Below, in pieces: positions 1-64,000 of a stretch of DNA of 64,000 nucleotides (the stretch's first letter is position 1; every line of letters begins with the position of its first letter). The DNA is from Pirellulales bacterium (GTDB taxonomy: Bacteria; Planctomycetota; Planctomycetia; Pirellulales; JBGAPH01). The position numbers and the translations under genes are program-made. Under the pieces are notes generated by a model. The model was given only the letters and a program-made list of their open reading frames with translations. It did no database searches and was not told where the DNA came from. Location of the stretch: contig JBGAPH010000017.1 in assembly GCA_044221365.1 (NCBI GenBank), positions 31,491 through 95,490 on the forward strand, given 5' to 3'.

Positions 1-1478
1 GCGATCGGCTGGGCAAGAAGCCGCTCGTCTACCGGCACGATCCGGGCCGGCTCGTCTTCGCGAGCGAGCTCAAGAGCCTGCTGCAGATACCGGGGCTGCC
101 GCGTGAAGTCGATCCGGCGGCGCTCGACGCCTATCTCTGCTACCAGTACGTGCCCCACCCGCAGAGCATCTTCCGCGGCTTCGCCAAGCTGCCGCCGGGG
201 CATTTGGCGGTTTGGGAGCGCGATCGGCTCGAGGTCCGCCCTTATTGGCGCCTCGACGCGCGCCGCGAGGATGGCCGCCCGAAAGCCGAAGTGCTGGCCG
301 ATCTGCGCGGGCGGCTCACCGCGGCCGTGCGGTCGCGACTCGAGAGCGACGTGCCGCTCGGAGCGTTTCTCTCCGGCGGCGTCGACTCTTCGCTCGTCGT
401 GGGCCTCATGCAGCGGCTCAGCAGCGAGCCGGTGCGAACTTTCTCGATCGGCTTCGCTGCCCCAGAGTACGACGAGACCGCCTGGGCCCGCCGCGTGGCG
501 CAGCGTCTTGGCACTCGGCACCAGGAGTTCCGCGTGTCGCCGCAGGCGGCCGAGATCCTGCCCCGACTGATCTGGCACTTCGACGAGCCCTTTGCCGACA
601 GCTCGGCGATTCCCACTTGGTATGTTTCGGAGCTCGCCCGGCGCGAGGTGACCGTGGCGCTCACCGGCGACGGCGGCGACGAACTCTTCGCCGGCTACGA
701 GCGCTACAGGGCAGTCAAGTTGGCCGCCAGCGTCGATCGCCTACCGGCCGGCGCCCGCTCGGCCGTGGCCGGCAAGTGGTGGCTGCGTGTGCCGGCGAAC
801 GCTTCACAGCGGTCGCGGCTGCGTCGGTTCAAGCGGTTCGTCGAGGCGGTGCACGAGTCGCCGCTGCGGCGGTACGTCGACTGGATGTCGATCTTCAACG
901 AAAGCCGTCGTGCCGATCTGTACGACGAATCTTTCCTGGCCCGGCTGCCTGACGCCGACCCGAGCGCCTTTGTAGGACAGGCGATGGCCGCGGCGGCGGG
1001 GCGCGACCCGGTGACGGCGGCGAGCCTGGCCGACCTGGTCACCTATCTGCCGTGCGACCTGATGACGAAGGTCGACATCGCCTCGATGGCGCACGGGCTC
1101 GAGTGCCGGCAGCCGTTTCTCGACCATCAGGTGGTCGAATTGGCAGCGGCGATCCCCATGGCCTGGAAGCGGCGCTGGGGGCGCGGCAAGCGGATTCTGG
1201 CCGAGGCCTTTCCCGAGTTGCTGCCTGACTGGCTGGTGCGGCGTAAGAAAATGGGCTTCGGCGTGCCGCTCGAACACTGGTTCCGCCACGAACTTCGGGA
1301 GCTGACCCACGACGTGCTGCTCTCGGAGCGGGCGCTCGGCCGGGGCTACTTCCGGCCCGAGGCGGTGCGACTGCTGGTGAACGAGCATGAGGCGCTGACG
1401 TTCGACCATAGCCACCGGCTGTGGGCGCTGCTGGTGCTCGAGTTGTGGCAGCGGGAGTGGGTGGACCGGGCCGTGTAG
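1..1478 (+). CDS. asnB: Asparagine synthase (glutamine-hydrolysing), synthetase part; 5' end outside the window
   Basis: Frame 3 is open from the window edge (DRLGKKPLVYRH..ASELKSLL..) and runs into ORF 150..1478. It carries the PP-loop FLSGGVDSS, FSIGF..EYDE and an AsnB-type C-terminal block. Confidence 0.85.
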   Translation, partial: DRLGKKPLVYRHDPGRLVFASELKSLLQIPGLPREVDPAALDAYLCYQYVPHPQSIFRGFAKLPPGHLAVWERDRLEVRPYWRLDARREDGRPKAEVLADLRGRLTAAVRSRLESDVPLGAFLSGGVDSSLVVGLMQRLSSEPVRTFSIGFAAPEYDETAWARRVAQRLGTRHQEFRVSPQAAEILPRLIWHFDEPFADSSAIPTWYVSELARREVTVALTGDGGDELFAGYERYRAVKLAASVDRLPAGARSAVAGKWWLRVPANASQRSRLRRFKRFVEAVHESPLRRYVDWMSIFNESRRADLYDESFLARLPDADPSAFVGQAMAAAAGRDPVTAASLADLVTYLPCDLMTKVDIASMAHGLECRQPFLDHQVVELAAAIPMAWKRRWGRGKRILAEAFPELLPDWLVRRKKMGFGVPLEHWFRHELRELTHDVLLSERALGRGYFRPEAVRLLVNEHEALTFDHSHRLWALLVLELWQREWVDRAV

Positions 1479-1534
1479 AATGAACGCTGGGCAGAGCCAA
1501 AAGCCTCAGTCGTTGCCGACTGACGAGCCTCGCC

Positions 1535-1850
1535 ATGACAAGCACTCAACGACGCTTCCGACCTCAGTTTCGGCTGCGCACGTTGCTCTTGCTGCCGATG
1601 CTTGTGCTAGCAGTGGAGCGGGCCAGCGCCGCCGTACGGGAGCCTTGTGGCGGGCCTTGCCCATCCAGACAAAAACGTCCGTTCCGGCTCGGCACGCCTG
1701 CTCAAATTCCTCTACCGCGATGGCCCTAGTCGTTGGCCGGATCCGTGGGATGACCAGCTCTGGCTGCTTTACGAGAACGGCGTGGGTTCGTTCGAGCGCA
1801 CAGAATCTAAACGACTTCTGGCGAAGCCTCCCGGTAAGCTGGGGCCCTGA
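1535..1850 (+). pseudogene. Possible frameshifted small membrane-anchored protein (two abutting ORFs in frames 2 and 3)
   Basis: ORF 1535..1729 starts MTSTQRRFRPQFRLRTLLLLPMLVLAV, a typical planctomycete anchor, then turns into Pro/Arg-rich sequence. Frame 3 from about 1612 reads a protein-like ..GLAHPDKNVRSGSARLLKFLYRDG..LWLLYENG.. through to the stop at 1850. Confidence 0.25.
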
Positions 1851-1898
1851 CTGGACGTTCGGCTTCAGTTCTCCCGGCTGCGGGCCAATCGTCGGCGA

Positions 1899-1936
1899 CA
1901 AAAAAAGCCGCCCGCTGCGGTGCAGCAGCGGGCGGC
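1899..1936 (-). terminator. Rho-independent terminator downstream of the first LamG/PEP-CTERM gene
   Basis: On the minus strand, an 11-bp perfect stem (GCCGCCCGCTG / CAGCGGGCGGC) is followed directly by a T run (plus-strand A run at 1899-1906). Confidence 0.7.
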
Positions 1937-1987
1937 TCAATTTACAACTCATGCGGCTCGCCTAAGCCAGCCGCTCTCTTGCGAAGG

Positions 1988-3346
1988 CTAGCTGCGCCGA
2001 CGGCGCAGCCCGGCCCGCAGGGCCAGCCCTGCCAAACCGAGTCCGGCCAGCGCCAAGGTCGAGGGCTCGGGGACGGCGGCGCCCCCCGACTTGCCGAAGT
2101 TCTCCTTCAGGATGCCGAAGTCGGAGAGGTCGACCTTGCCGTTGCCGTCGATGTCGCCGGGGATGCCGGAAACTCCCACGGCGTTGCCGGTGAAGGTCGC
2201 CTCGGCGAAGGTCGAGCCACCCAGCACCGTCTCGGTGGAGTACAAGCGATAGGTGTGCGTCTGGCCAGGGCCCACGTAAACACCCAGGCTAGGACTGGCC
2301 GTCTTGTCGCCCAATTGGGTGGTGCCGGCCGGACCGAACGGGGGCGAGTAGGCGTTCGAGCCCAAGCGCACCTCGTATTCCAACTTGTTGCCTCCGCCCA
2401 GGTCGCGCGAATACACCTCGCGCAGATCCCAGCTCGGATCGTAACCGGCGATCGGATCACCCGTCTTCGGGTCCGACACGTAGGCGGCGCCATGCACCAG
2501 GTTGTCAGCGGTCATCGAAAGATGAGCCACCGGCGTACCTGGGGTGAACGTCGTCACGGTGGGCAGGCCCGGATCGAGCCCGCGAACGCCCTTGTCGTAC
2601 AACGTCTGGACCTGGGTGTCGGTGAGGGCCTCGTCCCAGATGGCGAAATCGTCGTAGTCGCCCTTCGAGGCGCCGGTGGCGTTGGCGCCGCTGCCGAGCC
2701 AGAGGCCGCCGCGGGGCGCGACCAGGGGAGCGGTCGAGACCCCGGCGTCCGCCTCGAACAGCAAAGAGCCGTTGACGTAGACGCGCTTGTCGTCGCCGTC
2801 CTTGATGAACGTCCACTGGTTCCATGCGCCCGACCACAGACTGGGGTCGTCGACGGCCGCATTCACGCGGGTGTCGGGGTCGCAGCAGCCTCCGGTGTCG
2901 AAGTAGACGTTGCTGTTGCTCCAAGGCACGTGTGCCTGGAAGGAGCGGTTTGGCTCGGCCCAGAAGGCCGACTGGTTGCGCGGCTGATCGTCGGAGCCGT
3001 ACTGCCAGAACGAGATCGTCAACTTGTTGTTGGTTGCGATCGAGTCAAATGCACCGCTCAGCGCCGAAATGACCTCCACGGCGCCGCCATCGGCGCCATC
3101 GAGCGTGAGGGCCATGTCGCCCGCTTTGCCGGTGTGACCGCCGGCGTCGGCCGTGTAGACCGCGGTCCCTTCGATCTTGCCATGGTGACTGCCGCCGCTC
3201 TGGTCCAGAGCAATGGAGGCGTCGGGGCCGTTGACCGTGTTGAAATCCCAGTAACCCAACAGCTCGGCAAACGCCGGCTGCGTCAGCGCGCTCAGGCCCG
3301 CGACAGCCACAACGGCCGCGGCCCAGCGCTTCAATGACAAACTCAT
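1988..3346 (-). CDS. Secreted LamG/ConA-like domain protein with dockerin-like loop and PEP-CTERM anchor
   Basis: ATG at 3346 is preceded by GAGAGGTG. Signal peptide MSLSLKRWAAAVVAVAGLSALTQPAFA, then LLGYWDFN.. LamG-like block. C-terminus is GDIDGNGKVDLSDFGILKENFGKSG + VPEPSTLALAGLGLAGLALRAGLRRRRS. Confidence 0.85.
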   Translation of the reverse strand: MSLSLKRWAAAVVAVAGLSALTQPAFAELLGYWDFNTVNGPDASIALDQSGGSHHGKIEGTAVYTADAGGHTGKAGDMALTLDGADGGAVEVISALSGAFDSIATNNKLTISFWQYGSDDQPRNQSAFWAEPNRSFQAHVPWSNSNVYFDTGGCCDPDTRVNAAVDDPSLWSGAWNQWTFIKDGDDKRVYVNGSLLFEADAGVSTAPLVAPRGGLWLGSGANATGASKGDYDDFAIWDEALTDTQVQTLYDKGVRGLDPGLPTVTTFTPGTPVAHLSMTADNLVHGAAYVSDPKTGDPIAGYDPSWDLREVYSRDLGGGNKLEYEVRLGSNAYSPPFGPAGTTQLGDKTASPSLGVYVGPGQTHTYRLYSTETVLGGSTFAEATFTGNAVGVSGIPGDIDGNGKVDLSDFGILKENFGKSGGAAVPEPSTLALAGLGLAGLALRAGLRRRRS

Positions 3347-3631
3347 CGTTGGCACCTCTCGAGGAAACGGAAACGCGAATGGGGAAACGCATCTCTCTGT
3401 TCAGGGGACCAACTTCTCCGTTCACACCGGACGAATCCCACGGCGCAGGGGACTCGAGCGCGGGCTCGCCTTGCCAGGAGCGAGACTCGGGTGAGGTTTC
3501 TCCAGGGCTGCTGGGGCGCCAAGCCGTGGGCCTTTTGCTGCGTTCCGGCGCAGTTCGGCCCAGCGGAAGCTTGGAAGGTAGGGGTGTGCTAAACCGTCAC
3601 AGCCTGGCGGCCGGAGCGGCTTGTGGCGGAT

Positions 3632-3660
3632 AGTCTAGCTAGCCTATGCGGATAATGCAA
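3632..3660 (-). promoter_or_regulatory. Candidate sigma-70 promoter for gene 1988..3346 inside a short AT-rich island
   Basis: The minus strand reads TTGCAT, a 17-nt spacer, then TAGACT. This sits in the only AT-rich stretch of this spacer and would give a roughly 280-nt leader. Confidence 0.3.
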
Positions 3661-3720
3661 AATAAAACCATAGCGTAGTAACTAATTTTCCCTCTCGGAA
3701 AGCCCAGAATCATTCGCTAG

Positions 3721-3766
3721 CAAACGAAAGGCCCTCCGCAATCCCGGAGTGAGACTGCGGAGGGCC
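3721..3766 (-). terminator. Terminator hairpin after gene 3804..5753
   Basis: An 11-bp stem (GGCCCTCCGCA / TGCGGAGGGCC, 3730-3766) is followed on the minus strand by TTTCGTTTG. Confidence 0.6.
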
Positions 3767-3803
3767 AGAAATCGGCCGATTCCCTGAGAGGGAACGGCGA
3801 TCC

Positions 3804-5753
3804 TTAAGCCGTGCGACGGCGCTTGAGCGATCGGGCGACCAGGCCCGCCACCCCCAGCAGGGCCAACAGCCCCGTCGAGGGCTCCGGCACGGCCGCCGCC
3901 CCCGACTTGCCAAAGTTCGCCTTGAGGATGCCGAAGTCGGACAGGTCGACCTTGTTGTCGCCATTGAGGTCCCCCGGCAGACCGCCCCCGCCGCCGACGC
4001 CCGTCAGCGTGGTGTTGATCACCGTGCTGCCGCCCACCAGTCCTTCGCCGTCGGCCACCGTGAGCCGCAGGTTATAGGTCTGGCCGGCGCCCAAGGTGAA
4101 TCCCAGCGGGACGTTGGCCGCCTGATCGCCGACCGAGGTCAGCCCGGCGGCGCCGAGCGTCAGGTCCTTGGCGATCGTCCCGAGCGGCACCAAGAACTCA
4201 TAAGACACCCCCGGCAGCTTGCTGCGGAAGAAGTCTTCGTCGATGGTGTGGAAGCCGGGGTAGCCCACGCTTTCGCCGTCGGCGTTGTCCTGCTTGGCGC
4301 CCGTGTAGTCCCAGAGCAAGCGGAAGTTGTCGCCGCCGCCCCCCTCCGCGCCGCGGAAATCGATCGGGTACCAGCCCGCGGCGTCGAACGTCAGGCTCCC
4401 CACCCCGCCCCCCACGCCCACCGAGCGGAAGCCGGTGGCCACGTTGTCGTCGATCAGCACTTCGCCGTCGACCGAAAGGTAGGCGTAGTCGTCGTTGTGG
4501 TCGCGGAACGTATAGGTGCCCGCGGCCGGAATGAAGATCTCGCCCGAGAAACGGGCCGAGTAGTTCTCGTGGTTGCCGACCCAGCCGGTCGCCGCCGGAT
4601 ACTCCGGCGTCAGGTTGCCATTCGGATCGGTCTTGTTGTTGCCATAGGAGACCGTCGGCACACGAAAGGCCGGGTAGTCGGGAAACGACGCGGCGTCGGT
4701 GTAGTGTCCCGGCGACGGGGTCGCCGAGCTCCAAACCGCCGACGTATTCCAGTTCGGACCGTTGAACCACTCCACCGCCAGACCAGGCTGGTAGGCCGTG
4801 TCGGGGGCAACGAGCGTCTGCGACACAACCTGGCTGACCGACCACTCAGCGTCGTGAGCGACTGCGGCCCCGGTGCCGGCGTCGGCCACGTAGGCAGCGC
4901 CGACCAAGGCATTGTTGGCGCCGAGAGCCAAGCGGCCCGCCGGCACAGGGGGCGTGTAGGTGGTGACCGTAGGCAGTCCGGCCTCCACCGAGCGCACCCC
5001 TTGCGTGTACAGACTGTCGATCTGCGTCGGCGTCAGGGCTTCGTCCCAGATGGCGAAGTCGTCGAATTCGCCCTTCGAGAAGTTGCCGCCGTTGCCCGAG
5101 CCGAGCCAGAGCCCGGTGAGCGGGCCGTTGAGCGGCGCGGTCGACTCCTCGCTGGAGAGCAGTTCGGCGCCGTTGACGTAAACCGCCTTGTGGTCGCCGT
5201 TCTTGACGAACACCCAATGGCTCCAGCCGCCGGACAAGGTCGACGCGTCAGCCGGCCCGGAGAGCCGGTCCTTGGCGTCGCAGTTGCAGCCTCCGGTGTC
5301 GAAGTAGACGTTGCCGTCTCCCCACGGGGCGTGAGCCTGGAACGAGCGGTCGGGCTCGGCCCAGAACGTCGATTGGCTGAGCGGCTGGTCATCGGAACCG
5401 TAGAACCAGTAGCTCACGGTGAGCTGGTTCTTCTCGGGAATCGAGTCGAACGCGCCAAACGTGGAGCTTTGCAGGAACACCGAATCGTTCGAGCCGTCGA
5501 ACGTGAGGGCGTGATCGCCGGCCTTGCCGGTGTAGCCCCCTTTGTCGGCGGTGTAGGCAGCGCCGCCTTGGATCGTGCCGTGGTTGGCGTTGCCGCTCTG
5601 ATCCAAGGTCAGAGACGGATAGACCGTGTTGGCCGTGTTGAAATCCCAGTAGCCGAGCAGATCGGCCAGCGCGGGCCGGCCGGCGCCGGACAGACCGGCG
5701 GTCAGCAGCGCGACCGCGGCCAAGTGCCTCGAGCGCTTCGTCATGGGTGACAC
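3804..5753 (-). CDS. Secreted LamG + PA14-like domain protein with dockerin-like loop and PEP-CTERM anchor
   Basis: Signal peptide, then LLGYWDFN LamG block. PA14-like segment YSARFSGEIFIPAAGTYTFRDHNDDYAYLSVDGEVLIDDN. C-terminus is [53 protein letters not shown]. Confidence 0.85.
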   Translation of the reverse strand: MSPMTKRSRHLAAVALLTAGLSGAGRPALADLLGYWDFNTANTVYPSLTLDQSGNANHGTIQGGAAYTADKGGYTGKAGDHALTFDGSNDSVFLQSSTFGAFDSIPEKNQLTVSYWFYGSDDQPLSQSTFWAEPDRSFQAHAPWGDGNVYFDTGGCNCDAKDRLSGPADASTLSGGWSHWVFVKNGDHKAVYVNGAELLSSEESTAPLNGPLTGLWLGSGNGGNFSKGEFDDFAIWDEALTPTQIDSLYTQGVRSVEAGLPTVTTYTPPVPAGRLALGANNALVGAAYVADAGTGAAVAHDAEWSVSQVVSQTLVAPDTAYQPGLAVEWFNGPNWNTSAVWSSATPSPGHYTDAASFPDYPAFRVPTVSYGNNKTDPNGNLTPEYPAATGWVGNHENYSARFSGEIFIPAAGTYTFRDHNDDYAYLSVDGEVLIDDNVATGFRSVGVGGGVGSLTFDAAGWYPIDFRGAEGGGGDNFRLLWDYTGAKQDNADGESVGYPGFHTIDEDFFRSKLPGVSYEFLVPLGTIAKDLTLGAAGLTSVGDQAANVPLGFTLGAGQTYNLRLTVADGEGLVGGSTVINTTLTGVGGGGGLPGDLNGDNKVDLSDFGILKANFGKSGAAAVPEPSTGLLALLGVAGLVARSLKRRRTA

Positions 5754-5917
5754 CTCAAAATGAAAGGGAATGCGATCATTGAACGGAGATCATCGACGCG
5801 CTTCCGTCCCGCGGGACGCTTTGCCGGCGCTGTACGGCGCTTGGGTCGCCAGACCCTCGTCGATGGGAGTTGTTTCTGAGGGCGCGCGCTCCCCTGGGGA
5901 GTGCGGCGTGGAGTTGA

Positions 5918-7903
5918 CTACGCGGTCTGTCTGCGGCGCGCCGCCGCCAGGGCAGCGAAGCCAAGCCCGGCCAGCAGCCAGCTCGCAGGCTCCGGCACAG
6001 CGACGCTCGCGCCGCTCTTGCCGAAGTTGTCCTTCAAGATGCCGAAGTCCGTGAGGTCGACCTTGTTGTCGCAGTTCACGTCGCCGGCTAGCGTGCAGCC
6101 GCCCGTCGCTTGACCCGTGAACGTGGCCTGCACCGACGTCGGCGTCGGCAGCAGACCTTGCGGGTCGTTGATCGTGAGCTTGAGCGTGTAGGTCTCTCCC
6201 GCGGGCACCGTAAAGCCAATCGGCACGGTCTTCGCGGCGTCGCCCACCGAGGCCACGCCGGCGACCCCCAGGGCGTAGTCCCCCGCCACGCTCCCTAGTG
6301 GAATCTCCGTGGAGTACGTCACGCCGGGCAGCTTGCTGCGGAAGAAGTCGGCGTCGACCGTATGGAAGCCCGGCCAGCCGAGGCTCTCCTGATCGGGGTC
6401 GTTCTGGTTCGCGCCGGTGTAGTCCCACAGCAACCGAGCGCTGTCGGTCACGGCCCACTGGGCATGCCGGAACTCGATCGAGTACCAGTGCCCCTTCATG
6501 CCGAGATAAGTTTCATCCGTCAGGGTGAAATCCTTCGTGGCGGCGCCGCCGCCGGGCGTCGTTTCGTCGAGGGTGCCGTCCCAGTGGACCCAGTCGGCGT
6601 CCTCAATGAGCGTTTCTCCGTCGATCGTGAGGCTCGCGTAGTCCTCGTTGTGATCCCGGAAGGTCCAGGTGCCGGCCGGCACGAAGATCTCGCCCGAGTA
6701 GCGGCTCGAGTAGTTCTCGTAGTTGCCAACCGGGAAGCTCGAACCGGGGGCATGCGGATACTCGGGCGCGGGATTCCCGTCAGGGTCCTCCTTGCTGTAG
6801 CCGAACGAGATCGTCGGCACGCGAAAGTTGTAGAAGTCGGGCACGTTGGCCACGCTGTTGTAAACACCGGGAGTGGGGGCGTTGGCAGCCCAAGCGGCCG
6901 AGTCGGTCCAGGCCGGATCATTCCAGAACTCCACGGCCAGACCGGGCTGGTAGGCCGTGTCGGCCGGAATCAGCGTGGTGCTGGTCACTCGGCTCAGCGA
7001 CCAGGTGGCGTCGGCGCCCGGAATCGGCGTTGTCGTGCCGGCGGTCGCCAAGTAGGCGGCCCCGACGACTTGGTTGCCCGCGCCCAGTTCGAGCTTGCCG
7101 ACGGGGGTCGGCGGAGCGTAGGTGGTCACCGTGGGGAGCCCGGCCTCGAGACCGCGCACGCCCTTGGTGAACAACGTGTCGACCGCCGCGGCGTCGAGCG
7201 CTTCGTCCCAGATGGCGAAGTCGTCGAACTCCCCCTTGGAGAAGTTGTCGCCGGCGCCCGAGCCCAGCCAGAGCCCGGTCAAGGGGCCGGCCATGGGGGC
7301 CGTCTGGCCGGTGGCCGAAAGGAACTCCTCGCCGTTGACGTAGACGTACTTGTCCTCACCGTCCTTGACGAACACCCAGTTGTTCCAGCCGTCCTTGTAG
7401 GTCGCGGCGTCGGCCGCGCCGTTGAGCCGGGTGTCTCCGCCGCAGCAACCTCCAGTGTCGAAGTAGACGCTGGAATCGCTCCAAGGCACGTGCGCCTGGA
7501 ACGAGCGGTTGGGCTCGGCCCAGAAGGCGGATTGCGCCCGGGGCTGGTCGTCGGAGCCGTACATCCAGAAGGAGACGGTGAGCTTCTGGTTCTCGACGAT
7601 CGAGTCGAAGGCGCCGTAGGTCGAGCTTTGCAGGAAGACATCGTCCCCTGCGCCGTCGAGCAGCAGCGCCTTGTCGCCGGCCTTGCCGGTGTGTCCGCCG
7701 GCGTCGGCGGTGTAGGTTGCATCCCCCTTCAGCCCGCCGTGGTTGGCGTTTCCGCTCTGATCGAGCGTGAGCGAAGGCGCCGCCGCATTCGGCGTGTTGA
7801 AGTCCCAGAAACCCAGCAAATCGGCCAGCGCCAGGCTTGCTCCGCCCCATAGGCAGACCCCCAGCGCGGCGATTGCAGAGAATCGCCTGAAGCGCATCGT
7901 CAT
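5918..7903 (-). CDS. Secreted LamG + PA14-like domain protein with dockerin-like loop and PEP-CTERM anchor (third paralog)
   Basis: Start is taken at MTMRFRRFSAIAALGVCLW.., an ATG after AAGAGGTG; the track ORF extends to 7966. It has the LLGFWDFN block, YSSRYSGEIFVPAGTWTFRDHNEDYASLTIDGETLIED, and GDVNCDNKVDLTDFGILKDNFGKSG..VPEPASWLLAGLGFAALAAARRRQTA. Confidence 0.85.
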   Translation of the reverse strand: MTMRFRRFSAIAALGVCLWGGASLALADLLGFWDFNTPNAAAPSLTLDQSGNANHGGLKGDATYTADAGGHTGKAGDKALLLDGAGDDVFLQSSTYGAFDSIVENQKLTVSFWMYGSDDQPRAQSAFWAEPNRSFQAHVPWSDSSVYFDTGGCCGGDTRLNGAADAATYKDGWNNWVFVKDGEDKYVYVNGEEFLSATGQTAPMAGPLTGLWLGSGAGDNFSKGEFDDFAIWDEALDAAAVDTLFTKGVRGLEAGLPTVTTYAPPTPVGKLELGAGNQVVGAAYLATAGTTTPIPGADATWSLSRVTSTTLIPADTAYQPGLAVEFWNDPAWTDSAAWAANAPTPGVYNSVANVPDFYNFRVPTISFGYSKEDPDGNPAPEYPHAPGSSFPVGNYENYSSRYSGEIFVPAGTWTFRDHNEDYASLTIDGETLIEDADWVHWDGTLDETTPGGGAATKDFTLTDETYLGMKGHWYSIEFRHAQWAVTDSARLLWDYTGANQNDPDQESLGWPGFHTVDADFFRSKLPGVTYSTEIPLGSVAGDYALGVAGVASVGDAAKTVPIGFTVPAGETYTLKLTINDPQGLLPTPTSVQATFTGQATGGCTLAGDVNCDNKVDLTDFGILKDNFGKSGASVAVPEPASWLLAGLGFAALAAARRRQTA

Positions 7904-7977
7904 TGGTGACACCTCTTGTGAGAAATGGAGGCGCGACTCTTGATAGAACCGCGCCACGAGAAACAAACGCTGCGGAG

Positions 7978-7996
7978 GCCCGCTTCATGAGCGGGC
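7978..7996 (-). terminator. Hairpin downstream of the DUF1559 pair (weak terminator candidate)
   Basis: GCCCGCT TCAT GAGCGGGC. On the minus strand a TTTGTTTCT tract follows only after about 10 nt. Confidence 0.35.
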
Positions 7997-8078
7997 GCCG
8001 CAGGCCAGGCGCCGCCACAGCGCCACGGCTAGTCGATTCGAAACTCCTTGTTCAGGACCCAGGAATGGATGATTGCCG

Positions 8079-9104
8079 CTAGAGACTGCTCAAATCGACC
8101 GCCTCGCCATCTTCACGATTGCCCAGGCGGCGATGAAGTTGTTTGTCGACCGCGTAGCTCACGCTTCGCACCGAGCCGTCGCAGAACACCATGTTGAACG
8201 CAGCGCTATGCGCGCTGCCGAACGGATAAGGGTTCATGTTGCCGGGTTGGTCTTGAAGCGGGGCGTACTTGTCGATCAGTGAAGTACTGGTTCTGGTCGA
8301 GCGGTGATTATCGTTGTTATAGCCCGAGTACATGCTCTCGTTGTCCGCACCGTCGGAGCCATCTTCGTACGAATCCGGGTTGAGGTACTTTTCGCCGATC
8401 ATGTAGGTGTTGCTGGCCCCGTCCAAGACGTCTCCGACGCGAATCTGGCTCCGCAAGTAGCAAATGCCGGTCGCTGCCTTGCTGACGTCCGGCCAGGTTC
8501 CGGAAGCCGCCATCTGGTCTCCCTGTCCGAGCGTCTCGGGGCCATCGAGGTCCCAGTTCGTCTCCGGATCGCCGCAGTTCGCCGCGTAGTCGGTGCGGGC
8601 TACCCGGCTCACGCGCGAGGTGTTGATAGGCTGCGCGCAGGTGGGACAACTAACATTGACCGCAAAGGGCCGATTCGCCCGCCGTGTGGGGCATTGGTGC
8701 ATGGCCAGCGGCGTTTGAATGCGCTGGGCGCTGGCGTCGGCTTTGGCCTTGCCGGTGAGGCCCTTGCCCAAGTCGTACAGTGCTTGCTGCTCCATGAAGG
8801 GCAGCACCGCGTAGACCCAACCGCCGGGCTGCTTCATTCCGCTCTCGCGGTCGGGGTCGCCCACCCAGCGCCAGCCCCAGCCGCCGGAGGGAAACCGCTG
8901 CATCCGGTCGTGGTGCAGGTGCATCGTCAGCCCCTGCTGCTTCAGATTGTTCACGCACTGGACCCGCCGGGCCGACTCGCGGGCCGCCTGCACCGCCGGC
9001 AACAGCAGCGCGATCAGGATGCCGATGATCGCGATCACCACCAACAACTCGACGAGGGTGAAGCCCCGCCGCCGGAGTTGCCAGATTTTCGCCAAGCCAT
9101 CCAT
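8079..9104 (-). CDS. DUF1559 / prepilin-type N-terminal methylation-motif protein with HX9DG C-terminus
   Basis: [45 protein letters not shown], and a C-terminal [21 protein letters not shown]. The ATG at 9104 lies 4 nt after the upstream stop. Confidence 0.85.
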
Positions 9105-9108
9105 CGTT

Positions 9109-10107
9109 TTAGTTTCCCGCGGCCACGCTGACGGCGTTCCCGTCTTCACGATTGGCCAAATAGCCATGCACGATCGGGTCGATCGAGTACGAGATCGATT
9201 GTACCGAACCGTCGCACATCGCCGCCTGAAACCGACCTACGTGGGCGCTGCCGAAGTTGGAGTAGTTCTGCAATCCGGGCCGATCCTGCATCGGGGCCAA
9301 TTCCGCGTTCGCCCAACGATTCACGTCCCAGTCGTGCCCCTGATACATGCTCGTGTTGTCGGCCCCGTCTTCGCCCGTTTCGTAGTGCTCGACCTGCAGG
9401 TACTTCTCGGCGGCGAAGTAGGTGTTGGTCGTGCCGTCGGTCACTTCGGCGATCCGGACTTCGCTGATCAAGTGCGAGATGCCGGTCTGCTGGGCCCGCC
9501 AGGAAGGCCAGCCCGACCAGTTCGGGTCTTGTCCCTGGGCGACGGTTTGCGGGCCTTCGAACGTTTGGACGATCGTGCCGGAGTTGGCTGCGTAGTCGGT
9601 GCGGGCATGGCGATCGACGACCACCGCGTTGAGCGAATGGTTGGTGATTTGCACCGCAAAGGCCACGGAGCGGCGGCGCGTGGGGCAATTGAAGAACGAA
9701 ATCGGCGTCTTACAGACTTGCCCCGCCAACTGCTTCTTGTTGTTGGCCGTGTCTCCCTTGCCCAGATCGTGCAAGGCTTGCTGCTCGACGAAGGGCAAGA
9801 GGTTGTACACCCAACCGGCGGGCTGGCTATGCCCGAACCCGCGGTCGGGATCGCCCACCCACTCCCAGCCCCAACCGCTCGAGGGAAAGTGCTTTTGGGA
9901 GTGCTCGTGGACCATCGCCCCGAGCCCAAGCTGCTTGAGATTGTTGGTGCACTGCGTTCGCCGCGCCGCCTCGCGCGCAGCCTGAACCGCAGGGAGCAAC
10001 AGCGCGATGAGGATTCCGATGATCGCGATCACCACCAACAACTCGACCAACGTGAACGCACAGCGTTCGGCCGGGGCGCAACGAGACCCCGAGCGGCTCT
10101 TAGGCAT
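9109..10107 (-). CDS. DUF1559 / prepilin-type N-terminal methylation-motif protein with HX9DG C-terminus
   Basis: ATG at 10107 ([59 protein letters not shown]), and C-terminal [21 protein letters not shown]. The upstream part of track ORF 9109..10518 looks non-coding. Confidence 0.85.
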
Positions 10108-10501
10108 ACAGCACGCCTGGGAAAGGACTGATGAAGTTGACCGACGAAGCGAAGTGAGGGGGCTGTTCCGTGCGCTTCGCGGGCATCTGGTGGGGAGGGG
10201 GTTGGTTCGTACCAATATTACCAGCGGTAGCGCGCCCCGCAACCCTCCGCCCGAAAAAATCGGGGGCCGTGCGTTTGGGCTCAGCGACCGGGAACGAAGC
10301 CGGCGGACGGGCAAGAACCACGCGGTTGGCAGCTTACCTATCTTGCGTCGGCCACTAAAATACGGGCTAAATCCGCTCTTCGCCCATTTACTTCCCTTGA
10401 CGTGGCGCGCGGCCAAACGGTATCCCCTTCCTGCGCGATTGCCGCGCTGCTGTTCAGCAGAACCTTGTTCGCGGGAGGGCGAGGAACTTGGGCGCTGGAT
10501 C

Positions 10502-10936
10502 ATGGATGGAAGCACCATATTGCCGCGAACGTGCGCTCTGACCTGGCTCGTTGTGCTCGGCCTGGCTCACGAAGGACGCGCCGACACTTGGCCGCAGGTC
10601 GCCTGGCGCCGCGCGGCCAGCTTCGCCACCGCAGCGGAAGACCAGGGGGCGGAAGCCGAACAGGTGCTGCGGCCAGGGATGACGCAGGACGAGGCCCTCA
10701 AGGCGCTCGATGGCAAGATCGCGTGGAGTTTCGGAACCAGTTTGCTGGACATCCATCATTCGGTCCGAAGCCGGCGATTCCGGAAAACTGAGATCTGGTT
10801 GACCTTTCGCTGGCACGATGACCCGAACAAACCTGCTGCACCTACAGGGATCGACGAGGCCGCCGAGGCCAACGACGAAGCGTTTCGCGGTAGCTATGAC
10901 AGTCTCGAATCCTGGACCGTTCGGAAACGCGAATAG
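10502..10936 (+). CDS. Hypothetical secreted protein
   Basis: ATG at 10502 gives MDGSTILPRTCALTWLVVLGLAHEGRA, which is signal-peptide-like. I recognise no family. Only the 3' third of track ORF 10007..10936 is plausible. Confidence 0.5.
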   Translation: MDGSTILPRTCALTWLVVLGLAHEGRADTWPQVAWRRAASFATAAEDQGAEAEQVLRPGMTQDEALKALDGKIAWSFGTSLLDIHHSVRSRRFRKTEIWLTFRWHDDPNKPAAPTGIDEAAEANDEAFRGSYDSLESWTVRKRE

Positions 10937-11038
10937 TCGACATGCGACCCGACGAGACCAGCGTCGCGCAATAACGGCCTGAACCAATGCGAGAAGCGCT
11001 CACGCCCTTCTCGCTCGAACGCACGGAGGCGTTTTTCG

Positions 11039-12611
<1,573 letters not shown>

Positions 12612-12619
<8 letters not shown>

Positions 12620-13409
12620 CGCCCAACTGCTCACCCCCATGCGCGCCGGTCAGCGGCCCGAATTCCACCGCCCGGAGCCGAACATTTACGAGACGCTCGT
12701 CCCCGCCCTGCCGACGCAGCTTCACTTGGCCGCGCACGGCGTGACCAAGAGCTACGTCAAGGCGCAGGTCGTCATCCCGGTCTTGCGCGGCGTCGACTTG
12801 CAGGTGCGCCGCGGCGAGTTCGTGGCCATCATCGGCCAGAGCGGCTCGGGCAAGAGCACGCTGCTGCACGTGCTGGCGACCCTGGACCGCCCCGACTCGG
12901 GGGAGATCCACTTCGACGGCCACCGCATCGACAACGTGCCGGCCGCCGGCCGCGACACGCTCCGCAACAAGTACCTGGGCATGATCTTCCAGTTCTATCA
13001 CCTGCTCCCCGAGCTCACGACGCTCGAGAACGTGCTGATGCCGACGATGATCGCCAGTTCGGCCTGGAAGTTCCTGCTCAACAAGGGCCGGCACCACCAA
13101 ACCGCCCGGGAGATGCTGGAAATGGTGGGGCTGGGGCATCGGTTGAAGCACAAGCCGCGGGAGCTTTCGGGCGGCGAAATGCAGCGGGCGGCGATCGCCC
13201 GGGCGCTCATCGCCCAGCCCGAGGTGCTGCTGGCCGACGAGCCGACGGGCAATCTCGATCGCGAAACCGGCGAGGAGATCATGAGCCTGCTGCGGCGGCT
13301 GAACCGCGAGCGGGGGCTGACGCTGGTGATGGTCACCCACGACGACGCCGTGGCGGGCCAGGCCGACCGGATCGTGCGGCTGGTCGAGGGGCAGGTGGTG
13401 GCGGCTTAG
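12612..13409 (+). CDS. LolD-like ABC transporter ATP-binding protein
   Basis: Walker [10 protein letters not shown], signature [15 protein letters not shown], Walker [13 protein letters not shown]. Overlaps the permease gene by 8 nt. Confidence 0.9.
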
Positions 13410-13542
13410 GCCGCTTGGCCTTGTTGCTGCAATTCCCCCCCGGCGACTCGCCGGGGGTATAAGGGGGGCGATCTAGGAGAGGCCGGGCCTTTGGTTTGCG
13501 CGCTAGGAGCCCGCGCGGCCGTTTGGCCGCGCGCCCTCGCAA

Positions 13543-13571
13543 TTGCCGGGGCCGACGTAGGTTCCTATAAT
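13543..13571 (+). promoter_or_regulatory. Candidate sigma-70 promoter of rpsA
   Basis: TTGCCG (13543-13548), a 17-nt spacer, then a perfect TATAAT (13566-13571). This leaves a roughly 150-nt leader containing the hairpin GCTTCAGAGGTCTGAAGC. Confidence 0.5.
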
Positions 13572-13728
13572 CCCTGATTCGTCTCGATCGGCCCGCGGTA
13601 CAGCTTCAGAGGTCTGAAGCGGGGCACGTGTTTTCGAGACTGTGGGATCCCTAGGTCAGCCGCAGCAATGGTTCGCGCCGCCAAGTGTGGGCGGTGCGGG
13701 TTGCGGACGGCCGCTACAGCAATACGTA

Positions 13729-15519
13729 ATGGTCAATCGGAATCTGATTCGCGGACTGGACATCGACGAAGATCAATGGGTGGCCGTGCTCGACGAGGCC
13801 ATGGCCGGCGCCGATCCAGCCGAAATCGACTGGGGCGGGCAAGACATCGCCGCCAACCAAATCGTCACCGGCAAGGTGGTGCGGGTCGACCCCGAGTTCG
13901 TGGTCGTCGACGTGGGTTACAAGAGCGAGGGCGCCATCCCCACCAATGAGTGGGAAGAAGGCGAAGAGCTCCCCGGAGTCGGCGAAGACATCAAGGTTCT
14001 GATCGAAGACGTCGAAGACCAAGGGCGCGATGACGCCCGCGGCATGTTGATCCTCTCCAAGCGCAAGGCGGAGAAGATCGAAGCCTGGCTCAAGGTGATG
14101 GAGACGGTCCACGAGAACGACGTGGTCACCGGCACCGTCACGCGGAAGATCAAGGGCGGGTTGCTGGTCGACATCGGCGTGAACGTGTTCCTGCCAGCCA
14201 GCCAGGTCGACATCCGCCGGCCGGCCGACATCGGCGACTACATCGGCCGCACGATCCAGTGCATCGTGCTCAAGATCGACGAGTCGCGGCGCAACATCGT
14301 GGTCAGCCGCCGGGCGCTCATCGAAGCCGAGCGCGCCGAGAAGAAGACCCAACTGCTCACCACGCTGGAAATCGGCCAGCTCCGCAAGGGCGTGGTTAAG
14401 AACATCGCCGAGTTCGGCGCGTTCGTCGACCTGGGGGGCATCGACGGCCTGCTGCACATCACCGACATGAGCTGGGGCCGCATCGGCCACCCCTCGGAGA
14501 TGGTGCACATCGACGAAGAGCTCGAAGTCGTCATCCTGCACATCGATCGCGAGCGCGAGAAGATCGCCCTCGGCCTCAAGCAGAAACAGCCCAGCCCCTG
14601 GGAACAGGTGGAAGGCAAGTACCCCGTGGGCAAGGTCGTCCGCGGCACGGTGGTGAACGTCATGACCTACGGCGCCTTCGTGAAGCTCGAGGAAGGCATC
14701 GAGGGCCTGGTCCACATCAGCGAGATGTCGTGGACCAAGCGCATCAGCCACCCCAACGAGCTGGTGCACATCGACGACGAGATCGATGTGGTGGTGCTGG
14801 GCATCAACAAGGAGAAGCAAGAAATCTCCTTGGGCATGAAGCAGACCCAGCAAAACCCCTGGGACAAGGTGGCCGACCGCTACCCCCCCGGAACCGATGT
14901 CGACGGCACCGTCCGCAACCTCACCAACTACGGCGCTTTCATCGAGATCGAAGAGGGGATCGACGGCCTGCTGCACGTCAGCGACATGTCGTGGACCCGC
15001 AAGATCAGCCACCCCAGCGAACTGCTGGAAAAGGGCCAGAAGATCCGCTGCAAGGTGATTTCGGTCGACCAGCAGCGCCGCCGCATCGCCCTGGGCCTCA
15101 AGCAGCTCGACGAGGATCCCTGGGCTCGCGACATTCCGGGCAAGTACCAGCCCGGCCAGGTCGTCACCGGCACGGTCACCAAGATCACCAACTTCGGCGT
15201 GTTCGTGGGCCTGGAGGACGGCCTCGAGGGCTTACTGCACATCTCGGAGCTGGCCGACCATAAGGTCGAGAGCCCCGAAGACGTGGTCAAGCTGGGCGAC
15301 ACGATCGAGGTGAAGATCCTGCGGGTCGACACCGACGATCGCAAGATCGGCCTGTCGCGGAAGCGCGTCGACTGGAGCAGCGAGGCGGAGGCCGCGCAAC
15401 CGGCCGCCAAGCCCGACAAGCCGGCCGCCGCGGCCCGTCCGGGCTCGTCCGAGCTCAAAGGCGGCATCGGCGGAGGCTCCGGGCCGCTCTTCAAGACCGG
15501 CGGGACGTCAGAGTCCTGA
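13729..15519 (+). CDS. rpsA: 30S ribosomal protein S1
   Basis: Six S1 repeats (..GKVVRVDPEFVVVDVGYKSEGAIP.., GTVTRKIKGGLLVDIG, GVVKNIAEFGAFVDLGGIDGLLHITDMSW ..). The ATG at 13729 (MVNRNLIRGL) is preferred over the track start at 13642. Confidence 0.93.
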   Translation: MVNRNLIRGLDIDEDQWVAVLDEAMAGADPAEIDWGGQDIAANQIVTGKVVRVDPEFVVVDVGYKSEGAIPTNEWEEGEELPGVGEDIKVLIEDVEDQGRDDARGMLILSKRKAEKIEAWLKVMETVHENDVVTGTVTRKIKGGLLVDIGVNVFLPASQVDIRRPADIGDYIGRTIQCIVLKIDESRRNIVVSRRALIEAERAEKKTQLLTTLEIGQLRKGVVKNIAEFGAFVDLGGIDGLLHITDMSWGRIGHPSEMVHIDEELEVVILHIDREREKIALGLKQKQPSPWEQVEGKYPVGKVVRGTVVNVMTYGAFVKLEEGIEGLVHISEMSWTKRISHPNELVHIDDEIDVVVLGINKEKQEISLGMKQTQQNPWDKVADRYPPGTDVDGTVRNLTNYGAFIEIEEGIDGLLHVSDMSWTRKISHPSELLEKGQKIRCKVISVDQQRRRIALGLKQLDEDPWARDIPGKYQPGQVVTGTVTKITNFGVFVGLEDGLEGLLHISELADHKVESPEDVVKLGDTIEVKILRVDTDDRKIGLSRKRVDWSSEAEAAQPAAKPDKPAAAARPGSSELKGGIGGGSGPLFKTGGTSES

Positions 15520-15571
15520 TAATCGGTCTTCCCCGATCACTCGGGGAGTGCCCGCAACGATCCGAACACTC

Positions 15572-15608
15572 GGCCCCGCCGGCCTTAGCCGGCGGGGCCG
15601 TTTTGTTT
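15572..15608 (+). terminator. Rho-independent terminator of rpsA
   Basis: A 12-bp stem (GGCCCCGCCGGC CTTA GCCGGCGGGGCC) followed by GTTTTGTTT. Confidence 0.75.
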
Positions 15609-15738
15609 CCTATCATGCGACGGGAAGGCACATTCGGCCCACCATGTCGCGGGAGTCCGCGCGGTGGAGAAACGCCCCTTTGGCGTCGATGTTGAGTTTG
15701 TCTCACTTGACTTTCCATCGCCGCTGATCTTTGCCGCC

Positions 15739-16578
15739 ATGCCATCTCCCCGCCGACGCACCCTTGCCAGCGTGCAAACACCGCTGGAAACCTATCTCCG
15801 CGAGATCAACGAAACCGCGTTGCTCACGGCCGACGACGAGCAGCAACTGGCCGTCCGCATCGGCCAGGGGGATTCGCAGGCCCGCGACCGGATGGTGCGG
15901 GCCAACCTGCGGCTGGTGGTCAACATCGCCCGCGGCTACACCGGCAAAGGACTGGGGCTGCAAGACCTGATCGAAGAGGGCAACTTGGGGCTGCTGCGGG
16001 CCGTCGAAGGGTTCGACCCGGCGATGGGCACCCGCTTCAGCACCTACGCCAGCTACTGGATCAAGCAGTCGATCAAGCGGGCCCTGATCAACACCGCCAA
16101 GACGATCCGCATCCCCGCCTACATGGTCGAGCTGCTCTCAAAGTGGCGGCGGGCCTCGGCTCGGCTCACCGAAGAGCTCGGCCGCACGCCGACGCCCGAA
16201 GAGGTGGCCCGCGTGCTGGGCCTGCCCAGCAAGAAGCTGCCGATCATCAAGAAGGCGATCCGCATCTACAACTCGACCCCGCAGACCGACCAGGCCGAGG
16301 CCGGCTGGTCGCTGGGCGAGATGGTGACCGACGAGCGGGCCAAGAACCCCGAAGACGAGATGCTCGAAGGGGACATTTTGGCTCAGGTGCTCGGTTTGCT
16401 CGAGAACATGGAGCCCCGCGAGGCGACCGTGCTGCGAATGCGGTTCGGCCTCGACGACCACGAGCCCCGCACGCTCAAGGAAATCGGCGAGTCGCTCGGC
16501 CTGACGCGCGAGCGCGTCCGCCAGATCGAAACCGAAGCCCTCGGCAAACTGGCCGGGCATCTGCAATACGCCGGCTAA
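15739..16578 (+). CDS. Sigma-70 family RNA polymerase sigma factor (short RpoD/RpoS-like, regions 1.2-4)
   Basis: [111 protein letters not shown] at 15739. Confidence 0.85.
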   Translation: MPSPRRRTLASVQTPLETYLREINETALLTADDEQQLAVRIGQGDSQARDRMVRANLRLVVNIARGYTGKGLGLQDLIEEGNLGLLRAVEGFDPAMGTRFSTYASYWIKQSIKRALINTAKTIRIPAYMVELLSKWRRASARLTEELGRTPTPEEVARVLGLPSKKLPIIKKAIRIYNSTPQTDQAEAGWSLGEMVTDERAKNPEDEMLEGDILAQVLGLLENMEPREATVLRMRFGLDDHEPRTLKEIGESLGLTRERVRQIETEALGKLAGHLQYAG

Positions 16579-16635
16579 GGTCTCCCTCGCCCCCTGGGCC
16601 CGCAGGAGCCCGCGGGAGAGGGCCATCAGCACATT

Positions 16636-16674
16636 CTCCCTCTCCCCGTGGGAGAGGGCAGGGGTGAGGGTCGG
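16636..16674 (+). repeat. REP-like palindromic element, family A (CCCTCTCCC..GGGAGAGGG..GGGTGAGGGTCGG)
   Basis: CTCCCTCTCCCCGTGGGAGAGGGCAGGGGTGAGGGTCGG. Near-identical copies occur at 36157 and, inverted, at 36350. Confidence 0.65.
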
Positions 16675-16772
16675 CTGGGTCTTGTACGCGTCGAGGGCAA
16701 GCGCAGCGCTCCGCGCGGTCCATCGCCGGCTTACGGCCGGGCCGCTCGCCAGGAACGCTCTCGGCGCTGCTG

Positions 16773-17426
16773 CTACTTCACGAGTTCCAGCGTGCCCCAC
16801 AGGCTGGGGTCTTCGCGATAGGGGAATTCGCCGCCGACCGTAAAGGTCTGCTCTCCCAGCTCCCGGTCCGCCAGGAGATAGGTGAAGCCCAGCCGCGGGT
16901 TGTCGACCGGGTCGAAGCCGGTCAGCGCGCCGGCCGCAATGAGGGCCCGCAGCACGTAGCCGTCGACCCGCTTCTCGGCTTGCGCCTTGAGCGCCGCCGA
17001 TTTGGCCGGCTTGGCGTTTTCGCGGGCACGGTTGATCAGCATTTGCTCGGCGACGGCGTCGTCCAGCTTGCGCCCCGCGCCCGCCGGCAGGAACACGAAG
17101 CGGTGGCAGAAGCGGCTGGCCCGATGGATGTTGTGGGTGTCGCGAGTGTCGATCCAGATCTGCAGACCATCGCTGTCGTCGATCCGCGAGTCCCGGCACC
17201 AGGGGGCCGCCCGCTTGCCGAACACCCGCACGCTAAACACGAGCCCCTCTTCGTTCCAGCCGGCCCGCACGTCGGCAACGGGCTTGCGTCCCTCGAGCTC
17301 GCCGAGAAAGGGCAACTGGAACCGCTCCGGCAGTTCGAGATCCTTGCCGAGCGTGCCGGCGGTGGCTTCGAGGCAGGGAACCGAGAAACGAAAGGCCGCG
17401 CGGGCCGGAATTAGCGAATCGGGCAT
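16773..17426 (-). CDS. Hypothetical protein, CBM9/DOMON-like fold suspected; no signal peptide
   Basis: ADVRAGWNEEGLVFSVRVFG.., DSDGLQIWIDTRDT, VDGYVLRALIAAGALTGFDP..RLGFTYLLADRE.., EDPSLWGTLELVK. The pattern resembles family-9 carbohydrate-binding-like domains. The assignment is tentative. Confidence 0.55.
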   Translation of the reverse strand: MPDSLIPARAAFRFSVPCLEATAGTLGKDLELPERFQLPFLGELEGRKPVADVRAGWNEEGLVFSVRVFGKRAAPWCRDSRIDDSDGLQIWIDTRDTHNIHRASRFCHRFVFLPAGAGRKLDDAVAEQMLINRARENAKPAKSAALKAQAEKRVDGYVLRALIAAGALTGFDPVDNPRLGFTYLLADRELGEQTFTVGGEFPYREDPSLWGTLELVK

Positions 17427-17513
17427 CGAGAGGTCGCTCGGTGAACTGGAGACCCAAACGGCGGGGGCAAAACCCCGCCGCTCGCAAGAAGAGGGGAGCG
17501 GTGGGCCGGTGAC

Positions 17514-18521
17514 CTAGGTCTTGCTCGCCGGCGTCGATTGGCCGTTGCCGTCCGCTGCGTGCAGATGCCCCTGGCGGAAGGCATCCGCCATGGCCAGCGG
17601 CACTTCGGCCTCAGCCAGCACCAGCCGCGAGCGGTTCTCCGACACTTTGGCCTTCATCTCCTGCTCGCGGGCAATGGCGATCGCCCGCCGTTCTTCGGCC
17701 CGGGCGCGGGCGACGCGCGTATCGGCTTCGGCCTGGTCAGCCTGCAGGCGGGCGCCAAGGTTTTCTCCCACGTCGATGTCGGCGATGTCGATAGACACGA
17801 TCTCGAAGGCCGTGTGGGCGTCGAGTCCACGATGGAGCACCGCTTTGGAAATGCGGTCGGGATTCTCCATGACCACCAGGTGGCTATCGGAGGAGCCGAT
17901 CGCCGTGATGATGCCTTCGCCGACGCGGGCGATGATGGTGTCTTCGGTGGCCCCGCCAATGAGCTGGGACAGATTCGTCCGCACGGTTACGCGGGCCCGC
18001 ACGCGCAGTTCGACGCCGTTCTTGGCGATGGCGCTCAGGAAGGTTTTCTTGGCGGTCTTAGCGTCCGGGCAATCGATGACCTTGGGATACACGCTCGTGC
18101 GCACCGCATCGAACACGTCGCGGCCGGCCAGGTCGATGGCCGCCGCGCGGTCGAAATCGAGGTCGATGTCGGCCCGGTGGGCCGCGATGATCGCGTTGAT
18201 CACGCCCGGCACGTTGCCGCCGGCCAGATAGTGCGCCTCGAGCCGCTTGGTGGTGATGCCCGTCCGCGGGTCGGTGCCGATCCCCGCCTGCATCGCCTGG
18301 ATCTTCGTGTTCACAATGGTGCGGGCATCGACCTGCCGCAGAGTCATGCCGATCAAGCTCCACATGCTGACGCGCGCGTCAGACATATAGGCCTGGAACC
18401 AAAGCTTGCCCCAGATCAACACGACGACCAGCGCCACGAACAGCAGCAGCAGCACGAGCGCGCCGCCGAACAGATATTCGAGGCCGGGGGCCTGGGCCAG
18501 CAATAACTGGGACGCGGTCAT
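17514..18521 (-). CDS. floA: Flotillin-like protein FloA (YqfA/UPF0365 family)
   Basis: Close full-length resemblance to Bacillus FloA: [109 protein letters not shown]. Confidence 0.9.
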
Positions 18522-18678
18522 ACGCTACGGGTTTCCGGCGGGGGAGCAGACGGCTGGAGCCGGGCAGCGGACGCCCGGCGTACCTCGCCAGAATACCGCG
18601 CTGTCGCCGCCGCAACTAGCCGCGCGGCCAAGCCGCGGCCGGGAGGTCGGGAATCCCAAGGCGAGGCGCAGAGGCCGT

Positions 18679-18930
18679 TTAGTAGCGTTGGGGCGCGGCA
18701 GCCGCCGGTTGAGTGCTGGCCTCGACGACCTCGGGCGGGGCGCTCGGGGGCAAGCCGACCGAGTTGTCGGCCGTCATCACCGAGCCGGCTCGGCCAACGT
18801 AGTTGGGCGATGTCACCGCGCCGCTGCGAACCGGGCCGGCATAGTCGAAAGGACTCTGGCACATCGAGCAGCAGCCCGGCACGATCCACACCAACCCGGC
18901 GGCGAGCAGCGCTTGGGCAAATCGCAGCAT
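18679..18930 (-). CDS. Small putative lipoprotein
   Basis: ATG at 18930 gives MLRFAQALLAAGLVWIVPGCCSMCQSPFDYAGP.., which has a lipobox-like VPGC. The remainder of track ORF 18679..19482 looks non-coding. Confidence 0.45.
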   Translation of the reverse strand: MLRFAQALLAAGLVWIVPGCCSMCQSPFDYAGPVRSGAVTSPNYVGRAGSVMTADNSVGLPPSAPPEVVEASTQPAAAAPQRY

Positions 18931-19378
18931 GACGAGCAAACCCCTTCTGGGATATCGAACGGCCCCGAACCAGCTTCGGCGCACGCGCGGCGCGGAAAGC
19001 GGGCCAGCTTGTAGCAAATTCGGACCGCCGTGGCCAAGAGCAATCCGAGGCAAATAAGCCGTTTCGGGCGGGTGACGCCAATCGGGGGCCCCGCTCACAG
19101 GTTTGACGCGCGGCCTAGGGAAACCTATGGATTGGCAAGGGAACGCCAGGGAAGGGGTTCCAGGCAACCCAAGGGTTGCAGCGACAGTACGGATTGAGGG
19201 GACGGACCACGGGGGGCTCAGGGCAGACAAGCCCGCCGCGGACCGCAGGCAAACCGCTCGCTTTGGGCAATTCCGAGAACGCCAAAACTTCTCGCGCCCC
19301 TTCGAGTGAACCATCGTCCGGCCGCCGTAGGACACGCGCGGCGCGGGCTCGCCACGACCACGGGCTCTGCGTTCACGC

Positions 19379-20590
19379 ATGCTGTCGATCATTGCCGCTG
19401 ACAATCCGTCTCTCGCTGCGCACCTACAGCGCACCCTCGTGCGCTGCGGCTGCGATTGCCCGCCCGGCAATGTGGTGGCCATCGAATTTGCGCCTCAATT
19501 CTTGGCCGGGCGGGAGCGCAGCGTCGATGCACTGTTCGTCGTGCTCGGAACTGACATCGAGGGGACACTCAAGATATTGCAGCTGTTGCGCGGGGCAACG
19601 CGGGCCAAGCTGGTGGCCGTGGGGCCAACGCACGATCCGCGGTTGATCCTGCGGACCGTACATAGCGGCGCCGACGACTACGTCGACGCCGAAGGCTCGC
19701 TCGACGTGGAACTGCCTGCGCTCCTCAAGCGGCTCCACTCGAATCAGAAGAGCGCAGCCGGCCCCGGTCGGCTGATCGTGGTTACGGGCGCCAGCGGCGG
19801 CAGCGGTCGCAGCCTGCTGGCGGTGAATTTGGCGGCCCTGCTGGCGCAACGCATCGGTCACTGCGGCCTTTGTGACTTTGATCTCCGCAGTGGCGATTTG
19901 GCGGCGTTGCTCAATTTGCGGCCACGGCACACGGTGGCGCATCTGTGCCGCGATCTGGCGAAGCTCGACCAGGCCATGTTCGAACGCTCGCTGCTCGACG
20001 ACCCGAGCGGCATCCGATTGTTGGCCGCGCCCGACTCGCTGGCTGAGGTGGACCAGCTCGACTTCCGCGGCGTGCCGCACCTGCTCAAGCTGGCGCGGCA
20101 GACTCTGCCTTACGTGGTGGTCGACGTCGAGCACTACCTGCGGAAAGAATCACTGCAGACGATGCAGTTGGCCGACGCGGTGCTCGTGGTGCTGCGGCTC
20201 GACTTCGTGTCGCTCCGCGACACACGGCGCTTGCTCGAGGCGATGCTCGAGTTCGGCATCTCGGCCGATTCCATTCAGCTCGTAGCCAACCGCTGCGACG
20301 TGACCCACGACCTCTCGACCGTCAAGGCTCAGGCGGCGCTGGGCCGACCGCTGCGGCATGTGCTGCCCGACGATCCGCAGGCGGCGCTGGTGTCGTTCAA
20401 CACGGGCCGGCCCGCGGCGCTCGATTCGAGCAACAGCCGCCTGGCCAAGGCCTTGGTCAAGCTGACCGACGACGTGCTCACGCAGTTCCCGCCCGCGGGA
20501 GGATGGGCCGCCGCGGCGCCCGAGGCGGCCGCCGCCCGCGCCGGCGCCTTGGCCAGCTTCGCCAATCGCATCAGGGCGGCGCTCACCTAA
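19379..20590 (+). CDS. cpaE: CpaE/TadZ-like pilus assembly ATPase (receiver-like N-domain + ParA/MinD-like domain)
   Basis: Deviant Walker A in IVVTGASGGSGRSLLAVNLAALLA. The context immediately upstream of cpaF supports the call. Confidence 0.78.
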   Translation: MLSIIAADNPSLAAHLQRTLVRCGCDCPPGNVVAIEFAPQFLAGRERSVDALFVVLGTDIEGTLKILQLLRGATRAKLVAVGPTHDPRLILRTVHSGADDYVDAEGSLDVELPALLKRLHSNQKSAAGPGRLIVVTGASGGSGRSLLAVNLAALLAQRIGHCGLCDFDLRSGDLAALLNLRPRHTVAHLCRDLAKLDQAMFERSLLDDPSGIRLLAAPDSLAEVDQLDFRGVPHLLKLARQTLPYVVVDVEHYLRKESLQTMQLADAVLVVLRLDFVSLRDTRRLLEAMLEFGISADSIQLVANRCDVTHDLSTVKAQAALGRPLRHVLPDDPQAALVSFNTGRPAALDSSNSRLAKALVKLTDDVLTQFPPAGGWAAAAPEAAAARAGALASFANRIRAALT

Positions 20591-20617
20591 TCGCTGGCAA
20601 CTCCCGAGGCCGATCCA

Positions 20618-21973
20618 ATGCCCAACAGCGCATTCGCTCCCCTTGACCGTTTGGACGAAGAAGGTCGCTTTCTCTGTCTGAAGAAAGAGCTGCACGCGCG
20701 GCTCATTTCGCACATGGACCTGAAGGCGATCGCCAAGCTCGACGCCCGCGAGCTGCGCGAGGCGCTGCGGACCGGCATCGAGGAGTTGTGCGTCTACCAG
20801 CGCGAACTGTTGAGCCGCGATGAGCAAGAGCGGCTGATCAACGAAGTGATCGACGAGACGCTCGGCCTCGGCCCCCTCGAGCCGCTGCTCCACGATCCGA
20901 CGATCTCCGACATCCTGATCAACGGCCCCAAGACCGTCTACGTCGAGCGGCGCGGCCGGCTCGAACGCACGAACGTGACCTTTCACGACGAACAGCACTT
21001 GCTCGAAATCGTGCAGCGCATCGCCAGCAGGGTGGGGCGGCGGGTCGACGAATCAAGCCCCATGGTCGACGCCCGCCTGCCCGACGGCAGCCGGGTGAAC
21101 GCGGTGATCAGGCCGCTAGCGCTCGACGGCGCGCTGGTCTCGATTCGACGGTTCTCGGCGCGTCCGCTGGGTGCAGCCGACCTGGTGTCGCGCAATTCGG
21201 CCACGCCCGAGATGGTGCAGTTCTTGGCCGCCTGCGTGCGGTCGCGGCTCAACGTGATGATTTCCGGCGGCACGGGCAGCGGCAAGACGACGCTGCTGAA
21301 CATCCTCTCGAGCTTCATCCCCGAAGACGAACGGATCGCCACGATCGAAGACGCGGCGGAGCTGCAACTGCAGCAGCCGCACGTCGCCCGCATGGAAACG
21401 CGCCCCGCGAATCTCGAAGGCAATGGCGAAGTGACGGCCCGCGATCTCGTGCGCAACGCCTTGCGGATGCGCCCCGACCGCATTCTCGTCGGCGAGTGCC
21501 GCGGGGCCGAGGCCTTCGACATGCTCCAAGCGATGAACACCGGGCACAACGGCAGCCTGACCACGATCCACGCCAATGAAGCGCGCGACGCCGTCGGTCG
21601 CCTGGAAATGCTCGTTGGAATGGCGGGCTACGAACTGCCGCTGTGGTTCATCCAGCGGCAGATCGCCTCGGCGATTCAGATCGTGGTGCAGACTTGTCGC
21701 CTCGCCGGCGGCGTGCGGCGGATCACGCAGATTTCCGAGATCACGGGGCTGCAAGGCGAAGTGATCAGCATGCACGACGTGTTTCGTTTCGAACAGACCG
21801 GGGTCGACGACAAGCTCAACGCAGTGGGCCAATACCACGCCACCGGCGTGCGGCCCCGCTGCCTAGAGCTGTTCCGCACCGCAGGCATTGATCTTGAGCC
21901 CCAGTTGTTCGAGCGCCGCGAACTCACTTGGAACCGGCTGAACAACCAGAACCCGCTGATGGAACGCTCATGA
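20618..21973 (+). CDS. cpaF: CpaF/TadA secretion ATPase (type II/IV secretion NTPase family)
   Basis: Walker [59 protein letters not shown]. Confidence 0.92.
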
Positions 21974-22926
21974 ACCCGCTCTTGGTTTCGTTGTCGACGT
22001 TCGCGGGCGTCACCCTGGCGGTGCTGGGGGGCTGCAGCCTGGTGTTCGACGTGCTGCTGCGCGACCGGGCGCGGATCAACACGCGGTTCCGCGAAGAGTT
22101 CCTGGAAAAGGTGCGGCAGCGCGAGAAGCGCTCGGCGCTGTTCAAGGACCCCGACCGGTTGGCCCGCGAAGTGGCAGGCGGGTCGCCTGGGCTCGACTAC
22201 CGGCTGGAAACGGCGGTCGAGCAGTCGGGGCTGCTCGTCACCTGGCAACAGGTCGGCACGATGGCGATCGGCGCCGGCGTCGCGGCTGCCAGCGTTGTGG
22301 CCGTGATCACTCGGAACTGGCCAATGGCGATTCTGGCTGGCGTCGCGGGACTCATTTCGCCGCCGGGATATGTAGCCCATAAGCGACGGCAGCGGCTCAG
22401 CCGGTTGCGCGCCCAACTTCCCGAGGCCTTCGAGCTGATGAGTCGCAGCGTGCAATCGGGGCAAACGATTCCTGCGGCATTTCAGACGATCGCCGACGAC
22501 TTCGACGCGCCGCTCGCCGAGGAGTTTGCCCGCTGCCACGAACAGCAGAACCTCGGGCTCCCCTACGAAGTGGCTTTGCGCGAGTTGGCCCGCCGGACGG
22601 GGGTGGTCGAGCTGCAAATGTTCGTCGTCGCCCTGCTCGTGCAGCGCAAGTGCGGCGGCAGCCCCGTGGAGCTGCTGGGCAACCTGGCCACCGTGATGCG
22701 CAAACGCTTGAGCCTGCGCGGCAAGGTGCGGGCTCTAACCGGCGAGGGGCGCATGCAGGCGTTCGTGCTGCTGCTCTTGCCGGTTGGCATGTTCGCCGCC
22801 ATCTGGTTCATCGACCCCACATATGCCGGCGTGCTCTGGGACCGCCCGAAGCTGTTGTTCGGCGCGCTGGCGGCCGAAATGGTGGGGGCGGTGTGGATCC
22901 GGCGGATCGTCAATTTCGACTTTTGA
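21970..22926 (+). CDS. tadB: TadB-like pilus platform membrane protein (T2SS F family)
   Basis: The ATG overlaps the cpaF stop (ATGA). [37 protein letters not shown]...ALRELARR, with C-terminal TM helices. Confidence 0.8.
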
Positions 22927-22936
22927 GGCAGTGGTC

Positions 22937-23884
22937 ATGACTTGGGACACGATCATCATCCAGGCGTTCGCCTTTGCGGCGGTGTTCAGCCTCGTGTGGT
23001 TCGTCGCGCTGCAACTGCGCCCCGATACGCAGGCGGTCGACGATCGCTTGAGTGAACTGGCCAAGACCGGCAGCGTGAAGGCCGACTTCGGGCCTCCCGC
23101 CGCGGGTTCGCGCTGGGCCCACGTAAGCACGCGGCTGTTGCCCGACAGCCAAGCCGAACGCACGGCATTGCAAGCGCGGCTCAACCAGGCGGGCATCTAT
23201 TCCTCCCTGGGGCTCACCGTCTACCTCGTGGTCAAGCTCGCGCTGATGATCACGCCGATGCTCGTCGCCGTATCGCTGGCCGCGGCCGGCGTGGCCAGCC
23301 TGAATCTTTGCACTTCGCTCGGCGCCCTAGCCGGCGCGGTGGGCATGGTGCTGCCGGCATTGTGGCTCGACCGGCGGCGCGAGCGGTGGAGGAACACCCT
23401 CCGCCGCTCGCTGCCCGACTATCTCGACCTGATCACGGCCTGTGTCGAGAGCGGCCTGAGTTTTGAGGGCTCGATGCAGAAGGCGACGGACGAACTGCAC
23501 ACGGCGCATCCCGCGCTTGCGCGGGAGCTGGTGCTCGTGCAGCGCGAGATCGAACTCGGAGCGCCGCCGGAGAAGGCGCTGCGCGGCTTTGCCGAACGCA
23601 CGGGGCTCGAGGGGCTTCGCTCACTGGCGACCGTGGTCCAGCAGTCGCGGCGGTACGGCACCGGCATCGCCGAGGCTTTGCGCGTCCATTCCGACATGCT
23701 CCGCATGCACCGCGAGCAGCGGGCCGAGGAGCTGGCGCAGAAAGCCGCCGTAAAGATCCTCTTTCCCACCTTAGTTTGCATCTTTCCCGCGATTTTTATC
23801 GTGCTGGCTGGTCCGGCAGCGATTCAAATTCAAGAGCGCTTTGCCGACATGCGAGTCTCGTCCGATGTAGAGGCCAAGCGATGA
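22937..23884 (+). CDS. tadC: TadC-like pilus platform membrane protein (T2SS F family)
   Basis: LPDYLDLITACVESGLSFEGSMQKATDEL..ELVLVQREIELGAPPEKALRGFAER. ATG at 22937. Confidence 0.8.
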   Translation: MTWDTIIIQAFAFAAVFSLVWFVALQLRPDTQAVDDRLSELAKTGSVKADFGPPAAGSRWAHVSTRLLPDSQAERTALQARLNQAGIYSSLGLTVYLVVKLALMITPMLVAVSLAAAGVASLNLCTSLGALAGAVGMVLPALWLDRRRERWRNTLRRSLPDYLDLITACVESGLSFEGSMQKATDELHTAHPALARELVLVQREIELGAPPEKALRGFAERTGLEGLRSLATVVQQSRRYGTGIAEALRVHSDMLRMHREQRAEELAQKAAVKILFPTLVCIFPAIFIVLAGPAAIQIQERFADMRVSSDVEAKR

Positions 23885-24309
23885 TCAGCACGCGGAGTCG
23901 CACGACTCGAACAAACGGCGCGGCGGCCCTGGAAATGACGTTCGTTTTGCCCGTGCTGCTCACGGTGGCGCTGGCCTGCGTAGATCTGGGCCGTTATGCC
24001 CATGCTTCACTCGCGCTCTCGAACGCCGTGCGCATCGGCGCGGAATGGGGCGCCGGACGCACCGTTACGAGCTTCACTCAGCCCGATTGGGAGGAGCAGA
24101 TCGTGGAACTGGTTCAGACGGAGATGGCCCAACTCAACGGCGTCGACCTTTCGAAGCTGGTCGTGCAGGTCGCGTCGATCGACGAAGGCAACAAGCTTCA
24201 TCGCACCGAGGTGCAGGGGAGCTACCCGTTCACCACGATCGTCAATTGGCCGGCCTTCCCGCACCAGATCAACATGGAGCGCCGGCATGCGATGCACCAA
24301 ATGCGCTAG
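23881..24309 (+). CDS. TadE-like pseudopilin/minor pilin
   Basis: The ATG overlaps the tadC stop (ATGA). TadE N-terminal motif GAAALEMTFVLPVLLTVALACVDLG. Confidence 0.7.
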   Translation: MISTRSRTTRTNGAAALEMTFVLPVLLTVALACVDLGRYAHASLALSNAVRIGAEWGAGRTVTSFTQPDWEEQIVELVQTEMAQLNGVDLSKLVVQVASIDEGNKLHRTEVQGSYPFTTIVNWPAFPHQINMERRHAMHQMR

Positions 24310-24751
24310 TCGCCAGTCGGTTCGGCGCGGCGCCGCGCTCGTCGAAGGGGCGATCGTGCTGGGCATTTACCTGTTTCTCCTGGCAGGCATGCTCGACATG
24401 GGGCTGGCCGTGTTGCACTACAACACCGCTTCCGAGGCGGCGCGACGTTTGGCCCGCAGCGCCGTGGTGCGCGGCGAAGAAGCTGCGCCCGAAATGGGCG
24501 CCTGGGGAACCGGCAACTACGTGGGCCGCGCCGACGACGGTTCGCCCCAGGCGTTGGCTGTGCAGCCGATCCTGGGACCGGTGCGCCCCGACCGCGTGGC
24601 GCTGCAGCTCGAGTGGCCCGACGCCGGCAACGCGCTCGAGGACCGGGTGCGGGCCACCGTGACGATTACGTACCGTCCGGCGCTCACGCTCGTGTTCGGC
24701 GGAACGCCGTTCACGTTGACGGCCCGCTCGACGATGAACATTGCGCACTAG
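24287..24751 (+). CDS. TadE-like pseudopilin/minor pilin (second)
   Basis: RRGAALVEGAIVLGIYLFLLAGMLDMGLAV. Overlaps the previous gene by 23 nt. Confidence 0.65.
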   Translation: MRCTKCASRQSVRRGAALVEGAIVLGIYLFLLAGMLDMGLAVLHYNTASEAARRLARSAVVRGEEAAPEMGAWGTGNYVGRADDGSPQALAVQPILGPVRPDRVALQLEWPDAGNALEDRVRATVTITYRPALTLVFGGTPFTLTARSTMNIAH

Positions 24752-24760
24752 AACCCGCCC

Positions 24761-26266
24761 ATGAAGACGCAACCCCACTTGAGACGCTGTTGCCCGCTCG
24801 CCCGCGGACGCGCGCGTTCCGGCAAGATCTTAGCGCTGTTTGCCCTCTCTTTGCCGGCGACGTTGGTCTTTGCCGGGCTCGTACTGGACGGCGGCAGCCT
24901 GCTCACTCAGGCCCGCTCGTCGCAGCATGCCGCCGACGCTGCGGCCACCGCGGCCGCCATGCTGCGGTTTCAAGGTAAGACCGTGGCCGAAGCCACCGCC
25001 ATCGCCGAACGCTACGTGCACCAGCACAACGGCCTGCCGCAGGCCGTTGTCACGTTGTACACCCCTCCCACCAAGGGCCCCTATGCGGGGCAGTCAAAGT
25101 TCGTCGAAGTGGTTGTCGATCAGCCGGTCGAAACTCATCTAGTTCACTTGTTCGGAGGCAATAAGGTTCAGCATGTCTATGCCCGGGCCGTGGCGGGTTA
25201 CGAAGACTCGACCGCCCCCTCGGCGCTCGTGGTGCTCGATCCTTCGCCGGCGCCGATCACGGTGCCGCCGATCCCCGTGTTGCTGCCGCCGGCGCCGGTG
25301 CTGCTAGGAGGGATCGAGGTGTTGGGCTTGGGCGCCCTCAAGGTCGATGGCGCCGTGCTTGTCAACAACGAATGGGGACACAAGGACGAAAACGGGCGTC
25401 GCGCCGGCACGATTGCCGGCCCCCCCTACGGGCTCTCCTGCACGCCGCTCGTGAATCTGACGAAGCTCCGCGCCCGCGACATCCGCGTCGTGGGGGGCGT
25501 TGACAACCCAAAGAACTACGGAAACTTCACCTCCGGTAAGAGCAGCCCGCTGCGGGCCAATCGACGCCCCGTGCCTGACCCCTACGAGGATCTGCCGGCG
25601 CCGACATTTTCTTCTGGCGGCGCGAACGTCAGCGGCAGCTACTACGGCGGCAAAACGATCGTCGGAGTTCCCCTGATCACGCCCCCCACGGTGCTGCACC
25701 CTGGCGTGTACGACTACATCACCATCGTTTCGGGAAGCGTCATCTTCCAGCCCGGCATCTATATCATTCGCAGCAAGCACCCGGTTACGCAGATGTCGTT
25801 GAGCCTGGTGGTGGGCCAGGTGACCGCCGAAGGGGTGATGTTCTATATCACCGACAGCGCGGGCTATTCGCCTGGCTCGGGTCTGCCCGACGGAAACGAC
25901 GGCGAAACCGAGCCGGCGACGCCCGGCGTCCTCGATTTGGTTCCGAGCACGGTGCTCAACGTGGGGCTGCTGGGCAGCCGCTTCTCGCCGCTCGACGCAC
26001 CCGGCAGTCCGTTTCACGGCATGTTGCTCTACCAGCGGCGGGCCGATCGGCGGCCGATCGTGATCGTGCAGGAGAATCTCCTTCCCGGCACGCTCTTCAA
26101 AGGGCGGGTCTACGCCAAGTGGGGACATGTGATTCTCGCGGGTTTGGGCGGAACTTACGACGCCAGCTTCGTATGCGGCTCGTTCCGCAGCCTGGTCGTC
26201 ACGGACTGCACACTGGCCCCCAGCAATCCGCTGCCCCCTGCGCAGGATGTGTTCCTCGTAGAATAG
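24761..26266 (+). CDS. TadG-like protein (Tad N-terminal pilin-like segment + large beta-rich C-terminal region)
   Basis: SGKILALFALSLPATLVFAGLVLDGGSLLTQARSSQHAADAAATAAA. I recognise no vWA motif in the C-terminal part. Confidence 0.7.
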   Translation: MKTQPHLRRCCPLARGRARSGKILALFALSLPATLVFAGLVLDGGSLLTQARSSQHAADAAATAAAMLRFQGKTVAEATAIAERYVHQHNGLPQAVVTLYTPPTKGPYAGQSKFVEVVVDQPVETHLVHLFGGNKVQHVYARAVAGYEDSTAPSALVVLDPSPAPITVPPIPVLLPPAPVLLGGIEVLGLGALKVDGAVLVNNEWGHKDENGRRAGTIAGPPYGLSCTPLVNLTKLRARDIRVVGGVDNPKNYGNFTSGKSSPLRANRRPVPDPYEDLPAPTFSSGGANVSGSYYGGKTIVGVPLITPPTVLHPGVYDYITIVSGSVIFQPGIYIIRSKHPVTQMSLSLVVGQVTAEGVMFYITDSAGYSPGSGLPDGNDGETEPATPGVLDLVPSTVLNVGLLGSRFSPLDAPGSPFHGMLLYQRRADRRPIVIVQENLLPGTLFKGRVYAKWGHVILAGLGGTYDASFVCGSFRSLVVTDCTLAPSNPLPPAQDVFLVE

Positions 26267-26429
26267 CAAGCTCACTGGCGAGTGATTCTGGCTTGCTTCT
26301 CCCCGAGTATGCCGCAGGAAACAAAGCCGCTCGCCTAAACGCAGCCCGGCACGCAGTTGCGCGGAGCGCCAGTCGTGTGCTCTCCTGAGTGTGGGTACCT
26401 TCCGCGCCGCCGGCTGCTAAAATGGCGTC

Positions 26430-26636
26430 ATGATCCCGCGCATTGGCTATGGTGGACGACTGACAGTCAGGCTGCCTAGCGACCCGCGCATCCAACTTGC
26501 GCATGAGGCCGAAGGCATGGTTTGGTTGGGTGTGTTCGACGACGGGCGAGCTACTCCCCTGGCAGAGGTTGTTGTGCCGTTTGCCGAGTTGGCTAAGGCC
26601 ATTGAGGTCCTAAGCGGCAGGTCTCCTCTTCCATAA
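26430..26636 (+). CDS. Small hypothetical protein in a lower-GC spacer
   Basis: 68-aa ORF with an ATG start and visibly more A/T-ending codons than its neighbours. No recognisable motif. Confidence 0.3.
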   Translation: MIPRIGYGGRLTVRLPSDPRIQLAHEAEGMVWLGVFDDGRATPLAEVVVPFAELAKAIEVLSGRSPLP

Positions 26637-26863
26637 TTGACCCATCCTGCACGCGACCGACAATTCGTTAGGGCGGCGAGCGGGTAGCGAGGACGACTTT
26701 TGCCGATTACACCGCGCCGTGATGTGCGGCTTCGCACAATTAAACCAAATCCTAATGGATGTACTTGCACGCATCGGGGTTTGGCCTAGGGTTTTACCGT
26801 GAGGGGGCAGCCCCCCCGGCGGACCGGTGTGGCCCGAACAAGCGCGACACCCTTGGGCAGCTC

Positions 26864-26902
26864 AGAAAGGCCGGCGTATCCAGGTGGTTCGCCGGCCTTT
26901 CT
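26864..26902. terminator. Strong hairpin in the spacer between the tad operon and gene 27033..27989
   Basis: A 13-bp stem, AGAAAGGCCGGCG / CGCCGGCCTTTCT. There is no clear U tract on either strand. Confidence 0.4.
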
Positions 26903-27032
26903 CTTGCGCTTGCCTCTGCCAGAGAGTGGCCTAAGTTCAAAATAAAGCCGGGTCTAGCTGCCCCCTGGCTGGAACTGAGGCCGTCTGGCGCACGCTCGCC
27001 ACAGGTGCGCCGGACGGCCTTAACAGCGTCTG

Positions 27033-27989
27033 CTAGTTCTTGTCTGAGTTAGGCGCCCCGCCGGCGGCTTCGCCTGCGGTGACGACGCCGGTCTTCGAAC
27101 GCTGTTCGGCCTCCGCGCGGATCTTACGCTGCGCCTCCTTCAGCCGCTCCGGCCAGGCGAACTTGGGCGCGGTGCCTGGGTCATAGCCCGCCAAGTGTCC
27201 CTCGAGCCGCGTGGTGGGCTTGGTGTAGACGAGCTTCGTTTCCCCGAAGACCTCGCGGCACAGATCGGCCAGGCCCGGGTCGTACTCGATCAGTTCCGCC
27301 CGCGTGTCGACGTGGTTGTGGTCGTGGTCAGGCGGGCGGTTGTTGTCGAACCAGGACTGCACACCTTCGGCAAAGTACTCGTGGTGGTTGACCGAGGCGT
27401 ACTTTCCCTTCCATAAGCCGGCCTGCATGGCCGCTTCGTAGGCCGCCTTGAGCCGGCCGTCGAACGTCGGGTCGACGCGCACCATGCCGCGCAGGTGGAT
27501 GTTATGGGCGAATTCGTGGATCAGAATGTTTTCGGCGGCATAGGGATCCCCCTCGTAGGCGAGCAAGTTCTCTTCTGCACAACTGCACACGGGATCGGTC
27601 TCCGAGCCGCCCAACCCTCGGGCCCGGGCATCCCAGTAATCCTTGGGCTTCAGCCAGGCGTGCTCGGGCATGTCGGTCGTGTATTCGTTGCAGCCGATGA
27701 TGAGCAGCCGCGAGCCGCTCGACGCCATGGCCCGCTTGACGTCGGGGCGATGGGCCAGCAGCAGCTTGACCAGGTAGGCCGCTTCACGGAGCGCGTAGTC
27801 ATTGACGCGCGCCGAAGCCACGATCGGATAGCCGTCGGCGTCGATGTACTTCTGATAGAAGTCGGGGGCCTTGAGCTCAGCCGGGGGCGGCGTGATTGGC
27901 GCGAGTGAGGCCCCGTTCTCGCCGTGCGCCCTTGCGGCGCCCAACACGGCCAGGCAGAGAGCCCAGGGATAGATCTGCACTCGGGTCAT
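27033..27989 (-). CDS. Secreted HEXXH protein (putative zinc metallopeptidase-like)
   Basis: ATG at 27989 gives the signal peptide MTRVQIYPWALCLAVLGAARA. Motif ENILIHEFAHNIHLRG plus a downstream HHEYFAEG. The track start at 28013 is a GTG. Confidence 0.7.
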   Translation of the reverse strand: MTRVQIYPWALCLAVLGAARAHGENGASLAPITPPPAELKAPDFYQKYIDADGYPIVASARVNDYALREAAYLVKLLLAHRPDVKRAMASSGSRLLIIGCNEYTTDMPEHAWLKPKDYWDARARGLGGSETDPVCSCAEENLLAYEGDPYAAENILIHEFAHNIHLRGMVRVDPTFDGRLKAAYEAAMQAGLWKGKYASVNHHEYFAEGVQSWFDNNRPPDHDHNHVDTRAELIEYDPGLADLCREVFGETKLVYTKPTTRLEGHLAGYDPGTAPKFAWPERLKEAQRKIRAEAEQRSKTGVVTAGEAAGGAPNSDKN

Positions 27990-28256
27990 GTCGCCAGCCC
28001 TTTTGTTCGCCACGTGCGCGGAGGGATTCGCTGCGTAGCGGCCATTCTAGCTCCCTTCGCAGCCCCGAACAAAAGCCCTGGCGCGTAGCCATTCGACTAG
28101 GGAAGCGAGCTTAGCCGCATCCGGCTTTGCGAGGGATGCCGCGGCGCGGTAAAGTAGCGGGCGTCGGCAGTTGGGGCAGATGCGCTCGCCCCGGCTGCCG
28201 CCTGTGTTGACCGCTTCACCGCTCGTTCCCGGCCACCTGCGCGGAGCCCCTTAGGC

Positions 28257-28619
28257 ATGCCGATCGTCAAGTTCGTGAAGGAGAAGAAGGAGATCGAGGT
28301 CCCCACCGGCGCCAACCTCCGCAAGGAAGCGCTGCGGGCGGGGATTGCGCTCTATCCGGGCGTTCACAAGGTCTTCAACTGCCACGGCCTGTCGAACTGC
28401 GGCTCGTGCCGGGTCAACATCACCCAGGGCATCGAGAACGCGGGAGACGCCTGGTCGGCCCCTTGGAACAAGCTCGAGAAGATCCGCCTCGGCATGTCGC
28501 TCGCGTACATCGGCAACGAGGCCACGATGCGACTGGCCTGCCAGGTGAGCGTCGACGGCGACATGTCGGTGGAAACGCAGCCGCCGATGAACCTTTACGG
28601 CGAAAACTTCTTCAGCTAG
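28257..28619 (+). CDS. (2Fe-2S)-binding ferredoxin-like protein
   Basis: Cys pattern NCHGLSNCGSC ... LACQ (C-x5-C-x2-C ... C) in a roughly 120-aa beta-grasp-sized protein. Confidence 0.72.
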   Translation: MPIVKFVKEKKEIEVPTGANLRKEALRAGIALYPGVHKVFNCHGLSNCGSCRVNITQGIENAGDAWSAPWNKLEKIRLGMSLAYIGNEATMRLACQVSVDGDMSVETQPPMNLYGENFFS

Positions 28620-28656
28620 CCGGCCGCTGGGTCCCCGCGTCGTTCGCAGTCGCTCC

Positions 28657-28977
28657 ATGAAGCAGGTCATCGCCATCGTCAAGCCGTTCCTCGTCGAGAA
28701 GGTGCTCGAGGGGCTCAAGCGGGCGCCGCTCGAAGCCTGCACGGTCCGCGAGGTGAAGGGCTTCGGGCGGCAGAAAAGCTATCTCGACCAATACGCCGAC
28801 ACCGAGTATTCGCTGGCGTTCCTCCCCAAGGTGGAGATCAGCCTCTGGGTCGACGACTCGCGCGTCGAAGAGATCGTGCGGCGGATCGTGCAAGCGGCCC
28901 GCACCGGGCGGATGGGGGATGGCAAAGTGTTCGTCGTGCCGACCGCGACGCCGGCCCAGGTGATCGACATTGGATAG
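28657..28977 (+). CDS. P-II family signal-transduction protein (GlnB/GlnK-like)
   Basis: MKQVIAIVKPF, T-loop GFGRQKSYLDQYADTEY, B-loop TGRMGDGKVFVVP. Confidence 0.85.
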   Translation: MKQVIAIVKPFLVEKVLEGLKRAPLEACTVREVKGFGRQKSYLDQYADTEYSLAFLPKVEISLWVDDSRVEEIVRRIVQAARTGRMGDGKVFVVPTATPAQVIDIG

Positions 28978-30293
28978 TGCGTGAATTGGCGCGCACGCGG
29001 AACGGTACCATGCCCTTTGCCTTCCCCAGCAGCGAAATCGCCCTCTGGACGATGGCCATTGGCGTGGCGGCCAATCTTTCGTCGGCCTTGGTGGGTTGCT
29101 TCCTCGTGCTGCGACGGATGAGCTTGCTGGGCGACGCCATTAGCCACGCGGTGTTGCCGGGGATCGTCGCCGGCTTTTTGCTGACCGGCGTTCTCGGCGG
29201 CTGGCCGGCGCTCCTGGGGGCCCTGGTCTTCGGCGTGCTCACCTCGCTGCTCACGCAAACTCTGCACGAGTTGGGCCGCGTGCCGGAAGACGCCAGCATG
29301 GGCGTGGTGTTCACGTCGCTGTTTGCGCTCGGCGTCGTGTTGATCACGCGGTTTGCCGCGCACGTCGACCTCGACCCCGGCTGCGTGCTCTATGGGCTGC
29401 TCGAGTTCGCCCCGCTCGACACGGTGCGGCTGGCCGGCGTAGACGTTCCCCGCGCGCTGCTCACGCTGGGACCGGTGCTGCTGCTCACGGTCGGCTTCGT
29501 GGCCGTGCTCTGGAAGGAACTCAAGATCGCCTCGTTCGATCCGGGCCTGGCCACGGCGATGGGTTTTTCTGCCCGGCTGATCCACTATCTGCTGATGTGC
29601 CTGGTGGCGCTCGTGGTGGTGGCGTCGTTCGAGGCGGTGGGCTCGATCCTCGTGGTGGCGATGCTGATCGTGCCGGGGGCGACCGCGCGCCTGCTGACCG
29701 ACCGGCTGGGTTGGCTGCTGGTTTGGGCCGCCGTGGTGGCCGTGGTGTCGGCGATCGGCGGCTACCTCGCGGCGGTAGCGCTCAATACGTCGGCCGCCGG
29801 CATGATGGCCGTGGTGGCCGGGGCACAGTTCACCTTGGCAGTCTTTGTGGCTCCGCGCCATGGCTTAATCGCCCGGGCGCTGCGCCAGTTGAACCTTTCC
29901 ATGCGGATCGCCGGCGAAGACATCGTGGCGCAGCTTTACCGGCAAGAGGAAGCTGCGGCCGAGGGCCTGGCCCCCGCGCCGCTCTCGCCATCAGACCGGA
30001 ATGCCCTCGTCACTTGGCTCGCGACCCGTTGGCTGAATTCGAAGGGGCTCGTAACGCCGGGGCGCGGGCGGGGGGCAACCCTTACGGAAGCGGGGCGCGA
30101 GCAAGCCCGCTCGGTGGTGCGGGCCCATCGGTTATGGGAATCCTACTTGGGGCAGCACTTCGATCTGCCGCTCGACCATTTGCACGCCCCCGCCGAGCGC
30201 ATCGAGCACTTCTTGGGGCCCATGCTGCAGGCCGAACTGGCCGCCGAGCTGGAAGGCCCGGGCCGCGACCCGCACGGCAAAGAGATCCCGTAG
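28977..30293 (+). CDS. ABC-3 family metal (Mn/Zn/Fe) transporter permease fused to a C-terminal DtxR/MntR-like metalloregulator domain (YtgC-YtgR-like)
   Basis: The N-terminal roughly 290 aa are multi-TM with LGDAISHAVLPGIVAGFLL. The C-terminus has ..LTEAGREQARSVVRAHRLWESYLGQHFDLPLDHLHAPAERIEHFL...GRDPHGKEIP. The GTG at 28977 overlaps the P-II stop by 1 nt; an alternative ATG is at 29010. Confidence 0.85.
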   Translation: MRELARTRNGTMPFAFPSSEIALWTMAIGVAANLSSALVGCFLVLRRMSLLGDAISHAVLPGIVAGFLLTGVLGGWPALLGALVFGVLTSLLTQTLHELGRVPEDASMGVVFTSLFALGVVLITRFAAHVDLDPGCVLYGLLEFAPLDTVRLAGVDVPRALLTLGPVLLLTVGFVAVLWKELKIASFDPGLATAMGFSARLIHYLLMCLVALVVVASFEAVGSILVVAMLIVPGATARLLTDRLGWLLVWAAVVAVVSAIGGYLAAVALNTSAAGMMAVVAGAQFTLAVFVAPRHGLIARALRQLNLSMRIAGEDIVAQLYRQEEAAAEGLAPAPLSPSDRNALVTWLATRWLNSKGLVTPGRGRGATLTEAGREQARSVVRAHRLWESYLGQHFDLPLDHLHAPAERIEHFLGPMLQAELAAELEGPGRDPHGKEIP

Positions 30294-30896
30294 CGCCGAG
30301 GCGCCCCCGAGCGCCTCTCCGTTGTACGATCGTGCGGCACAGCGTAAGCCAGCGTGTGCCGTTCCGCGGCAGCTTGCAGAGCGCGCGTGTGAGCTCCTTC
30401 GAGAGGGCGCCATCCCTCGCTGAGAGGAGTTCCCGGCTTGGGACGCCAAACAACCCCAAGCACGGCCCGCAAAAAACTGCGCAAAAAAGACGTAAGTGGC
30501 TGCCAGTGTTGATTTGCCGCGATATGGCCTAGCGCGATCTCTCATCTGCTGCGCGCTCGTGGCACGGGCCTTGCTTTCCTCTACCAGCGTCAGCAAACTC
30601 CCCATCGCTTGTAGGAAGACAAATCCCATTCAATGCCGTGAGTTCTCGCGGCGAAAAAACGGCGGTTTCAGCCGGTTCCTCACGGGCTGAAACTCGGGTC
30701 ATGGAAGCCGCAGTCGCCTGAAGGTTGTCGATCCCGCGGATCGAGCCAGGCGATTGGCCGAGCGAGGTTGGCCGAGCGCGGCTCGGCACGATCGCGGAAA
30801 AACATGAGCGCGGCCTTCATCCCGGAGTGCGGCGGGTCACTGCCTGCTCGCTGCTTCACCACCTTGTCGCACGACACGTCCGCCTCCGGTTTGGGC

Positions 30897-30936
30897 GGGG
30901 CCCGGTTCGCCGGGCCCCCCCCCGCGTTGTTTTTCT
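30897..30936 (+). terminator. Intrinsic-terminator-like hairpin in the gene-free region upstream of rpoD
   Basis: GGGGCCCGG TTCG CCGGGCCCC followed by CCCCCGCGTTGTTTTTCT. No convincing ORF ends just upstream. Confidence 0.45.
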
Positions 30937-31211
30937 CGCGCGCTGTGTTTCCGCGTCGATGTCGCCCGGCGGCCACACTCGGCGCCGCCGTTCGTTGCGA
31001 ATTGGCCACGTTCCCCCGCCCGCAGGGCCCGGCAGGGACCTTGGGGCGGGAAGAGTAAGGTCTGTTCCGTCAATGGCTTAGCGGCTGCCCTCGCCTGAGC
31101 ATCGCTCCCCCGGCACTGAAACTGCGAAACCACAGCGGCTACCAGGCTTGCCCCCATCGAGGGCGCTCGGCCGTCGCCTACGAGATCTCAAGCGCGAGAA
31201 AGGAACGACCC

Positions 31212-32864
<1,653 letters not shown>

Positions 32865-33065
32865 ATCCTCGAACCAAGGGCCTTCTATTCGAACGGTCGC
32901 GGCAGAGGTTTGGGAAACGCCCGAGTCTCCCCGGGTTGAGCTTGCTAGCGAAGGTTTCTCCTAGGTTCGACTGTGTTATAGTAGCGGTTTCCCGGCGAAG
33001 TCGGGATTGCCGGCCGCCTTCCTTTTGCCTCCAGACGACAGCATCACGAGCGAGGATCGACAGCG

Positions 33066-33839
33066 ATGACCAGTGAAGTTCGGGCAGCGCGGGCCGTGAA
33101 GCAGCACGATTCGCTCGAGAGCGTGTCGGCGCGGGCATTCGAAGTGGGGCGCAAGCTCGACCTTTCGGCCTGCCGTTTCGAGCCGGACTTCATGACCAAG
33201 TGGCGCCACCAATACTGGCGCCTGTGCGACGCCTGGAACGTGGGGCCGATCGGCAAGCGGGTGCTCAAACCGCTCGTGCCGGTGCTCTCGCCCTTTCTGC
33301 CCAACCCGCAGATTCGCCTGGAAGTGGTTCAGTACTACTACTTTCTCGCCGGGTTGGTCGAAACGCTCGAACTGCGGCAGATCGTCGAGGTGGGCACCTA
33401 TTTCGGCGGCTCCACGCTCGCCATGCGGATCGCTCAACGCGGTCTGCCCGATCCGGACGACACCCGGCTGGTGACGGTCGACATCAAGCATTTCCGTCCG
33501 AGCGTGCTGCTGCCGGAGCACGGAGTGAACCGCGTTTTCGGCGACTCCGTGGCCGCCGACACCCTCCGCAAGGTGCAAGAGGGGGTGCGCGGTTCGATCG
33601 ACATGCTGTACCTCGACGCCACCCACTTCTACGACCAGGTGAAGGCCGAGTTCCAACGCTACTGCGAACTCTTCCAGCCGACCTGGGTAGTGCTCGACGA
33701 CATTCACCTGAATGAATCGATGGAGCGCTTCTGGCAGGAAGTCGTCGAGGACTTCGGTCCGCTGGCCTTCGACGCCACGGCGGCTGCGCACCGCGAACCG
33801 ACGGCCGGCTTCGGCATCGTCCACTACGGCGGCCGCTAG
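33066..33839 (+). CDS. Class I SAM-dependent methyltransferase-like protein
   Basis: Motif I-like IVEVGTYFGGSTLAM, then VTVDI.., MLYLDATHFYD. It resembles the O-methyltransferase / CmcI-type fold. Confidence 0.6.
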   Translation: MTSEVRAARAVKQHDSLESVSARAFEVGRKLDLSACRFEPDFMTKWRHQYWRLCDAWNVGPIGKRVLKPLVPVLSPFLPNPQIRLEVVQYYYFLAGLVETLELRQIVEVGTYFGGSTLAMRIAQRGLPDPDDTRLVTVDIKHFRPSVLLPEHGVNRVFGDSVAADTLRKVQEGVRGSIDMLYLDATHFYDQVKAEFQRYCELFQPTWVVLDDIHLNESMERFWQEVVEDFGPLAFDATAAAHREPTAGFGIVHYGGR

Positions 33840-33849
33840 GCCCCTAGCC

Positions 33850-34956
33850 CTAGTGATCGTAGCCGCCGGCCAGGTCGCGCACGTAATCGAGCGCTTCTTC
33901 GAGCTCCGAAGCTTCCACGCCTTTCTTGCGCCCGCGCAGGTCGCACAGCGAGAGCAGCACCAAGTTCTCGTAGTCTTCCGACTCCTCGAGCCTTCGCCGG
34001 GCACGCATTCCCAACGTCCCCTCGCGGGCCTGGTGGGCTTCCATGTGGTGCTCGATGAGCCAAGCGGTCCGCGGGCTGATGTGCCCCTCCAGGGCCTCGA
34101 GCCCGGCCGCCACGTGGGCCCGCGGGTCGATCGCCTTGCCCACGTCATGCAAGAGCGCGGCCAGCAGGAACTCTTCGTCGTAGGGCAGTTCCTGGCAAGC
34201 CAGGTCGAACACTTGCAGGCTGTGATAGAGGGCGTCTCCCTCGGGATGCCACTCCGGCTTGCCCTGCACCTGCTCGAGCGGCAGGAGCAGCATGTGGTAG
34301 ATCTGGAATCGATCGACCTTGCTTTCGGCCTGCAGCGTTTCTTGATCGAGGGCCACGCCGGGATACTCGCGCTCGAGCAATTCCTCCAGCTCGGCGATGC
34401 CAGCCCGTTCGATGGGGCCGCCCGTAATCGAACTCTTGAAGACGTAGCTCGCCAGCGACGTGGCGTAGACCGTGAGTTCGAAGTCGAAGCGGTCGCGCAC
34501 GTGAATGTGCGTGAACACCCGCTCCTCCCCCTGCTTCCGCACCCGCTTGTGCTCGACGTCGAACGCCAGGCCTTCGTCTTCGAGCACGGCCGCGATTCCT
34601 TCGAGCCCGTCGGCGAAGACGTGGAGGTCGATGTCGGAGCCGTGGCGGACGTGCCCGGTGAGCGTGCTGCCGATCAACCGCGGGCGATACGCCCGCAAGA
34701 GGCGCATGAGCCGCAGGGCCTCGAGCCGCATGTCGCGGAGGTGGTCGACGCGCCGCTCCCCCTCGTTCATGCGAGCCAGCAATTCGATTTGCTCGCGGAT
34801 TTCGGCGTTGCTCGGCAAATCGGAGGGTTTGACCCAGCCGAGGCAAATCCGCCGGCCGGCCTTCATCTTGGCCCGGTAATACTCCGACTCCTGCCGGGAG
34901 TACATCAAGCGGGCGGCCTCATAGGCGATCTGCCGCCGCACCTTGTGAGCAGGCAT
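33850..34956 (-). CDS. Minimal nucleotidyltransferase domain + HD phosphohydrolase domain protein
   Basis: NTase motif IGSTLTGHVRHGSDIDLHVF. HD motif HPEGDALYHSLQV...LLAALLHDVGK. ATG at 34956; the upstream part of the track ORF is rejected. Confidence 0.75.
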   Translation of the reverse strand: MPAHKVRRQIAYEAARLMYSRQESEYYRAKMKAGRRICLGWVKPSDLPSNAEIREQIELLARMNEGERRVDHLRDMRLEALRLMRLLRAYRPRLIGSTLTGHVRHGSDIDLHVFADGLEGIAAVLEDEGLAFDVEHKRVRKQGEERVFTHIHVRDRFDFELTVYATSLASYVFKSSITGGPIERAGIAELEELLEREYPGVALDQETLQAESKVDRFQIYHMLLLPLEQVQGKPEWHPEGDALYHSLQVFDLACQELPYDEEFLLAALLHDVGKAIDPRAHVAAGLEALEGHISPRTAWLIEHHMEAHQAREGTLGMRARRRLEESEDYENLVLLSLCDLRGRKKGVEASELEEALDYVRDLAGGYDH

Positions 34957-35118
34957 GTTGCATGCGCCGAAACAAAGCCCATCGAAGCGGCGCAGGGCGA
35001 ATAGGAAGGGGTCTAACTCAAGTATAGGTGGGTGTTGGGCGGGCTGGAAGAGTGGCCCGTAGGCGGCGCGCAATCGGAGAACCTGGGGGGCGGGCCGCAC
35101 TTCGCCTATGATAAGAGC

Positions 35119-36156
35119 ATGACTGACGCCGAGCTTGCCCGCTATTCCCGCCAAACCCGCTTCGCCCCGCTAGGAGAGGAAGGCCAGCGGCGGTTGGCAG
35201 CCGGGCGGGCTCTGATTTGCGGTTGCGGGGCTCTCGGCTCCGTCATCGCCAACACGCTGGCCCGCGCCGGCGTCGGCAAGCTGCGCATCGTCGACCGCGA
35301 TTATCCCGATCTCTCGAACCTGCAGCGGCAGGTGCTCTTCGACGAGGCCGATGTCGCCGCCGGCTTGCCCAAGGCGGTGGCCGCGGCCGAGAAGCTGCGG
35401 CAAGCGAACTCGAGCATCGAGATCGAGCCGGTCGTGGCCGACATCGACCACACGAACATCGTCGAGCTCTGCCAAGGCGTCGCCGTGATCGTCGACGGCA
35501 CGGACAACTTCGAAACGCGGTTCCTCCTCAACGACGCGGCGCACCGGCTCGGCATCCCCTGGGTCTACGGCGGCTGCCTAGGCGCCGAGGGGCAATCGAT
35601 GACGATCCTGCCGGGGCGGACGCCGTGTTTGCGGTGCCTGATGCCGGAGCCCCCCGACCCCGGCACGACTCCCACCTGCGACACGGCCGGCATCTTGGCC
35701 GGGGCGATTGGCGTGGTGGCGTCGCTGCAGTCGGTTGAAGCCCTCAAGATTCTCAGCGGCCGTCTCGAAGCGGTGAGCCCTTACCTCACGGTCGTCGACC
35801 TCTGGCACAACACGCAGCGGCAGTTGCGCGTGGCCACCCTGCAAGGCCAGGCCGATTGCCCGGCCTGCTCGGGCAAGGAGTTTCCGTGGCTGGCCGGCGA
35901 ACGCGGCAGCCAGAGTGCGGTTCTCTGCGGCCGCAACGCTGTGCAGCTTCGCAACCCGACGAGCGGGCGGCTCTCGCTCGATGATTTGGCGCTGCGCTTG
36001 GCTTCCGCCGGGAAGATTACCCGCAACCCCTATCTACTGCGGTTGTCGGTGGAGGAGTACACGCTCACGGTGTTCCCCGACGGCCGCGCGATCGTGGTGG
36101 GCACGGAAGACCCGGCGGTGGCGCGGGGGGTTTACGCCCGCTACGTCGGCGCGTAG
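35119..36156 (+). CDS. thiF: ThiF/MoeB-family E1-like adenylyltransferase (long, Bacillus ThiF-type)
   Basis: RYSRQTRFAPLGEEGQRRLAAGRALICGCGALGSVIANTLARAGVGKLRIVDRDYPDLSNLQRQ, CxxC pairs (CLRC, CPAC). The C-terminal ..AVLCGRNAVQLRNP..NPYLLRL..FPDGRAIVVGTEDPAVARGVYARYVGA resembles long Firmicute ThiF. Confidence 0.82.
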   Translation: MTDAELARYSRQTRFAPLGEEGQRRLAAGRALICGCGALGSVIANTLARAGVGKLRIVDRDYPDLSNLQRQVLFDEADVAAGLPKAVAAAEKLRQANSSIEIEPVVADIDHTNIVELCQGVAVIVDGTDNFETRFLLNDAAHRLGIPWVYGGCLGAEGQSMTILPGRTPCLRCLMPEPPDPGTTPTCDTAGILAGAIGVVASLQSVEALKILSGRLEAVSPYLTVVDLWHNTQRQLRVATLQGQADCPACSGKEFPWLAGERGSQSAVLCGRNAVQLRNPTSGRLSLDDLALRLASAGKITRNPYLLRLSVEEYTLTVFPDGRAIVVGTEDPAVARGVYARYVGA

Positions 36157-36195
36157 TCCCCTCTCCCTGTGGGAGAGGGCTAGGGTGAGGGTCGG
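36157..36195 (+). repeat. REP-like palindromic element, family A
   Basis: TCCCCTCTCCCTGTGGGAGAGGGCTAGGGTGAGGGTCGG, directly after the thiF stop. Confidence 0.65.
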
Positions 36196-36349
36196 CAACG
36201 CTGGTCGGTGCGCCTGACAATCAGCCTGGCGAGCGGCCCGGCGTAAGCCGGCCGATTCCACCGTTGCGAGTCGAACTCCGCTGGTTCTTCAGCCAGCTCA
36301 CGCTGGCCGCTCGCCGTGCGGTGGCGCGCGCGGGAGGGTGGTTGGCAAA

Positions 36350-36390
36350 TCACCCTCACCCCCGGCCCCTCTCTCACAGGCGAGGAGAGA
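36350..36390 (-). repeat. REP-like palindromic element, family A (inverted copy)
   Basis: The reverse complement reads CTCTCCTCGCCTGTGAGAGAGGGGCCGGGGGTGAGGGTGG. Together with 36157 it forms an inverted pair between two convergent genes. Confidence 0.6.
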
Positions 36391-36395
36391 ACACC

Positions 36396-37580
36396 CTACT
36401 TCGCCATCTCCCCTGCCCGCAGGTTCCGGAACGACAAGTTCGTCGTCGGGTCGTGCCCCTGGAGGATGAACGTGCCGGGGGCGAGCCGGAGGCCTTGGCG
36501 GGGGTTGTCGTGCGGTGGGCGGGTATCGGTCCAGTCGGTGACTTGGATGCCGTTCACCCACACCGCGATGTGCGGACCGGTCGCCACGATCGTCTTGGAG
36601 AGCCACTGGAAGTCGTCGGACACCACCTTGCGGGCATTCTGCCGGCGGTAGATCGCGCCCGTGCCGCCGTCGGCTGGTTTGGTGCGGTCGCCGTCTTTCA
36701 CGGCGTTGTGGATCTGGCTCTCGTAGCCGTTGGTCTTTTCGCCGGGAATGCTGCGGAAGAAGACACCGGAGTTGAGCCCCTTGCCGTTCACGAAGGCCTC
36801 ACACTGGAACACGAAGTCGCCGAAGCGGGCGTCGCTTTCGAGTTGGCCGGCGCCGTTCTCGATGTGAATCCAGCCCTCCGGCGTCACCGAGAAGACGCTT
36901 TTGCCACCGGGGAACACGGTCCAGCCGGTGAGGTCGCGGCCGTTGAACAAAGACTCGAGCCCCAGCGGCTTGAGCTTCACGTTGCGGAACTCCACCGGAC
37001 CCGCGTTGAGTTGCAGACCAATGCGGCCCCGGCGCAGCGGCTTGGGATCGGTGTACTCGAGCACCTGCCGGCCGTCGAGCGCCACGGTGTGCTTGGCGCC
37101 TTCGGCCCGCACCTCGAAGGTTTGCCACTCGCCGGTGTGCTCCGCCCCCTCAGCCTTCTGGCGGCCGACGAAGCCGCCGGTGGTGAAGGGGCTGACGCCG
37201 GGGCCGGCGATGTTCAACTCGTAGCAATCGACCTCGGGGTTCGTGGGCTGCGGCGGCGTGCGGAGGAAGACGCCGGAGTTAGTGCTGGCCGGAGCACGGA
37301 AGTCGACGCGGAGCACGTAGTCGCCGAAGTCGCTGGTGGTGGCGAGCAGTCCCTTCTCGCCGGACGTCACCTTGATCGACCCGTCTTCCACGTGCCAGTC
37401 GGCCTTGTCGGCACCTTCCCAGCCGAAGAGGGTCTCGCCGTCGAAGAGCAGGACCCAACCGTCGGCGAGCTCCTCGGGGGTGAGGGTGTTTTGCTCAGCG
37501 GCCGGGGCCGTGGGAGCGAGGAGCGCGAGCAGCAGGAAGGCGAGGACAGCGCGGAAGGGGCGGGCACGCAGGAAGGGCAT
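36396..37580 (-). CDS. Secreted protein with two DUF1080 (3-keto-disaccharide hydrolase-like, ConA-like) domains
   Basis: Signal peptide. LADGWVLLFDGETLFGWEG..W.VEDG.I; FGDYVLRVDFR..NSGVFLR; second copy FGDFVFQCEAF..NSGVFFR; GTFILQGHDPTTNLSFRNLR. Confidence 0.8.
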   Translation of the reverse strand: MPFLRARPFRAVLAFLLLALLAPTAPAAEQNTLTPEELADGWVLLFDGETLFGWEGADKADWHVEDGSIKVTSGEKGLLATTSDFGDYVLRVDFRAPASTNSGVFLRTPPQPTNPEVDCYELNIAGPGVSPFTTGGFVGRQKAEGAEHTGEWQTFEVRAEGAKHTVALDGRQVLEYTDPKPLRRGRIGLQLNAGPVEFRNVKLKPLGLESLFNGRDLTGWTVFPGGKSVFSVTPEGWIHIENGAGQLESDARFGDFVFQCEAFVNGKGLNSGVFFRSIPGEKTNGYESQIHNAVKDGDRTKPADGGTGAIYRRQNARKVVSDDFQWLSKTIVATGPHIAVWVNGIQVTDWTDTRPPHDNPRQGLRLAPGTFILQGHDPTTNLSFRNLRAGEMAK

Positions 37581-37668
37581 GACGGATCAACGAAGGGTCG
37601 GTGGAAAGGCTGTAATGGCCTTCCTAGTCTAACGACCAGCGAGCGGCCGCGGCACTTCCCCAGGTTCT

Positions 37669-37708
37669 GCACAGGCTGGAAGCCTGTGCCACGAGTGTAG
37701 CCTGTGCC
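37669..37708. repeat. REP-like palindrome, family D (GCACAGGCTGGAAGCCTGTGCC)
   Basis: CACAGGCT GGA AGCCTGTG hairpin, followed by a partial repeat TAGCCTGTGCC, in a divergent intergenic region. Confidence 0.5.
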
Positions 37709-38029
37709 TGAACCTAGTGCTGCGTCACAGCTAGAAGTTCGGGTTGCCCCTCCGATACTAGCCCGCAGCGCAAGCAAGGGAGAGCCACGTTTCCCTGGCC
37801 GAGCCTCGCAGACCCCTGCACGGGCCGGGCGGCATTTTCGGCCAGCGCGCCCCTTCCAGCCTGTCTGGGCCGCCAGGGAACCCAAGGCCTTGAAGGCCCC
37901 GCCCTACTCCAGGTAGCAGGGTTTTCGTAGGTCGGCTAAACTACCACCGCGCGGTCATTGCCCCAGGCTGGTCGATGGGGCTGGGCAGAACGGCCGGGCC
38001 AACGTTTGTCCGTCTACCCGCGGGAGGGG

Positions 38030-39196
38030 ATGCCCTTGGCCGAGCCGGTCCTTCGATTCCTGCACGCCAGCGACCTGCGTCTGCACGAGCCGCTGACCGG
38101 GCCGATCGACCCGCCGGAATTCCTGCGCACGGCGCTGGTCGAAGCCCCCTACGACGCGGCTCGCCGGGTGTTCGACGCGGCCCTCGAAAACAAGGTCGAC
38201 TTCCTGCTGCTCACCGGCGACACGGTTGACTACGACGCCGCCGGCCCGCGGAGCCTGGTGTTCCTGGGCGATCAGTTCGCTCGCCTGGAGCGCGAAGGAG
38301 TCGCGGTCTACTGGCTGGCGGCCGAAGACGCGGCCGAGCTTTGGCCTGCCGAACTGCCGCTATCGCGCAACGTGGTCCGCGTGGGCCCGGGGCTCGTCGA
38401 GCACGTCCATCGCCGCGCCGGCGCAGCCGCTGCCCGCATCATGACGGCCGAGGCGGTGCTGGCCCGCCGTGTGCCCGCCGCTCGATCCACCGAACCGCTG
38501 CCGCCGCTCGTGGCCCTGGCCGGCAATGATCCGCCGCAGCGTTTCGAGGGGGAGTTGGTGCCGCGGTACTGGGCGCTGGCCGGCTGCTCGGAACGCCGCA
38601 ATGTGTTGGCCGGCCCCACCCAGGCCCACGACCCCGGCAGTCCGCAAGGCCGCACGCTCGACGAAGTGGGCGCCCACGGCTGCACGCTCGTCGAAATCGA
38701 TCGCGCGGGGGAGACGACGCTGCGGATCGTGCCGACCGACGTTTGCCGCTGGGTGCAACACGCTGTGGAGCTCGAGCGGCCGACGAACGAGGCCCAGATC
38801 GAACGCCTCCTGCACGACCGCGTGGCGACGCTGCGGCAGTCGAGCGGCCCCCGCGAAACGCTAGTCCACTGGACGGTGCGGGCCACCAAGGCCGCCGCCA
38901 CGCTCCGCTGGCACGACGCCTTTGCCCGCACCGCGATCGACCGCCTGAATCAAGCGCACGCGGGTTCATCTCCGGCCGTGTTCACCTGCGGGCTCGAGCT
39001 CGAGGTTGCCGAGCCGGAACGCGCGACCAACCCTGAATCGTTCTTCGGGCAATTCGAACTGGCGCTCGAGGAGCTGACCGCCGAAGAACTCGAGACGGCC
39101 GACGACGTACCGGTCGAACTCGAGCCGCCCCGCATCATGGCCCGCGCCGCCCGCTTGGGCCGCAGCCTGCTGGTGGGCGAGGAGCCGGCGCGATGA
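38030..39196 (+). CDS. Calcineurin-like phosphoesterase, SbcD/SbcF(YhaO)-like, with divergent metal-binding motifs
   Basis: ATG after GGGAGGGG. LRFLHASDLRLHEP, FLLLTGDTVDYD, LVALAGNDPP, GAHGCTLVEI. The stop overlaps the next start (ATGA). Confidence 0.68.
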   Translation: MPLAEPVLRFLHASDLRLHEPLTGPIDPPEFLRTALVEAPYDAARRVFDAALENKVDFLLLTGDTVDYDAAGPRSLVFLGDQFARLEREGVAVYWLAAEDAAELWPAELPLSRNVVRVGPGLVEHVHRRAGAAAARIMTAEAVLARRVPAARSTEPLPPLVALAGNDPPQRFEGELVPRYWALAGCSERRNVLAGPTQAHDPGSPQGRTLDEVGAHGCTLVEIDRAGETTLRIVPTDVCRWVQHAVELERPTNEAQIERLLHDRVATLRQSSGPRETLVHWTVRATKAAATLRWHDAFARTAIDRLNQAHAGSSPAVFTCGLELEVAEPERATNPESFFGQFELALEELTAEELETADDVPVELEPPRIMARAARLGRSLLVGEEPAR

Positions 39197-42100
39197 TCAT
39201 TCGCAAGCTGCGGGTTGATCGCTTCGGCGCCTGGCGCGACCTCGAGCTCGGCCCCCTCGACGATGGGCTGCACGTCTTCTACGGCCCGAACGAAGCCGGC
39301 AAGACGACGCTGCTGCACTTTCTGCGGGCCATGCTGTTTGGCTTTTCCGCGGAGCGCCGCGAGCGTTACGGCGCGAGCGTCGGGCCCGAGGGGGAAGAGC
39401 GCGACGTCGGCGGCTCGCTCGAACTCGAACTCGAGGGCGACACGCTGCGGCTCGCCCGCCACGACCACGAGCCGCACGAAGCCGGCGCGCAAGGTCGGCT
39501 GCTGCTCGCCACCGAGCTGGGGGACTCGCGCTCGGCGCTCGATTGGGCACGGCTGCGTGGGCCGCTCGACGAGGAAACGTACACGCGGGTCTTCGCCATC
39601 GGCCTGCACGAGTTGCAGGAGTTGGGCGTGCTCAACGACGCCCAGTCGTCGCGCTGGCTCTTCGACATGTCGGCCGGCCTCGAGCACGTGGGACTGCCCG
39701 AAGTGTTGGGGGAACTGCGCCATGCCAGCGCGCGGCTGTGGGGCGGGGCGGAACGCGCAGGTTTGCTGCCGCGGCTGTTGGCCGAACGCGAGAACCTGGT
39801 GCAGAGCATTCACGATCTGCGCGGGCAAACCACCGAATACCTGCGGCTGGCTGCGCGGCGCGAGGAGCTGCAGGAACAGCTCGAGCGACTCGAGGACGAG
39901 CGCGGCGGCTGGACGCGGCGGCTGCGCACGGCCGAGTCGGCCGAACACTTGCACGAGCGCTGGCTGCGCCGCCGCGCCGCGGAGAACGAACTGCAGATGC
40001 TGGGCCAGCTTCCGACTTTTCCGGTCGACGGCCTCGCGCGGCTCGACGAGCTGAATGCCCGCATTCGGAAGCGGCGGCGCGAACTGCAGGTCTGGCGGCG
40101 GCGGCACGGCAAGGCGCGGCAGCGGCTAAAGGGGCTGGCGCTGAACCGCCCTTTAGTGGACAACGCGGCGCGAATCCTGGCTCTCGTCGAACAGCAGCCG
40201 CGGATGCGGGAGCTCGCCGCGCAGTTGGCCGGCGTGCGCCGCGATCCGCCGGCCCCGCCCCCTTCGCCGCCCGTTCCTCCGCCGCACGCCAAGGGGCTCA
40301 AGTCGCCGCCGGTTGCCTTGCCGGCGTGGCACGCCCGCTTGGGCCACCTGACGCCCGAAACGCTGAAGCGGCTGCGGTCCGCCGCCAAGGCCCTGCGCCG
40401 CGCTAGCAAAGCCGCGCGCGAGGCCGGCGAAGCGCACGCCGCTGCCCAGGCCGAGCTCGCGGCCGCGGGCCTCCAAGCACGCTCTGAGGAGCACGAGGGG
40501 GAAACGCTCGACGAGCGGATTGCCCGGCTCGGCGAGCTCGCCTCGCGGCTGCGGAAGCGCGCCCAACTCGAAGATCGCTACGACCAACTCGGCAAGCAGC
40601 GCAAGGAGCTCCGTGAGTACAGCCGCGAGCTGCTCGAGCGGCAGTTGCTCCCGCCCGTGCTCCTGTGGGGCCTGGGCGCGGCGGTAGCCGCCAGCGGGGC
40701 GATGATCCTCGGCGGCTGGCTGCTTCACTCATGGTTCTTTGGCTTTCTCGGGGTGGCCGGCCTGATCATTTCGGCAGGCGTCAAAGTCTGGGTCGATCAA
40801 CAGGCTCGGCAAGAATCGCAGGACTGCGCTGATCAGCTCGAGAACGTCGAACAGGAATTGGCCTCGGCCGGCAATCAGCGCGAAGCGCTCGATCAGCAGC
40901 TCCCCGCAGGGCATGGACCCTGGGCCGTGCGGCTGCAGGCCGCCGAACGTGAGCTGGCCGCCGTCGAAGGCCAACTGCCGCTGCGGGCACGGCAATCGGC
41001 CCAGCGCGCGCAGCTCGATGTGACGGTCTCCGCCGCTGAAAAAGCGCTCCGCGAGCGCAAGGCCCGCCGCCAACAATGGAAGCAGGCCTTACAGCGAGCC
41101 GGCTTGCCAGAAGACTTCCGCCCCGGCGCGCTCGCGGAGCTGCGCCGCGCTTGGCTCGAGCATCGCGCGGAGGCGGAACGCGCCGCGCGTGGCAAAGCCG
41201 ACCAGGCGACGCGGGAGCAAGAATTCCGCGGGTTCGCCGACCGCGTGGCCAAGCTGGCGACCGATGTCGGCCTGGCCGCCGCGCCCACCGATCCGCTCGA
41301 AAAGCTAGCGCGTTTGGCCGCCGATCTCGCGGCTGCCGAAGCGGCTCGCCTCGATTGGCGGAAGCGCAAGAAGCGGGTCGCGCTCGCAACCCGCCGCCGC
41401 CGCAAGGCCGCCCGCGGAGTGGCCAGCGCCAAGACGCGCCGCCGGGCCCTGCTGGCCGGCGCCGGCACGCAAGACGAGGCCCAGTTCCGCCGGCTCGCCG
41501 CGCAGCATGCCCAGGCCGAGGGGCTGCGGCGCGAGCTGACCGCCCTGCGCGAGGAATTGTCGGACGCGGCCGGCGGCGAGCTCGAAGCGGTTCTGGCCGC
41601 GCTCGATGCTTCGCCCGATCGCCGGCAGATCGTCGCCGAGCGCGATCAACTGGCCGAGCGCGAACGAGACCTTGCCGAGCGCATCCAATCGCTGGCCGAA
41701 GAGCGGGGCCGCGTGGGCCAGCAGATGGAGCGGCTGGCGGCCGATCGCAGCTTGCCGCGAGCCCGCGTCGACCTGGCTGCGCTCGATCGCCGCATCGTTC
41801 AGTCGGCCGAAGACTACCGCGTGCAGTCGCTCACCGCTCGGCTCATCGAGCAGGTCCGCGACCGCTATGAGCAGGAGCGGCAGCCGGTCGTGCTGCAAGC
41901 GGCCTCGGCCTGGTTCAAGCAGCTGACGGGCGATCGCTATGCCCGCGTGTGGACTCCGCTGGGCGAACGAGTGCTGCGGGTCGACGCGGCCGACGGCCAA
42001 ACGTTGTTGGTCGAAGCCCTCAGCCGGGGCACCCGCGAGCAGCTCTTCTTGGCGCTGCGCCTCGCGCTCATCGAGCGGCTCGCGCAAGCAGGCACGCGGT

Positions 42101-42627
42101 TGCCGGTCGTGCTCGACGACGTGCTCGTCAACTACGACGAAACTCGCTCGCGGGCAGCGGCCGAAGTGCTTCGCGATTTCGCGGAGCAAGGCCACCAATT
42201 GCTCCTCTTCACTTGCCACGAGCACATGGCGCGACTCTTCAAATCGCTCAAGGTGGCCGTCACGCGGCTGCCGCGCCGCGGGCACGACGAACCAGCCGAA
42301 ACGACCAACCTGGGGCGCCCGAAACGCCGTGCGGCGCGGGCGCCGCTGCCCATCGAGCCGCCGCCCGAAGCGGAAACAGCTCCGCCTGTGGCCGCGCCGG
42401 TGTTGCCATTGCCCGTCGAAGTGCCGGTCGAGGTGGCTGTCTCCGAGACAGCCAACGGGTTTGTCGAGCTCGTGCTCGCGCCGGTCGAGCCAGCTCCGCC
42501 GCTGGTCGAGATCGAGGAACCACCGCATTTGGTCGCGGCGCCCGAACTCGAGCCGGCCGCCCTGGCGGTCGAAGATCCGCGTGTCCTCTTTGGGGCCTCG
42601 CCTTGGATCGAGGACTCCGAGGCGTAG
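39193..42627 (+). CDS. SMC/Rad50-like AAA ATPase, SbcE(YhaN)-like, with central transmembrane hairpin and Pro-rich tail
   Basis: Walker A FYGPNEAGKTTLLHF, long Ala/Arg/Glu coiled-coil regions. Two predicted TM helices: LLPPVLLWGLGAAVAASGAMILGGWLL..FFGFLGVAGLIISAGVKVWV. Signature LSRGTREQLFLALRLAL, Walker B LPVVLDDVLVNYD. Confidence 0.8.
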   Translation: MIIRKLRVDRFGAWRDLELGPLDDGLHVFYGPNEAGKTTLLHFLRAMLFGFSAERRERYGASVGPEGEERDVGGSLELELEGDTLRLARHDHEPHEAGAQGRLLLATELGDSRSALDWARLRGPLDEETYTRVFAIGLHELQELGVLNDAQSSRWLFDMSAGLEHVGLPEVLGELRHASARLWGGAERAGLLPRLLAERENLVQSIHDLRGQTTEYLRLAARREELQEQLERLEDERGGWTRRLRTAESAEHLHERWLRRRAAENELQMLGQLPTFPVDGLARLDELNARIRKRRRELQVWRRRHGKARQRLKGLALNRPLVDNAARILALVEQQPRMRELAAQLAGVRRDPPAPPPSPPVPPPHAKGLKSPPVALPAWHARLGHLTPETLKRLRSAAKALRRASKAAREAGEAHAAAQAELAAAGLQARSEEHEGETLDERIARLGELASRLRKRAQLEDRYDQLGKQRKELREYSRELLERQLLPPVLLWGLGAAVAASGAMILGGWLLHSWFFGFLGVAGLIISAGVKVWVDQQARQESQDCADQLENVEQELASAGNQREALDQQLPAGHGPWAVRLQAAERELAAVEGQLPLRARQSAQRAQLDVTVSAAEKALRERKARRQQWKQALQRAGLPEDFRPGALAELRRAWLEHRAEAERAARGKADQATREQEFRGFADRVAKLATDVGLAAAPTDPLEKLARLAADLAAAEAARLDWRKRKKRVALATRRRRKAARGVASAKTRRRALLAGAGTQDEAQFRRLAAQHAQAEGLRRELTALREELSDAAGGELEAVLAALDASPDRRQIVAERDQLAERERDLAERIQSLAEERGRVGQQMERLAADRSLPRARVDLAALDRRIVQSAEDYRVQSLTARLIEQVRDRYEQERQPVVLQAASAWFKQLTGDRYARVWTPLGERVLRVDAADGQTLLVEALSRGTREQLFLALRLALIERLAQAGTRLPVVLDDVLVNYDETRSRAAAEVLRDFAEQGHQLLLFTCHEHMARLFKSLKVAVTRLPRRGHDEPAETTNLGRPKRRAARAPLPIEPPPEAETAPPVAAPVLPLPVEVPVEVAVSETANGFVELVLAPVEPAPPLVEIEEPPHLVAAPELEPAALAVEDPRVLFGASPWIEDSEA

Positions 42628-42655
42628 GGCGCATCCGTTACTGCGAACACGGAAC

Positions 42656-43303
42656 TCAGAACGCCGACAGCCAATCGGCTGTGATCTCCGCCAGGCGATC
42701 GACGCGGCCATCGAGCCGCAATCCGTCGAAGCGTGCGGCCGGTCCGATGGCGATGACTTTCATCTCGGCGGCGTTTGCTGCCCGCACGCCGTCGACCGCG
42801 TCTTCGAGCACGATGCATTCGCGGGGCGCAATCTCGAGCCGCCGGGCCGCCTCGAGAAAGATCGCCGGCGAAGGCTTGCCGGGGAGCGTTCCCCCGCCGA
42901 CGATCGCCGCGAATTGATCCGCCAATTCGAGCCGCGCGAGCACGAGCTGAGCGTTGCGGCTCGACGAGCCGACCGCCAGGGGAATCCCGCGCGCGGCGAG
43001 CGTTGCGACCAACTCGCGGGCGCCCGGCTCGACCTGCGGCGGGGTGTGCTCGAGCAGCCCGAGAAACAGGGCCTGCTTCTCCGCGGCGGCCCGGCTCACC
43101 AGGTCGTCGCTCGGGTTTTGCCCTGCGGCAGCCAAAAAGACGCGGGCCGCATGGGGGCGTTCGAGCCCGCGCATTTGGAGGTCGAACACCTCCCAGGCGA
43201 AGGGCCAGTCGTTGCGCTCGGCCAGCAGTCGCCAGGACTCGAAATGGAGCTGATCGGTGGTCACGAGCACGCCATCCATGTCGAAAATGACCGCGCTGCG
43301 CAT
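42656..43303 (-). CDS. HAD-superfamily hydrolase (beta-phosphoglucomutase-like subfamily)
   Basis: MRSAVIFDMDGVLVTTD.., ..LAVGSSS.., KPSPAIFLEAARRL, VLEDAVDGVRAANAAEMKVIAIG. Confidence 0.85.
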   Translation of the reverse strand: MRSAVIFDMDGVLVTTDQLHFESWRLLAERNDWPFAWEVFDLQMRGLERPHAARVFLAAAGQNPSDDLVSRAAAEKQALFLGLLEHTPPQVEPGARELVATLAARGIPLAVGSSSRNAQLVLARLELADQFAAIVGGGTLPGKPSPAIFLEAARRLEIAPRECIVLEDAVDGVRAANAAEMKVIAIGPAARFDGLRLDGRVDRLAEITADWLSAF

Positions 43304-43671
43304 CGCGCACAACCCTCGATTGCAGAACACCTTAAACCGAGAGTCGATCAGATGTCCCGGCAATCGGCAAGCGCCAAAGGCCCAAGCGAACGGCGAGTGG
43401 GGACGCGTTCAACTCGCCTGGGGGCTGGCAGCCCCGCCCTGTCGGAGTGTGGGGAGATTTACGGGAAATATAACGAAATCCTCAAATGGAGAGCCTAGGC
43501 AAGCACTCGCGGAATGAGTAGCTTTTGCGGTTGAAACCGCCTCCGGGCGCGGGGCAGCGCTGCGCGCGGTTAGCTCGGGCTCGCTGGTCAAGACTCCGAC
43601 CGGCTCGAGCGCGGTCTCGTCGTCAAATCCGACTCGCCCGCGCCAAGGTTTGCGTTGAGGGAACACACACC

Positions 43672-44541
43672 ATGTTGCGCTCGCTTCGTTTTGCGGTTCT
43701 TTCCGCGCTGTTCATCAGCCTGCCGATCACCTGCGTCCGCGCTACGCCGATCGTTGATCAGTGGTCGCTCGTGCCCGAATCGGCCCCTTGGGCCAGCGCC
43801 GGCACGGCGTCCAACGAGGCGCTCGCTCAAACATTGCTGATCGGAACCACCGGCATTCTCAGCACGGTGGGGCTCGAGCTCTGGCACCTCGGCGACACCG
43901 CGGTCGGCCGCGGCGCGATCACCGTCGAAGTCCGCCAGATGCGCAAGGGGAACAACCCGGCCGGCGACCTCGTGGCCAGCGGGCAGATCGTCGACACCGG
44001 GTTCATTCCCACCGCGGCGGCCGCCGGCACGCAGCCCTTCCCCGTGCCCCTCACGCTCGTCGATATTTCGTCCGCCCGCTATCTCACGACGTACGGCGAG
44101 CGGCTGTCGATCGTCGTAAAAGCGACCGGCGCCTACGCCTGGAAAACGATCGACGACAGCACGACCTCGGGCGGCGGCGATTTCTATGCGCGCGGCAACC
44201 CTTATGCCCGCAACAGCTCGGTGTGGGCGGAGCACACGGCCGATTTCGGCTTCGCCACGTTCGTCGACCCGGCCCAACCGGGCGACGTGAACCTCGACGG
44301 CACGGTCGACCTGGCCGACTTCGGCGTGCTCAAAGCCCACTTCGGCGGCGGGGCGCGGCGCACCGGAGGCGACCTGACGGGGGACGGCCTCGTGGGGCTG
44401 GCCGACTTTGGCCTGCTCAAGGCGAACTTCGGCAAGTCGACCGCCAGTGCCTCGGCCGTGCCGGAGCCGGCGAGCTACTTGGGCTGGACGGTTCTCGTCC
44501 TCTGCGGGCTGCTCGCGCGCGGCGGCCGCCGGGCGGCTTAG
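43672..44541 (+). CDS. Secreted PEP-CTERM protein with two dockerin-like loops
   Basis: Signal peptide [46 protein letters not shown] and [24 protein letters not shown], then [27 protein letters not shown]. Its stop overlaps the stop of the convergent gene. Confidence 0.8.
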
Positions 44542-45563
44542 CGCCAGTCCCGCTCGCGCAGCACTTCGCCCTTCTCGCGCGTCAAGAGCGCGCTCACGAT
44601 CTCGGGCCGGACCTGATCGCTCAAGAACTGCACCGAGCCGTCGCACATCGCCGCGTTCGCTCCGGACGGGTGGAAGGCGTAGATGCCGAACACGTTGTTC
44701 ACGTTCACCGGCAAGTGCCAAAGGTTGAACAATCCGTTCTCCACCGACAACCAGGGGCCATGCAAATGGGGTTGAATCCAAGTGGGCGTGGCCAATACCT
44801 CGGGCTGCAGGGCGCGCTCGGCCAGCAGGATGGTCGAGGAGAGCCCGTCGGCAACATCGCGCAGCGATGCGGGGCACACTCCCCAGTTGCCCGTCCTCCC
44901 CGTAATGAGGAACGTCGAGCCCTGCCAGGCGCCGGCCTCGGAGTAGCCCTCGCCCATGTCCCAATTGCCGGGTCCGGCGAACCATACCGCCTCGTAGTCG
45001 CGAGCCGCCACGTTCACGTTGGTTCGGGCAGGCACGCCGTTCAGCCCGTCCCCCATCATCCAAATCGTCCGCGGGTAGCCGGGCGTGCTAGGGCACTGGT
45101 GTTCTTTCAGCTTGTTGCGGGCCACCGGCAGATTGGCCGGGTCGAGCACCGAACGAGTGAAGTCGAGCGCGTCGAACAAGTCTTGCCGTTCGTGAAACGG
45201 CAGCACGGTCGCCCGCCAGGAATACGACTCCCACCATGACCAATTGGGCGAGTTGGTTGAGTTATCGCGCTTCTGCTTAGCGGTGAAAGCGGGCAGACGC
45301 ATGAGCGCCGGCAAGAACTCCCGCGAATTGCTCGTGTAGACGTGCAGCGCGAGGCCGATCTGTTTGAGATGGTTCGCACACTGCATCCGCCGCGCCGCCT
45401 CGCGCGCCGCCTGCACCGCCGGCAGCAGGAGCGCGATCAGGATCGCGATGATGAAGATGGCGACCAAGACCTCGGTGAGCGTGAAGGCGCTGCGTTGCGG
45501 CTTGCGGCAACGCCGCTGCTGGCCCTCTGAGCAGCCACCAAGACTACGGCAGCAGATCGCCAT
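44538..45563 (-). CDS. DUF1559 / prepilin-type N-terminal methylation-motif protein with HX9DG C-terminus
   Basis: [45 protein letters not shown]; [19 protein letters not shown]. Confidence 0.85.
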
Positions 45564-46479
45564 CGATCTGGTCCCCCAGGTTGCTGGTGTGCAGGGCCGT
45601 CACTGCGCTCCACGAGGCCGCTTCGGAGAGAAAGTGGACCGAGCCGTCGCAGAGGAGCGCGTGCGCGCCGCCGGGATGGAACGAGTACATGCCCCCCGTG
45701 TTCGAGTAATTGATCCCCCACGTCGCGTTCCAGCTCCAGGCGCCGAGCCAGCCGCCGGGCTGCAGCCATTCTCCTTCCTCGCGAAAGTAGAACGCCGCCG
45801 GCTGGCCGGCCTGCTCGACGACGAACGAGGTGTGCGACAGGCCGTCGTCGATGTTGCGCAGCGACGAGGTGCGCAGTGGCCCGTTCGCTTGCCACCGGGA
45901 GACCGTGTTGTCGCCGTACGGATCGGGAATCGGCGCGCCCCAGGCGGCGTCCCAGTAGTGGCTGTCGCGATACGGCGCGAAGACGTGCTGATAGTCGCAC
46001 ACCGCCACGTTCACGTCGCCGCGGAACGACTCGAAAGTTTGGATCCGCCGCCCGCGCGGCGCGCTGGGGCAGAGATAGATCGACAACTCAGTCTGCGCCA
46101 CCGCCAGGTTCGGCGCCCCGAGAACCGCCAGCGACGTGTCGAGCCGGTTCGCCAGGTTCTGCTGCTCGCAGTAGGGCAGGATCGTGCCGCGCCAGGAGTG
46201 CGACTCGCCGCGCGAGTACCACTGGTTGGGGTAAGTCGCCGGATCGTAGCGCCGGCCGCGGTCGTTGTACGGCGCCGAAATGATCGCCGGAATCGCCTCG
46301 CGGTGGCGCTCGGCGTAGAGGTGCAGCGCCAGGCCGAGTTGCTTGAGATTGTTGCGGCAATGAATCTTCCGCGCCGCGTCCCGCGCCGCCTGCACCGCCG
46401 GGAGCAAGAGCGCGATCAGGATCGCGATCACGAAGATCACGACCAAGAGTTCCACGAGCGTCATCGCGGCGCGGCGCAC
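45544..46479 (-). CDS. DUF1559 / prepilin-type N-terminal methylation-motif protein with HX9DG C-terminus
   Basis: [46 protein letters not shown]; [22 protein letters not shown] start. Its 3' end overlaps the next gene by 20 nt. Confidence 0.85.
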
Positions 46480-46748
46480 ATCCAGCCCTTTCCTGCACGA
46501 AGGACCGTTCGAAACCGAGCCTGCTTCCGCGTTCCGCCCGAGATTCTATCGCCGGCGGCGGACGACGCCTAGAAAAAATCTGGCGAAATGCGGTCGCCCG
46601 CAAGCTTGGCCAGATCGAGATCGCGCGCCGACCGAAAGGAGAGAGGGCGAACTACCGCGCCAACAACCATTCCTATCAAAACGGTTTAGCGCGAGCGCGC
46701 CGTTGCCCGGGGCGCCTGCGCGTTCAAGTTCGCGCTCGCTGGCCGGCG

Positions 46749-47501
46749 TTACGGCCGTGCGGCGCGGCGCAATCGCCGGGCGCCTGCTCGTGCCGCCCCA
46801 TAGACGACGGCGGCCGCAGCAGCCAAAGACAGGCTGGAAGGGGCTGGCACGAGCGCGTGGATTTCGTCCACGATCGGCCGCGGCAGCTCGCGGCTGCTCC
46901 GCACCAAAGGCTCGGGCATGATCACGTATTGAGGAACGAGCAGCGGCTTGACCCAGGCCTCTTGGCCGTACATGCGCGTCAGATCGAGCCTGTACAACAG
47001 GGGACCGCCCCCGAGGGCCACGCCGGGCGCCTCAAGCGGAGCTGCATCCGGCTTGGGGAGCGCGGCCGCCGGCTGCGGCCGGGAAAAGGGAAATGCCCGG
47101 TCGCGCAGTCCAGAGGCCACGGCATCCACCGCCCGCAGGAGGTCGGAGTCGTGCGGGCCCGAAGAGGGCTGCGGTGCATTCAGCGATTTTTCTCGTCCGA
47201 TCCGCGGTTCTCCGCGCGCTCGAGCCGTTGCTTCGCCGCGGGGTTCCCGCCGCGCTCGGCTGCGCGAGGCCGACGGCTTATGATCCGACCAGTCCGGTCC
47301 GTGCGTTTGCCGCTTGCGTCCTGCGGAAGGCGCGAGGTCCAGGTCCGCGTCCTTGTGCGGTTTAGCGAGCGTCAACGACTCCATGAGCGCCCCGCCGCCC
47401 TGCGACCCAGGAGGCCGCTCGCGCTCTTCCGCCGCGTGCGTTGCGACAGTCCCGTGGACGACACAGGAGAACATAACGGCGCTGCGTAGGAGCTTGCTCA
47501 T
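46749..47501 (-). CDS. Hypothetical secreted protein with a PEP-CTERM-like variant tail (VPAPSS-TM-RRLRR)
   Basis: MSKLLRSAVMFSCVVHGTVATHA is signal-like. The middle is low-complexity and basic. C-terminus is [33 protein letters not shown]. Confidence 0.5.
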   Translation of the reverse strand: MSKLLRSAVMFSCVVHGTVATHAAEERERPPGSQGGGALMESLTLAKPHKDADLDLAPSAGRKRQTHGPDWSDHKPSASRSRARREPRGEATARARGEPRIGREKSLNAPQPSSGPHDSDLLRAVDAVASGLRDRAFPFSRPQPAAALPKPDAAPLEAPGVALGGGPLLYRLDLTRMYGQEAWVKPLLVPQYVIMPEPLVRSSRELPRPIVDEIHALVPAPSSLSLAAAAAVVYGAARAGARRLRRAARP

Positions 47502-47798
47502 TCGAACCTCGCCAAGATGCGCTGCCTTCGCCCGCGCATCGCCCCGCAATGCGCCTCAGAGGCAGGCCATAGCTTGAGTCTGCTCAGGTCGTGCGAGCGC
47601 GAGCAATTGAATTCAAGCCTTGGCGCGCAGAGTTTCTATTCGGGGGTCCAAAGAGGAGGAACAGACCTCAAAAGCTCTTCACAAGCCCCACGCCAGGCGG
47701 GCCGCGAGTTGGGGGGATGCTACTACCGCAGGAGGATGCCGCCGGCACGCCCGATCACGGTTGCTCCCAGCCTTCGGCACTCGAAGAGTGCCGGCCAT

Positions 47799-47960
47799 GT
47801 AGTAGGCACACTCCGTGTGCCGCAACTCCCGTTACGCACGCGCCCGGCCTGGCCTGCCTTGCCTTCGGACGCACCAACCCAACCCCATGCCCCGGCGGCG
47901 CGACTCGCCACGCAGACTTCACTCCGCTTCCGCATTCGGCACACGGAGTGTGCCGGCTAC
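47799..47960. repeat. MITE/BIME-like unit bounded by inverted family-B palindromes (GTAG..GGCACACTCCGTGTGCCG)
   Basis: The left end (47799-47822) and right end (47937-47960) are reverse complements of each other over an 18-nt core. Each end is itself a palindrome. Confidence 0.65.
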
Positions 47961-47993
47961 TTAGGGCAGGCTCACGCGCCATCACCCCTTTTG

Positions 47994-48153
47994 CGTAGCC
48001 CAGGCATTCATGCCTGGGGTCCTGGCAAGCGCGCGAACATGCTTTCTCTCCGGCCCCTTCAGGTGACTTGTTCAATCCGTTGCCCCTGAAGGGGCCGAGA
48101 CAAAAGGCGGCGGCGCGAAGTCCGTGTCCCCAGGCATGAATGCCTGGGCTACG
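47994..48153. repeat. MITE/BIME-like unit bounded by perfect 26-nt inverted family-C palindromes (CGTAGCCCAGGCATTCATGCCTGGGG)
   Basis: 47994-48019 and 48128-48153 are exact reverse complements. A central hairpin GGCCCCTTCAGG..CCTGAAGGGGCC lies at about 48052-48096. Confidence 0.7.
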
Positions 48154-48377
48154 AAAAACGCGCCGATCCCAGCCCCAGGGGGGCGCAAGATGTTAGCCAG
48201 GAGTGCAAACCCCTGGGATCAGGAACGAGCGCAGAGGCAGAGCCATGGAGGGGCGAAAGAAACGACCTCCAAGTACCGCTCCATAAGCCGCGCCCGGCGG
48301 TGGACCTTTCGGGGCCGACGTCAGCCTAACTTTGCAGAGTTGGCCCTTACGTGCTCGCGGCTGTAGACTTGTCCGCC

Positions 48378-49031
48378 ATGAGCCTCTACTACAGCCATCT
48401 GCTGATCGCGCGCGACAAGGCGTTCTCACCTGCGCCAGCTCAGGTCGAGGCGTTTTGCCGCGCGCTCGATTCGTTGGATGTCGTGCCGCCGCCGCTGACG
48501 GTCACCCTCTTCACGGAGTCGGATCGATTCAGGACGGTACAGAATCCCTTCACGGGAAAGGATTACACTTTCCGCGAGACCGACCGCCACCCCTTGTCGG
48601 GAATCGACTCACTGCCAGCGGCGATAGCAACACTCGCCGACTACCGGCTGTACATCGCAGGAGCAGGTCAGCCGCGAACGCCGCCCCTGCCGATTGTGTT
48701 CGACGGGCCGTACTGCGTTGACGTCTCGATTCAAAGACATTCCAGTCTGCGATGCACTTCAGATTGCTACGAACCCGAGAGAGTCTCTTGCGAGTTCGGC
48801 AAGCCATGCGATAGCTTCCAGCCCGTTGGGTATTTCACCAACCCTCATGACGGATCGACCATCGCGGTTCCCGAAGCGGGCTGCGCTCGGTTTTGGATCG
48901 AGATCCGATTGGGCAAGTTCCTCTGCCCGCCCATCGAAAACGGTCGCTTGGACTTTCTGAACAGCGCGTTGGTTTCGGCAGCGAACGAATGCTTCGGAAT
49001 AACGTTCGCGCAGGGGTGTCTGTGGGGGTGA
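48378..49031 (+). CDS. Hypothetical cytoplasmic Cys-rich protein (orphan)
   Basis: 217-aa ORF with an ATG start. Its GC looks lower than that of flanking genes. No recognisable motif and no signal peptide. Confidence 0.5.
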   Translation: MSLYYSHLLIARDKAFSPAPAQVEAFCRALDSLDVVPPPLTVTLFTESDRFRTVQNPFTGKDYTFRETDRHPLSGIDSLPAAIATLADYRLYIAGAGQPRTPPLPIVFDGPYCVDVSIQRHSSLRCTSDCYEPERVSCEFGKPCDSFQPVGYFTNPHDGSTIAVPEAGCARFWIEIRLGKFLCPPIENGRLDFLNSALVSAANECFGITFAQGCLWG

Positions 49032-49055
49032 TTGAGTGCAGGTCGCGGTTGCCCC

Positions 49056-52000
49056 CTACCAATAAACCCACCGCTGAAACAACTCCCGCTCCCTCTTCGG
49101 CAGCGCTTCCACGTCGGGCACCAAGTAGCGGTTGTCCTCCAGGTCCACGATCACCTTGCCGCGGGCGCCGAAGTCTTGGACTTGGGTTTGGGTCCAGCGC
49201 ATCGTGAATCGCGTCGGGCCTTGCTCCGTGCGGACCTTGAACTCCAGGTAGCCGTATTCGAGCGTGATCGAGTCGATCGCGTTGATTCTGCGCTGCAGCG
49301 ACCGACGGCCGAGGGCTTGGCGGACCAGGGCTTGGCTCTCGGCTGGCCAGTCGTTCAGGTCGCGGATCAGGCCGAGTTCTTGTTCCTTCCCGTCCGCGTC
49401 CCAGGTGCGGAGGCTGATGAATTCGTGCGGCCGCGTGGCGGGGAAGGATTGGACGGCGAAGATGCCGCGATGGAGCGTGGACGGCGCGGACGCGTCTGGT
49501 TGTGAAGGGACGGGTTCGTCGCGGTCTTGTTCCGCGAGAGTTTGTGTCGCCCTTTCAGGGCTCATTCCATTCGAATGGGCCGTTTCCAGGGGCTTGCGCC
49601 CCTGGCTAACCTCTGGGCGCCCCTGTCGGGGCTCATGCGGCGAGTTTGTATTCAGGGCGCGTTCAAATAGCTCAAGCGTGATCGCTTGCCGCGGGGCGGC
49701 GTGGAGTTTGGCCGTGGCGGGGTCGAGCCAGCGGGGGGCGAAGGTGGCGCTCTGCGCCTCCGGCTGCGCTTCGTCTGACGAGGGTACTTCGTCGAGTTCG
49801 TCCCAATCGGCGCCTTCCAGCGCCGCCTCGAAGCGTTTGTTCCGGGCAACCTGCGTCTGAATCCGCACGAGCCTGGCATAGGTGCCGTCGAGGCGCATCA
49901 GCTCGTCGTGCGAGCCGTTTTCGATCAGCCGGCCGTCGTCGAACACGAGGATGCGGTCGGAGTTCCGCAGCGTGCTCAGCCGGTGGGCGATGGCCAGCGT
50001 GGTGCGGCCGCGCGAGAGGACCTCGAGGGCTTCTTGAATCGACTTCTCGCTCTCGGTGTCGACGCTGCTCGTGGCCTCGTCGAGCACCAGCACCTTCGGG
50101 TCGTAAAGCAGCGCGCGGGCGATCGACATCCGCTGCCGCTCGCCGCCCGAAAGGCCGGCTCCGCGCTCGCCGAGCCAGGTGTCGTAGCCCAGCGAGGTGC
50201 GGAGGATGAACTCGTGGGCCTGCGCGGCGCGGGCTGCGGCGATCGCCTCTTCCGGCGTGGCCTCGGGGCGGCCGTAAAGCAGGTTTTCGAGAATCGTGCC
50301 GCGGAACAGAAACGGCTCCTGCAGCACCACGCCTACGTGCTGCCGCAGGTCGGCCGTGGCCAGCTGCCGCACGTCGACGCCGTCGAGCAGCACGCGGCCG
50401 GTGTCGACATCGTAGAAGCGGCTGATCAGGTTCACGAGCGTCGTCTTGCCGGAACCGCTGCGGCCCACGATGCCGATCTTCTCGCCCGGCCGCACGGTGA
50501 AGCTCACGTCCTTGAGCACCGGGCGGTGCCGCTCGTAGCCGAACGACACGTTCTCAAAGCGGATCTCGCCCTCGGACTGGGCGAGCCGCTGCGGCGTGGC
50601 TGCGTCGCGCGTTTCGGTCGGAGTGTCGATCACTTCGAACACCCGCTGGCAGCCGGTCAGGAAGCTCGTGAGCCAGGTCGTGAGCTGGCTGAGGGTGCTG
50701 AGCGGAGCGTAGAACATGGCCAGGTAGGCCAGGAAGGCCATCAGCGAGCCGAGGGTCATTTCGCCGGCCAGCACGTCTCGCCCGCCGACATACCAGACGA
50801 TCAGCCCGCCCATGCTGAAGACGAGCGCCATCACGGCGGTGAACGACGTAGCCGCACCTTCGACCGTGGTCCGCGAGGTGCGCAGGTTTTCGCTTGCCCG
50901 CTGGAATTGGTCGAACTCGCGATCCTCCTGCGCAAAGGCCTTCACCACGCGAATGCCAGAGAGCATGCCCGAAAGGCGGCCGGCCTGCTTATGGCTCGAG
51001 TCCCAGTAGCGGTAGTAATTGGGATACACGCGCCGCCAAAAGAACAGGCTGCCGCCGATGACGAACGGCGCGGGGATGAGCGTGTAGAGGGCCAGCTTGG
51101 GGTTGAGCGTAAACAGCATCACGCCGACGCCGATCACCTGCACGATCTGCAAGAGGAAGCCGCCCGTGATCTGCTGAAGCAGGCTGTGCAGCACCTCGCT
51201 GTCGTAGGCGACGCGGCTGACGAGCGAGCCCACCTGATGCCGGTCGTAGTAACCGACGCCGAGGGCATGGAGCTTGCAGACGAGCTGTGCCCGCAGATCG
51301 AAGGTGAGGGCGACGCCCACCTTGTTGGCCAACAGCCCCTTAGCCCAGCTCACGAACCCCAGCAGCACGCGGGCGGCAGCCAGCGCGAGCACCACGAGCA
51401 GCAGCGTTTGCAGGAAAGACGTGGGGTCGGGCGTCTTCGAGCCGCCGGCCAGGATGTCGTCGACCAGGTACTGCTGCAGCTTCGGCGGCGCAAGCTCGAT
51501 CGCCACGCCGACGAGCATGAGCCCACACATGGCCAAGGCCGGCGCCCACTGCGGACGGACCATGTGCCAGAGCCGGGCGACGATCGCCTTCCGCGGCAAG
51601 CAGCGCGGGCACGATTCATCGGCTACCGGCAGCCGCAAGTTGCACTGCGGGCAGTGCGTGGTCTGCTTGCTGACGGGACGCGGCGAGACTTCGCCTTTGC
51701 TGCGGAGTTCCTCGAGCTGTTCGGCGAGCTGGTGGAACCGCGCGCTGTGAGTATTCGAGTAACGGGCGACATCGACCCAGGCGCCGTCTACGTAGCCTTG
51801 CAGCAGTCCCGAGCCGATGCCTCCTTGGGCGCGGAACTTTTCGACCTCGGCCAGCGGCAGATGGTCGACGAGCGTGGGCTCGGCCGTGGCGTCGACGACG
51901 GCCAAGTTGTCTTGGGTGACGACGATCCAATGATCGCGGGGCTCGCCGGCGAGCGAGAGATCGCTGGTGGTGGAGAGGAGAACCGGCACACCGTTGAGCT

Positions 52001-52148
52001 GCTGGTTTTCGAGCAGCTCGTGCACCGCGCAAGGCACAGCTTCCTTGAGCATTTCGGGCGAGAGAATCCCACGAGGCGGACGGACCAACGGAATGCCCAC
52101 GAGCACGCCATCCGACGGCGCCCGCGGGAGCAAAGAAACCGAACACAA
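49056..52148 (-). CDS. Multidomain ABC exporter: N-terminal PH-like domain + Zn-ribbon + 6-TM exporter domain + NBD + C-terminal DUF1854-like domain
   Basis: HCPQCNLRLPVADESCPRC. The TMD looks type I exporter-like. Walker A GRSGSGKTTLVN, signature LSGGERQRMSIARAL, Walker B VLVLDEATSSVD. The C-terminal ..FISLRTWDADGKEQELGLIRDLNDWP..IDSITLEYGYLEFKV..RFTMRW..ELFQRWVYW resembles DUF1854. The start is uncertain: TTG at 52148 or ATG at 52052. Confidence 0.85.
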   Translation of the reverse strand: MCSVSLLPRAPSDGVLVGIPLVRPPRGILSPEMLKEAVPCAVHELLENQQLNGVPVLLSTTSDLSLAGEPRDHWIVVTQDNLAVVDATAEPTLVDHLPLAEVEKFRAQGGIGSGLLQGYVDGAWVDVARYSNTHSARFHQLAEQLEELRSKGEVSPRPVSKQTTHCPQCNLRLPVADESCPRCLPRKAIVARLWHMVRPQWAPALAMCGLMLVGVAIELAPPKLQQYLVDDILAGGSKTPDPTSFLQTLLLVVLALAAARVLLGFVSWAKGLLANKVGVALTFDLRAQLVCKLHALGVGYYDRHQVGSLVSRVAYDSEVLHSLLQQITGGFLLQIVQVIGVGVMLFTLNPKLALYTLIPAPFVIGGSLFFWRRVYPNYYRYWDSSHKQAGRLSGMLSGIRVVKAFAQEDREFDQFQRASENLRTSRTTVEGAATSFTAVMALVFSMGGLIVWYVGGRDVLAGEMTLGSLMAFLAYLAMFYAPLSTLSQLTTWLTSFLTGCQRVFEVIDTPTETRDAATPQRLAQSEGEIRFENVSFGYERHRPVLKDVSFTVRPGEKIGIVGRSGSGKTTLVNLISRFYDVDTGRVLLDGVDVRQLATADLRQHVGVVLQEPFLFRGTILENLLYGRPEATPEEAIAAARAAQAHEFILRTSLGYDTWLGERGAGLSGGERQRMSIARALLYDPKVLVLDEATSSVDTESEKSIQEALEVLSRGRTTLAIAHRLSTLRNSDRILVFDDGRLIENGSHDELMRLDGTYARLVRIQTQVARNKRFEAALEGADWDELDEVPSSDEAQPEAQSATFAPRWLDPATAKLHAAPRQAITLELFERALNTNSPHEPRQGRPEVSQGRKPLETAHSNGMSPERATQTLAEQDRDEPVPSQPDASAPSTLHRGIFAVQSFPATRPHEFISLRTWDADGKEQELGLIRDLNDWPAESQALVRQALGRRSLQRRINAIDSITLEYGYLEFKVRTEQGPTRFTMRWTQTQVQDFGARGKVIVDLEDNRYLVPDVEALPKRERELFQRWVYW
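49548..49660. repeat. REP-like palindrome cluster lying in frame inside the ABC exporter gene
   Basis: Three short palindromes: CCCTTTCAGGG, CCAGGGGCTTGCGCCCCTGG, GCCCCTGTCGGGGC. The stretch CCAGGGGCTTGCGCCCCTGGCTAACCTCTGGGCGCCCC closely resembles the reverse complement of intergenic 48170-48220. Confidence 0.6.
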
Positions 52149-52337
52149 CGACGCTTGCCTCGGGCGGCGGCGCGAGGCAGACGTGGTGGTCCCGGCGAAG
52201 GGATTCTATCCGAAGGGAATCTTACGCAGTTGGGTAGAGCTTGTTCGCGGAATTGGCTGGTAGATTGGCGGGGCGGGTGAATTTTTGGGTTCGCCGGCGA
52301 AGTACTTGCGATCCGCCACCACCAGGAGTCTTGTTCG

Positions 52338-52556
52338 ATGAGCCACGACCCCAACCCGATGCTGTGTCCGCGCTGCGAGACGGAGCTGGAATTCGTAGGC
52401 ACGAAAGCGTTTCACGAAGGTAAGCGTTGGGGAATGCTGGGCGACCTGGGGGAGCTGTTCGTGAACAAGGAGCGGTTCGACGTCTACGTCTGCCAGAGGT
52501 GCGGGCGCGTGGAACTGTTCGTCGACGGCATCGGCGAGCAGTTTAGGCCCCACTGA
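52338..52556 (+). CDS. Small zinc-ribbon protein
   Basis: 72 aa with an ATG start and two CxxC pairs (CPRC .. CQRC). Transcribed divergently from the ABC exporter. Confidence 0.55.
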   Translation: MSHDPNPMLCPRCETELEFVGTKAFHEGKRWGMLGDLGELFVNKERFDVYVCQRCGRVELFVDGIGEQFRPH

Positions 52557-52819
52557 GCACGTCTTGGGTCGGCGATTCGCCAGAAAAAGGAGCGCAAAAC
52601 GGTCGCCGTGTCTCGGGCAGCGCCCCGCCGTTGGGCGGCTCTCTTGGTTGCCACGACCCCCGGAGCATCGTATGCTACTGGACTTGGGTTGCGCGCAGCC
52701 CTGACCCCCTGTCGGGGGTCCCGCGGGCGGCGCGAACCTGTCGCGGGCCCCCGGGCTCGACAGGTCCATAGGATTCGTGAGCGAAGCTTTTTCAAACCGC
52801 TCGCTCGGCTCGCCCAGAC

Positions 52820-54637
52820 ATGGCGGGCTTGTGTTCCGAAACTGTTTTGCAAGAGGTTTTTGTGGCGACTACGACTTCGGCTCCTCGCGCTGCGGCCCAA
52901 CTGACCGTCGGCGCCGACATCCTCGTGCAGTCCTTGGTGAACCACGGGGTTGAGGTCGTCTTCGCCTATCCGGGCGGCTGCAGCATGCCGCTGCATCAGG
53001 CCCTCACGCGGTTCAGCGACAAGATCCGCACCATCCTGCCCCGCCACGAGCAAGGGGGCGGGTTCGCCGCCCAAGGCTATGCGCGCTCCACGGGCAAGCC
53101 GGGCGTGTGCATGGCCACCAGCGGCCCCGGCGCCACGAACCTGGTGACCGCGATCGCCGACGCCAAGCTCGACAGCATTCCGCTGATCGCGATCAGCGGT
53201 CAGGTGAAGACCCCCGTCATCGGCACCGACGCCTTTCAGGAGACGCCGATCGTCGAAGTCTGCCGGGGCATCACCAAGCACCACTACTTGGTGACCGACG
53301 TGTCGGACCTGGCCCGCGTGATGCGCGAGGCGTTTCACATCGCCACCACCGGCCGTCCGGGCCCGGTGCTGATCGACGTGCCCAAGGACGTGCAGGAAGG
53401 CAAGATCGTGCCCGACTACGAGGCACCCTTGAACCTGCCGGGCTATCGCCTGGAAGAGCAGCGCCGTGCCCGTCATGAGCAGATCGCCCAGGTGGCGGCG
53501 GCGATCAAGCGTTCGAAGCGGCCGGTGGTGTACGCCGGCGGCGGCGTGATCACCTCGGGCGCGAGCCCCGAGCTGCGGGAGCTGGTGGCCAAGACCGGCA
53601 TCCCCACTACGACCACGCTGATGGGTCTGGGAGCGTTTCCCGGCGACCATCCGCTCTGGCTCGACATGCTGGGCATGCACGGCAGCGTGTACGCCAACTA
53701 CGCGGTGGAACAGTGCGACCTGCTCTTGGCCTTCGGCGTGCGGTTCGACGATCGCGTGACCGGCAAGGTGGCCGAGTTCGCCAAACACGCCAAGATCGTC
53801 CACATCGACATCGATCCCTCCGAGATCAACAAGAACAAGGAAGCGCACATCCCGATCGTGAGCGACGTGCGCTACGCGCTCTCCGAGCTCAACAAGATCG
53901 TGGAAGCGCCCGACGATCTGACCGACTGGCACGACCAGATCGCCGAATGGAAAAAGGCTGACCCGCTGACCTTCGACCAAAAGTTCGACGGCATCCTCCC
54001 ACAGCACGCGATCAGCGAGCTCTGCAAGCTCACCCGCGACCGCGAGACCATCGTTTCGGTGGGTGTGGGCCAACACCAAATGTGGGCCGCCCAGCACTTC
54101 AAGCTGCAGAACCCCCGGACCTGGCTCTCGAGCTCGGGCCTGGGCACGATGGGCTTCGGCCTGCCGGCGGCCATGGGGGCCATGGCCGCCCATCCCGGCG
54201 CGACCGTGATCGACATCGACGGCGACGGCAGCTTTCTGATGAACATCCAGGAGCTCGCGACCTGCTTCTGCGAGAAGCTCCCAGTCAAGGTGCTGCTGCT
54301 CAACAACCAGCACCTGGGGATGGTGGTGCAGTGGGAAGACCGCTTCTACACCAGCAACCGCGCCCACACCTACCTGGGCCCGATCGACAACCCCGAGGCC
54401 ACGGGCAAGGGGGACGGCCTGGGCCCCAAGGTCCGCTACCCCGACTTCGTAGCCATCGCCAAGGGCTTCGGCTGTGGCGGCCGCTACGTGAAGAAGAAGT
54501 CGGAGCTGCGCGAGGCCCTGCAAGAAATGCTGGCCTACGACGGCCCCTTCGTGCTCGACGTGGAAGTGCCGTATCAGGAGCACGTGCTGCCGATGATCCC
54601 GTCGGGCATGACGGTGCGGGACTTGATCAAGTCGTAG
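52820..54637 (+). CDS. ilvB: Acetolactate synthase (acetohydroxyacid synthase) large subunit, biosynthetic type
   Basis: [99 protein letters not shown]. Confidence 0.92.
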
Positions 54638-55107
54638 CGAACGGCGATTCCGGCCGCCCATCTTTTACGCGAGCTCGAACTACCGCGTCGGTTCTCCCCC
54701 CGTGCGCGCAAAAAAGCCCCCGGAAAGGCCGGGTCCCAGGGGGGCAAAGGACTCCATCCGTTTCCGGGAGCGATTGGACGCGTGGCCCTGGCGGGCTCGG
54801 CGTTGCTCGAACGGACTGCCGTAGGGCACAGCCCGCGCTATGTATTTCGAAGCGACCTGCCGACCTCCTTGCCGACGAGGTCTGCTTCGTGGTCCGCAGG
54901 ATAAAGGCCAGAGCCCCAACCCCGGTGCAGACCGTCCACGTGGCTCGAAATTGATTCGCTTTCACCCGCCGGACCCGCTCGCTTGGCCGCGAACCAAGCT
55001 GCGTGTCACAGGTGTGGGCGGGAGAATATGGCAATCGCCGCAGGGGGTCAAGGGCGGTTTCCGGCGGCCGCGAGAACATTTTCTGCGGTCGCCAAGCCCC
55101 GTCGCGA

Positions 55108-56748
55108 TCAGTACTTGCGAATCCCTCGCAACGCTCGCACGCCCAGCACCACGCTGATCGCCGTGCCGATCGCCCCCGGCACCGACACGCCCCACAGCAC
55201 CGGCAGCACGCCGCGCGAGAGCAAGAGCGTGCTGCCCAGAAACGTGGCGCTCGAAAGCAGCCCCAGCACCAGCCGATTCACCGACGGCTCGAGCCCGCGA
55301 TGGTCGAGATGGACATCGAACCGCCCCATCTCCATCTGCTGCAAGATGTCGGTCAGCTTCTGCGGCACCACACGGGCCAGCCGCTCGAGCTCGTAGTACA
55401 CCCGCCGGGCCTTGCGGGCCTGCCGCGCGGGCGAAAGCCGCCGCCAGAGCATCTTCGACTGGTACGGCTTGATCACGTCGATCAGTGCGAACCGCGGGCT
55501 CACGAGCTGCGCGGTCCCCTCGAGCATGATGAACACCTTGAGCAAGAGCGCCACCCGCGCCGGCAGCCGGATGCCGTAGCGGCGGATGATGTCGGTCAGC
55601 TCCTCGATCGCCCCGCTCAGGTCGAAGTCGTCGAGCGTTTGGTGGGCATAGTGGGCCACGAACTCGCCGACCTCGAGCGCCAGAGCCGATTGATCGAGCC
55701 CCGGCGGCGGGTCCCCCGCCCGCATGATTACGGCCGTCAGCCGCTCGGCGTCCTGCTGGCTGATGGCCAGCAGCATGTCTTCGACATCCTCGCGGAGCTG
55801 ATCGTCGATCTGCCCCACCATGCCGAAATCGAGCAAACCCACCACCCCGCCGGGCAGCAGCACGATGTTGCCCGGGTGCGGATCGGCGTGGTAGAAGCCG
55901 CGGTCGAAGACCATCTCCATGTACATGTTGGCGCCCGTGCGGGCGACGGCGTCGAGATCGATCGAGGAGGCGGCGACCTGAGGGGCTTCGCTCAGCTTGA
56001 CGCCATCGAGCCGCTCCATCACCAGCACGCGGCTGGTGCACAACGCGGGGAAGGAGCGGGGAATGTGAACCTGCGAATTGTCGGCGAAATCGGCGGCGAA
56101 CCGCTGCATGTTCCGCAGTTCGCGGCTGTAATCGAGCTCGCGCTTCAGCGTCCGCTGGAACTCATGCACCGTGGCGCCGGGGCGGTAGTTCTTGAGCTCC
56201 GGCACTCCTTCGGCGAGCTGCGCCAAGCCGACGAGAATGTCGAGGTCGACGCGCACCGTGTCTTCGATGCCGGTGTGCTGCACCTTGACCACCACCGGCT
56301 CGCCGGTGGGGAGCCAGGCGGCATGCACCTGGCCGATCGAGGCCGAGGCCAGGGGGACGTCGTCGAACTGAGCGAAGACTTCGTCGAGCGGCCGGCCGAG
56401 CTCGCGTTCGATCGTGCGGCGCACTACGTCGGCGGAATCGGCGGGCGTTGAGTCTTGGAGCGCGGTGAGCTCGCCGGCCAGTTCGGGACCCACGACGTCT
56501 GCACGCGTGCTCAGCACCTGGCCGAGCTTGATGAACGTGGGCCCCAATTCTGAAAGGGCCAGGCGAATGCGGGCTTCGCGCGAGTGCTTGGCGAGCAACT
56601 CGCCATCGCGGTCCTTGAACAGCCCCTGGGCGAAGTGCAGATCGTAGCGGCTCATCCAATCGGCCAGGCCGTATTTGCTGAGCACCGCCAGAATGCGCCG
56701 CCAACGATTCACGTGGCGGTAGATCTGCGGGATCGAGGTGATCTTCAT
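55108..56748 (-). CDS. ABC1/UbiB-family atypical kinase
   Basis: LGPTFIKLGQVLSTRADVVGPELAGELTALQD, ASASIGQVHAAWL, VVVKVQHTGI, FYHADPHPGNIVLL, LLDFGMVGQI, plus C-terminal TM helices. ATG at 56748. Confidence 0.88.
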   Translation of the reverse strand: MKITSIPQIYRHVNRWRRILAVLSKYGLADWMSRYDLHFAQGLFKDRDGELLAKHSREARIRLALSELGPTFIKLGQVLSTRADVVGPELAGELTALQDSTPADSADVVRRTIERELGRPLDEVFAQFDDVPLASASIGQVHAAWLPTGEPVVVKVQHTGIEDTVRVDLDILVGLAQLAEGVPELKNYRPGATVHEFQRTLKRELDYSRELRNMQRFAADFADNSQVHIPRSFPALCTSRVLVMERLDGVKLSEAPQVAASSIDLDAVARTGANMYMEMVFDRGFYHADPHPGNIVLLPGGVVGLLDFGMVGQIDDQLREDVEDMLLAISQQDAERLTAVIMRAGDPPPGLDQSALALEVGEFVAHYAHQTLDDFDLSGAIEELTDIIRRYGIRLPARVALLLKVFIMLEGTAQLVSPRFALIDVIKPYQSKMLWRRLSPARQARKARRVYYELERLARVVPQKLTDILQQMEMGRFDVHLDHRGLEPSVNRLVLGLLSSATFLGSTLLLSRGVLPVLWGVSVPGAIGTAISVVLGVRALRGIRKY

Positions 56749-57047
56749 CGGAAGGGGCGCGCCGCGGCGGTGGAAGCCGGGGAGCGATGCAAACCAGGGG
56801 GAGCGTCCTCCACCCTGCGTTCGCGCCAGGCGGCACAATCGGCGCCGCCCAACCGCAGGAGCGCCCGGCCGGACGCTCCATCGTACCACGCCGGCAGGAG
56901 CTAGGCGGCCGCCGCCCGACGGTCGAATCGGCACAATCCCCAGGCCGCCGCGACAGTCAATTGGCGATGCGAACGTCAGCAGGCGCTCGGGGCAGGTCGC
57001 CGACGAACGTGAGTGACGCGGGATGCGATCGAAGATACGTTAGAGCT

Positions 57048-57488
57048 ATGCGTAGGTTTCGACTCTCGACATTTCTGGGCGCCGTCACGCTGGCGAGCAT
57101 CTCGCTCGGACTGGTGCGAGTTTTCGCTCGATATCCAGTGTTTCGAGAACCCATTGGTTGGTACGCACCCGCTGTCTTAGCGATCCTCGCGGCGATCTGG
57201 GGCGCTCGCAGCTATCGTGGGCAACGGAGCTGGGCAGGCCTCATTGCGGGCATGTCTTGGGGCGGACTCGCGGCAGCGTTTTTGATGGGCCTGTTGATGC
57301 ACAGCATTGTCTGGGGCCTAACAGATTCGCGCGACTGGTATGTCGTCCACATCTCGTGGGTGACACGATGGCAATTCATGCGCTGGGTGTTCTGGCAGGG
57401 GCTACTCGGCGCCTTTCTCGGCGCCATGGCTAGCCTTTTGCTCTCGATCAGATGGCTGCGACCCCGCGATCGCCGCGCCACACACTAA
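57048..57488 (+). CDS. Hypothetical integral membrane protein
   Basis: MRRFRLSTFLGAVTLASISLGLV.. followed by 3-4 hydrophobic helices. ATG start in a locally AT-richer context. Confidence 0.55.
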   Translation: MRRFRLSTFLGAVTLASISLGLVRVFARYPVFREPIGWYAPAVLAILAAIWGARSYRGQRSWAGLIAGMSWGGLAAAFLMGLLMHSIVWGLTDSRDWYVVHISWVTRWQFMRWVFWQGLLGAFLGAMASLLLSIRWLRPRDRRATH

Positions 57489-57669
57489 CCCGCAGCGCAA
57501 GAGCGCAAGCAAGGGACGCGAGCGCTGGTTGGGCGCGCTGGCTGACGATGCCTCCCGGCCCCGTGAAGGGGGCCGTCGGGGTTCGGCAATGGACGCGCAC
57601 CGCTCCCTTGCTCGCGCTGCGGGTTGGTGTGGCGGACCACCGTGCCCTGGGCATTGCCCTGACCACGCG

Positions 57670-58329
57670 CTAAGCCGCCGCCCGCCGGTCAAATCGGACC
57701 AGCCCCCAGGCGGCCAAAACGATCGCCGCGGCCGGCCAAACGAGCACCGAGCTCGCTCCCAAGCCGACACGGAATTGGCCGGCGCCGGGCACCGTCGGCA
57801 GCACGAGTTCGCTCTGGAACAGCCACCAGGTGAGCGCCACCAGGCCGCAGGCAGGCACGGCCCAGGCCCACCCCCAACCGCTGCGGCGCGAGAGCCGCAC
57901 GAACCACCAGGCGCAGAGGAGCTGCGGGGCGATCGCCGACAGCCGGTGCAGAAACTCGAGCGCGGTGAACGTCCAAAGGCTGTATTCGCCAAAGAGGGAA
58001 ACGACTGCAAAGGCGATCGCCGCCCCCACCGCCAGGCACAGCACCCAAACCAGCAGCGCGAGCGGGATCGGGGCGACGACGAACGTGAGCAGCGGGCGGC
58101 GGCCGGCGAACCGTGCGCCGCGGTAGTCCTGCACCAGACGCGCGGCCAATGCCCGCGGGTCGCCCAAGACGCGGGATGTTACGAGCGCGGCCGTCGACCG
58201 CGGGTCGCTCTGCGCCACGTCGCCGCGATGGGCGTCGAGCTCGTCGATCGTTCGCCGCACGTAGTCGCGCGGCAGGCCACGGCGCAGCAGCAACCGTTCA
58301 AGCCCCGGCAGGATTAGGCAGGATTCCAT
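57670..58329 (-). CDS. Membrane protein co-transcribed with PadR (DUF1700-like N-terminal helix + 4 TM)
   Basis: LERLLLRRGLPRDYVRRTIDELDAHRGD.., then TM helices. Its start overlaps the padR 3' end by 32 nt. Confidence 0.6.
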   Translation of the reverse strand: MESCLILPGLERLLLRRGLPRDYVRRTIDELDAHRGDVAQSDPRSTAALVTSRVLGDPRALAARLVQDYRGARFAGRRPLLTFVVAPIPLALLVWVLCLAVGAAIAFAVVSLFGEYSLWTFTALEFLHRLSAIAPQLLCAWWFVRLSRRSGWGWAWAVPACGLVALTWWLFQSELVLPTVPGAGQFRVGLGASSVLVWPAAAIVLAAWGLVRFDRRAAA

Positions 58330-58666
58330 GAGAGCTTCCTTGCAGGACGCGAGATACGGCCTCGGCCACCCGAGACCATTGTGCGCTCGATTCGCGCAGC
58401 CTTCCTTGGCCGCGCTCGGTCACGTGATAGACCACCCGCTCGCGGCCGCGAATCGTGGTGCGTTCGCTCCGCAAGCAGCCTTCGGTTTCCAGGCGGTGGA
58501 GGATCGGATAGATGCTCCCTTCGCCAAACTGCAACACCTCGCCGCTGCCGGCGCGGATCGCCTGCACCAGCTCGTAGCCGTGCATCGGTCCGCGGGCCAA
58601 CAGCCGCAGCACGAGCAGCTCGGGCACGCCGTTCAGGAAGTCTGGGTTCGTGCGTTTGGCAGGCAT
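58298..58666 (-). CDS. PadR-family transcriptional regulator
   Basis: VPELLVLRLLARGPMHGYELVQAIRAGSGEVLQFGEGSIYPILHRLETEGCLRSE. An alternative ATG is at 58681. Confidence 0.85.
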   Translation of the reverse strand: MPAKRTNPDFLNGVPELLVLRLLARGPMHGYELVQAIRAGSGEVLQFGEGSIYPILHRLETEGCLRSERTTIRGRERVVYHVTERGQGRLRESSAQWSRVAEAVSRVLQGSSHGILPNPAGA

Positions 58667-58841
58667 GGCGGCATGATGCATTGAACTGCGATGTATGTCA
58701 ATGGAGATCGGCGGAGAATCGGCCGCCGCATGAATTCTTTTGCCCCGCGCAAGCCGTAGCCGGCACACTCCGGGCACCGATTGCTGAACTGGGAACAACG
58801 CCGAACGGCGCGCTGGGCGCTTCGGCATTCCGCACACGGAG

Positions 58842-60431
58842 AGCCTGTGATTTTTTGGGCTTTTCGAGTGAGGGGAGGGGGCGCTAGCTTGGTTGGCGCG
58901 GGGTGGTGGGCGAAGTTGGCGTGGGTCGAGGTTCCAGGATGGATCGCTTGTTGTTCGAGAAGGGCGCGGCGGAGTCGTCGGCGCCGTCCGAAATTGCCGC
59001 GGGAAGGCCTCGGTTGCGCCGCGTGCGCCGCGACCAGGTGGAGATGCAGTGCTCCGCTGGATGAGCTGCTCGAACTCGACCATCGGGCACGGCTGGTGGG
59101 GCGGCCGTCAGCCGGCTGCCGCTCGCGGGCTGGTTGTCGGAGATCCGCCGTCGAAGGGCATCGTGGGCCGGGACGCCACCGACCCGCGGCTGTTGGTGGC
59201 CCTGTGGGTCTACGCCACCTTGGACGCGGTCAGCAGCGAGCTGGCCTGGCAGGTGCAACGCAGGCGGCCTATCGCTGGTCAGGCGGCGGCGTGAGCGTGA
59301 ACTATCACCTGCTGGCCGACCTTCGCCTGCGGGGCGCGGCGCGTTGGGACGAACTGCTGACGCAACTCGTGGCCGCCCTGTTGGCCGAAGGCTTGGTGAC
59401 GATGCAGTGCGTGGCTGCTGACGGCGCGTGCGGGGCCAAGGCCGGCAAGGCGAGCTATCGCCGCGCCAGCCGCTTGGAGCAATGCTTGGCGGAAGCCCGG
59501 CGCCCAGGTGCAATGCTCAAGCAGCTTGCCGAAGAGTCGCCGGAGGAACTCCACCAGCGGCGGCAGGCGGCGGAGCGGCTGCCGCGGAACCGCCAGCGCG
59601 GTTGGAGGAAGCCGCTGCGTCAGTGTCAGGAAGCAGAGCGCAACGGCAAGCTGGTGGCCAAGAAGAGCGGCCGAACGCCGCAGCGAGGCCCGCGCCTCGA
59701 CCACCGATCCCGAGCGCGAGTGATGCAGTTCTCCGACGGCGGGCTATCGGCCGGGCTACAACGTGCAGTGGTGACCGACACCGGCCTCCAGGCATCATCG
59801 TGGGTCGATGCCACCCCGGCCGGCACGGACTTCGAGCAACTGCCGCCCATGCTGCGGCAGTTGCGAGACCGCTACCGCCGCGTGCCGGAACAGTGCTGGT
59901 CGATGGCGGGTTCGCGGGCCTGCCACCTGATCGAGCTGCTGCCGCAGGGTGCAGGGAAAGCGCGCCGCTCAAAGAAGAACAGAAGCAGCTCGCCCAAGGC
60001 AAGGACCTCTACGCCAAGAAGGGCGATGGGCGCGGCAGGTCTGCGTGGAGGGGCGGATGGGCACGGCGGCGGCCAAGCAGATCTATCGGCCGTGCTGTCA
60101 GACGGCGGAATGGGTGAACGCGCCATGCGGAACCGCGGCCTCCGACAATGCCTGTCCGCGGCGCAGACAAGAGCCGCGTACGGCGGCTACGCTCTACGCA
60201 ATCGCCCACAATGTCCCGCAGGGCCTGCCGGCTCCGAACACTCGCAGGGGAAACGGCCGACGGAGGAAGCTGAGAGCGGCCAGCAGCGGGCGCTCGCCCG
60301 CGACCGCCGCACCGCTTCGCCCATGAGACAACGAGGAGAATCCCGCAGCTCCGCTCAAAAAACAAAAAAAACGCGTTCCCCCCGCCGCACCAATCCAAAA
60401 TCACACTGCTAGGCGCAAAAACTCACGGCCT
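58842..60431 (+). mobile_element. Decayed IS element (IS5/IS1182-superfamily-like) inserted into a family-B palindrome
   Basis: Imperfect terminal inverted repeats of about 19 nt: AGCCTGTGATTTTTTGGGC against the reverse complement of the right end, AGGCCGTGAGTTTTTGCGC. CGGAG is directly repeated at 58837-58841 and 60432-60436. The joined flanks reconstitute the palindrome seen intact at 47932-47960. Confidence 0.65.
58939..60326 (+). pseudogene. Transposase pseudogene (DUF772-type N-domain + DDE domain), at least five frameshifts
   Basis: Recognisable transposase peptides are scattered over all three forward frames: GRDATDPRLLVALWVYATLDAVSS; AYRWSGGGVSVNYHLLADLR; EARASTTDPE / ARVMQFSDGG / GYRPGYNVQ; LVDGGFAG; RMGTAAAKQIYRPCCQTAEWVNA..LYAIAHN. 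Confidence 0.6.
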
Positions 60432-60467
60432 CGGAGTGTGCGGGCTACAACGGAGTGTGCGGGCTAC
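60432..60467. repeat. Two tandem copies of the family-B half-site CGGAGTGTGCGGGCTAC
   Basis: 60432-60448 and 60451-60467 are identical. The second copy overlaps the NUDIX gene stop codon. Confidence 0.7.
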
Positions 60468-60988
60468 GTAGGAGCCCGGCGTGCGTAGAACAGCAAGGCC
60501 GCGATCGTTTTGGCGTCGCGAATTTCGCCGCGGTCGACGCGTTCGAGGGCCTCAGGCAAAGCGAACAGCACGTTTTCGATTTCCTCCGTCGCCTCGCGGT
60601 GGGGCGGACCGTCGCGGAGCTCGGTGGCCAGGAACACGTGCATCCGCTCGTTGAGAATGCCGGGGGACATGAAGAACTCGCAGAGCAGTTCGAGGCGGCC
60701 CGCCAGATAGCCGGTTTCCTCGGCCAGTTCGCGCTCGGCGGTGACTACGGGAGCTTCGCCCGGATCGAGCGTGCCGGCCGGAAGCTCGAGCAGGGTCTGG
60801 CCGACCGCGAGCCGATAGTTTTGCACGAAGCAGAGCCGGCCATCGGGGAGCACCGGCACGATCGTGACCGCGCCGGGGTGCTCGATGTACTCGCGCGTAT
60901 GGCTCACGCCGGCGGGCGAAACGCGCGTGGCGCGGACCACCTGAAAGCGCTTGGTAGCCAGCAAAATGTGCGAATCGGGCTCAGCCAT
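60464..60988 (-). CDS. NUDIX hydrolase (ADP-ribose pyrophosphatase-like)
   Basis: Nudix box GTLDPGEAPVVTAERELAEETGY. ATG at 60988. The rest of track ORF 60464..61768 is antisense to the M50 gene. Confidence 0.85.
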   Translation of the reverse strand: MAEPDSHILLATKRFQVVRATRVSPAGVSHTREYIEHPGAVTIVPVLPDGRLCFVQNYRLAVGQTLLELPAGTLDPGEAPVVTAERELAEETGYLAGRLELLCEFFMSPGILNERMHVFLATELRDGPPHREATEEIENVLFALPEALERVDRGEIRDAKTIAALLFYARRAPT

Positions 60989-61117
60989 CGGGGGGCACGC
61001 TCGTTGCTTTGACGGGGTGGCAATGTTAGGATAACGAAGGCGAGATTCGGGTCCCAGGCGGTCCGCGGAATTCCGCCTTCGAGCGGCGTAAGTTCTGTCG
61101 ACGCGTGGCTTTTCGAT

Positions 61118-62155
61118 ATGCGCGACTTCGCCAGTTGGAGTGTCAGCCTGGGACGCTGGGGCGGTGTGCAGGTACGGCTGCACGCCTTCTTCTTTCTGTT
61201 CGCGGTGCTGACGCTTGTCCTCGCATTCGACCCCGGGGAGGACAAATCGCCCCTCGCCTGGCAAGGGCTCTCGGCGCTGGGCATTCTGCTCGTCAGTGTG
61301 CTGCTGCACGAATGGGGCCATTGCTTGGCCGCCATGCATTTTGGCGGACGGGCCGACGAGATCGTGCTCGGTCCGCTGGGGGGGCTCGCGCCGGTGCAGG
61401 TGCCGATGGCCCCTGTGCCGGAGCGCGTGGCCGCGCTCGCCGGTCCGGTGACCAACCTGCTCGTGGCGCTCCTTTGCCTGCCGCTCTTGGTGGCCATGAA
61501 GGTCGATATCGTCGGGTTGCTGAACCCACTGTCGCCGATCGAGGTGATCTCGGGCAACGTTGGGCCGGTGTTGGCCAAGATGACCTTCTGGATCAATTGG
61601 CTGCTGTTCGTGGTTAACATGCTCCCCTGCTTCCCGCTGGATGGGGCGCGGGTGCTGCGCTCCTTCCTGTGGCCAAGCTTCCCTTATCCGACGGCCGTGG
61701 TCATTGTGGTGCACGTCGCCCAGGTGACGGCGGTGGCGCTCGTCGCCGTGGGGGTGATCTTCCGCCACTCACTGCCTGGCTATCCCCTGCCAGCCTGGGC
61801 GCCGCTGTCGCTGTTGGCGATCTTCTTGTTCTTCAGCGCTCAGCACGAGCTGCAGCGGCTCGAGACCGACGACCGCGAAGGGGAGTTTTCCGACTACGAC
61901 TTCACGCACGGCTATACGAGCTTGGAAGCGCCGGCGCGCGCGGCGCGCCGCGGCCCCGGTCCCCTCTCCCGCTGGCTGAATCGCCGCCGCCAGCAGAAGA
62001 AGCTGCGGCAAGCGCAGGTGGAGGCCGACGAAGAGCGGCGGGTCGACGAAATCTTGATGCGGCTGCAAGAAGTTGGCATCGGCGGAATCTCCTCCGACGA
62101 CCGGCATCTGCTCGAGCGCGTGGCGGCCCGCTACCGCGAGCGCCAGGGCAAATAG
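61118..62155 (+). CDS. M50-family (site-2 protease-like) membrane metalloprotease
   Basis: HEXXH in a TM helix (LLHEWGHCLAAMHFGG), downstream NMLPCFPLDGARV, multiple TM helices, and a basic coiled C-terminal tail. Confidence 0.8.
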   Translation: MRDFASWSVSLGRWGGVQVRLHAFFFLFAVLTLVLAFDPGEDKSPLAWQGLSALGILLVSVLLHEWGHCLAAMHFGGRADEIVLGPLGGLAPVQVPMAPVPERVAALAGPVTNLLVALLCLPLLVAMKVDIVGLLNPLSPIEVISGNVGPVLAKMTFWINWLLFVVNMLPCFPLDGARVLRSFLWPSFPYPTAVVIVVHVAQVTAVALVAVGVIFRHSLPGYPLPAWAPLSLLAIFLFFSAQHELQRLETDDREGEFSDYDFTHGYTSLEAPARAARRGPGPLSRWLNRRRQQKKLRQAQVEADEERRVDEILMRLQEVGIGGISSDDRHLLERVAARYRERQGK

Positions 62156-62170
62156 CCCTTCGAGTGGCCG

Positions 62171-63568
62171 CTACGCTTGCCCAGCGGTTGGCATGAGCCG
62201 GGCAAAGGCCTGAGCGAGTTCTTGATCCTGGCGCGCGAGCACGCTCCGCAAATCGAGCAGCACGCGCCCGCCGGCAACGCGGGCCACGACCGCCGGTTGG
62301 CCGAGCCGCAGAAGTTCGGCCAAGTCCTCGGCAGACTGGGCCGCCGGCTCGACCGCCACGCACCACGTCCGCAGCCGCAACTCCGGCACGGCGTGGCCAC
62401 TCAAGAACACCTCGTCCGCCACGACTGCGGCGCGGGCAAAACTCGGCCGCGCTCCGAGCTGCGCCGCCAAACGCTCGGCACGGTTGCGCAGGTTGTCGAG
62501 CGGTGTGTGCAAGAGCTGCGAGACCGGCAGCGTTCGCTCAGGCGACGCCGGCTCTTGCCAGGCGCGCAGCGTCGCGGCGAGCGCCGCGAGCGTGAACTTG
62601 TCGACACGCAGCGCGTGAGCCAGGGGGTGGCGTGCAAGGCGGTCGAGCAACTCGCGACGGCCCACGATCAGGCCGCATTGCGGACCGCCCAGCAATTCGC
62701 TGCCGCTCGAGACCACAACGTCGGCGCCGTAGGCTACAAGCTGCGCCGCCGTGGGCCCGCCGTGCTCACCGAGCTCGCCGGCAAGCGCCGCGTACCCCGC
62801 GGCCACGACCACCGGCAGCCCATGCTGCTGACCAAGCCGCACGAGTTCCGGCGTGGTTGGCCGCTCCACATCGCCGCTTGCGCGCCAACTCGTCGGCTGC
62901 ACGCAGAGCAGCGCCGCGGCGGCAGGGCCGATCGCCGCGGCGTAGTCGGCCACTCGGCACTTGTGCACGGCGCCTACTTCGCGGAGCGTTGCTCCTGCGG
63001 CCAAGTCCGTCAGCCGACAACCGTCGACCTCGCCCATGTCGTGCCGCGACACCACGACCTCGCGGCCGGCGGCGAGCGCGGCCAATGCCAGGTGCAGGGC
63101 TGCCGCGGGCGTGTTCACGACGAGCGCGGCTTCGGCGCCGGTGAGCAGCCGGAGGAGCGGCTCGACGGCAGCTTCCCGGGGCGCGGGCGCGCCGCTCGTC
63201 AGGTCGAACTCGAGATTGGCGTAGCTTCGTCCCACTGCGACCAAGGCCTCGAGCGCGTCATCGCACAGCGGCGCCGAACCCAACCCCGCGTGCAGGAGCA
63301 CGCCTGTCGCGTTGATGACCGGCCGCGGCGCCGGCTGTTCTCCCGCGGCGATGCGGCGGGCGATGCGCTCCGCCAGTTCGCGCAGATCGGGCAACTTCGC
63401 TTCCCCCGCGGCCGCACGCGCTTCGCGCCGCAGCTCGTCGAGCGCCGTCCGCACGCCTGACACGACGACGTTGCGGTTCAACCGGTCGACCAAGCCGCGC
63501 AGCGGTTGGATCTCGAGCAGTTCGCTTACCGAAGGGAGGTTTTGCAGCACTTTGGAGGCCACGGGCAT
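62171..63568 (-). CDS. SelA-like protein (L-seryl-tRNA(Sec) selenium transferase family) lacking the PLP-binding lysine
   Basis: Collinear with SelA: LPSVSELLE.., PVINATGVLLHAGLG, LLTGAEAALVVNTPAAAL, GREVVVSR, SSGSELLGGPQCGLIVG (SelA has SGDKLLGGPQAG), ALRVDKFTLAALAATLR, GRVLLDLR. Confidence 0.8.
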   Translation of the reverse strand: MPVASKVLQNLPSVSELLEIQPLRGLVDRLNRNVVVSGVRTALDELRREARAAAGEAKLPDLRELAERIARRIAAGEQPAPRPVINATGVLLHAGLGSAPLCDDALEALVAVGRSYANLEFDLTSGAPAPREAAVEPLLRLLTGAEAALVVNTPAAALHLALAALAAGREVVVSRHDMGEVDGCRLTDLAAGATLREVGAVHKCRVADYAAAIGPAAAALLCVQPTSWRASGDVERPTTPELVRLGQQHGLPVVVAAGYAALAGELGEHGGPTAAQLVAYGADVVVSSGSELLGGPQCGLIVGRRELLDRLARHPLAHALRVDKFTLAALAATLRAWQEPASPERTLPVSQLLHTPLDNLRNRAERLAAQLGARPSFARAAVVADEVFLSGHAVPELRLRTWCVAVEPAAQSAEDLAELLRLGQPAVVARVAGGRVLLDLRSVLARQDQELAQAFARLMPTAGQA

Positions 63569-63600
63569 CAGAGCTGAAAGTCAAAGGGCCAACGATGCGG

Positions 63601-64000
63601 TCAGGGTACAACGCGGGCTTCGAGCCAGTCGGCGTAGTCTAGTTCATCGCCGCGGTCGGCGTAGTCGACGACGAGCCGTAGCCGCTGGGCGCCCGCGATG
63701 TCGACGTCGATGGGAATTGGCGGCTGGCCGCCGCGGACGACATCGCTCGCGAAGCGCTCCGCCCATTTTCCGTCGCCGGGATCGACGAACACGCGAAACA
63801 CGGCGCTGCCCTTGCCGCCGGCGGCGCGGTCGATCGCCGCCAGCGCGGCGAAGTGGCGGTAAGACTTTTCGAGCCGGTAGGTGAGCTGCGCCGCGCTGTG
63901 GACGCCGAGCCCAGCGAGATGAAGCTGCTCTCGGCTGCGCAAGGGACCGCCGGCGACATTCTGATTGCGGCCGTAGTGAGGCCAGGGTGCGCCGAGAAAC
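63601..64000 (-). CDS. NPCBM/NEW2-like carbohydrate-binding module, C-terminal end of a protein that starts beyond the window
   Basis: The frame is open to the window edge. ..LHLAGLGVHSAAQLTYRL..YRHFAALAAID..GSAVFRVFVD.., GAQRLRLVVDYADRGDELDYADWLEARV. Confidence 0.7.
   Translation of the reverse strand, partial: FLGAPWPHYGRNQNVAGGPLRSREQLHLAGLGVHSAAQLTYRLEKSYRHFAALAAIDRAAGGKGSAVFRVFVDPGDGKWAERFASDVVRGGQPPIPIDVDIAGAQRLRLVVDYADRGDELDYADWLEARVVP

Follow-up and report, generated by a model that had tools for sequence, protein, structure and literature searches.

The closest described relative of the permease-regulator fusion examined here is YtgC of Chlamydia trachomatis (CT069), in which, as in the window, an N-terminal ABC-3 permease is followed by a DtxR-family module with conserved ligands. 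YtgC is the only permease described as fused in Chlamydia (PMC5599777), and it is the only experimentally studied relative, from which a DNA-binding repressor is released (PMC5599777, PMC6504234). Its operon, ytgABCD, encodes a binding protein, an ATPase and two permeases, which is also the setting of most relatives of the window fusion. Permease-DtxR fusions occur in 11 phyla, according to Thompson et al. 2012 as cited in a review (PMC5599777). The two-domain DtxR/MntR/IdeR regulators, including DR2539 (PDB 8pvt, 8pw0), IdeR and DtxR, have the same fold as the fused module over ~130 residues. Canonical GlnB, a P-II protein, has about 112 aa, and its C-terminal R101 and R103 contact ATP phosphates. 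MetNI, with its C2 domains, and ModBC belong to the trans-inhibited ABC importers and have their cytoplasmic regulatory domains on the ATPase subunits.

The window, the whole 64-kb stretch of Pirellulales DNA analysed, contains three co-oriented genes for a [2Fe-2S] ferredoxin-like protein, a P-II protein and a fusion of an ABC-3 permease with a DtxR-like module (Table 1), with spacers of 37 nt (ferredoxin/P-II) and 32 nt (P-II/fusion). These ORFs and their domains had been recognised in the original prediction and are borne out by ORF calls and Pfam. Comparison with related genomes leads us to read the locus, with a probability of about 0.8, as a species-specific juxtaposition of unrelated units, namely the ferredoxin/P-II genes (28257-28977) and a relocated permease-2 gene (29010-30293).

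Table 1. Coordinates of the features of the locus within the 64-kb window.
Feature	Position	Strand	Basis
Promoter-like element of the ferredoxin/P-II unit (inferred)	28123..28160	+	-35-like TTTGCG 28127-28132, -10-like TAAAGT 28150-28155
[2Fe-2S] ferredoxin-like gene	28257..28619	+	120 aa ORF; Fer2 22.4 bits
P-II gene	28657..28977	+	106 aa ORF; PF00543 70.7 bits
Non-coding spacer, P-II stop to permease start	28978..29009	+	Strain alignment
Orphan ABC-3 permease::DtxR-like fusion	29010..30293	+	427 aa from ATG 29010; Pfam, homologues
ABC-3 transmembrane domain	29037..29849	+	PF00950, residues 21-291 of the 438-aa ORF
C-terminal DtxR/MntR-like module	29904..30290	+	alpha-1, degenerate HTH and wing, metal-binding/dimerisation domain

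Start codon of the permease gene and signals of the locus

The proposed 1-nt overlap of the permease gene with the P-II stop (TAGTG) is an artefact of choosing the longest ORF. By comparison with homologues and strains, the fusion gene starts at ATG 29010, 32 nt past the P-II stop, and not at GTG 28977. The N-termini of homologues agree with this ATG, the NCBI call in a MAG with a 98% identical fusion protein is 427 aa long and thus has the same start, and DNA homology to an 88% orthologue (L002) begins at 29022. In a junction alignment of strains (A4), identity picks up again exactly at CC-ATG-CC. The spacer before this ATG is shortest in L172 (16 nt), has 32 nt in both the window and L170, and is longest in L001 and L171 (83 nt), and the indels are not multiples of three; in L172 the P-II stop is TAA and no GTG is present, so that the GTG is not conserved among strains. 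Homologue N-termini, the homology boundary of the orthologue and the strain indels together rule out GTG 28977, and the true start is ATG 29010, behind a variable, non-coding spacer. The longer spacer of L001 and L171 carries an inserted 51-nt perfect palindrome (A4), and a hairpin of -60 kcal/mol (z = -10) is predicted for the L001 spacer. A REP/MITE-like origin of the L001 palindrome was considered and rejected, no further copy being present in the window.

Upstream of the ferredoxin gene, the sequence GGCTTTGC...GGTA(A/G)AGTAGYGG is conserved in the window, in L001 and in the sister-lineage loci L173-L175. Of 72 distinct loci, 57 have a CTGGAAGG-N16-GGCTACAGTATCGG motif ahead of the ferredoxin gene, and the window element is positionally analogous to this motif. 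A generic sigma-70 scan of positions 27900-30700 returned no promoter, with terminator-like matches at chance level, and no strict sigma-54 consensus was found upstream of ferredoxin genes. Upstream of 28257, where the original prediction advised a search for a DtxR-type operator, as well as upstream of 29010, there are only short GC-rich inverted repeats; searches for the DtxR consensus box (up to 3 mismatches), for the class A/B palindromes and for an AT-rich palindrome found none near 28-30.3 kb. Across all 64 kb of the window, neither Rfam nor a tRNA scan gave a match, and therefore no Mn riboswitch or similar element is indicated. With a spacer of just 16-83 nt and no recognisable promoter in it, the fusion gene is probably transcribed by read-through from the first unit. 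Co-transcription of the P-II and fusion genes in this species is thus likely, and it may have a species-specific regulatory consequence.

A probable juxtaposition of two units in one species

According to the original prediction, the ferredoxin, P-II and permease::DtxR genes form one coupled operon in which P-II gates the permease-repressor, comparable to GlnK-AmtB. The common orientation of the genes, the short distances between them (37 and 32 nt) and the lack of a recognisable independent promoter before 29010 fit such an operon, as does the order common to L001, L170 and L171; L172, a near-identical strain represented by a short contig, has at least the P-II/fusion junction. However, this order was found only in the near-identical strains L001/L169, L170 and L171. 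A search of 10 kb around the fusion at 80 species-level loci met no P-II gene, and at none of 86 loci was there an ABC-3 permease near the ferredoxin/P-II pair. The boundaries of homology tell against a coupled operon as well, since they fall at the edges of genes. DNA homology between the window and L174, a locus of the nearest sister lineage, spans exactly 28223-28977, and that between the window and L002, which shares its JGI sample with L174, exactly 29022-30293. In L173 and L174 the order is ferredoxin, P-II, SpoU methylase and PEGA, whereas L002 has the 88% fusion orthologue between unrelated genes, on another contig than the ferredoxin/P-II genes of the sister lineage. Moreover, the overlapping start is not conserved, the spacer tolerates indels whose lengths are not divisible by three, and between the two genes of L001 stands the -60 kcal/mol hairpin.

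Translational coupling of P-II to a permease-repressor under its control is very improbable on this evidence, given a start at ATG 29010 and synteny that is not conserved. As judged from the genomes compared, P-II and the permease became neighbours by chance, and recently, in a single species. Had the coupling held, a metal transporter-regulator would have joined the targets of P-II as a new class; as this reading fails against related genomes, the locus cannot be cited for P-II control of metal uptake. Instead, it illustrates cleanly that a start taken from the longest ORF and adjacency in a single genome can pass for translational coupling.

The orphan permease and its fused DtxR-like module

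In the 438-aa numbering of the longest ORF, the ABC-3 domain (PF00950) scores 163 bits over residues 21-291 and also matches the NCBIfam SloB, AztB and ZnuB-type permease models, all under their equivalog cut-offs, while Fe_dep_repr_C (PF02742) scores 71.6 bits over residues 370-438. The search returned 7270 homologues, and both Pfam families are found in all of the top 120. The likeness to the Chlamydia YtgC-YtgR architecture seen at the outset, an ABC-3 permease with a DtxR-family module, holds by Pfam, profile and fold. The argument for shared PVC ancestry that accompanied it is weak, as fusions are cited in 11 phyla in the review mentioned above, and homologues matching through the C-terminal module (query to 435-438) carry the record labels Desulfobacterales, Spirochaetia, Omnitrophota, Krumholzibacteriia, Verrucomicrobia and Kiritimatiellia.

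At 62 of the 67 evaluable loci, genes for a ZnuA-type binding protein, an ATPase and permease-1 lie directly upstream of permease-2::DtxR. As compared with Chlamydia, these planctomycetal operons end in the fusion whose ligand set is of the DtxR type, and their other permease bears a paralogous module too, in which a ligand set of its own is conserved. The window fusion differs from Chlamydia YtgC in being an orphan without partners and without an operator, and in its degenerate helix-turn-helix (HTH). The earlier observation that no ATPase, second permease or binding protein adjoins it extends to the whole 64-kb window, in which tblastn with the canonical binding protein, ATPase and permease-1 found no partner genes. 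Two ABC ATPases in the window were considered as partners and set aside as unrelated, one being of the MacB/FtsX type and the other an ABC_membrane + DUF1854 exporter. The second unit would accordingly be a single relocated 'permease-2' gene of a Mn/Fe/Zn-type ABC-3 importer with a C-terminal DtxR-like module, and the genes of its partners, namely the binding protein, the ATPase and perhaps permease-1, would have to lie elsewhere in the genome.

The lack of transporter partners within 64 kb, together with the rarity of the orphan state in the family (L024, L054 and L058 among the 67 evaluable loci), might suggest that the gene is a decaying, functionless remnant left after operon loss or rearrangement. 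However, the ORF of 427 codons is intact, all invariant columns of a 30-sequence alignment that includes the window protein show the family residue, and dN/dS between the window fusion and the 88% orthologue, both of them orphans, is about 0.045 at a dS of about 1.3. Decay is hardly credible in view of these data, and the dN/dS value rules out pseudogene status. Its sequence conservation marks the fusion as an orphan under purifying selection that belongs to the known YtgC-like family and is of the 'permease-2' type.

By profile and by fold, the last ~130 aa of the fusion run colinear with the two-domain repressors DtxR, IdeR and DR2539. Against the PDB, profile A2 matched DR2539 at 1.1e-21 and IdeR and DtxR at about 1e-17, with chain residues ~5-137 aligned, and in Foldseek the AF2 model of the module (pLDDT 82.5) reached a TM of ~0.7 to the same three proteins at 25-39% identity. 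The equivalents of DtxR M10, H79, E83, H98, C102, E105 and H106 (numbering mapped by inspection) are D, H, E, H, E, E and H, that is D315, H384, E388, H403, E407, E410 and H411 in the 438-aa numbering (minus 11 for the 427-aa protein). As E or D occupies the C102 position, we take this ligand set to be a Mn-type pattern. Of 71 homologues, 69-71 keep each of D315, H384, E388, H403, E410 and H411, whereas E407 varies.

In contrast to the two-domain DtxR/MntR/IdeR regulators, the module is tethered to a membrane permease via helix alpha-1 and has no SH3-like third domain, its alpha-2/alpha-3 region is poorly conserved, and the HTH model PF01325 matches neither the window fusion nor any of its top 120 homologues. 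The AF2 model has no secondary structure at the place of alpha-2 (model residues 34-47), where the window's clade carries a hypervariable, gappy, disordered Pro/Ala loop. The mean top-residue frequency is 0.24 for alpha-2, 0.35 for the wing and 0.43 for alpha-3, as against 0.57-0.62 for alpha-1 and alpha-4. For the DtxR domain described as complete, the colinearity with the two-domain repressors, the fold and the Fe_dep_repr_C match hold, but a complete HTH is doubtful, as PF01325 gives no match and the disordered loop replaces alpha-2. By alignment, the metal ligands are invariant but the HTH is degenerate and is the least conserved part of the module. Beyond the window's clade, an alpha-2-like segment is retained by many members of the family.

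Two roles can be envisaged for this module. It could be, cleaved or tethered, a metal-dependent transcriptional repressor of transporter genes, as in Chlamydia YtgC-YtgR. Such a role is consistent with its colinearity with complete two-domain DtxR repressors of the same fold, with the invariant metal ligands, with the alpha-2-like segment kept in many members outside the window's clade and with the experimental precedent in Chlamydia (PMC5599777, PMC6504234). At 40 of the 63 canonical operons, moreover, the binding-protein gene is immediately preceded by operator-like, AT-rich palindromes (ATGTAGC-N4-GCTACAT at 15 loci and TTTTGA-N4-TCAAAA at 25, often in tandem), and at the 37 of 63 canonical loci without an adjacent stand-alone regulator the fused module could be the repressor. 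Against a repressor stand the undetectable PF01325 in the window protein and all of its top 120 homologues, the replacement of alpha-2 by the Pro/Ala loop in the window's clade, and a recognition-helix region that varies widely among loci of the same palindrome class. In addition, a separate DtxR/MntR regulator with a normal HTH adjoins the operon at the other 26 of the 63 loci (no Fur-family regulator was found adjoining canonical operons), and the window has neither palindrome class nor DtxR box near 28-30.3 kb. A YtgR-type repressor thus appears unlikely.

We favour a tethered sensor acting in cis over a released YtgR-type repressor. Our preferred mechanism, which we hold at roughly even odds, is that the fused module is a cytoplasmic metal sensor that stays tethered and throttles import in cis. 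Upon metal binding, the module would dimerise, as a homodimer in the window's orphan and, in ordinary operons, with the paralogous module on permease-1. By analogy, this would resemble the trans-inhibited importers (the C2 domains of MetNI, and ModBC), in which a cytoplasmic domain that binds the substrate locks the importer by dimerising; the sensor of MetNI and ModBC is on the ATPase subunits, whereas the module considered here would be on the transmembrane subunits and have the fold of a transcription factor. The modules on both permeases of the canonical operons may constitute a built-in heterodimeric metal sensor that gates the ABC importer in cis. The frequent presence, in the YtgC-like family outside Chlamydia, of DtxR-like modules on both permeases along with a separate regulator questions the generality of the 'cleaved repressor' model from Chlamydia.

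The ferredoxin/P-II pair of Planctomycetota

The ferredoxin-like protein belongs to a planctomycetal family of ~115 aa and has 1609 homologues, those listed being 62-97% identical to it. Its Pfam Fer2 match is marginal (22.4 bits against a cut-off of 21). In an alignment of 28 sequences (A3), C42, C48, C51 and C95 are invariant, in the ligand pattern C-x5-C-x2-C...C, and so is the C-terminal tail ..LYGENFFS. The AF2 model, of moderate quality (pLDDT 70), has a beta-grasp ferredoxin fold. Its best Foldseek matches are 2Fe-2S ferredoxins of the ISC/adrenodoxin type (TM 0.6-0.7), among them FdxB of P. putida (3ah7; E = 3e-5, TM 0.63-0.68) and Fdx of E. coli (1i7h). Although it has the beta-grasp fold and the Cys pattern in common with this type, the protein is just 21-28% identical to the top solved ferredoxins (Foldseek ranks 1-5), and it differs in its invariant LYGENFFS tail, its obligatory P-II neighbour and its marginal Pfam score. 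It is weakly similar in sequence to Azotobacter FeSII and to the chloroplast NDH subunit PnsB3, its best sequence match in the PDB (E = 0.0013).

The P-II protein had been called canonical, and over residues 1-95 it is indeed GlnB-like (95 bits and ~53% identity to GlnB of H. seropedicae). Alignments to GlnB structures and to its subfamily show that it keeps R38, Q39, the T-loop Y51, K58 and the B-loop TGxxGDGK, which it has in common, along with the P-II fold family, with GlnB and GlnK. The description does not extend to its C-terminus. The 106-aa protein has a short tail that ends ..AQVIDIG (..VIDF in the subfamily), the positions of R101 and R103 are absent, and the NCBIfam GlnB/GlnK equivalog cut-offs are unmet (95.2 vs 181 bits, 88.5 vs 202 bits). 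Because the ATP-contacting C-terminal arginines are missing, its ligand set is uncertain. The subfamily consists of planctomycetal proteins of 102-106 aa that are 77-89% identical and conserve the T-loop.

At 74 of 79 loci, divergent arrangements included, the P-II gene lies within 1.4 kb of the ferredoxin gene, and at 58 of the 79 it follows directly 3' on the same strand, with gaps of -3 to 233 nt; stop and start overlap or abut (gap -3 or 0 nt) in 8 of these 58 tandem pairs. With lineages defined at 90% aa identity, the pair is present in 24 of 26, the other two being cut by contig ends, and a reverse search from P-II homologues found the ferredoxin gene directly upstream in L173, L174, L176 and L177. 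The genes flanking the pair vary from lineage to lineage. Gene order thus identifies the ferredoxin and P-II pair, and not P-II with the permease, as the unit conserved across Planctomycetota. In contrast to GlnK-AmtB and SbtB-SbtA, the conserved neighbour of the window P-II is a 2Fe-2S ferredoxin and not amtB, glnA or any transporter. Full-text literature searches, of incomplete coverage, returned no mention of this pair, which is apparently undescribed. Many lineages have a third gene with the pair, divergently transcribed, for a product of ~86 aa; Pfam and PDB searches with this protein found no significant family.

From this linkage, we tentatively propose that the pair is a dedicated, undescribed signalling module of Planctomycetota in which the [2Fe-2S] protein binds the P-II trimer directly, as its receptor or as a redox input. 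The two proteins would act together, as their gene linkage suggests: the P-II trimer would sense adenylate and 2-oxoglutarate status via its intact T-loop/B-loop pocket, and the ferredoxin would be its target or else its redox input. It is also possible that the two are merely co-expressed and do not interact physically, the ferredoxin serving, for example, nitrogen-assimilation enzymes. Gene linkage cannot tell co-regulation from complex formation, and the GlnB-like sensing core of the P-II protein is in keeping with such a role. The near-universal and exclusive linkage of the two genes amid varying flanking genes, the gaps of -3 or 0 nt in 8 of 58 tandem pairs and the invariant C-terminal tail of the ferredoxin argue against mere co-expression, but they are not decisive.

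Nitrogen and energy signalling in Planctomycetota is, to our knowledge, largely unstudied. The ferredoxin/P-II pair is a concrete candidate for a new P-II partner, and if the two proteins do form a signalling module, it would couple electron/redox status to the sensing of adenylates and 2-oxoglutarate in these bacteria.

Genomic setting of the permease fusion

The permease::DtxR fusion is a further member of the already known YtgC-YtgR type, as the original prediction had recognized from its domain architecture, but the novel core of that prediction, a P-II protein tied to a metal permease-repressor, does not stand. Non-conserved synteny, which by the prediction's own terms makes the adjacency fortuitous, is what the searches returned. 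When one genome per GTDB species was scanned with the fusion alignment, 80 loci with flanks of up to 10 kb on each side were obtained; tblastn with the window P-II detected a P-II gene in none of them (0/80), and a single weak, distant ferredoxin-like match was seen. An ABC-3 permease is likewise absent from all 86 ferredoxin loci. The setting of the fusion beside P-II is fortuitous.

Upstream sequence of 4 kb or more is available for 67 fusion loci. In 62 of these, genes for a ZnuA-family binding protein, an ABC ATPase, and permease-1 (the first ABC-3 permease) immediately precede the fusion, and only L024, L054, and L058 are orphan fusions resembling that of the window. The sister-lineage locus L002, which carries an 88% orthologue, is orphan too, in an unrelated context without P-II. 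The window gene is functional, dN/dS between the two orphan orthologues being ~0.045. Neither a binding protein nor permease-1 is found within the window, and its two other ABC ATPases were rejected as transporter partners, one belonging to a MacB/FtsX system and the other to an ABC_membrane + DUF1854 exporter. An ABC exporter of 1030 aa (49056-52148, - strand) has ABC_membrane, ABC_tran, and C-terminal DUF1854 domains.

In the sister lineage, the ferredoxin/P-II pair lies on contig _00493 (L174) of JGI sample 3300036393, where it is followed by a SpoU methylase gene and its P-II is 98% identical to that of the window, and the fusion orthologue lies on contig _00378 (L002) of the same sample; sample and similarity suggest that both contigs come from a single genome. 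DNA homology to the window spans exactly 28223-28977 in L174 and exactly 29022-30293 in L002. These separate contigs and homology blocks point to a recent relocation of a single gene, the fusion, in the window, whose gene order is common only to near-identical strains.

The claimed 1-nt overlap with the P-II stop (TAGTG) needs a start at GTG 28977, and four lines of evidence move the start to ATG 29010. In a 30-sequence alignment, homologue N-termini lie 10-17 residues ahead of a conserved WT motif, matching the ATG 29010 product, and the 88% orthologue begins with MPAFLSGFPSSELALWT. A 98%-identical fusion protein is annotated at NCBI with 427 aa, and DNA homology to the 88% orthologue's locus sets in at 29022. 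A junction alignment of five strains gave three spacer lengths between P-II and permease: the window and L170 have 32 nt, L001 and L171 have 83 nt owing to an inserted 51-nt perfect palindrome, and L172 has 16 nt, with TAA as its P-II stop and no GTG; after the spacer, strain identity restarts precisely at CC-ATG-CC. The start at ATG 29010 and the variation between strains show that the spacer is non-coding and free of constraint for translational coupling. The palindrome, GGTCCGCGAGAGCGGACCCTAC AG TAGGGTCCGCTCTCGCGGACC, lies between P-II stop and permease start at L001:9931-9981 and in L171, at the counterpart of window spacer 28978-29009 (L001 strain DNA being ~92% identical); its fold has -60 kcal/mol and z = -10, and no further copies occur across the window.

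Elsewhere in the window, a Tad/Flp-type pilus cluster at ~19400-26266 (+ strand), as judged from genes called in L001, a collinear MAG locus, comprises a ParA-like ATPase, a T2SSE ATPase, two T2SSF, two TadE, and a Tad-domain protein. Between the fusion stop and a sigma-70 (RpoD-like) gene (550 aa, 31212-32864) lies a 918-nt stretch (30294-31211) with no Rfam match, only weak terminator-like sites, and no called gene in its L001 homologue.

Coordinates of the three window genes, which share one orientation, and of features in related loci
Feature	Position	Strand	Details
Ferredoxin-like ORF	28257-28619	+	120 aa; Pfam Fer2 22.4 bits, cut-off 21 (marginal)
P-II ORF	28657-28977	+	106 aa; Pfam PF00543 70.7 bits
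Permease::DtxR-like ORF	end 30293; openings GTG 28977 or ATG 29010	+	438 aa (GTG) or 427 aa (ATG)
ABC-3 domain	residues 21-291 of ORF 28977-30293		Pfam 163 bits
Fe_dep_repr_C domain	residues 370-438 of ORF 28977-30293		Pfam 71.6 bits
~86-aa gene (examples)	L087:4656-4916, L083:2762-3022	-	divergent from ferredoxin gene
Palindromes (examples)	L078:6669-6702, L055:700-737		upstream of binding-protein gene
Stand-alone regulator (example)	L035:5910-6293 (Poriferisphaera sp. WC338)	-	
Stand-alone regulator (example)	L064:6072-6452	+	
Stand-alone regulator (example)	L012:6192-6578	-	

The fused DtxR-like module and its possible mode of action

The window permease groups with SloB, AztB, and ZnuB-type metal permeases in NCBIfam, with every equivalog cut-off unreached. 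The original prediction had called the fusion consistent with shared PVC-superphylum ancestry. However, the architecture is not PVC-specific: where PMC5599777 cites Thompson et al. 2012, YtgC-YtgR-type fusions are placed in 11 phyla, and our scan records matching through the C-terminal module include, by their labels, Desulfobacterales, Spirochaetia, Omnitrophota, Krumholzibacteriia, Verrucomicrobia, and Kiritimatiellia. Some homologues are already labelled permease / DtxR-family regulator in IMG.

A profile built on the last ~150 aa of the fusion matches the D. radiodurans two-domain regulator DR2539 (1e-21) as well as IdeR and DtxR (~1e-17) over chain residues ~5 to ~135, and the fold of the AF2 model (pLDDT 82.5) resembles all three (TM ~0.7, Foldseek). 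Six residues (D315, H384, E388, H403, E410, H411; 438-aa numbering) are present in 69-71 of 71 homologues; position 407, whose E407 we take to be the equivalent of DtxR C102, is E, H, D, or M. In the canonical operon, permease-1 is likewise extended at its C-terminus, by ~150 aa that align with the module (e.g., L009:8703-10022, L035:8363-9913) and have their own conserved ligands (H or N at 315, H384, E388, D403, D407, E410, H411), and therefore both transmembrane subunits carry paralogous DtxR-like modules.

Taken together, fold, conservation, and canonical-locus context favour, at a probability of about one half, a metal sensor that stays tethered and acts on the transporter. That the module would be released as a YtgR-like repressor is less likely, at a little under one third, although YtgR itself sets the precedent (PMC5599777, PMC6504234) and 37 of 63 canonical loci have no adjacent stand-alone regulator. 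In the model, a long alpha-1 runs on from the membrane domain and 14 unstructured residues replace alpha-2, ahead of alpha-3, a beta-hairpin wing, and alpha-4 to alpha-6, and the HTH model PF01325 has no Pfam match in the window fusion. The alpha-2 region, whose modelled lack of structure speaks against a repressor, is also the least conserved (mean top-residue frequency 0.24 in the 71 homologues, with 0.35 for the wing, 0.43 for alpha-3, 0.57 for alpha-1, and 0.62 for alpha-4).

Ahead of the binding-protein gene, two classes of AT-rich palindromes were found, ATGTAGC-N4-GCTACAT in 15 canonical loci and TTTTGA-N4-TCAAAA in 25, the latter often as a tandem pair exactly 22 nt apart; both lie within ~400 nt upstream of the ZnuA-type match, mostly at 30-250 nt. 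The alpha-3 region of the fused module is unconserved even within one palindrome class, and beside the operon, in the remaining 26 of the 63 loci, stands a separate DtxR/MntR regulator, mostly divergent from the binding-protein gene, which is 30-56% identical to DR2539 and aligns from its N-terminus, thus including the HTH; both observations weigh against a released repressor and leave the tethered sensor as the preferred role. Near the window locus, neither palindromes of these classes nor a DtxR box were found.

The ferredoxin/P-II pair

The ferredoxin-like protein is one of a tight planctomycetal family of ~115-aa proteins, and context look-ups showed that P-II adjoins its gene while flanking genes vary. 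A metagenome scan added 80 ferredoxin loci. Of 79 loci evaluable for P-II position, 58 have P-II as the next downstream gene in the same orientation (gaps of -3 to 233 nt), and 74 have it within 1.4 kb when divergent arrangements are included. At 90% amino acid identity the ferredoxin loci form 26 clusters, 24 with a P-II neighbour and two interrupted by contig ends. The reverse search, from P-II homologues, found the ferredoxin directly upstream in the sister-lineage loci L173 and L174 and in L176 and L177.

Described originally as canonical, the P-II protein is so only in part. Residues 1-95 share ~53% identity with GlnB of H. seropedicae, and the protein keeps R38, Q39, Y46, Y51, K58, and the B-loop TGRMGDGK. 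It differs in a truncated C-terminus, which ends at residue 106 (..AQVIDIG) without the R101/R103 segment that contacts the ATP phosphates in canonical P-II. All subfamily members are 102-106 aa long, share 77-89% identity, and are characterized by the T-loop GYGRQKSYLDQYADSEYSLAFLPK; the window protein scores 95 bits, well under the 181-bit GlnB/GlnK equivalog cut-off (NCBIfam).

In the ferredoxin family, C42, C48, C51, and C95 are invariant (28 sequences), as is the C-terminal tail LYGENFFS in 28 diverse sequences (window 28604-28616 encoding its end, G-E-N-F-F-S); this tail, unusual among ferredoxins, suggests a docking peptide. The AF2 model, of moderate quality (pLDDT 70), resembles the ISC/adrenodoxin-type [2Fe-2S] ferredoxins FdxB (3ah7) and E. 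coli Fdx (TM 0.6-0.7), and PnsB3, a subunit of chloroplast NDH, is the top PDB match by sequence (E = 0.0013).

A promoter-like motif, CTGGAAGG-N16-GGCTACAGTATCGG, stands ahead of the ferredoxin gene at 57 of the 72 distinct loci; its variant in the window's clade reads TTTGCG-N17-TAAAGT (28127-28155). A divergent gene for an ~86-aa protein, which has no Pfam or PDB match and belongs to no known family, lies upstream in 69 loci, in nearly all at 80-130 nt and in three at 260-261 or 1979 nt, but is missing from the window. Together with ferredoxin and P-II it makes up a recurrent trio, and GGCTACAGTATCGG is conserved in the intergenic region that it shares with the ferredoxin gene. By match coordinates, a 'divergent' P-II shares the strand of the ~86-aa gene, beyond its usual position. 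In the window, the divergent neighbour of the ferredoxin gene (27033-28013, - strand) encodes a 326-aa HExxH protein (HEFAHNIH) with a hydrophobic, signal-like N-terminal segment and one weak, sub-threshold family match, Peptidase_M90 (16 bits).

A full-text literature search of incomplete coverage found no description of the pair, which is absence of evidence only. The part of this locus that is worth pursuing is the conserved ferredoxin/P-II module.

Follow-up and report, generated by a model that had tools for sequence, protein, structure and literature searches.

A planctomycete YhaO–YhaN-like gene pair with a dismantled nuclease site and a probable role in membrane-tethered DNA handling

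The YhaN and YhaO proteins (SbcE and SbcF) are among the least understood SMC-like systems of bacteria, and experimental work on them is scarce in the literature searched. Two adjoining genes in the window, i.e., the whole 64-kb stretch of Pirellulales DNA analyzed here, belong to this known but poorly studied family and probably encode a nuclease-dead, membrane-tethered DNA-handling complex. The favored reading, held with moderate confidence, is that the pair is the planctomycete version of the YhaO–YhaN (SbcF–SbcE) module, with a phosphoesterase (PE) subunit that no longer acts as a nuclease and a role in clamping DNA at the membrane. A sequence-only reading of the window had already proposed the family assignment, and profile comparisons uphold it. 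The ATPase matches Pfam AAA_27 (PF13514) over residues 1–209 with an E value of 1.5e-16 (61 bits, cutoff 22), and the PE profile aligns by hhalign with the canonical YhaO-like clade (Bacillus, Paenibacillus, Aquificota, and others) across 408 columns, with a probability of 100% and an E value of 1.9e-82, indicating end-to-end homology.

The locus consists of the following parts, in coordinates of the window.

38030..39196, + strand: PE gene, 388 aa, encoding a YhaO-like protein of Mre11/SbcD fold with a degenerate active site (open reading frame, AF2 model, hhalign, dN/dS)
39193..39196, + strand: start/stop overlap ATGA, in which 4 nt are common to ATG and TGA; the junction reads GCGATGATC
39193..42627, + strand: gene for a YhaN/SbcE-type SMC/Rad50-like ABC ATPase, 1144 aa (Pfam AAA_27, AAA_23, and SMC_N; 436 homologues)

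Both open reading frames are real, and their GC1/GC2/GC3 profile is that of genuine genes in the source genome. An alternative start for the PE, a TTG at 38036, is used in the gene calls of relatives P0002–P0004. The two genes are neighbors in nearly all of 80 loci, and an ATGA or GTGA overlap is found at the junction in 37 of the 57 related loci that could be scored. Such an overlap implies the translational coupling that had been read from the ATGA junction, and coupling in turn suggests that a stoichiometric complex of PE and ATPase is to be expected. Scans upstream of the pair for promoters, terminators, and inverted repeats gave nothing above background, with no recognizable promoter or operator and no SOS-box-like element, and there are no tRNA genes or Rfam elements in the window.

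The PE is a member of the Mre11/SbcD structural family. Its AF2 model is confident (pLDDT 84.5, pTM 0.79) and shows a phosphoesterase core with a capping domain, and the top 50 Foldseek matches in the PDB are all Mre11 or SbcD (E 1e-11 to 5e-9). Sequence identity to solved structures of the SbcCD/Mre11–Rad50 type is just 11–18%; a single-sequence search of PDB sequences gave no match, and a profile search was needed to find the homology to Pyrococcus furiosus Mre11 (PfMre11). There is no NCBIfam match, and Pfam Metallophos (PF00149) reaches only 21.4 bits, under its 21.5 cutoff, and only over residues 8–96. A precomputed PF00149 match is likewise absent from most PEs of the planctomycete clade and present in all canonical ones.

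Marginal database matches of this kind are what a decaying pseudogene or a chance open reading frame in high-GC DNA might give. That possibility is vanishingly small, given full-length intact orthologues, the coding-type GC3, and dN/dS values for the PE of 0.09–0.21 over dS up to about 1, on par with the 0.10–0.17 of the ATPase. Such values indicate that the gene is not decaying, and together with the confident Mre11-like model they refute the pseudogene explanation.

What has changed in the PE is its active site. The motifs, placed with three independent alignments (a profile comparison with PfMre11, a MAFFT alignment with canonical relatives, and an hhalign profile–profile alignment), are as follows, with two further conserved features after them.

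38060..38089, + strand: motif I, LHASDLRLHE; D15 kept, canonical His replaced by R17, unusual H19
38207..38233, + strand: motif II, LLTGDTVDY; G63, D64, and D67 kept
38306..38335, + strand: motif III position, VYWL-AAED-AA (PfMre11 profile, hhalign, census)
38507..38536, + strand: motif IV position, LVALAGNDPP; Ala164 stands for the canonical His (alignments and hhalign)
38567..38599, + strand: motif V position, YWALAGCSERR; GHxH has become A-G-C-S with both His gone (compare YYALGHIHKR in PfMre11)
38624..38701, + strand: noncatalytic blocks AHDPGSPQGR and AHGCTLV (family-invariant alignment columns)
39131..39184, + strand: conserved C-terminal helix RIMARAARLGRSLLVGEE (helix 366–381 in the AF2 model)

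The profile counterpart of motif III in PfMre11 is VFAIEGNHD. At AAED (aa 97–100), the Gly, Asn, and catalytic His of GNHD are all missing, along with a one-residue deletion. Motif IV is followed by the loss of a 12-residue segment, GHDxYAPC, that is invariant in canonical relatives. Only two of the seven metal ligands are left in the window protein (D15 and D64), and the catalytic His is gone; the motifs read DxR, GDxxD, AAED, A, and AGCS. The sequence-only reading was right that TGDTVDY is the GDxxD motif and that HASDLRLHE stands in place of DxH. It erred in taking AGND for GNH(D/E): all three alignments put GNHD at AAED, itself not canonical, and ALAGND at motif IV. Its view that two histidines were shifted or replaced was correct as to His loss and too small in extent, as it overlooked the A-G-C-S of motif V and the Ala of motif IV and five of seven ligands plus the catalytic His are missing. 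It had left open a nuclease-dead scaffold or an enzyme of altered chemistry, and on these losses the scaffold is the better supported of the two.

The features outside the active site are kept. The AHDPGSPQGR and AHGCTLV blocks have counterparts in canonical YhaO-like proteins (PGNxQGR and KGC). In the C-terminal helix, conservation is complete or nearly so at L376, L380, and L381. Its analogy with the helix-loop-helix of Mre11 makes this helix a candidate for binding the ATPase. Near-total loss of ligands and catalytic residues, combined with strong purifying selection, indicates that the PE is most likely a noncutting structural subunit. Related PEs usually carry the annotation "DNA repair exonuclease SbcCD nuclease subunit," and for the planctomycete clade the nuclease annotation is almost certainly wrong.

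The sequence-only reading had asked whether the motif variant is conserved in planctomycete orthologs, and the loss proves to be clade-wide. Of 120 sequences in the canonical clade, 118 have the complete DHD-NHD-H-HxH set. A planctomycete profile gathered 276 members; only 9 of these have the catalytic His of motif III (267 lack it), 3 have the first His of motif V (Gly replaces it in 263), and virtually all have lost the second metal site, with two of its ligands missing throughout the planctomycete clade. D15, D64, and the Asp of motif III are nearly invariant. One metal site still has all four of its ligands (D, H, D, H) in most members, so that binding of a single metal may be general in the clade. 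Joint loss of the remaining His ligands is seen in 54 sequences and requires 29 or more changes on an approximate neighbor-joining tree, a recurrence which argues that the metal site is dispensable. Such stepwise and repeated losses offer a natural series for studying an Mre11-type subunit as a scaffold.

The histidine at position 19 bears on a different explanation, in which the PE is still an enzyme with a remodeled single-metal or metal-free site that acts on a phosphoester, possibly not in DNA. Such a site would draw on D15, H19, D64, and D67 together with the clade-specific H200, H216, R17, R189/R190, and R208. His19 occurs in 17 sequences and arose separately in about 11 lineages, nearly always together with loss of the canonical His ligands: the motif I His is missing from 15 of the 17 and the last His of motif V from all of them (Fisher p 3e-9, uncorrected for phylogeny). 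From this alignment pattern, H19 of the window clade could be a relocated metal ligand. Repeated origin of this kind, together with the near invariance of D15, D64, and the Asp of motif III, is what a remodeled enzyme would predict, and migrated catalytic residues have been noted in reviews for some "pseudoenzymes" (PMC10211241). However, no His is found at position 19 in most of the lineages that lack the motif I His (44 of 59). The general absence of the motif III His, which would serve the transition state, and of the second metal site also speaks against catalysis, as do the recurrent loss of the remaining ligands and the subthreshold Metallophos match confined to the N-terminal part. A remodeled enzyme is thus considered unlikely.

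A bolder form of the nuclease-dead reading is rather improbable but worth stating. In this form, an entire phylum-level lineage (Pirellulales with their relatives, hundreds of species or more) would have converted the Mre11-like protein of a Rad50-like machine anchored in the membrane into a pseudo-nuclease, with a His repeatedly reinstalled two residues past the lost ligand and a DNA-mimicking acidic tail added to the ATPase. Should the relocated His form a new active site, or should the tail autoregulate DNA binding, the pair would represent a distinct membrane-tethered machine for sensing and clamping DNA or a non-DNA substrate, and the function conserved across the SbcE/SbcF family would prove to be membrane tethering instead of cutting.

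The partner protein retains an intact ATPase head on long coiled-coil arms, with the following features.

39283..39309, + strand: Walker A, GPNEAGKTT (aa 31–39); G31 and N33–K37 invariant
40237..40329, + strand: Pro-rich break in the N-terminal coiled-coil arm, aa 349–379 (pLDDT <50, no helix)
40645..40794, + strand: apical hydrophobic hairpin, with a conserved LLPP break, helix 1 (489–511), a turn of 2–3 residues, and helix 2 (514–534)
42019..42225, + strand: signature LSRGTREQ (943–950), Walker B LPVVLDD (970–976), and H-loop FTCHEH (51-sequence alignment)
42268..42624, + strand: disordered acidic Pro/Ala/Glu/Val-rich tail ending SPWIEDSEA (composition, AF2)

In the alignment of 51 sequences, S944, G946, E949, D975, D976, and H1009 are invariant, and Walker B reads D-D, not D-E. 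The Pfam SMC_N match is weak, the fold matches include SMC, Rad50, MukB, and JetC, and homologues are named "uncharacterized protein YhaN" in their source records. There is no CxxC zinc hook in the sequence, which has two Cys in all.

Residues 489–534 are the sole hydrophobic stretch of the protein. The AF2 model shows helices 488–511 and 514–569 forming a helix-turn-helix at the tip of the arms, preceded by a nearly invariant P487. A hairpin at this position is present in 120 of 120 homologues, including non-planctomycete YhaN proteins of 927–972 aa. The window hairpin is borderline in hydrophobicity, with unweighted Hessa sums of +1.1 and +1.8 kcal/mol and a Kyte–Doolittle value of about 1.9 compared with 2.2–2.9 in most homologues. 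It would anchor the ATPase in the membrane, either spanning it or as a reentrant wedge. A profile of the arms and hairpin gave weak matches to the alpha-pore-forming toxins MakA and NheA (E 3e-4), a likeness set aside as probably compositional, coiled coil plus hydrophobic hairpin. The last ~119 aa are rich in Pro, Ala, Glu, and Val, carry a net charge of −13, and are predicted to be disordered.

The sequence-only reading had described most of this correctly. Walker A, signature, and Walker B are intact, as their invariant columns attest, and the Pro/Glu/Val-rich tail exists, given then as about 130 aa. The pair of hydrophobic helices in the coiled coil is also present and turns out to be family-wide; its proposed service as a membrane tether was also part of that description.

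The nature of the substrate can be questioned as well. The complex might lie outside DNA metabolism and work on membrane, for example in shaping, tethering, or repairing the planctomycete endomembranes, or on another polymer. Loss of the nuclease site would fit, as would the clade-specific long acidic tail, which would repel DNA, the toxin matches, and the fact that no repair gene adjoins the pair in the window. Against this, the head keeps every motif of a Rad50/RecF-type ATPase, the PE has its whole Mre11 architecture and is under purifying selection, the toxin matches are probably compositional, and Bacillus-type SbcE, for which DNA-repair and transformation phenotypes are reported (PMC2811018), has the hairpin too. 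Genes for UvrD-type helicase, Fpg, and PolX also recur beside the pair in relatives. Of 80 related loci, 12 have a UvrD/PcrA-type helicase gene immediately upstream in the same orientation, a linkage absent at the window locus itself, and Fpg or PolX genes adjoin the pair in two close relatives. A role apart from DNA is accordingly regarded as quite unlikely.

The remaining context argues for a core function. The window neighbors are housekeeping genes. Synteny around the pair is conserved with close relatives, and the window's own neighbors are conserved only in a relative of 96% identity (L001), and the window pair accordingly has no third gene conserved beside it. Species-level genomes with the pair number at least 518, all within one phylum, and its sequence tree broadly tracks relatedness.

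This distribution, with purifying selection and synteny, is core-gene behavior and weighs heavily against an SMC-like antiphage or antiplasmid module of the Lamassu, Wadjet, or Gabija type in which the dead nuclease would serve as a sensor. PADLOC gave weak ATPase matches, the best to LmuB (53.8 bits in two fragments, E 4.7e-15) and others, PtuA, mad3, and GajA among them, under 30 bits and confined to the P-loop; JetC is among the fold matches. These are matches to a generic ABC/SMC head, far under family level, and no PADLOC model matched the PE. No family-level match or partner genes were found for Lamassu, Wadjet, Gabija, PARIS, or Septu, and LmuA/LmuC, JetABD, and GajB are absent among the neighbors. 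A defense island, which the sequence-only reading had suggested looking for, is not what surrounds the pair. With generic P-loop/SMC matches and housekeeping neighbors, a defense system is rejected as very improbable.

The favored reading, a nuclease-dead and membrane-tethered YhaO–YhaN module, can be set out as a mechanism. A core chromosomal operon would produce PE and ATPase in a coupled fashion. Two coiled-coil arms of ~300 residues would be connected at the tip through a pair of hydrophobic helices, in place of a zinc hook or hinge, and these helices would fix the tip in the cytoplasmic membrane, with the ATPase head tens of nanometers away in the cytoplasm. The PE, which retains the Mre11/SbcD fold, conserved helices flanking motifs I and II, and the conserved C-terminal helix, would have lost DNA cutting as its two-metal active site was dismantled. 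Most likely it instead bridges two ATPase heads as a noncatalytic subunit that couples the ATP cycle to DNA clamping. The complex would tether or sense DNA at the membrane, leaving any cutting or unwinding to other enzymes. Retention of the machine without its nuclease across a large natural clade implies that the core function of the family needs no cutting, and points to membrane-anchored, ATP-driven tethering or sensing of DNA.

Literature searches on membrane-anchored SMC-like proteins and on inactive SbcD/Mre11 homologues found nothing relevant. Among the closest known systems is SbcE/SbcF of Bacillus. In Bacillus subtilis, SbcE interacts with YhaO, and its central domain is conserved, hydrophobic, and insoluble with a conserved Pro, although it was not read as a membrane anchor (PMC2811018). 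The window pair shares the gene order, PE first and ATPase second, with canonical pairs (e.g., L082 and L083), where YhaO-like genes adjoin hairpin-bearing YhaN-like genes with the same 4-nt overlap. It also shares the AAA_27 N-terminal head, two long heptad arms with no CxxC hook, and the Pro-preceded hydrophobic center. Canonical YhaO-like proteins differ in having all the motifs and the 12-residue segment; the planctomycete ATPase is ~180 aa longer, with its disordered acidic tail and a Pro-rich insertion in the arm, and the window lacks a yhaM-like third gene.

Likeness to SbcCD and Mre11–Rad50 extends to the Mre11/SbcD fold of the PE, including the capping domain and C-terminal helices, and to the Rad50-type ABC head and antiparallel coiled coil of the ATPase. 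The apex differs from that of SbcC/Rad50 in being a hydrophobic helical hairpin and not a zinc hook, Walker B is RecF-like (D-D) where Rad50 has D-E, and the nuclease motifs of SbcD/Mre11 are degenerate in the PE. Lamassu LmuB, Wadjet JetC, and Gabija GajA share an SMC/ABC-type head, and LmuB and JetC also coiled-coil arms, but effector or kleisin partners and an island context are lacking for the window pair, which scores weakly and generically and is distributed as a core gene.

A parallel for the loss of catalysis comes from nuclease-dead Mre11 alleles such as yeast mre11-H125N and mouse H129N, which are laboratory point mutants. Eukaryotic alleles of this kind retain complex formation and DNA tethering. 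As in these alleles and in pseudoenzymes, the fold and partner-binding parts of the PE are kept and catalysis is lost, as expected of a scaffold or allosteric subunit. The planctomycete PEs differ in being a natural, phylum-wide lineage in which the site has been dismantled stepwise and repeatedly.

The module consists of a phosphoesterase-type partner gene (PE) followed directly by a gene for a YhaN/SbcE-type ATPase.

38030-39196, + strand, PE ORF, 388 aa
39193-42627, + strand, ATPase ORF, 1144 aa

Both ORFs show the codon-position pattern of genuine genes in a 66% GC genome (GC1 ≈ 0.8, GC2 ≈ 0.5, GC3 ≈ 0.8). At the junction, GCGATGATC, the ATPase ATG and the PE TGA share 4 nt, which bears out the ATGA overlap described in the sequence-only reading. 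The same overlap is found in 37 of 57 scorable related loci, and PE and ATPase are adjacent in this order in nearly all of 80 related genome loci. The PE start is ambiguous between TTG 37958, ATG 38030 and TTG 38036; a GGGAGGGG stretch lies directly against the ATG, whereas the called start of the related proteins P0002-P0004 is equivalent to TTG 38036. GC content is 0.71-0.72 over both genes (window 38001-42000) vs ~0.66 in the remaining window. One 648-aa relative (P0031, on a 1.8 Mb metagenome contig) is apparently a fusion of PE with an N-terminal portion of the ATPase, which could be overlap read-through or an assembly frameshift.

The ATPase matches the Pfam YhaN domain AAA_27 (E 1.5e-16), and its model resembles SMC, Rad50, MukB and JetC chains. 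Nearly all of its 436 homologues, which are frequently named "uncharacterized protein YhaN," belong to Pirellulales or other Planctomycetota; the closest relative (95-96% identical) comes from the MAG Pirellulales bacterium STL-PLA32. PE falls just under threshold for Pfam Metallophos, with a match limited to residues 8-96, and has no match in NCBIfam or PADLOC and no PDB relative in a single-sequence search. Its AF2 model, built from an alignment of 46 homologues, is confident (pLDDT 84.5, pTM 0.79), and each of the 50 PDB chains closest to it in fold is Mre11/SbcD. The planctomycete-clade profile aligns over 408 columns (hhalign, E 1.9e-82) with that of canonical YhaO-like proteins from Bacillus cereus/thuringiensis, Paenibacillus, Cohnella, Aquificota, Thermodesulfobacteriota, Saprospirales and Methanosarcina. 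Immediately downstream of canonical members lie genes for AAA_27 proteins of 963-972 aa that carry a central hydrophobic hairpin like that of the window ATPase, and one canonical pair (L082) has the same ATGA overlap. Given this profile homology and the shared gene order, overlap and hairpin, the pair is a bona fide relative of the Bacillus subtilis yhaO-yhaN (sbcF-sbcE) module, as first proposed, and the family and fold assignments are held with high confidence. The species-level genomes that encode a relative number at least 518, and at E ≤ 1e-30 there are matches to 2704 clusters built at 50% identity.

The PE active site departs strongly from that of Mre11. Motif positions come from three independent, agreeing alignments: the clade profile against Pyrococcus furiosus Mre11 (PfMre11), MAFFT with canonical relatives, and hhalign.

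PE motifs, canonical and window residues
Motif I: D-x-H; D15-L-R17
Motif II: G-D-x-x-D; G63-D64-T-V-D67, kept
Motif III: G-N-H-D; A-A-E-D (97-100), with a one-residue deletion
Motif IV: His; A164, within "LVALAGND"
Motif V: G-H-x-H; A184-G185-C186-S187

HASDLRLHE and TGDTVDY are present as originally read, but AGND, which had been taken for GNH(D/E), lies at motif IV in all three alignments, with GNHD at AAED. In PfMre11, the metal 1 ligands are D8, H10, D49 and H208 and the metal 2 ligands are D49, N84, H173 and H206, with H85 as the transition-state stabilizer. Mapped onto the aligned motifs, this assignment leaves the window PE with two of seven metal ligands (D15 and D64) and without the catalytic His. 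The complete ligand and catalytic set is present in 118 of 120 canonical-clade sequences, the other two being N-terminally truncated.

A census covered 276 non-identical members collected with the planctomycete profile: 80 loci from GTDB genomes, 49 hits from databases, 145 representatives and a single canonical reference.

Residues at PE motif positions (n=276)
Motif I His: His 211, Arg 40, Gln 9
Motif III Asn: Asn 14
Motif III catalytic His: His 9
Motif IV: His 120, Tyr 86
Motif V first His: His 3, Gly 263
Motif V last His: His 201

These counts indicate that the whole planctomycete clade has lost both the catalytic His and the second metal site. The four first-site ligands persist in most members. 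They are jointly lost in 54 sequences, a pattern for which a rough NJ tree requires no fewer than 29 changes, with the window subclade (window, L001, P0001-P0004) at the extreme end. Confidence in the loss of the canonical nuclease site is high. A rival reading is a remodeled chemistry that involves window H19 (38084-38086), a His two residues past the position where the motif I His was lost. Such a His arose in about 11 separate lineages and is almost confined to sequences without the canonical His ligands (of 17 carriers, 15 have no motif I His and none has the last motif V His); it may be a relocated ligand or a cavity filler.

The PE gene is still functional, and its interpretation as a pseudogene is refuted. 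Compared with relatives whose proteins are 96%, 81% and 78% identical, it has a dN/dS of 0.09-0.21 with dS up to ~1, and the ATPase falls in the same range (0.10-0.17). Noncatalytic blocks (EAPYxAAxRVFDAAL, AGPRGxxFLxEQFxRL, YWALGG, PGSPQGR, HGCTLV) and the C-terminal helix RVLxEAAxLGxxLL are invariant or nearly so. With Mre11 as the model, the dimer interface would be built from the helices on either side of motifs I and II, while the binding site of the C-terminal helix would be at the coiled-coil base of the ATPase.

Walker A, signature and Walker B of the ATPase are intact, as stated in the sequence-only reading, and an H-loop is present.

aa 31-39, Walker A, GPNEAGKTT
aa 943-950, signature, LSRGTREQ
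aa 970-976, Walker B, LPVVLDD
H-loop, FTCHEH

The hydrophobic helix pair noted in the middle of the coiled coil is also upheld. It is the single hydrophobic stretch of the protein (aa 489-534), and a hydrophobic segment lies at the equivalent relative position in all 120 listed homologues. Two helices of about 20-23 residues flank a short turn that is uncharged and rich in Gly/Ser; a nearly invariant Pro lies before the segment and Lys, then acidic and basic residues, after. In the AF2 model an LLPP break (485-488) leads into the first helix (488-511), and a turn of two residues separates this from the second (514-569), which continues into the returning arm. The window hairpin, less hydrophobic than those of most homologues, is the only ATPase region near the membrane-insertion range (unweighted Hessa sums +1.1 and +1.8 kcal/mol; protein-wide mean 22 ± 6), and it is predicted to span the membrane. 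For B. subtilis SbcE, Krishnamurthy et al. (PMC2811018) described this region as a central domain that is unique, conserved and insoluble on expression, has many hydrophobic residues and contains a conserved Pro; they found the protein to accumulate at the cell poles of competent cells and did not term the domain a membrane anchor. Together with the 120 homologues, this domain marks the hairpin as a YhaN/SbcE family trait rather than a window-specific one.

A Pro-rich insertion, RRDPPAPPPSPPVPPPHAKGLKSPPVALPAW (window 40237-40329), modeled as disordered, splits the N-terminal coiled-coil arm. The family profile also gives weak matches (E about 3e-4), probably compositional, to the alpha-pore-forming toxins MakA, VCA0883 and NheA across the coiled coil and hairpin (window 40180-41080, aa ~330-629).

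Genes around the pair are housekeeping or planctomycete typical: sigma-70 factors, ribosomal protein S1, ThiF/MoeB, a methyltransferase, an HD protein, a DUF1080-type hydrolase, a HAD hydrolase, DUF1559 proteins and ABC transporters. The defence-island neighbors that had been suggested as worth seeking are absent; the window holds no mobile- or defence-island signs and no tRNA or Rfam elements, and evidence against the pair being a defence system is strong. Elsewhere on the - strand lie three consecutive Laminin_G_3 (concanavalin-like) protein genes (1991-7966), two with PEP-CTERM sorting signals and one with a PA14 domain, and a 1030-aa ABC exporter (transmembrane and ATPase domains) with a fused C-terminal DUF1854 (49059-52148).

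No third gene is universally linked across the 80 related loci. Twelve of them, all closer relatives (L002, L006, L007, L008, L010, L011, L014, L016, L018, L022, L024, L027), have a same-strand UvrD/PcrA-type helicase gene directly upstream of PE; the window has none. Among close relatives, L085 has an Fpg DNA glycosylase gene (9008-9850) directly before PE, and L086 a PolX (PHP) polymerase gene (3339-5072) 4 kb upstream. A rival reading gives the complex a non-DNA, membrane-directed role; the UvrD, Fpg and PolX neighbors favor a DNA-related one.

In such a DNA-related role, the ATPase apex would be anchored in the cytoplasmic membrane, with the head and a dimer of the inert Mre11-like partner extending into the cytoplasm. 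The partner would keep the ATPase heads together and gate ATP-driven DNA clamping, and the complex would tether or sense DNA at the membrane while other enzymes unwind and cut. Nuclease-dead Mre11 alleles still support tethering, a precedent for such a partner. Confidence is moderate for the PE scaffold function and modest for DNA tethering at the membrane.

The SbcE/SbcF (YhaN/YhaO) family is known but barely studied; the literature searched yielded no account of an SbcD/Mre11-type partner that is naturally nuclease-dead, nor of YhaN as a membrane anchor. An invariant 12-residue segment of the canonical YhaO-like clade, GHDxYAPC (GHDxYAPCxLxDL), is deleted across the planctomycete clade (window 38507-38540, after motif IV). 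The Pro/Glu/Val-rich ATPase tail that had been noted proves to be 119 aa, P/A/E/V-rich, with a net charge of -13 and disordered in the AlphaFold model (window 42268-42624); DNA mimicry or partner docking are possible roles. Acidic disordered tails of 100-280 aa recur on Pirellulales-type YhaN proteins, with a recurring W-W/I-E-D/E tip at the C-terminus and [DE]xAEAA at many ends (SPWIEDSEA in the window); non-planctomycete YhaN proteins lack the tail.
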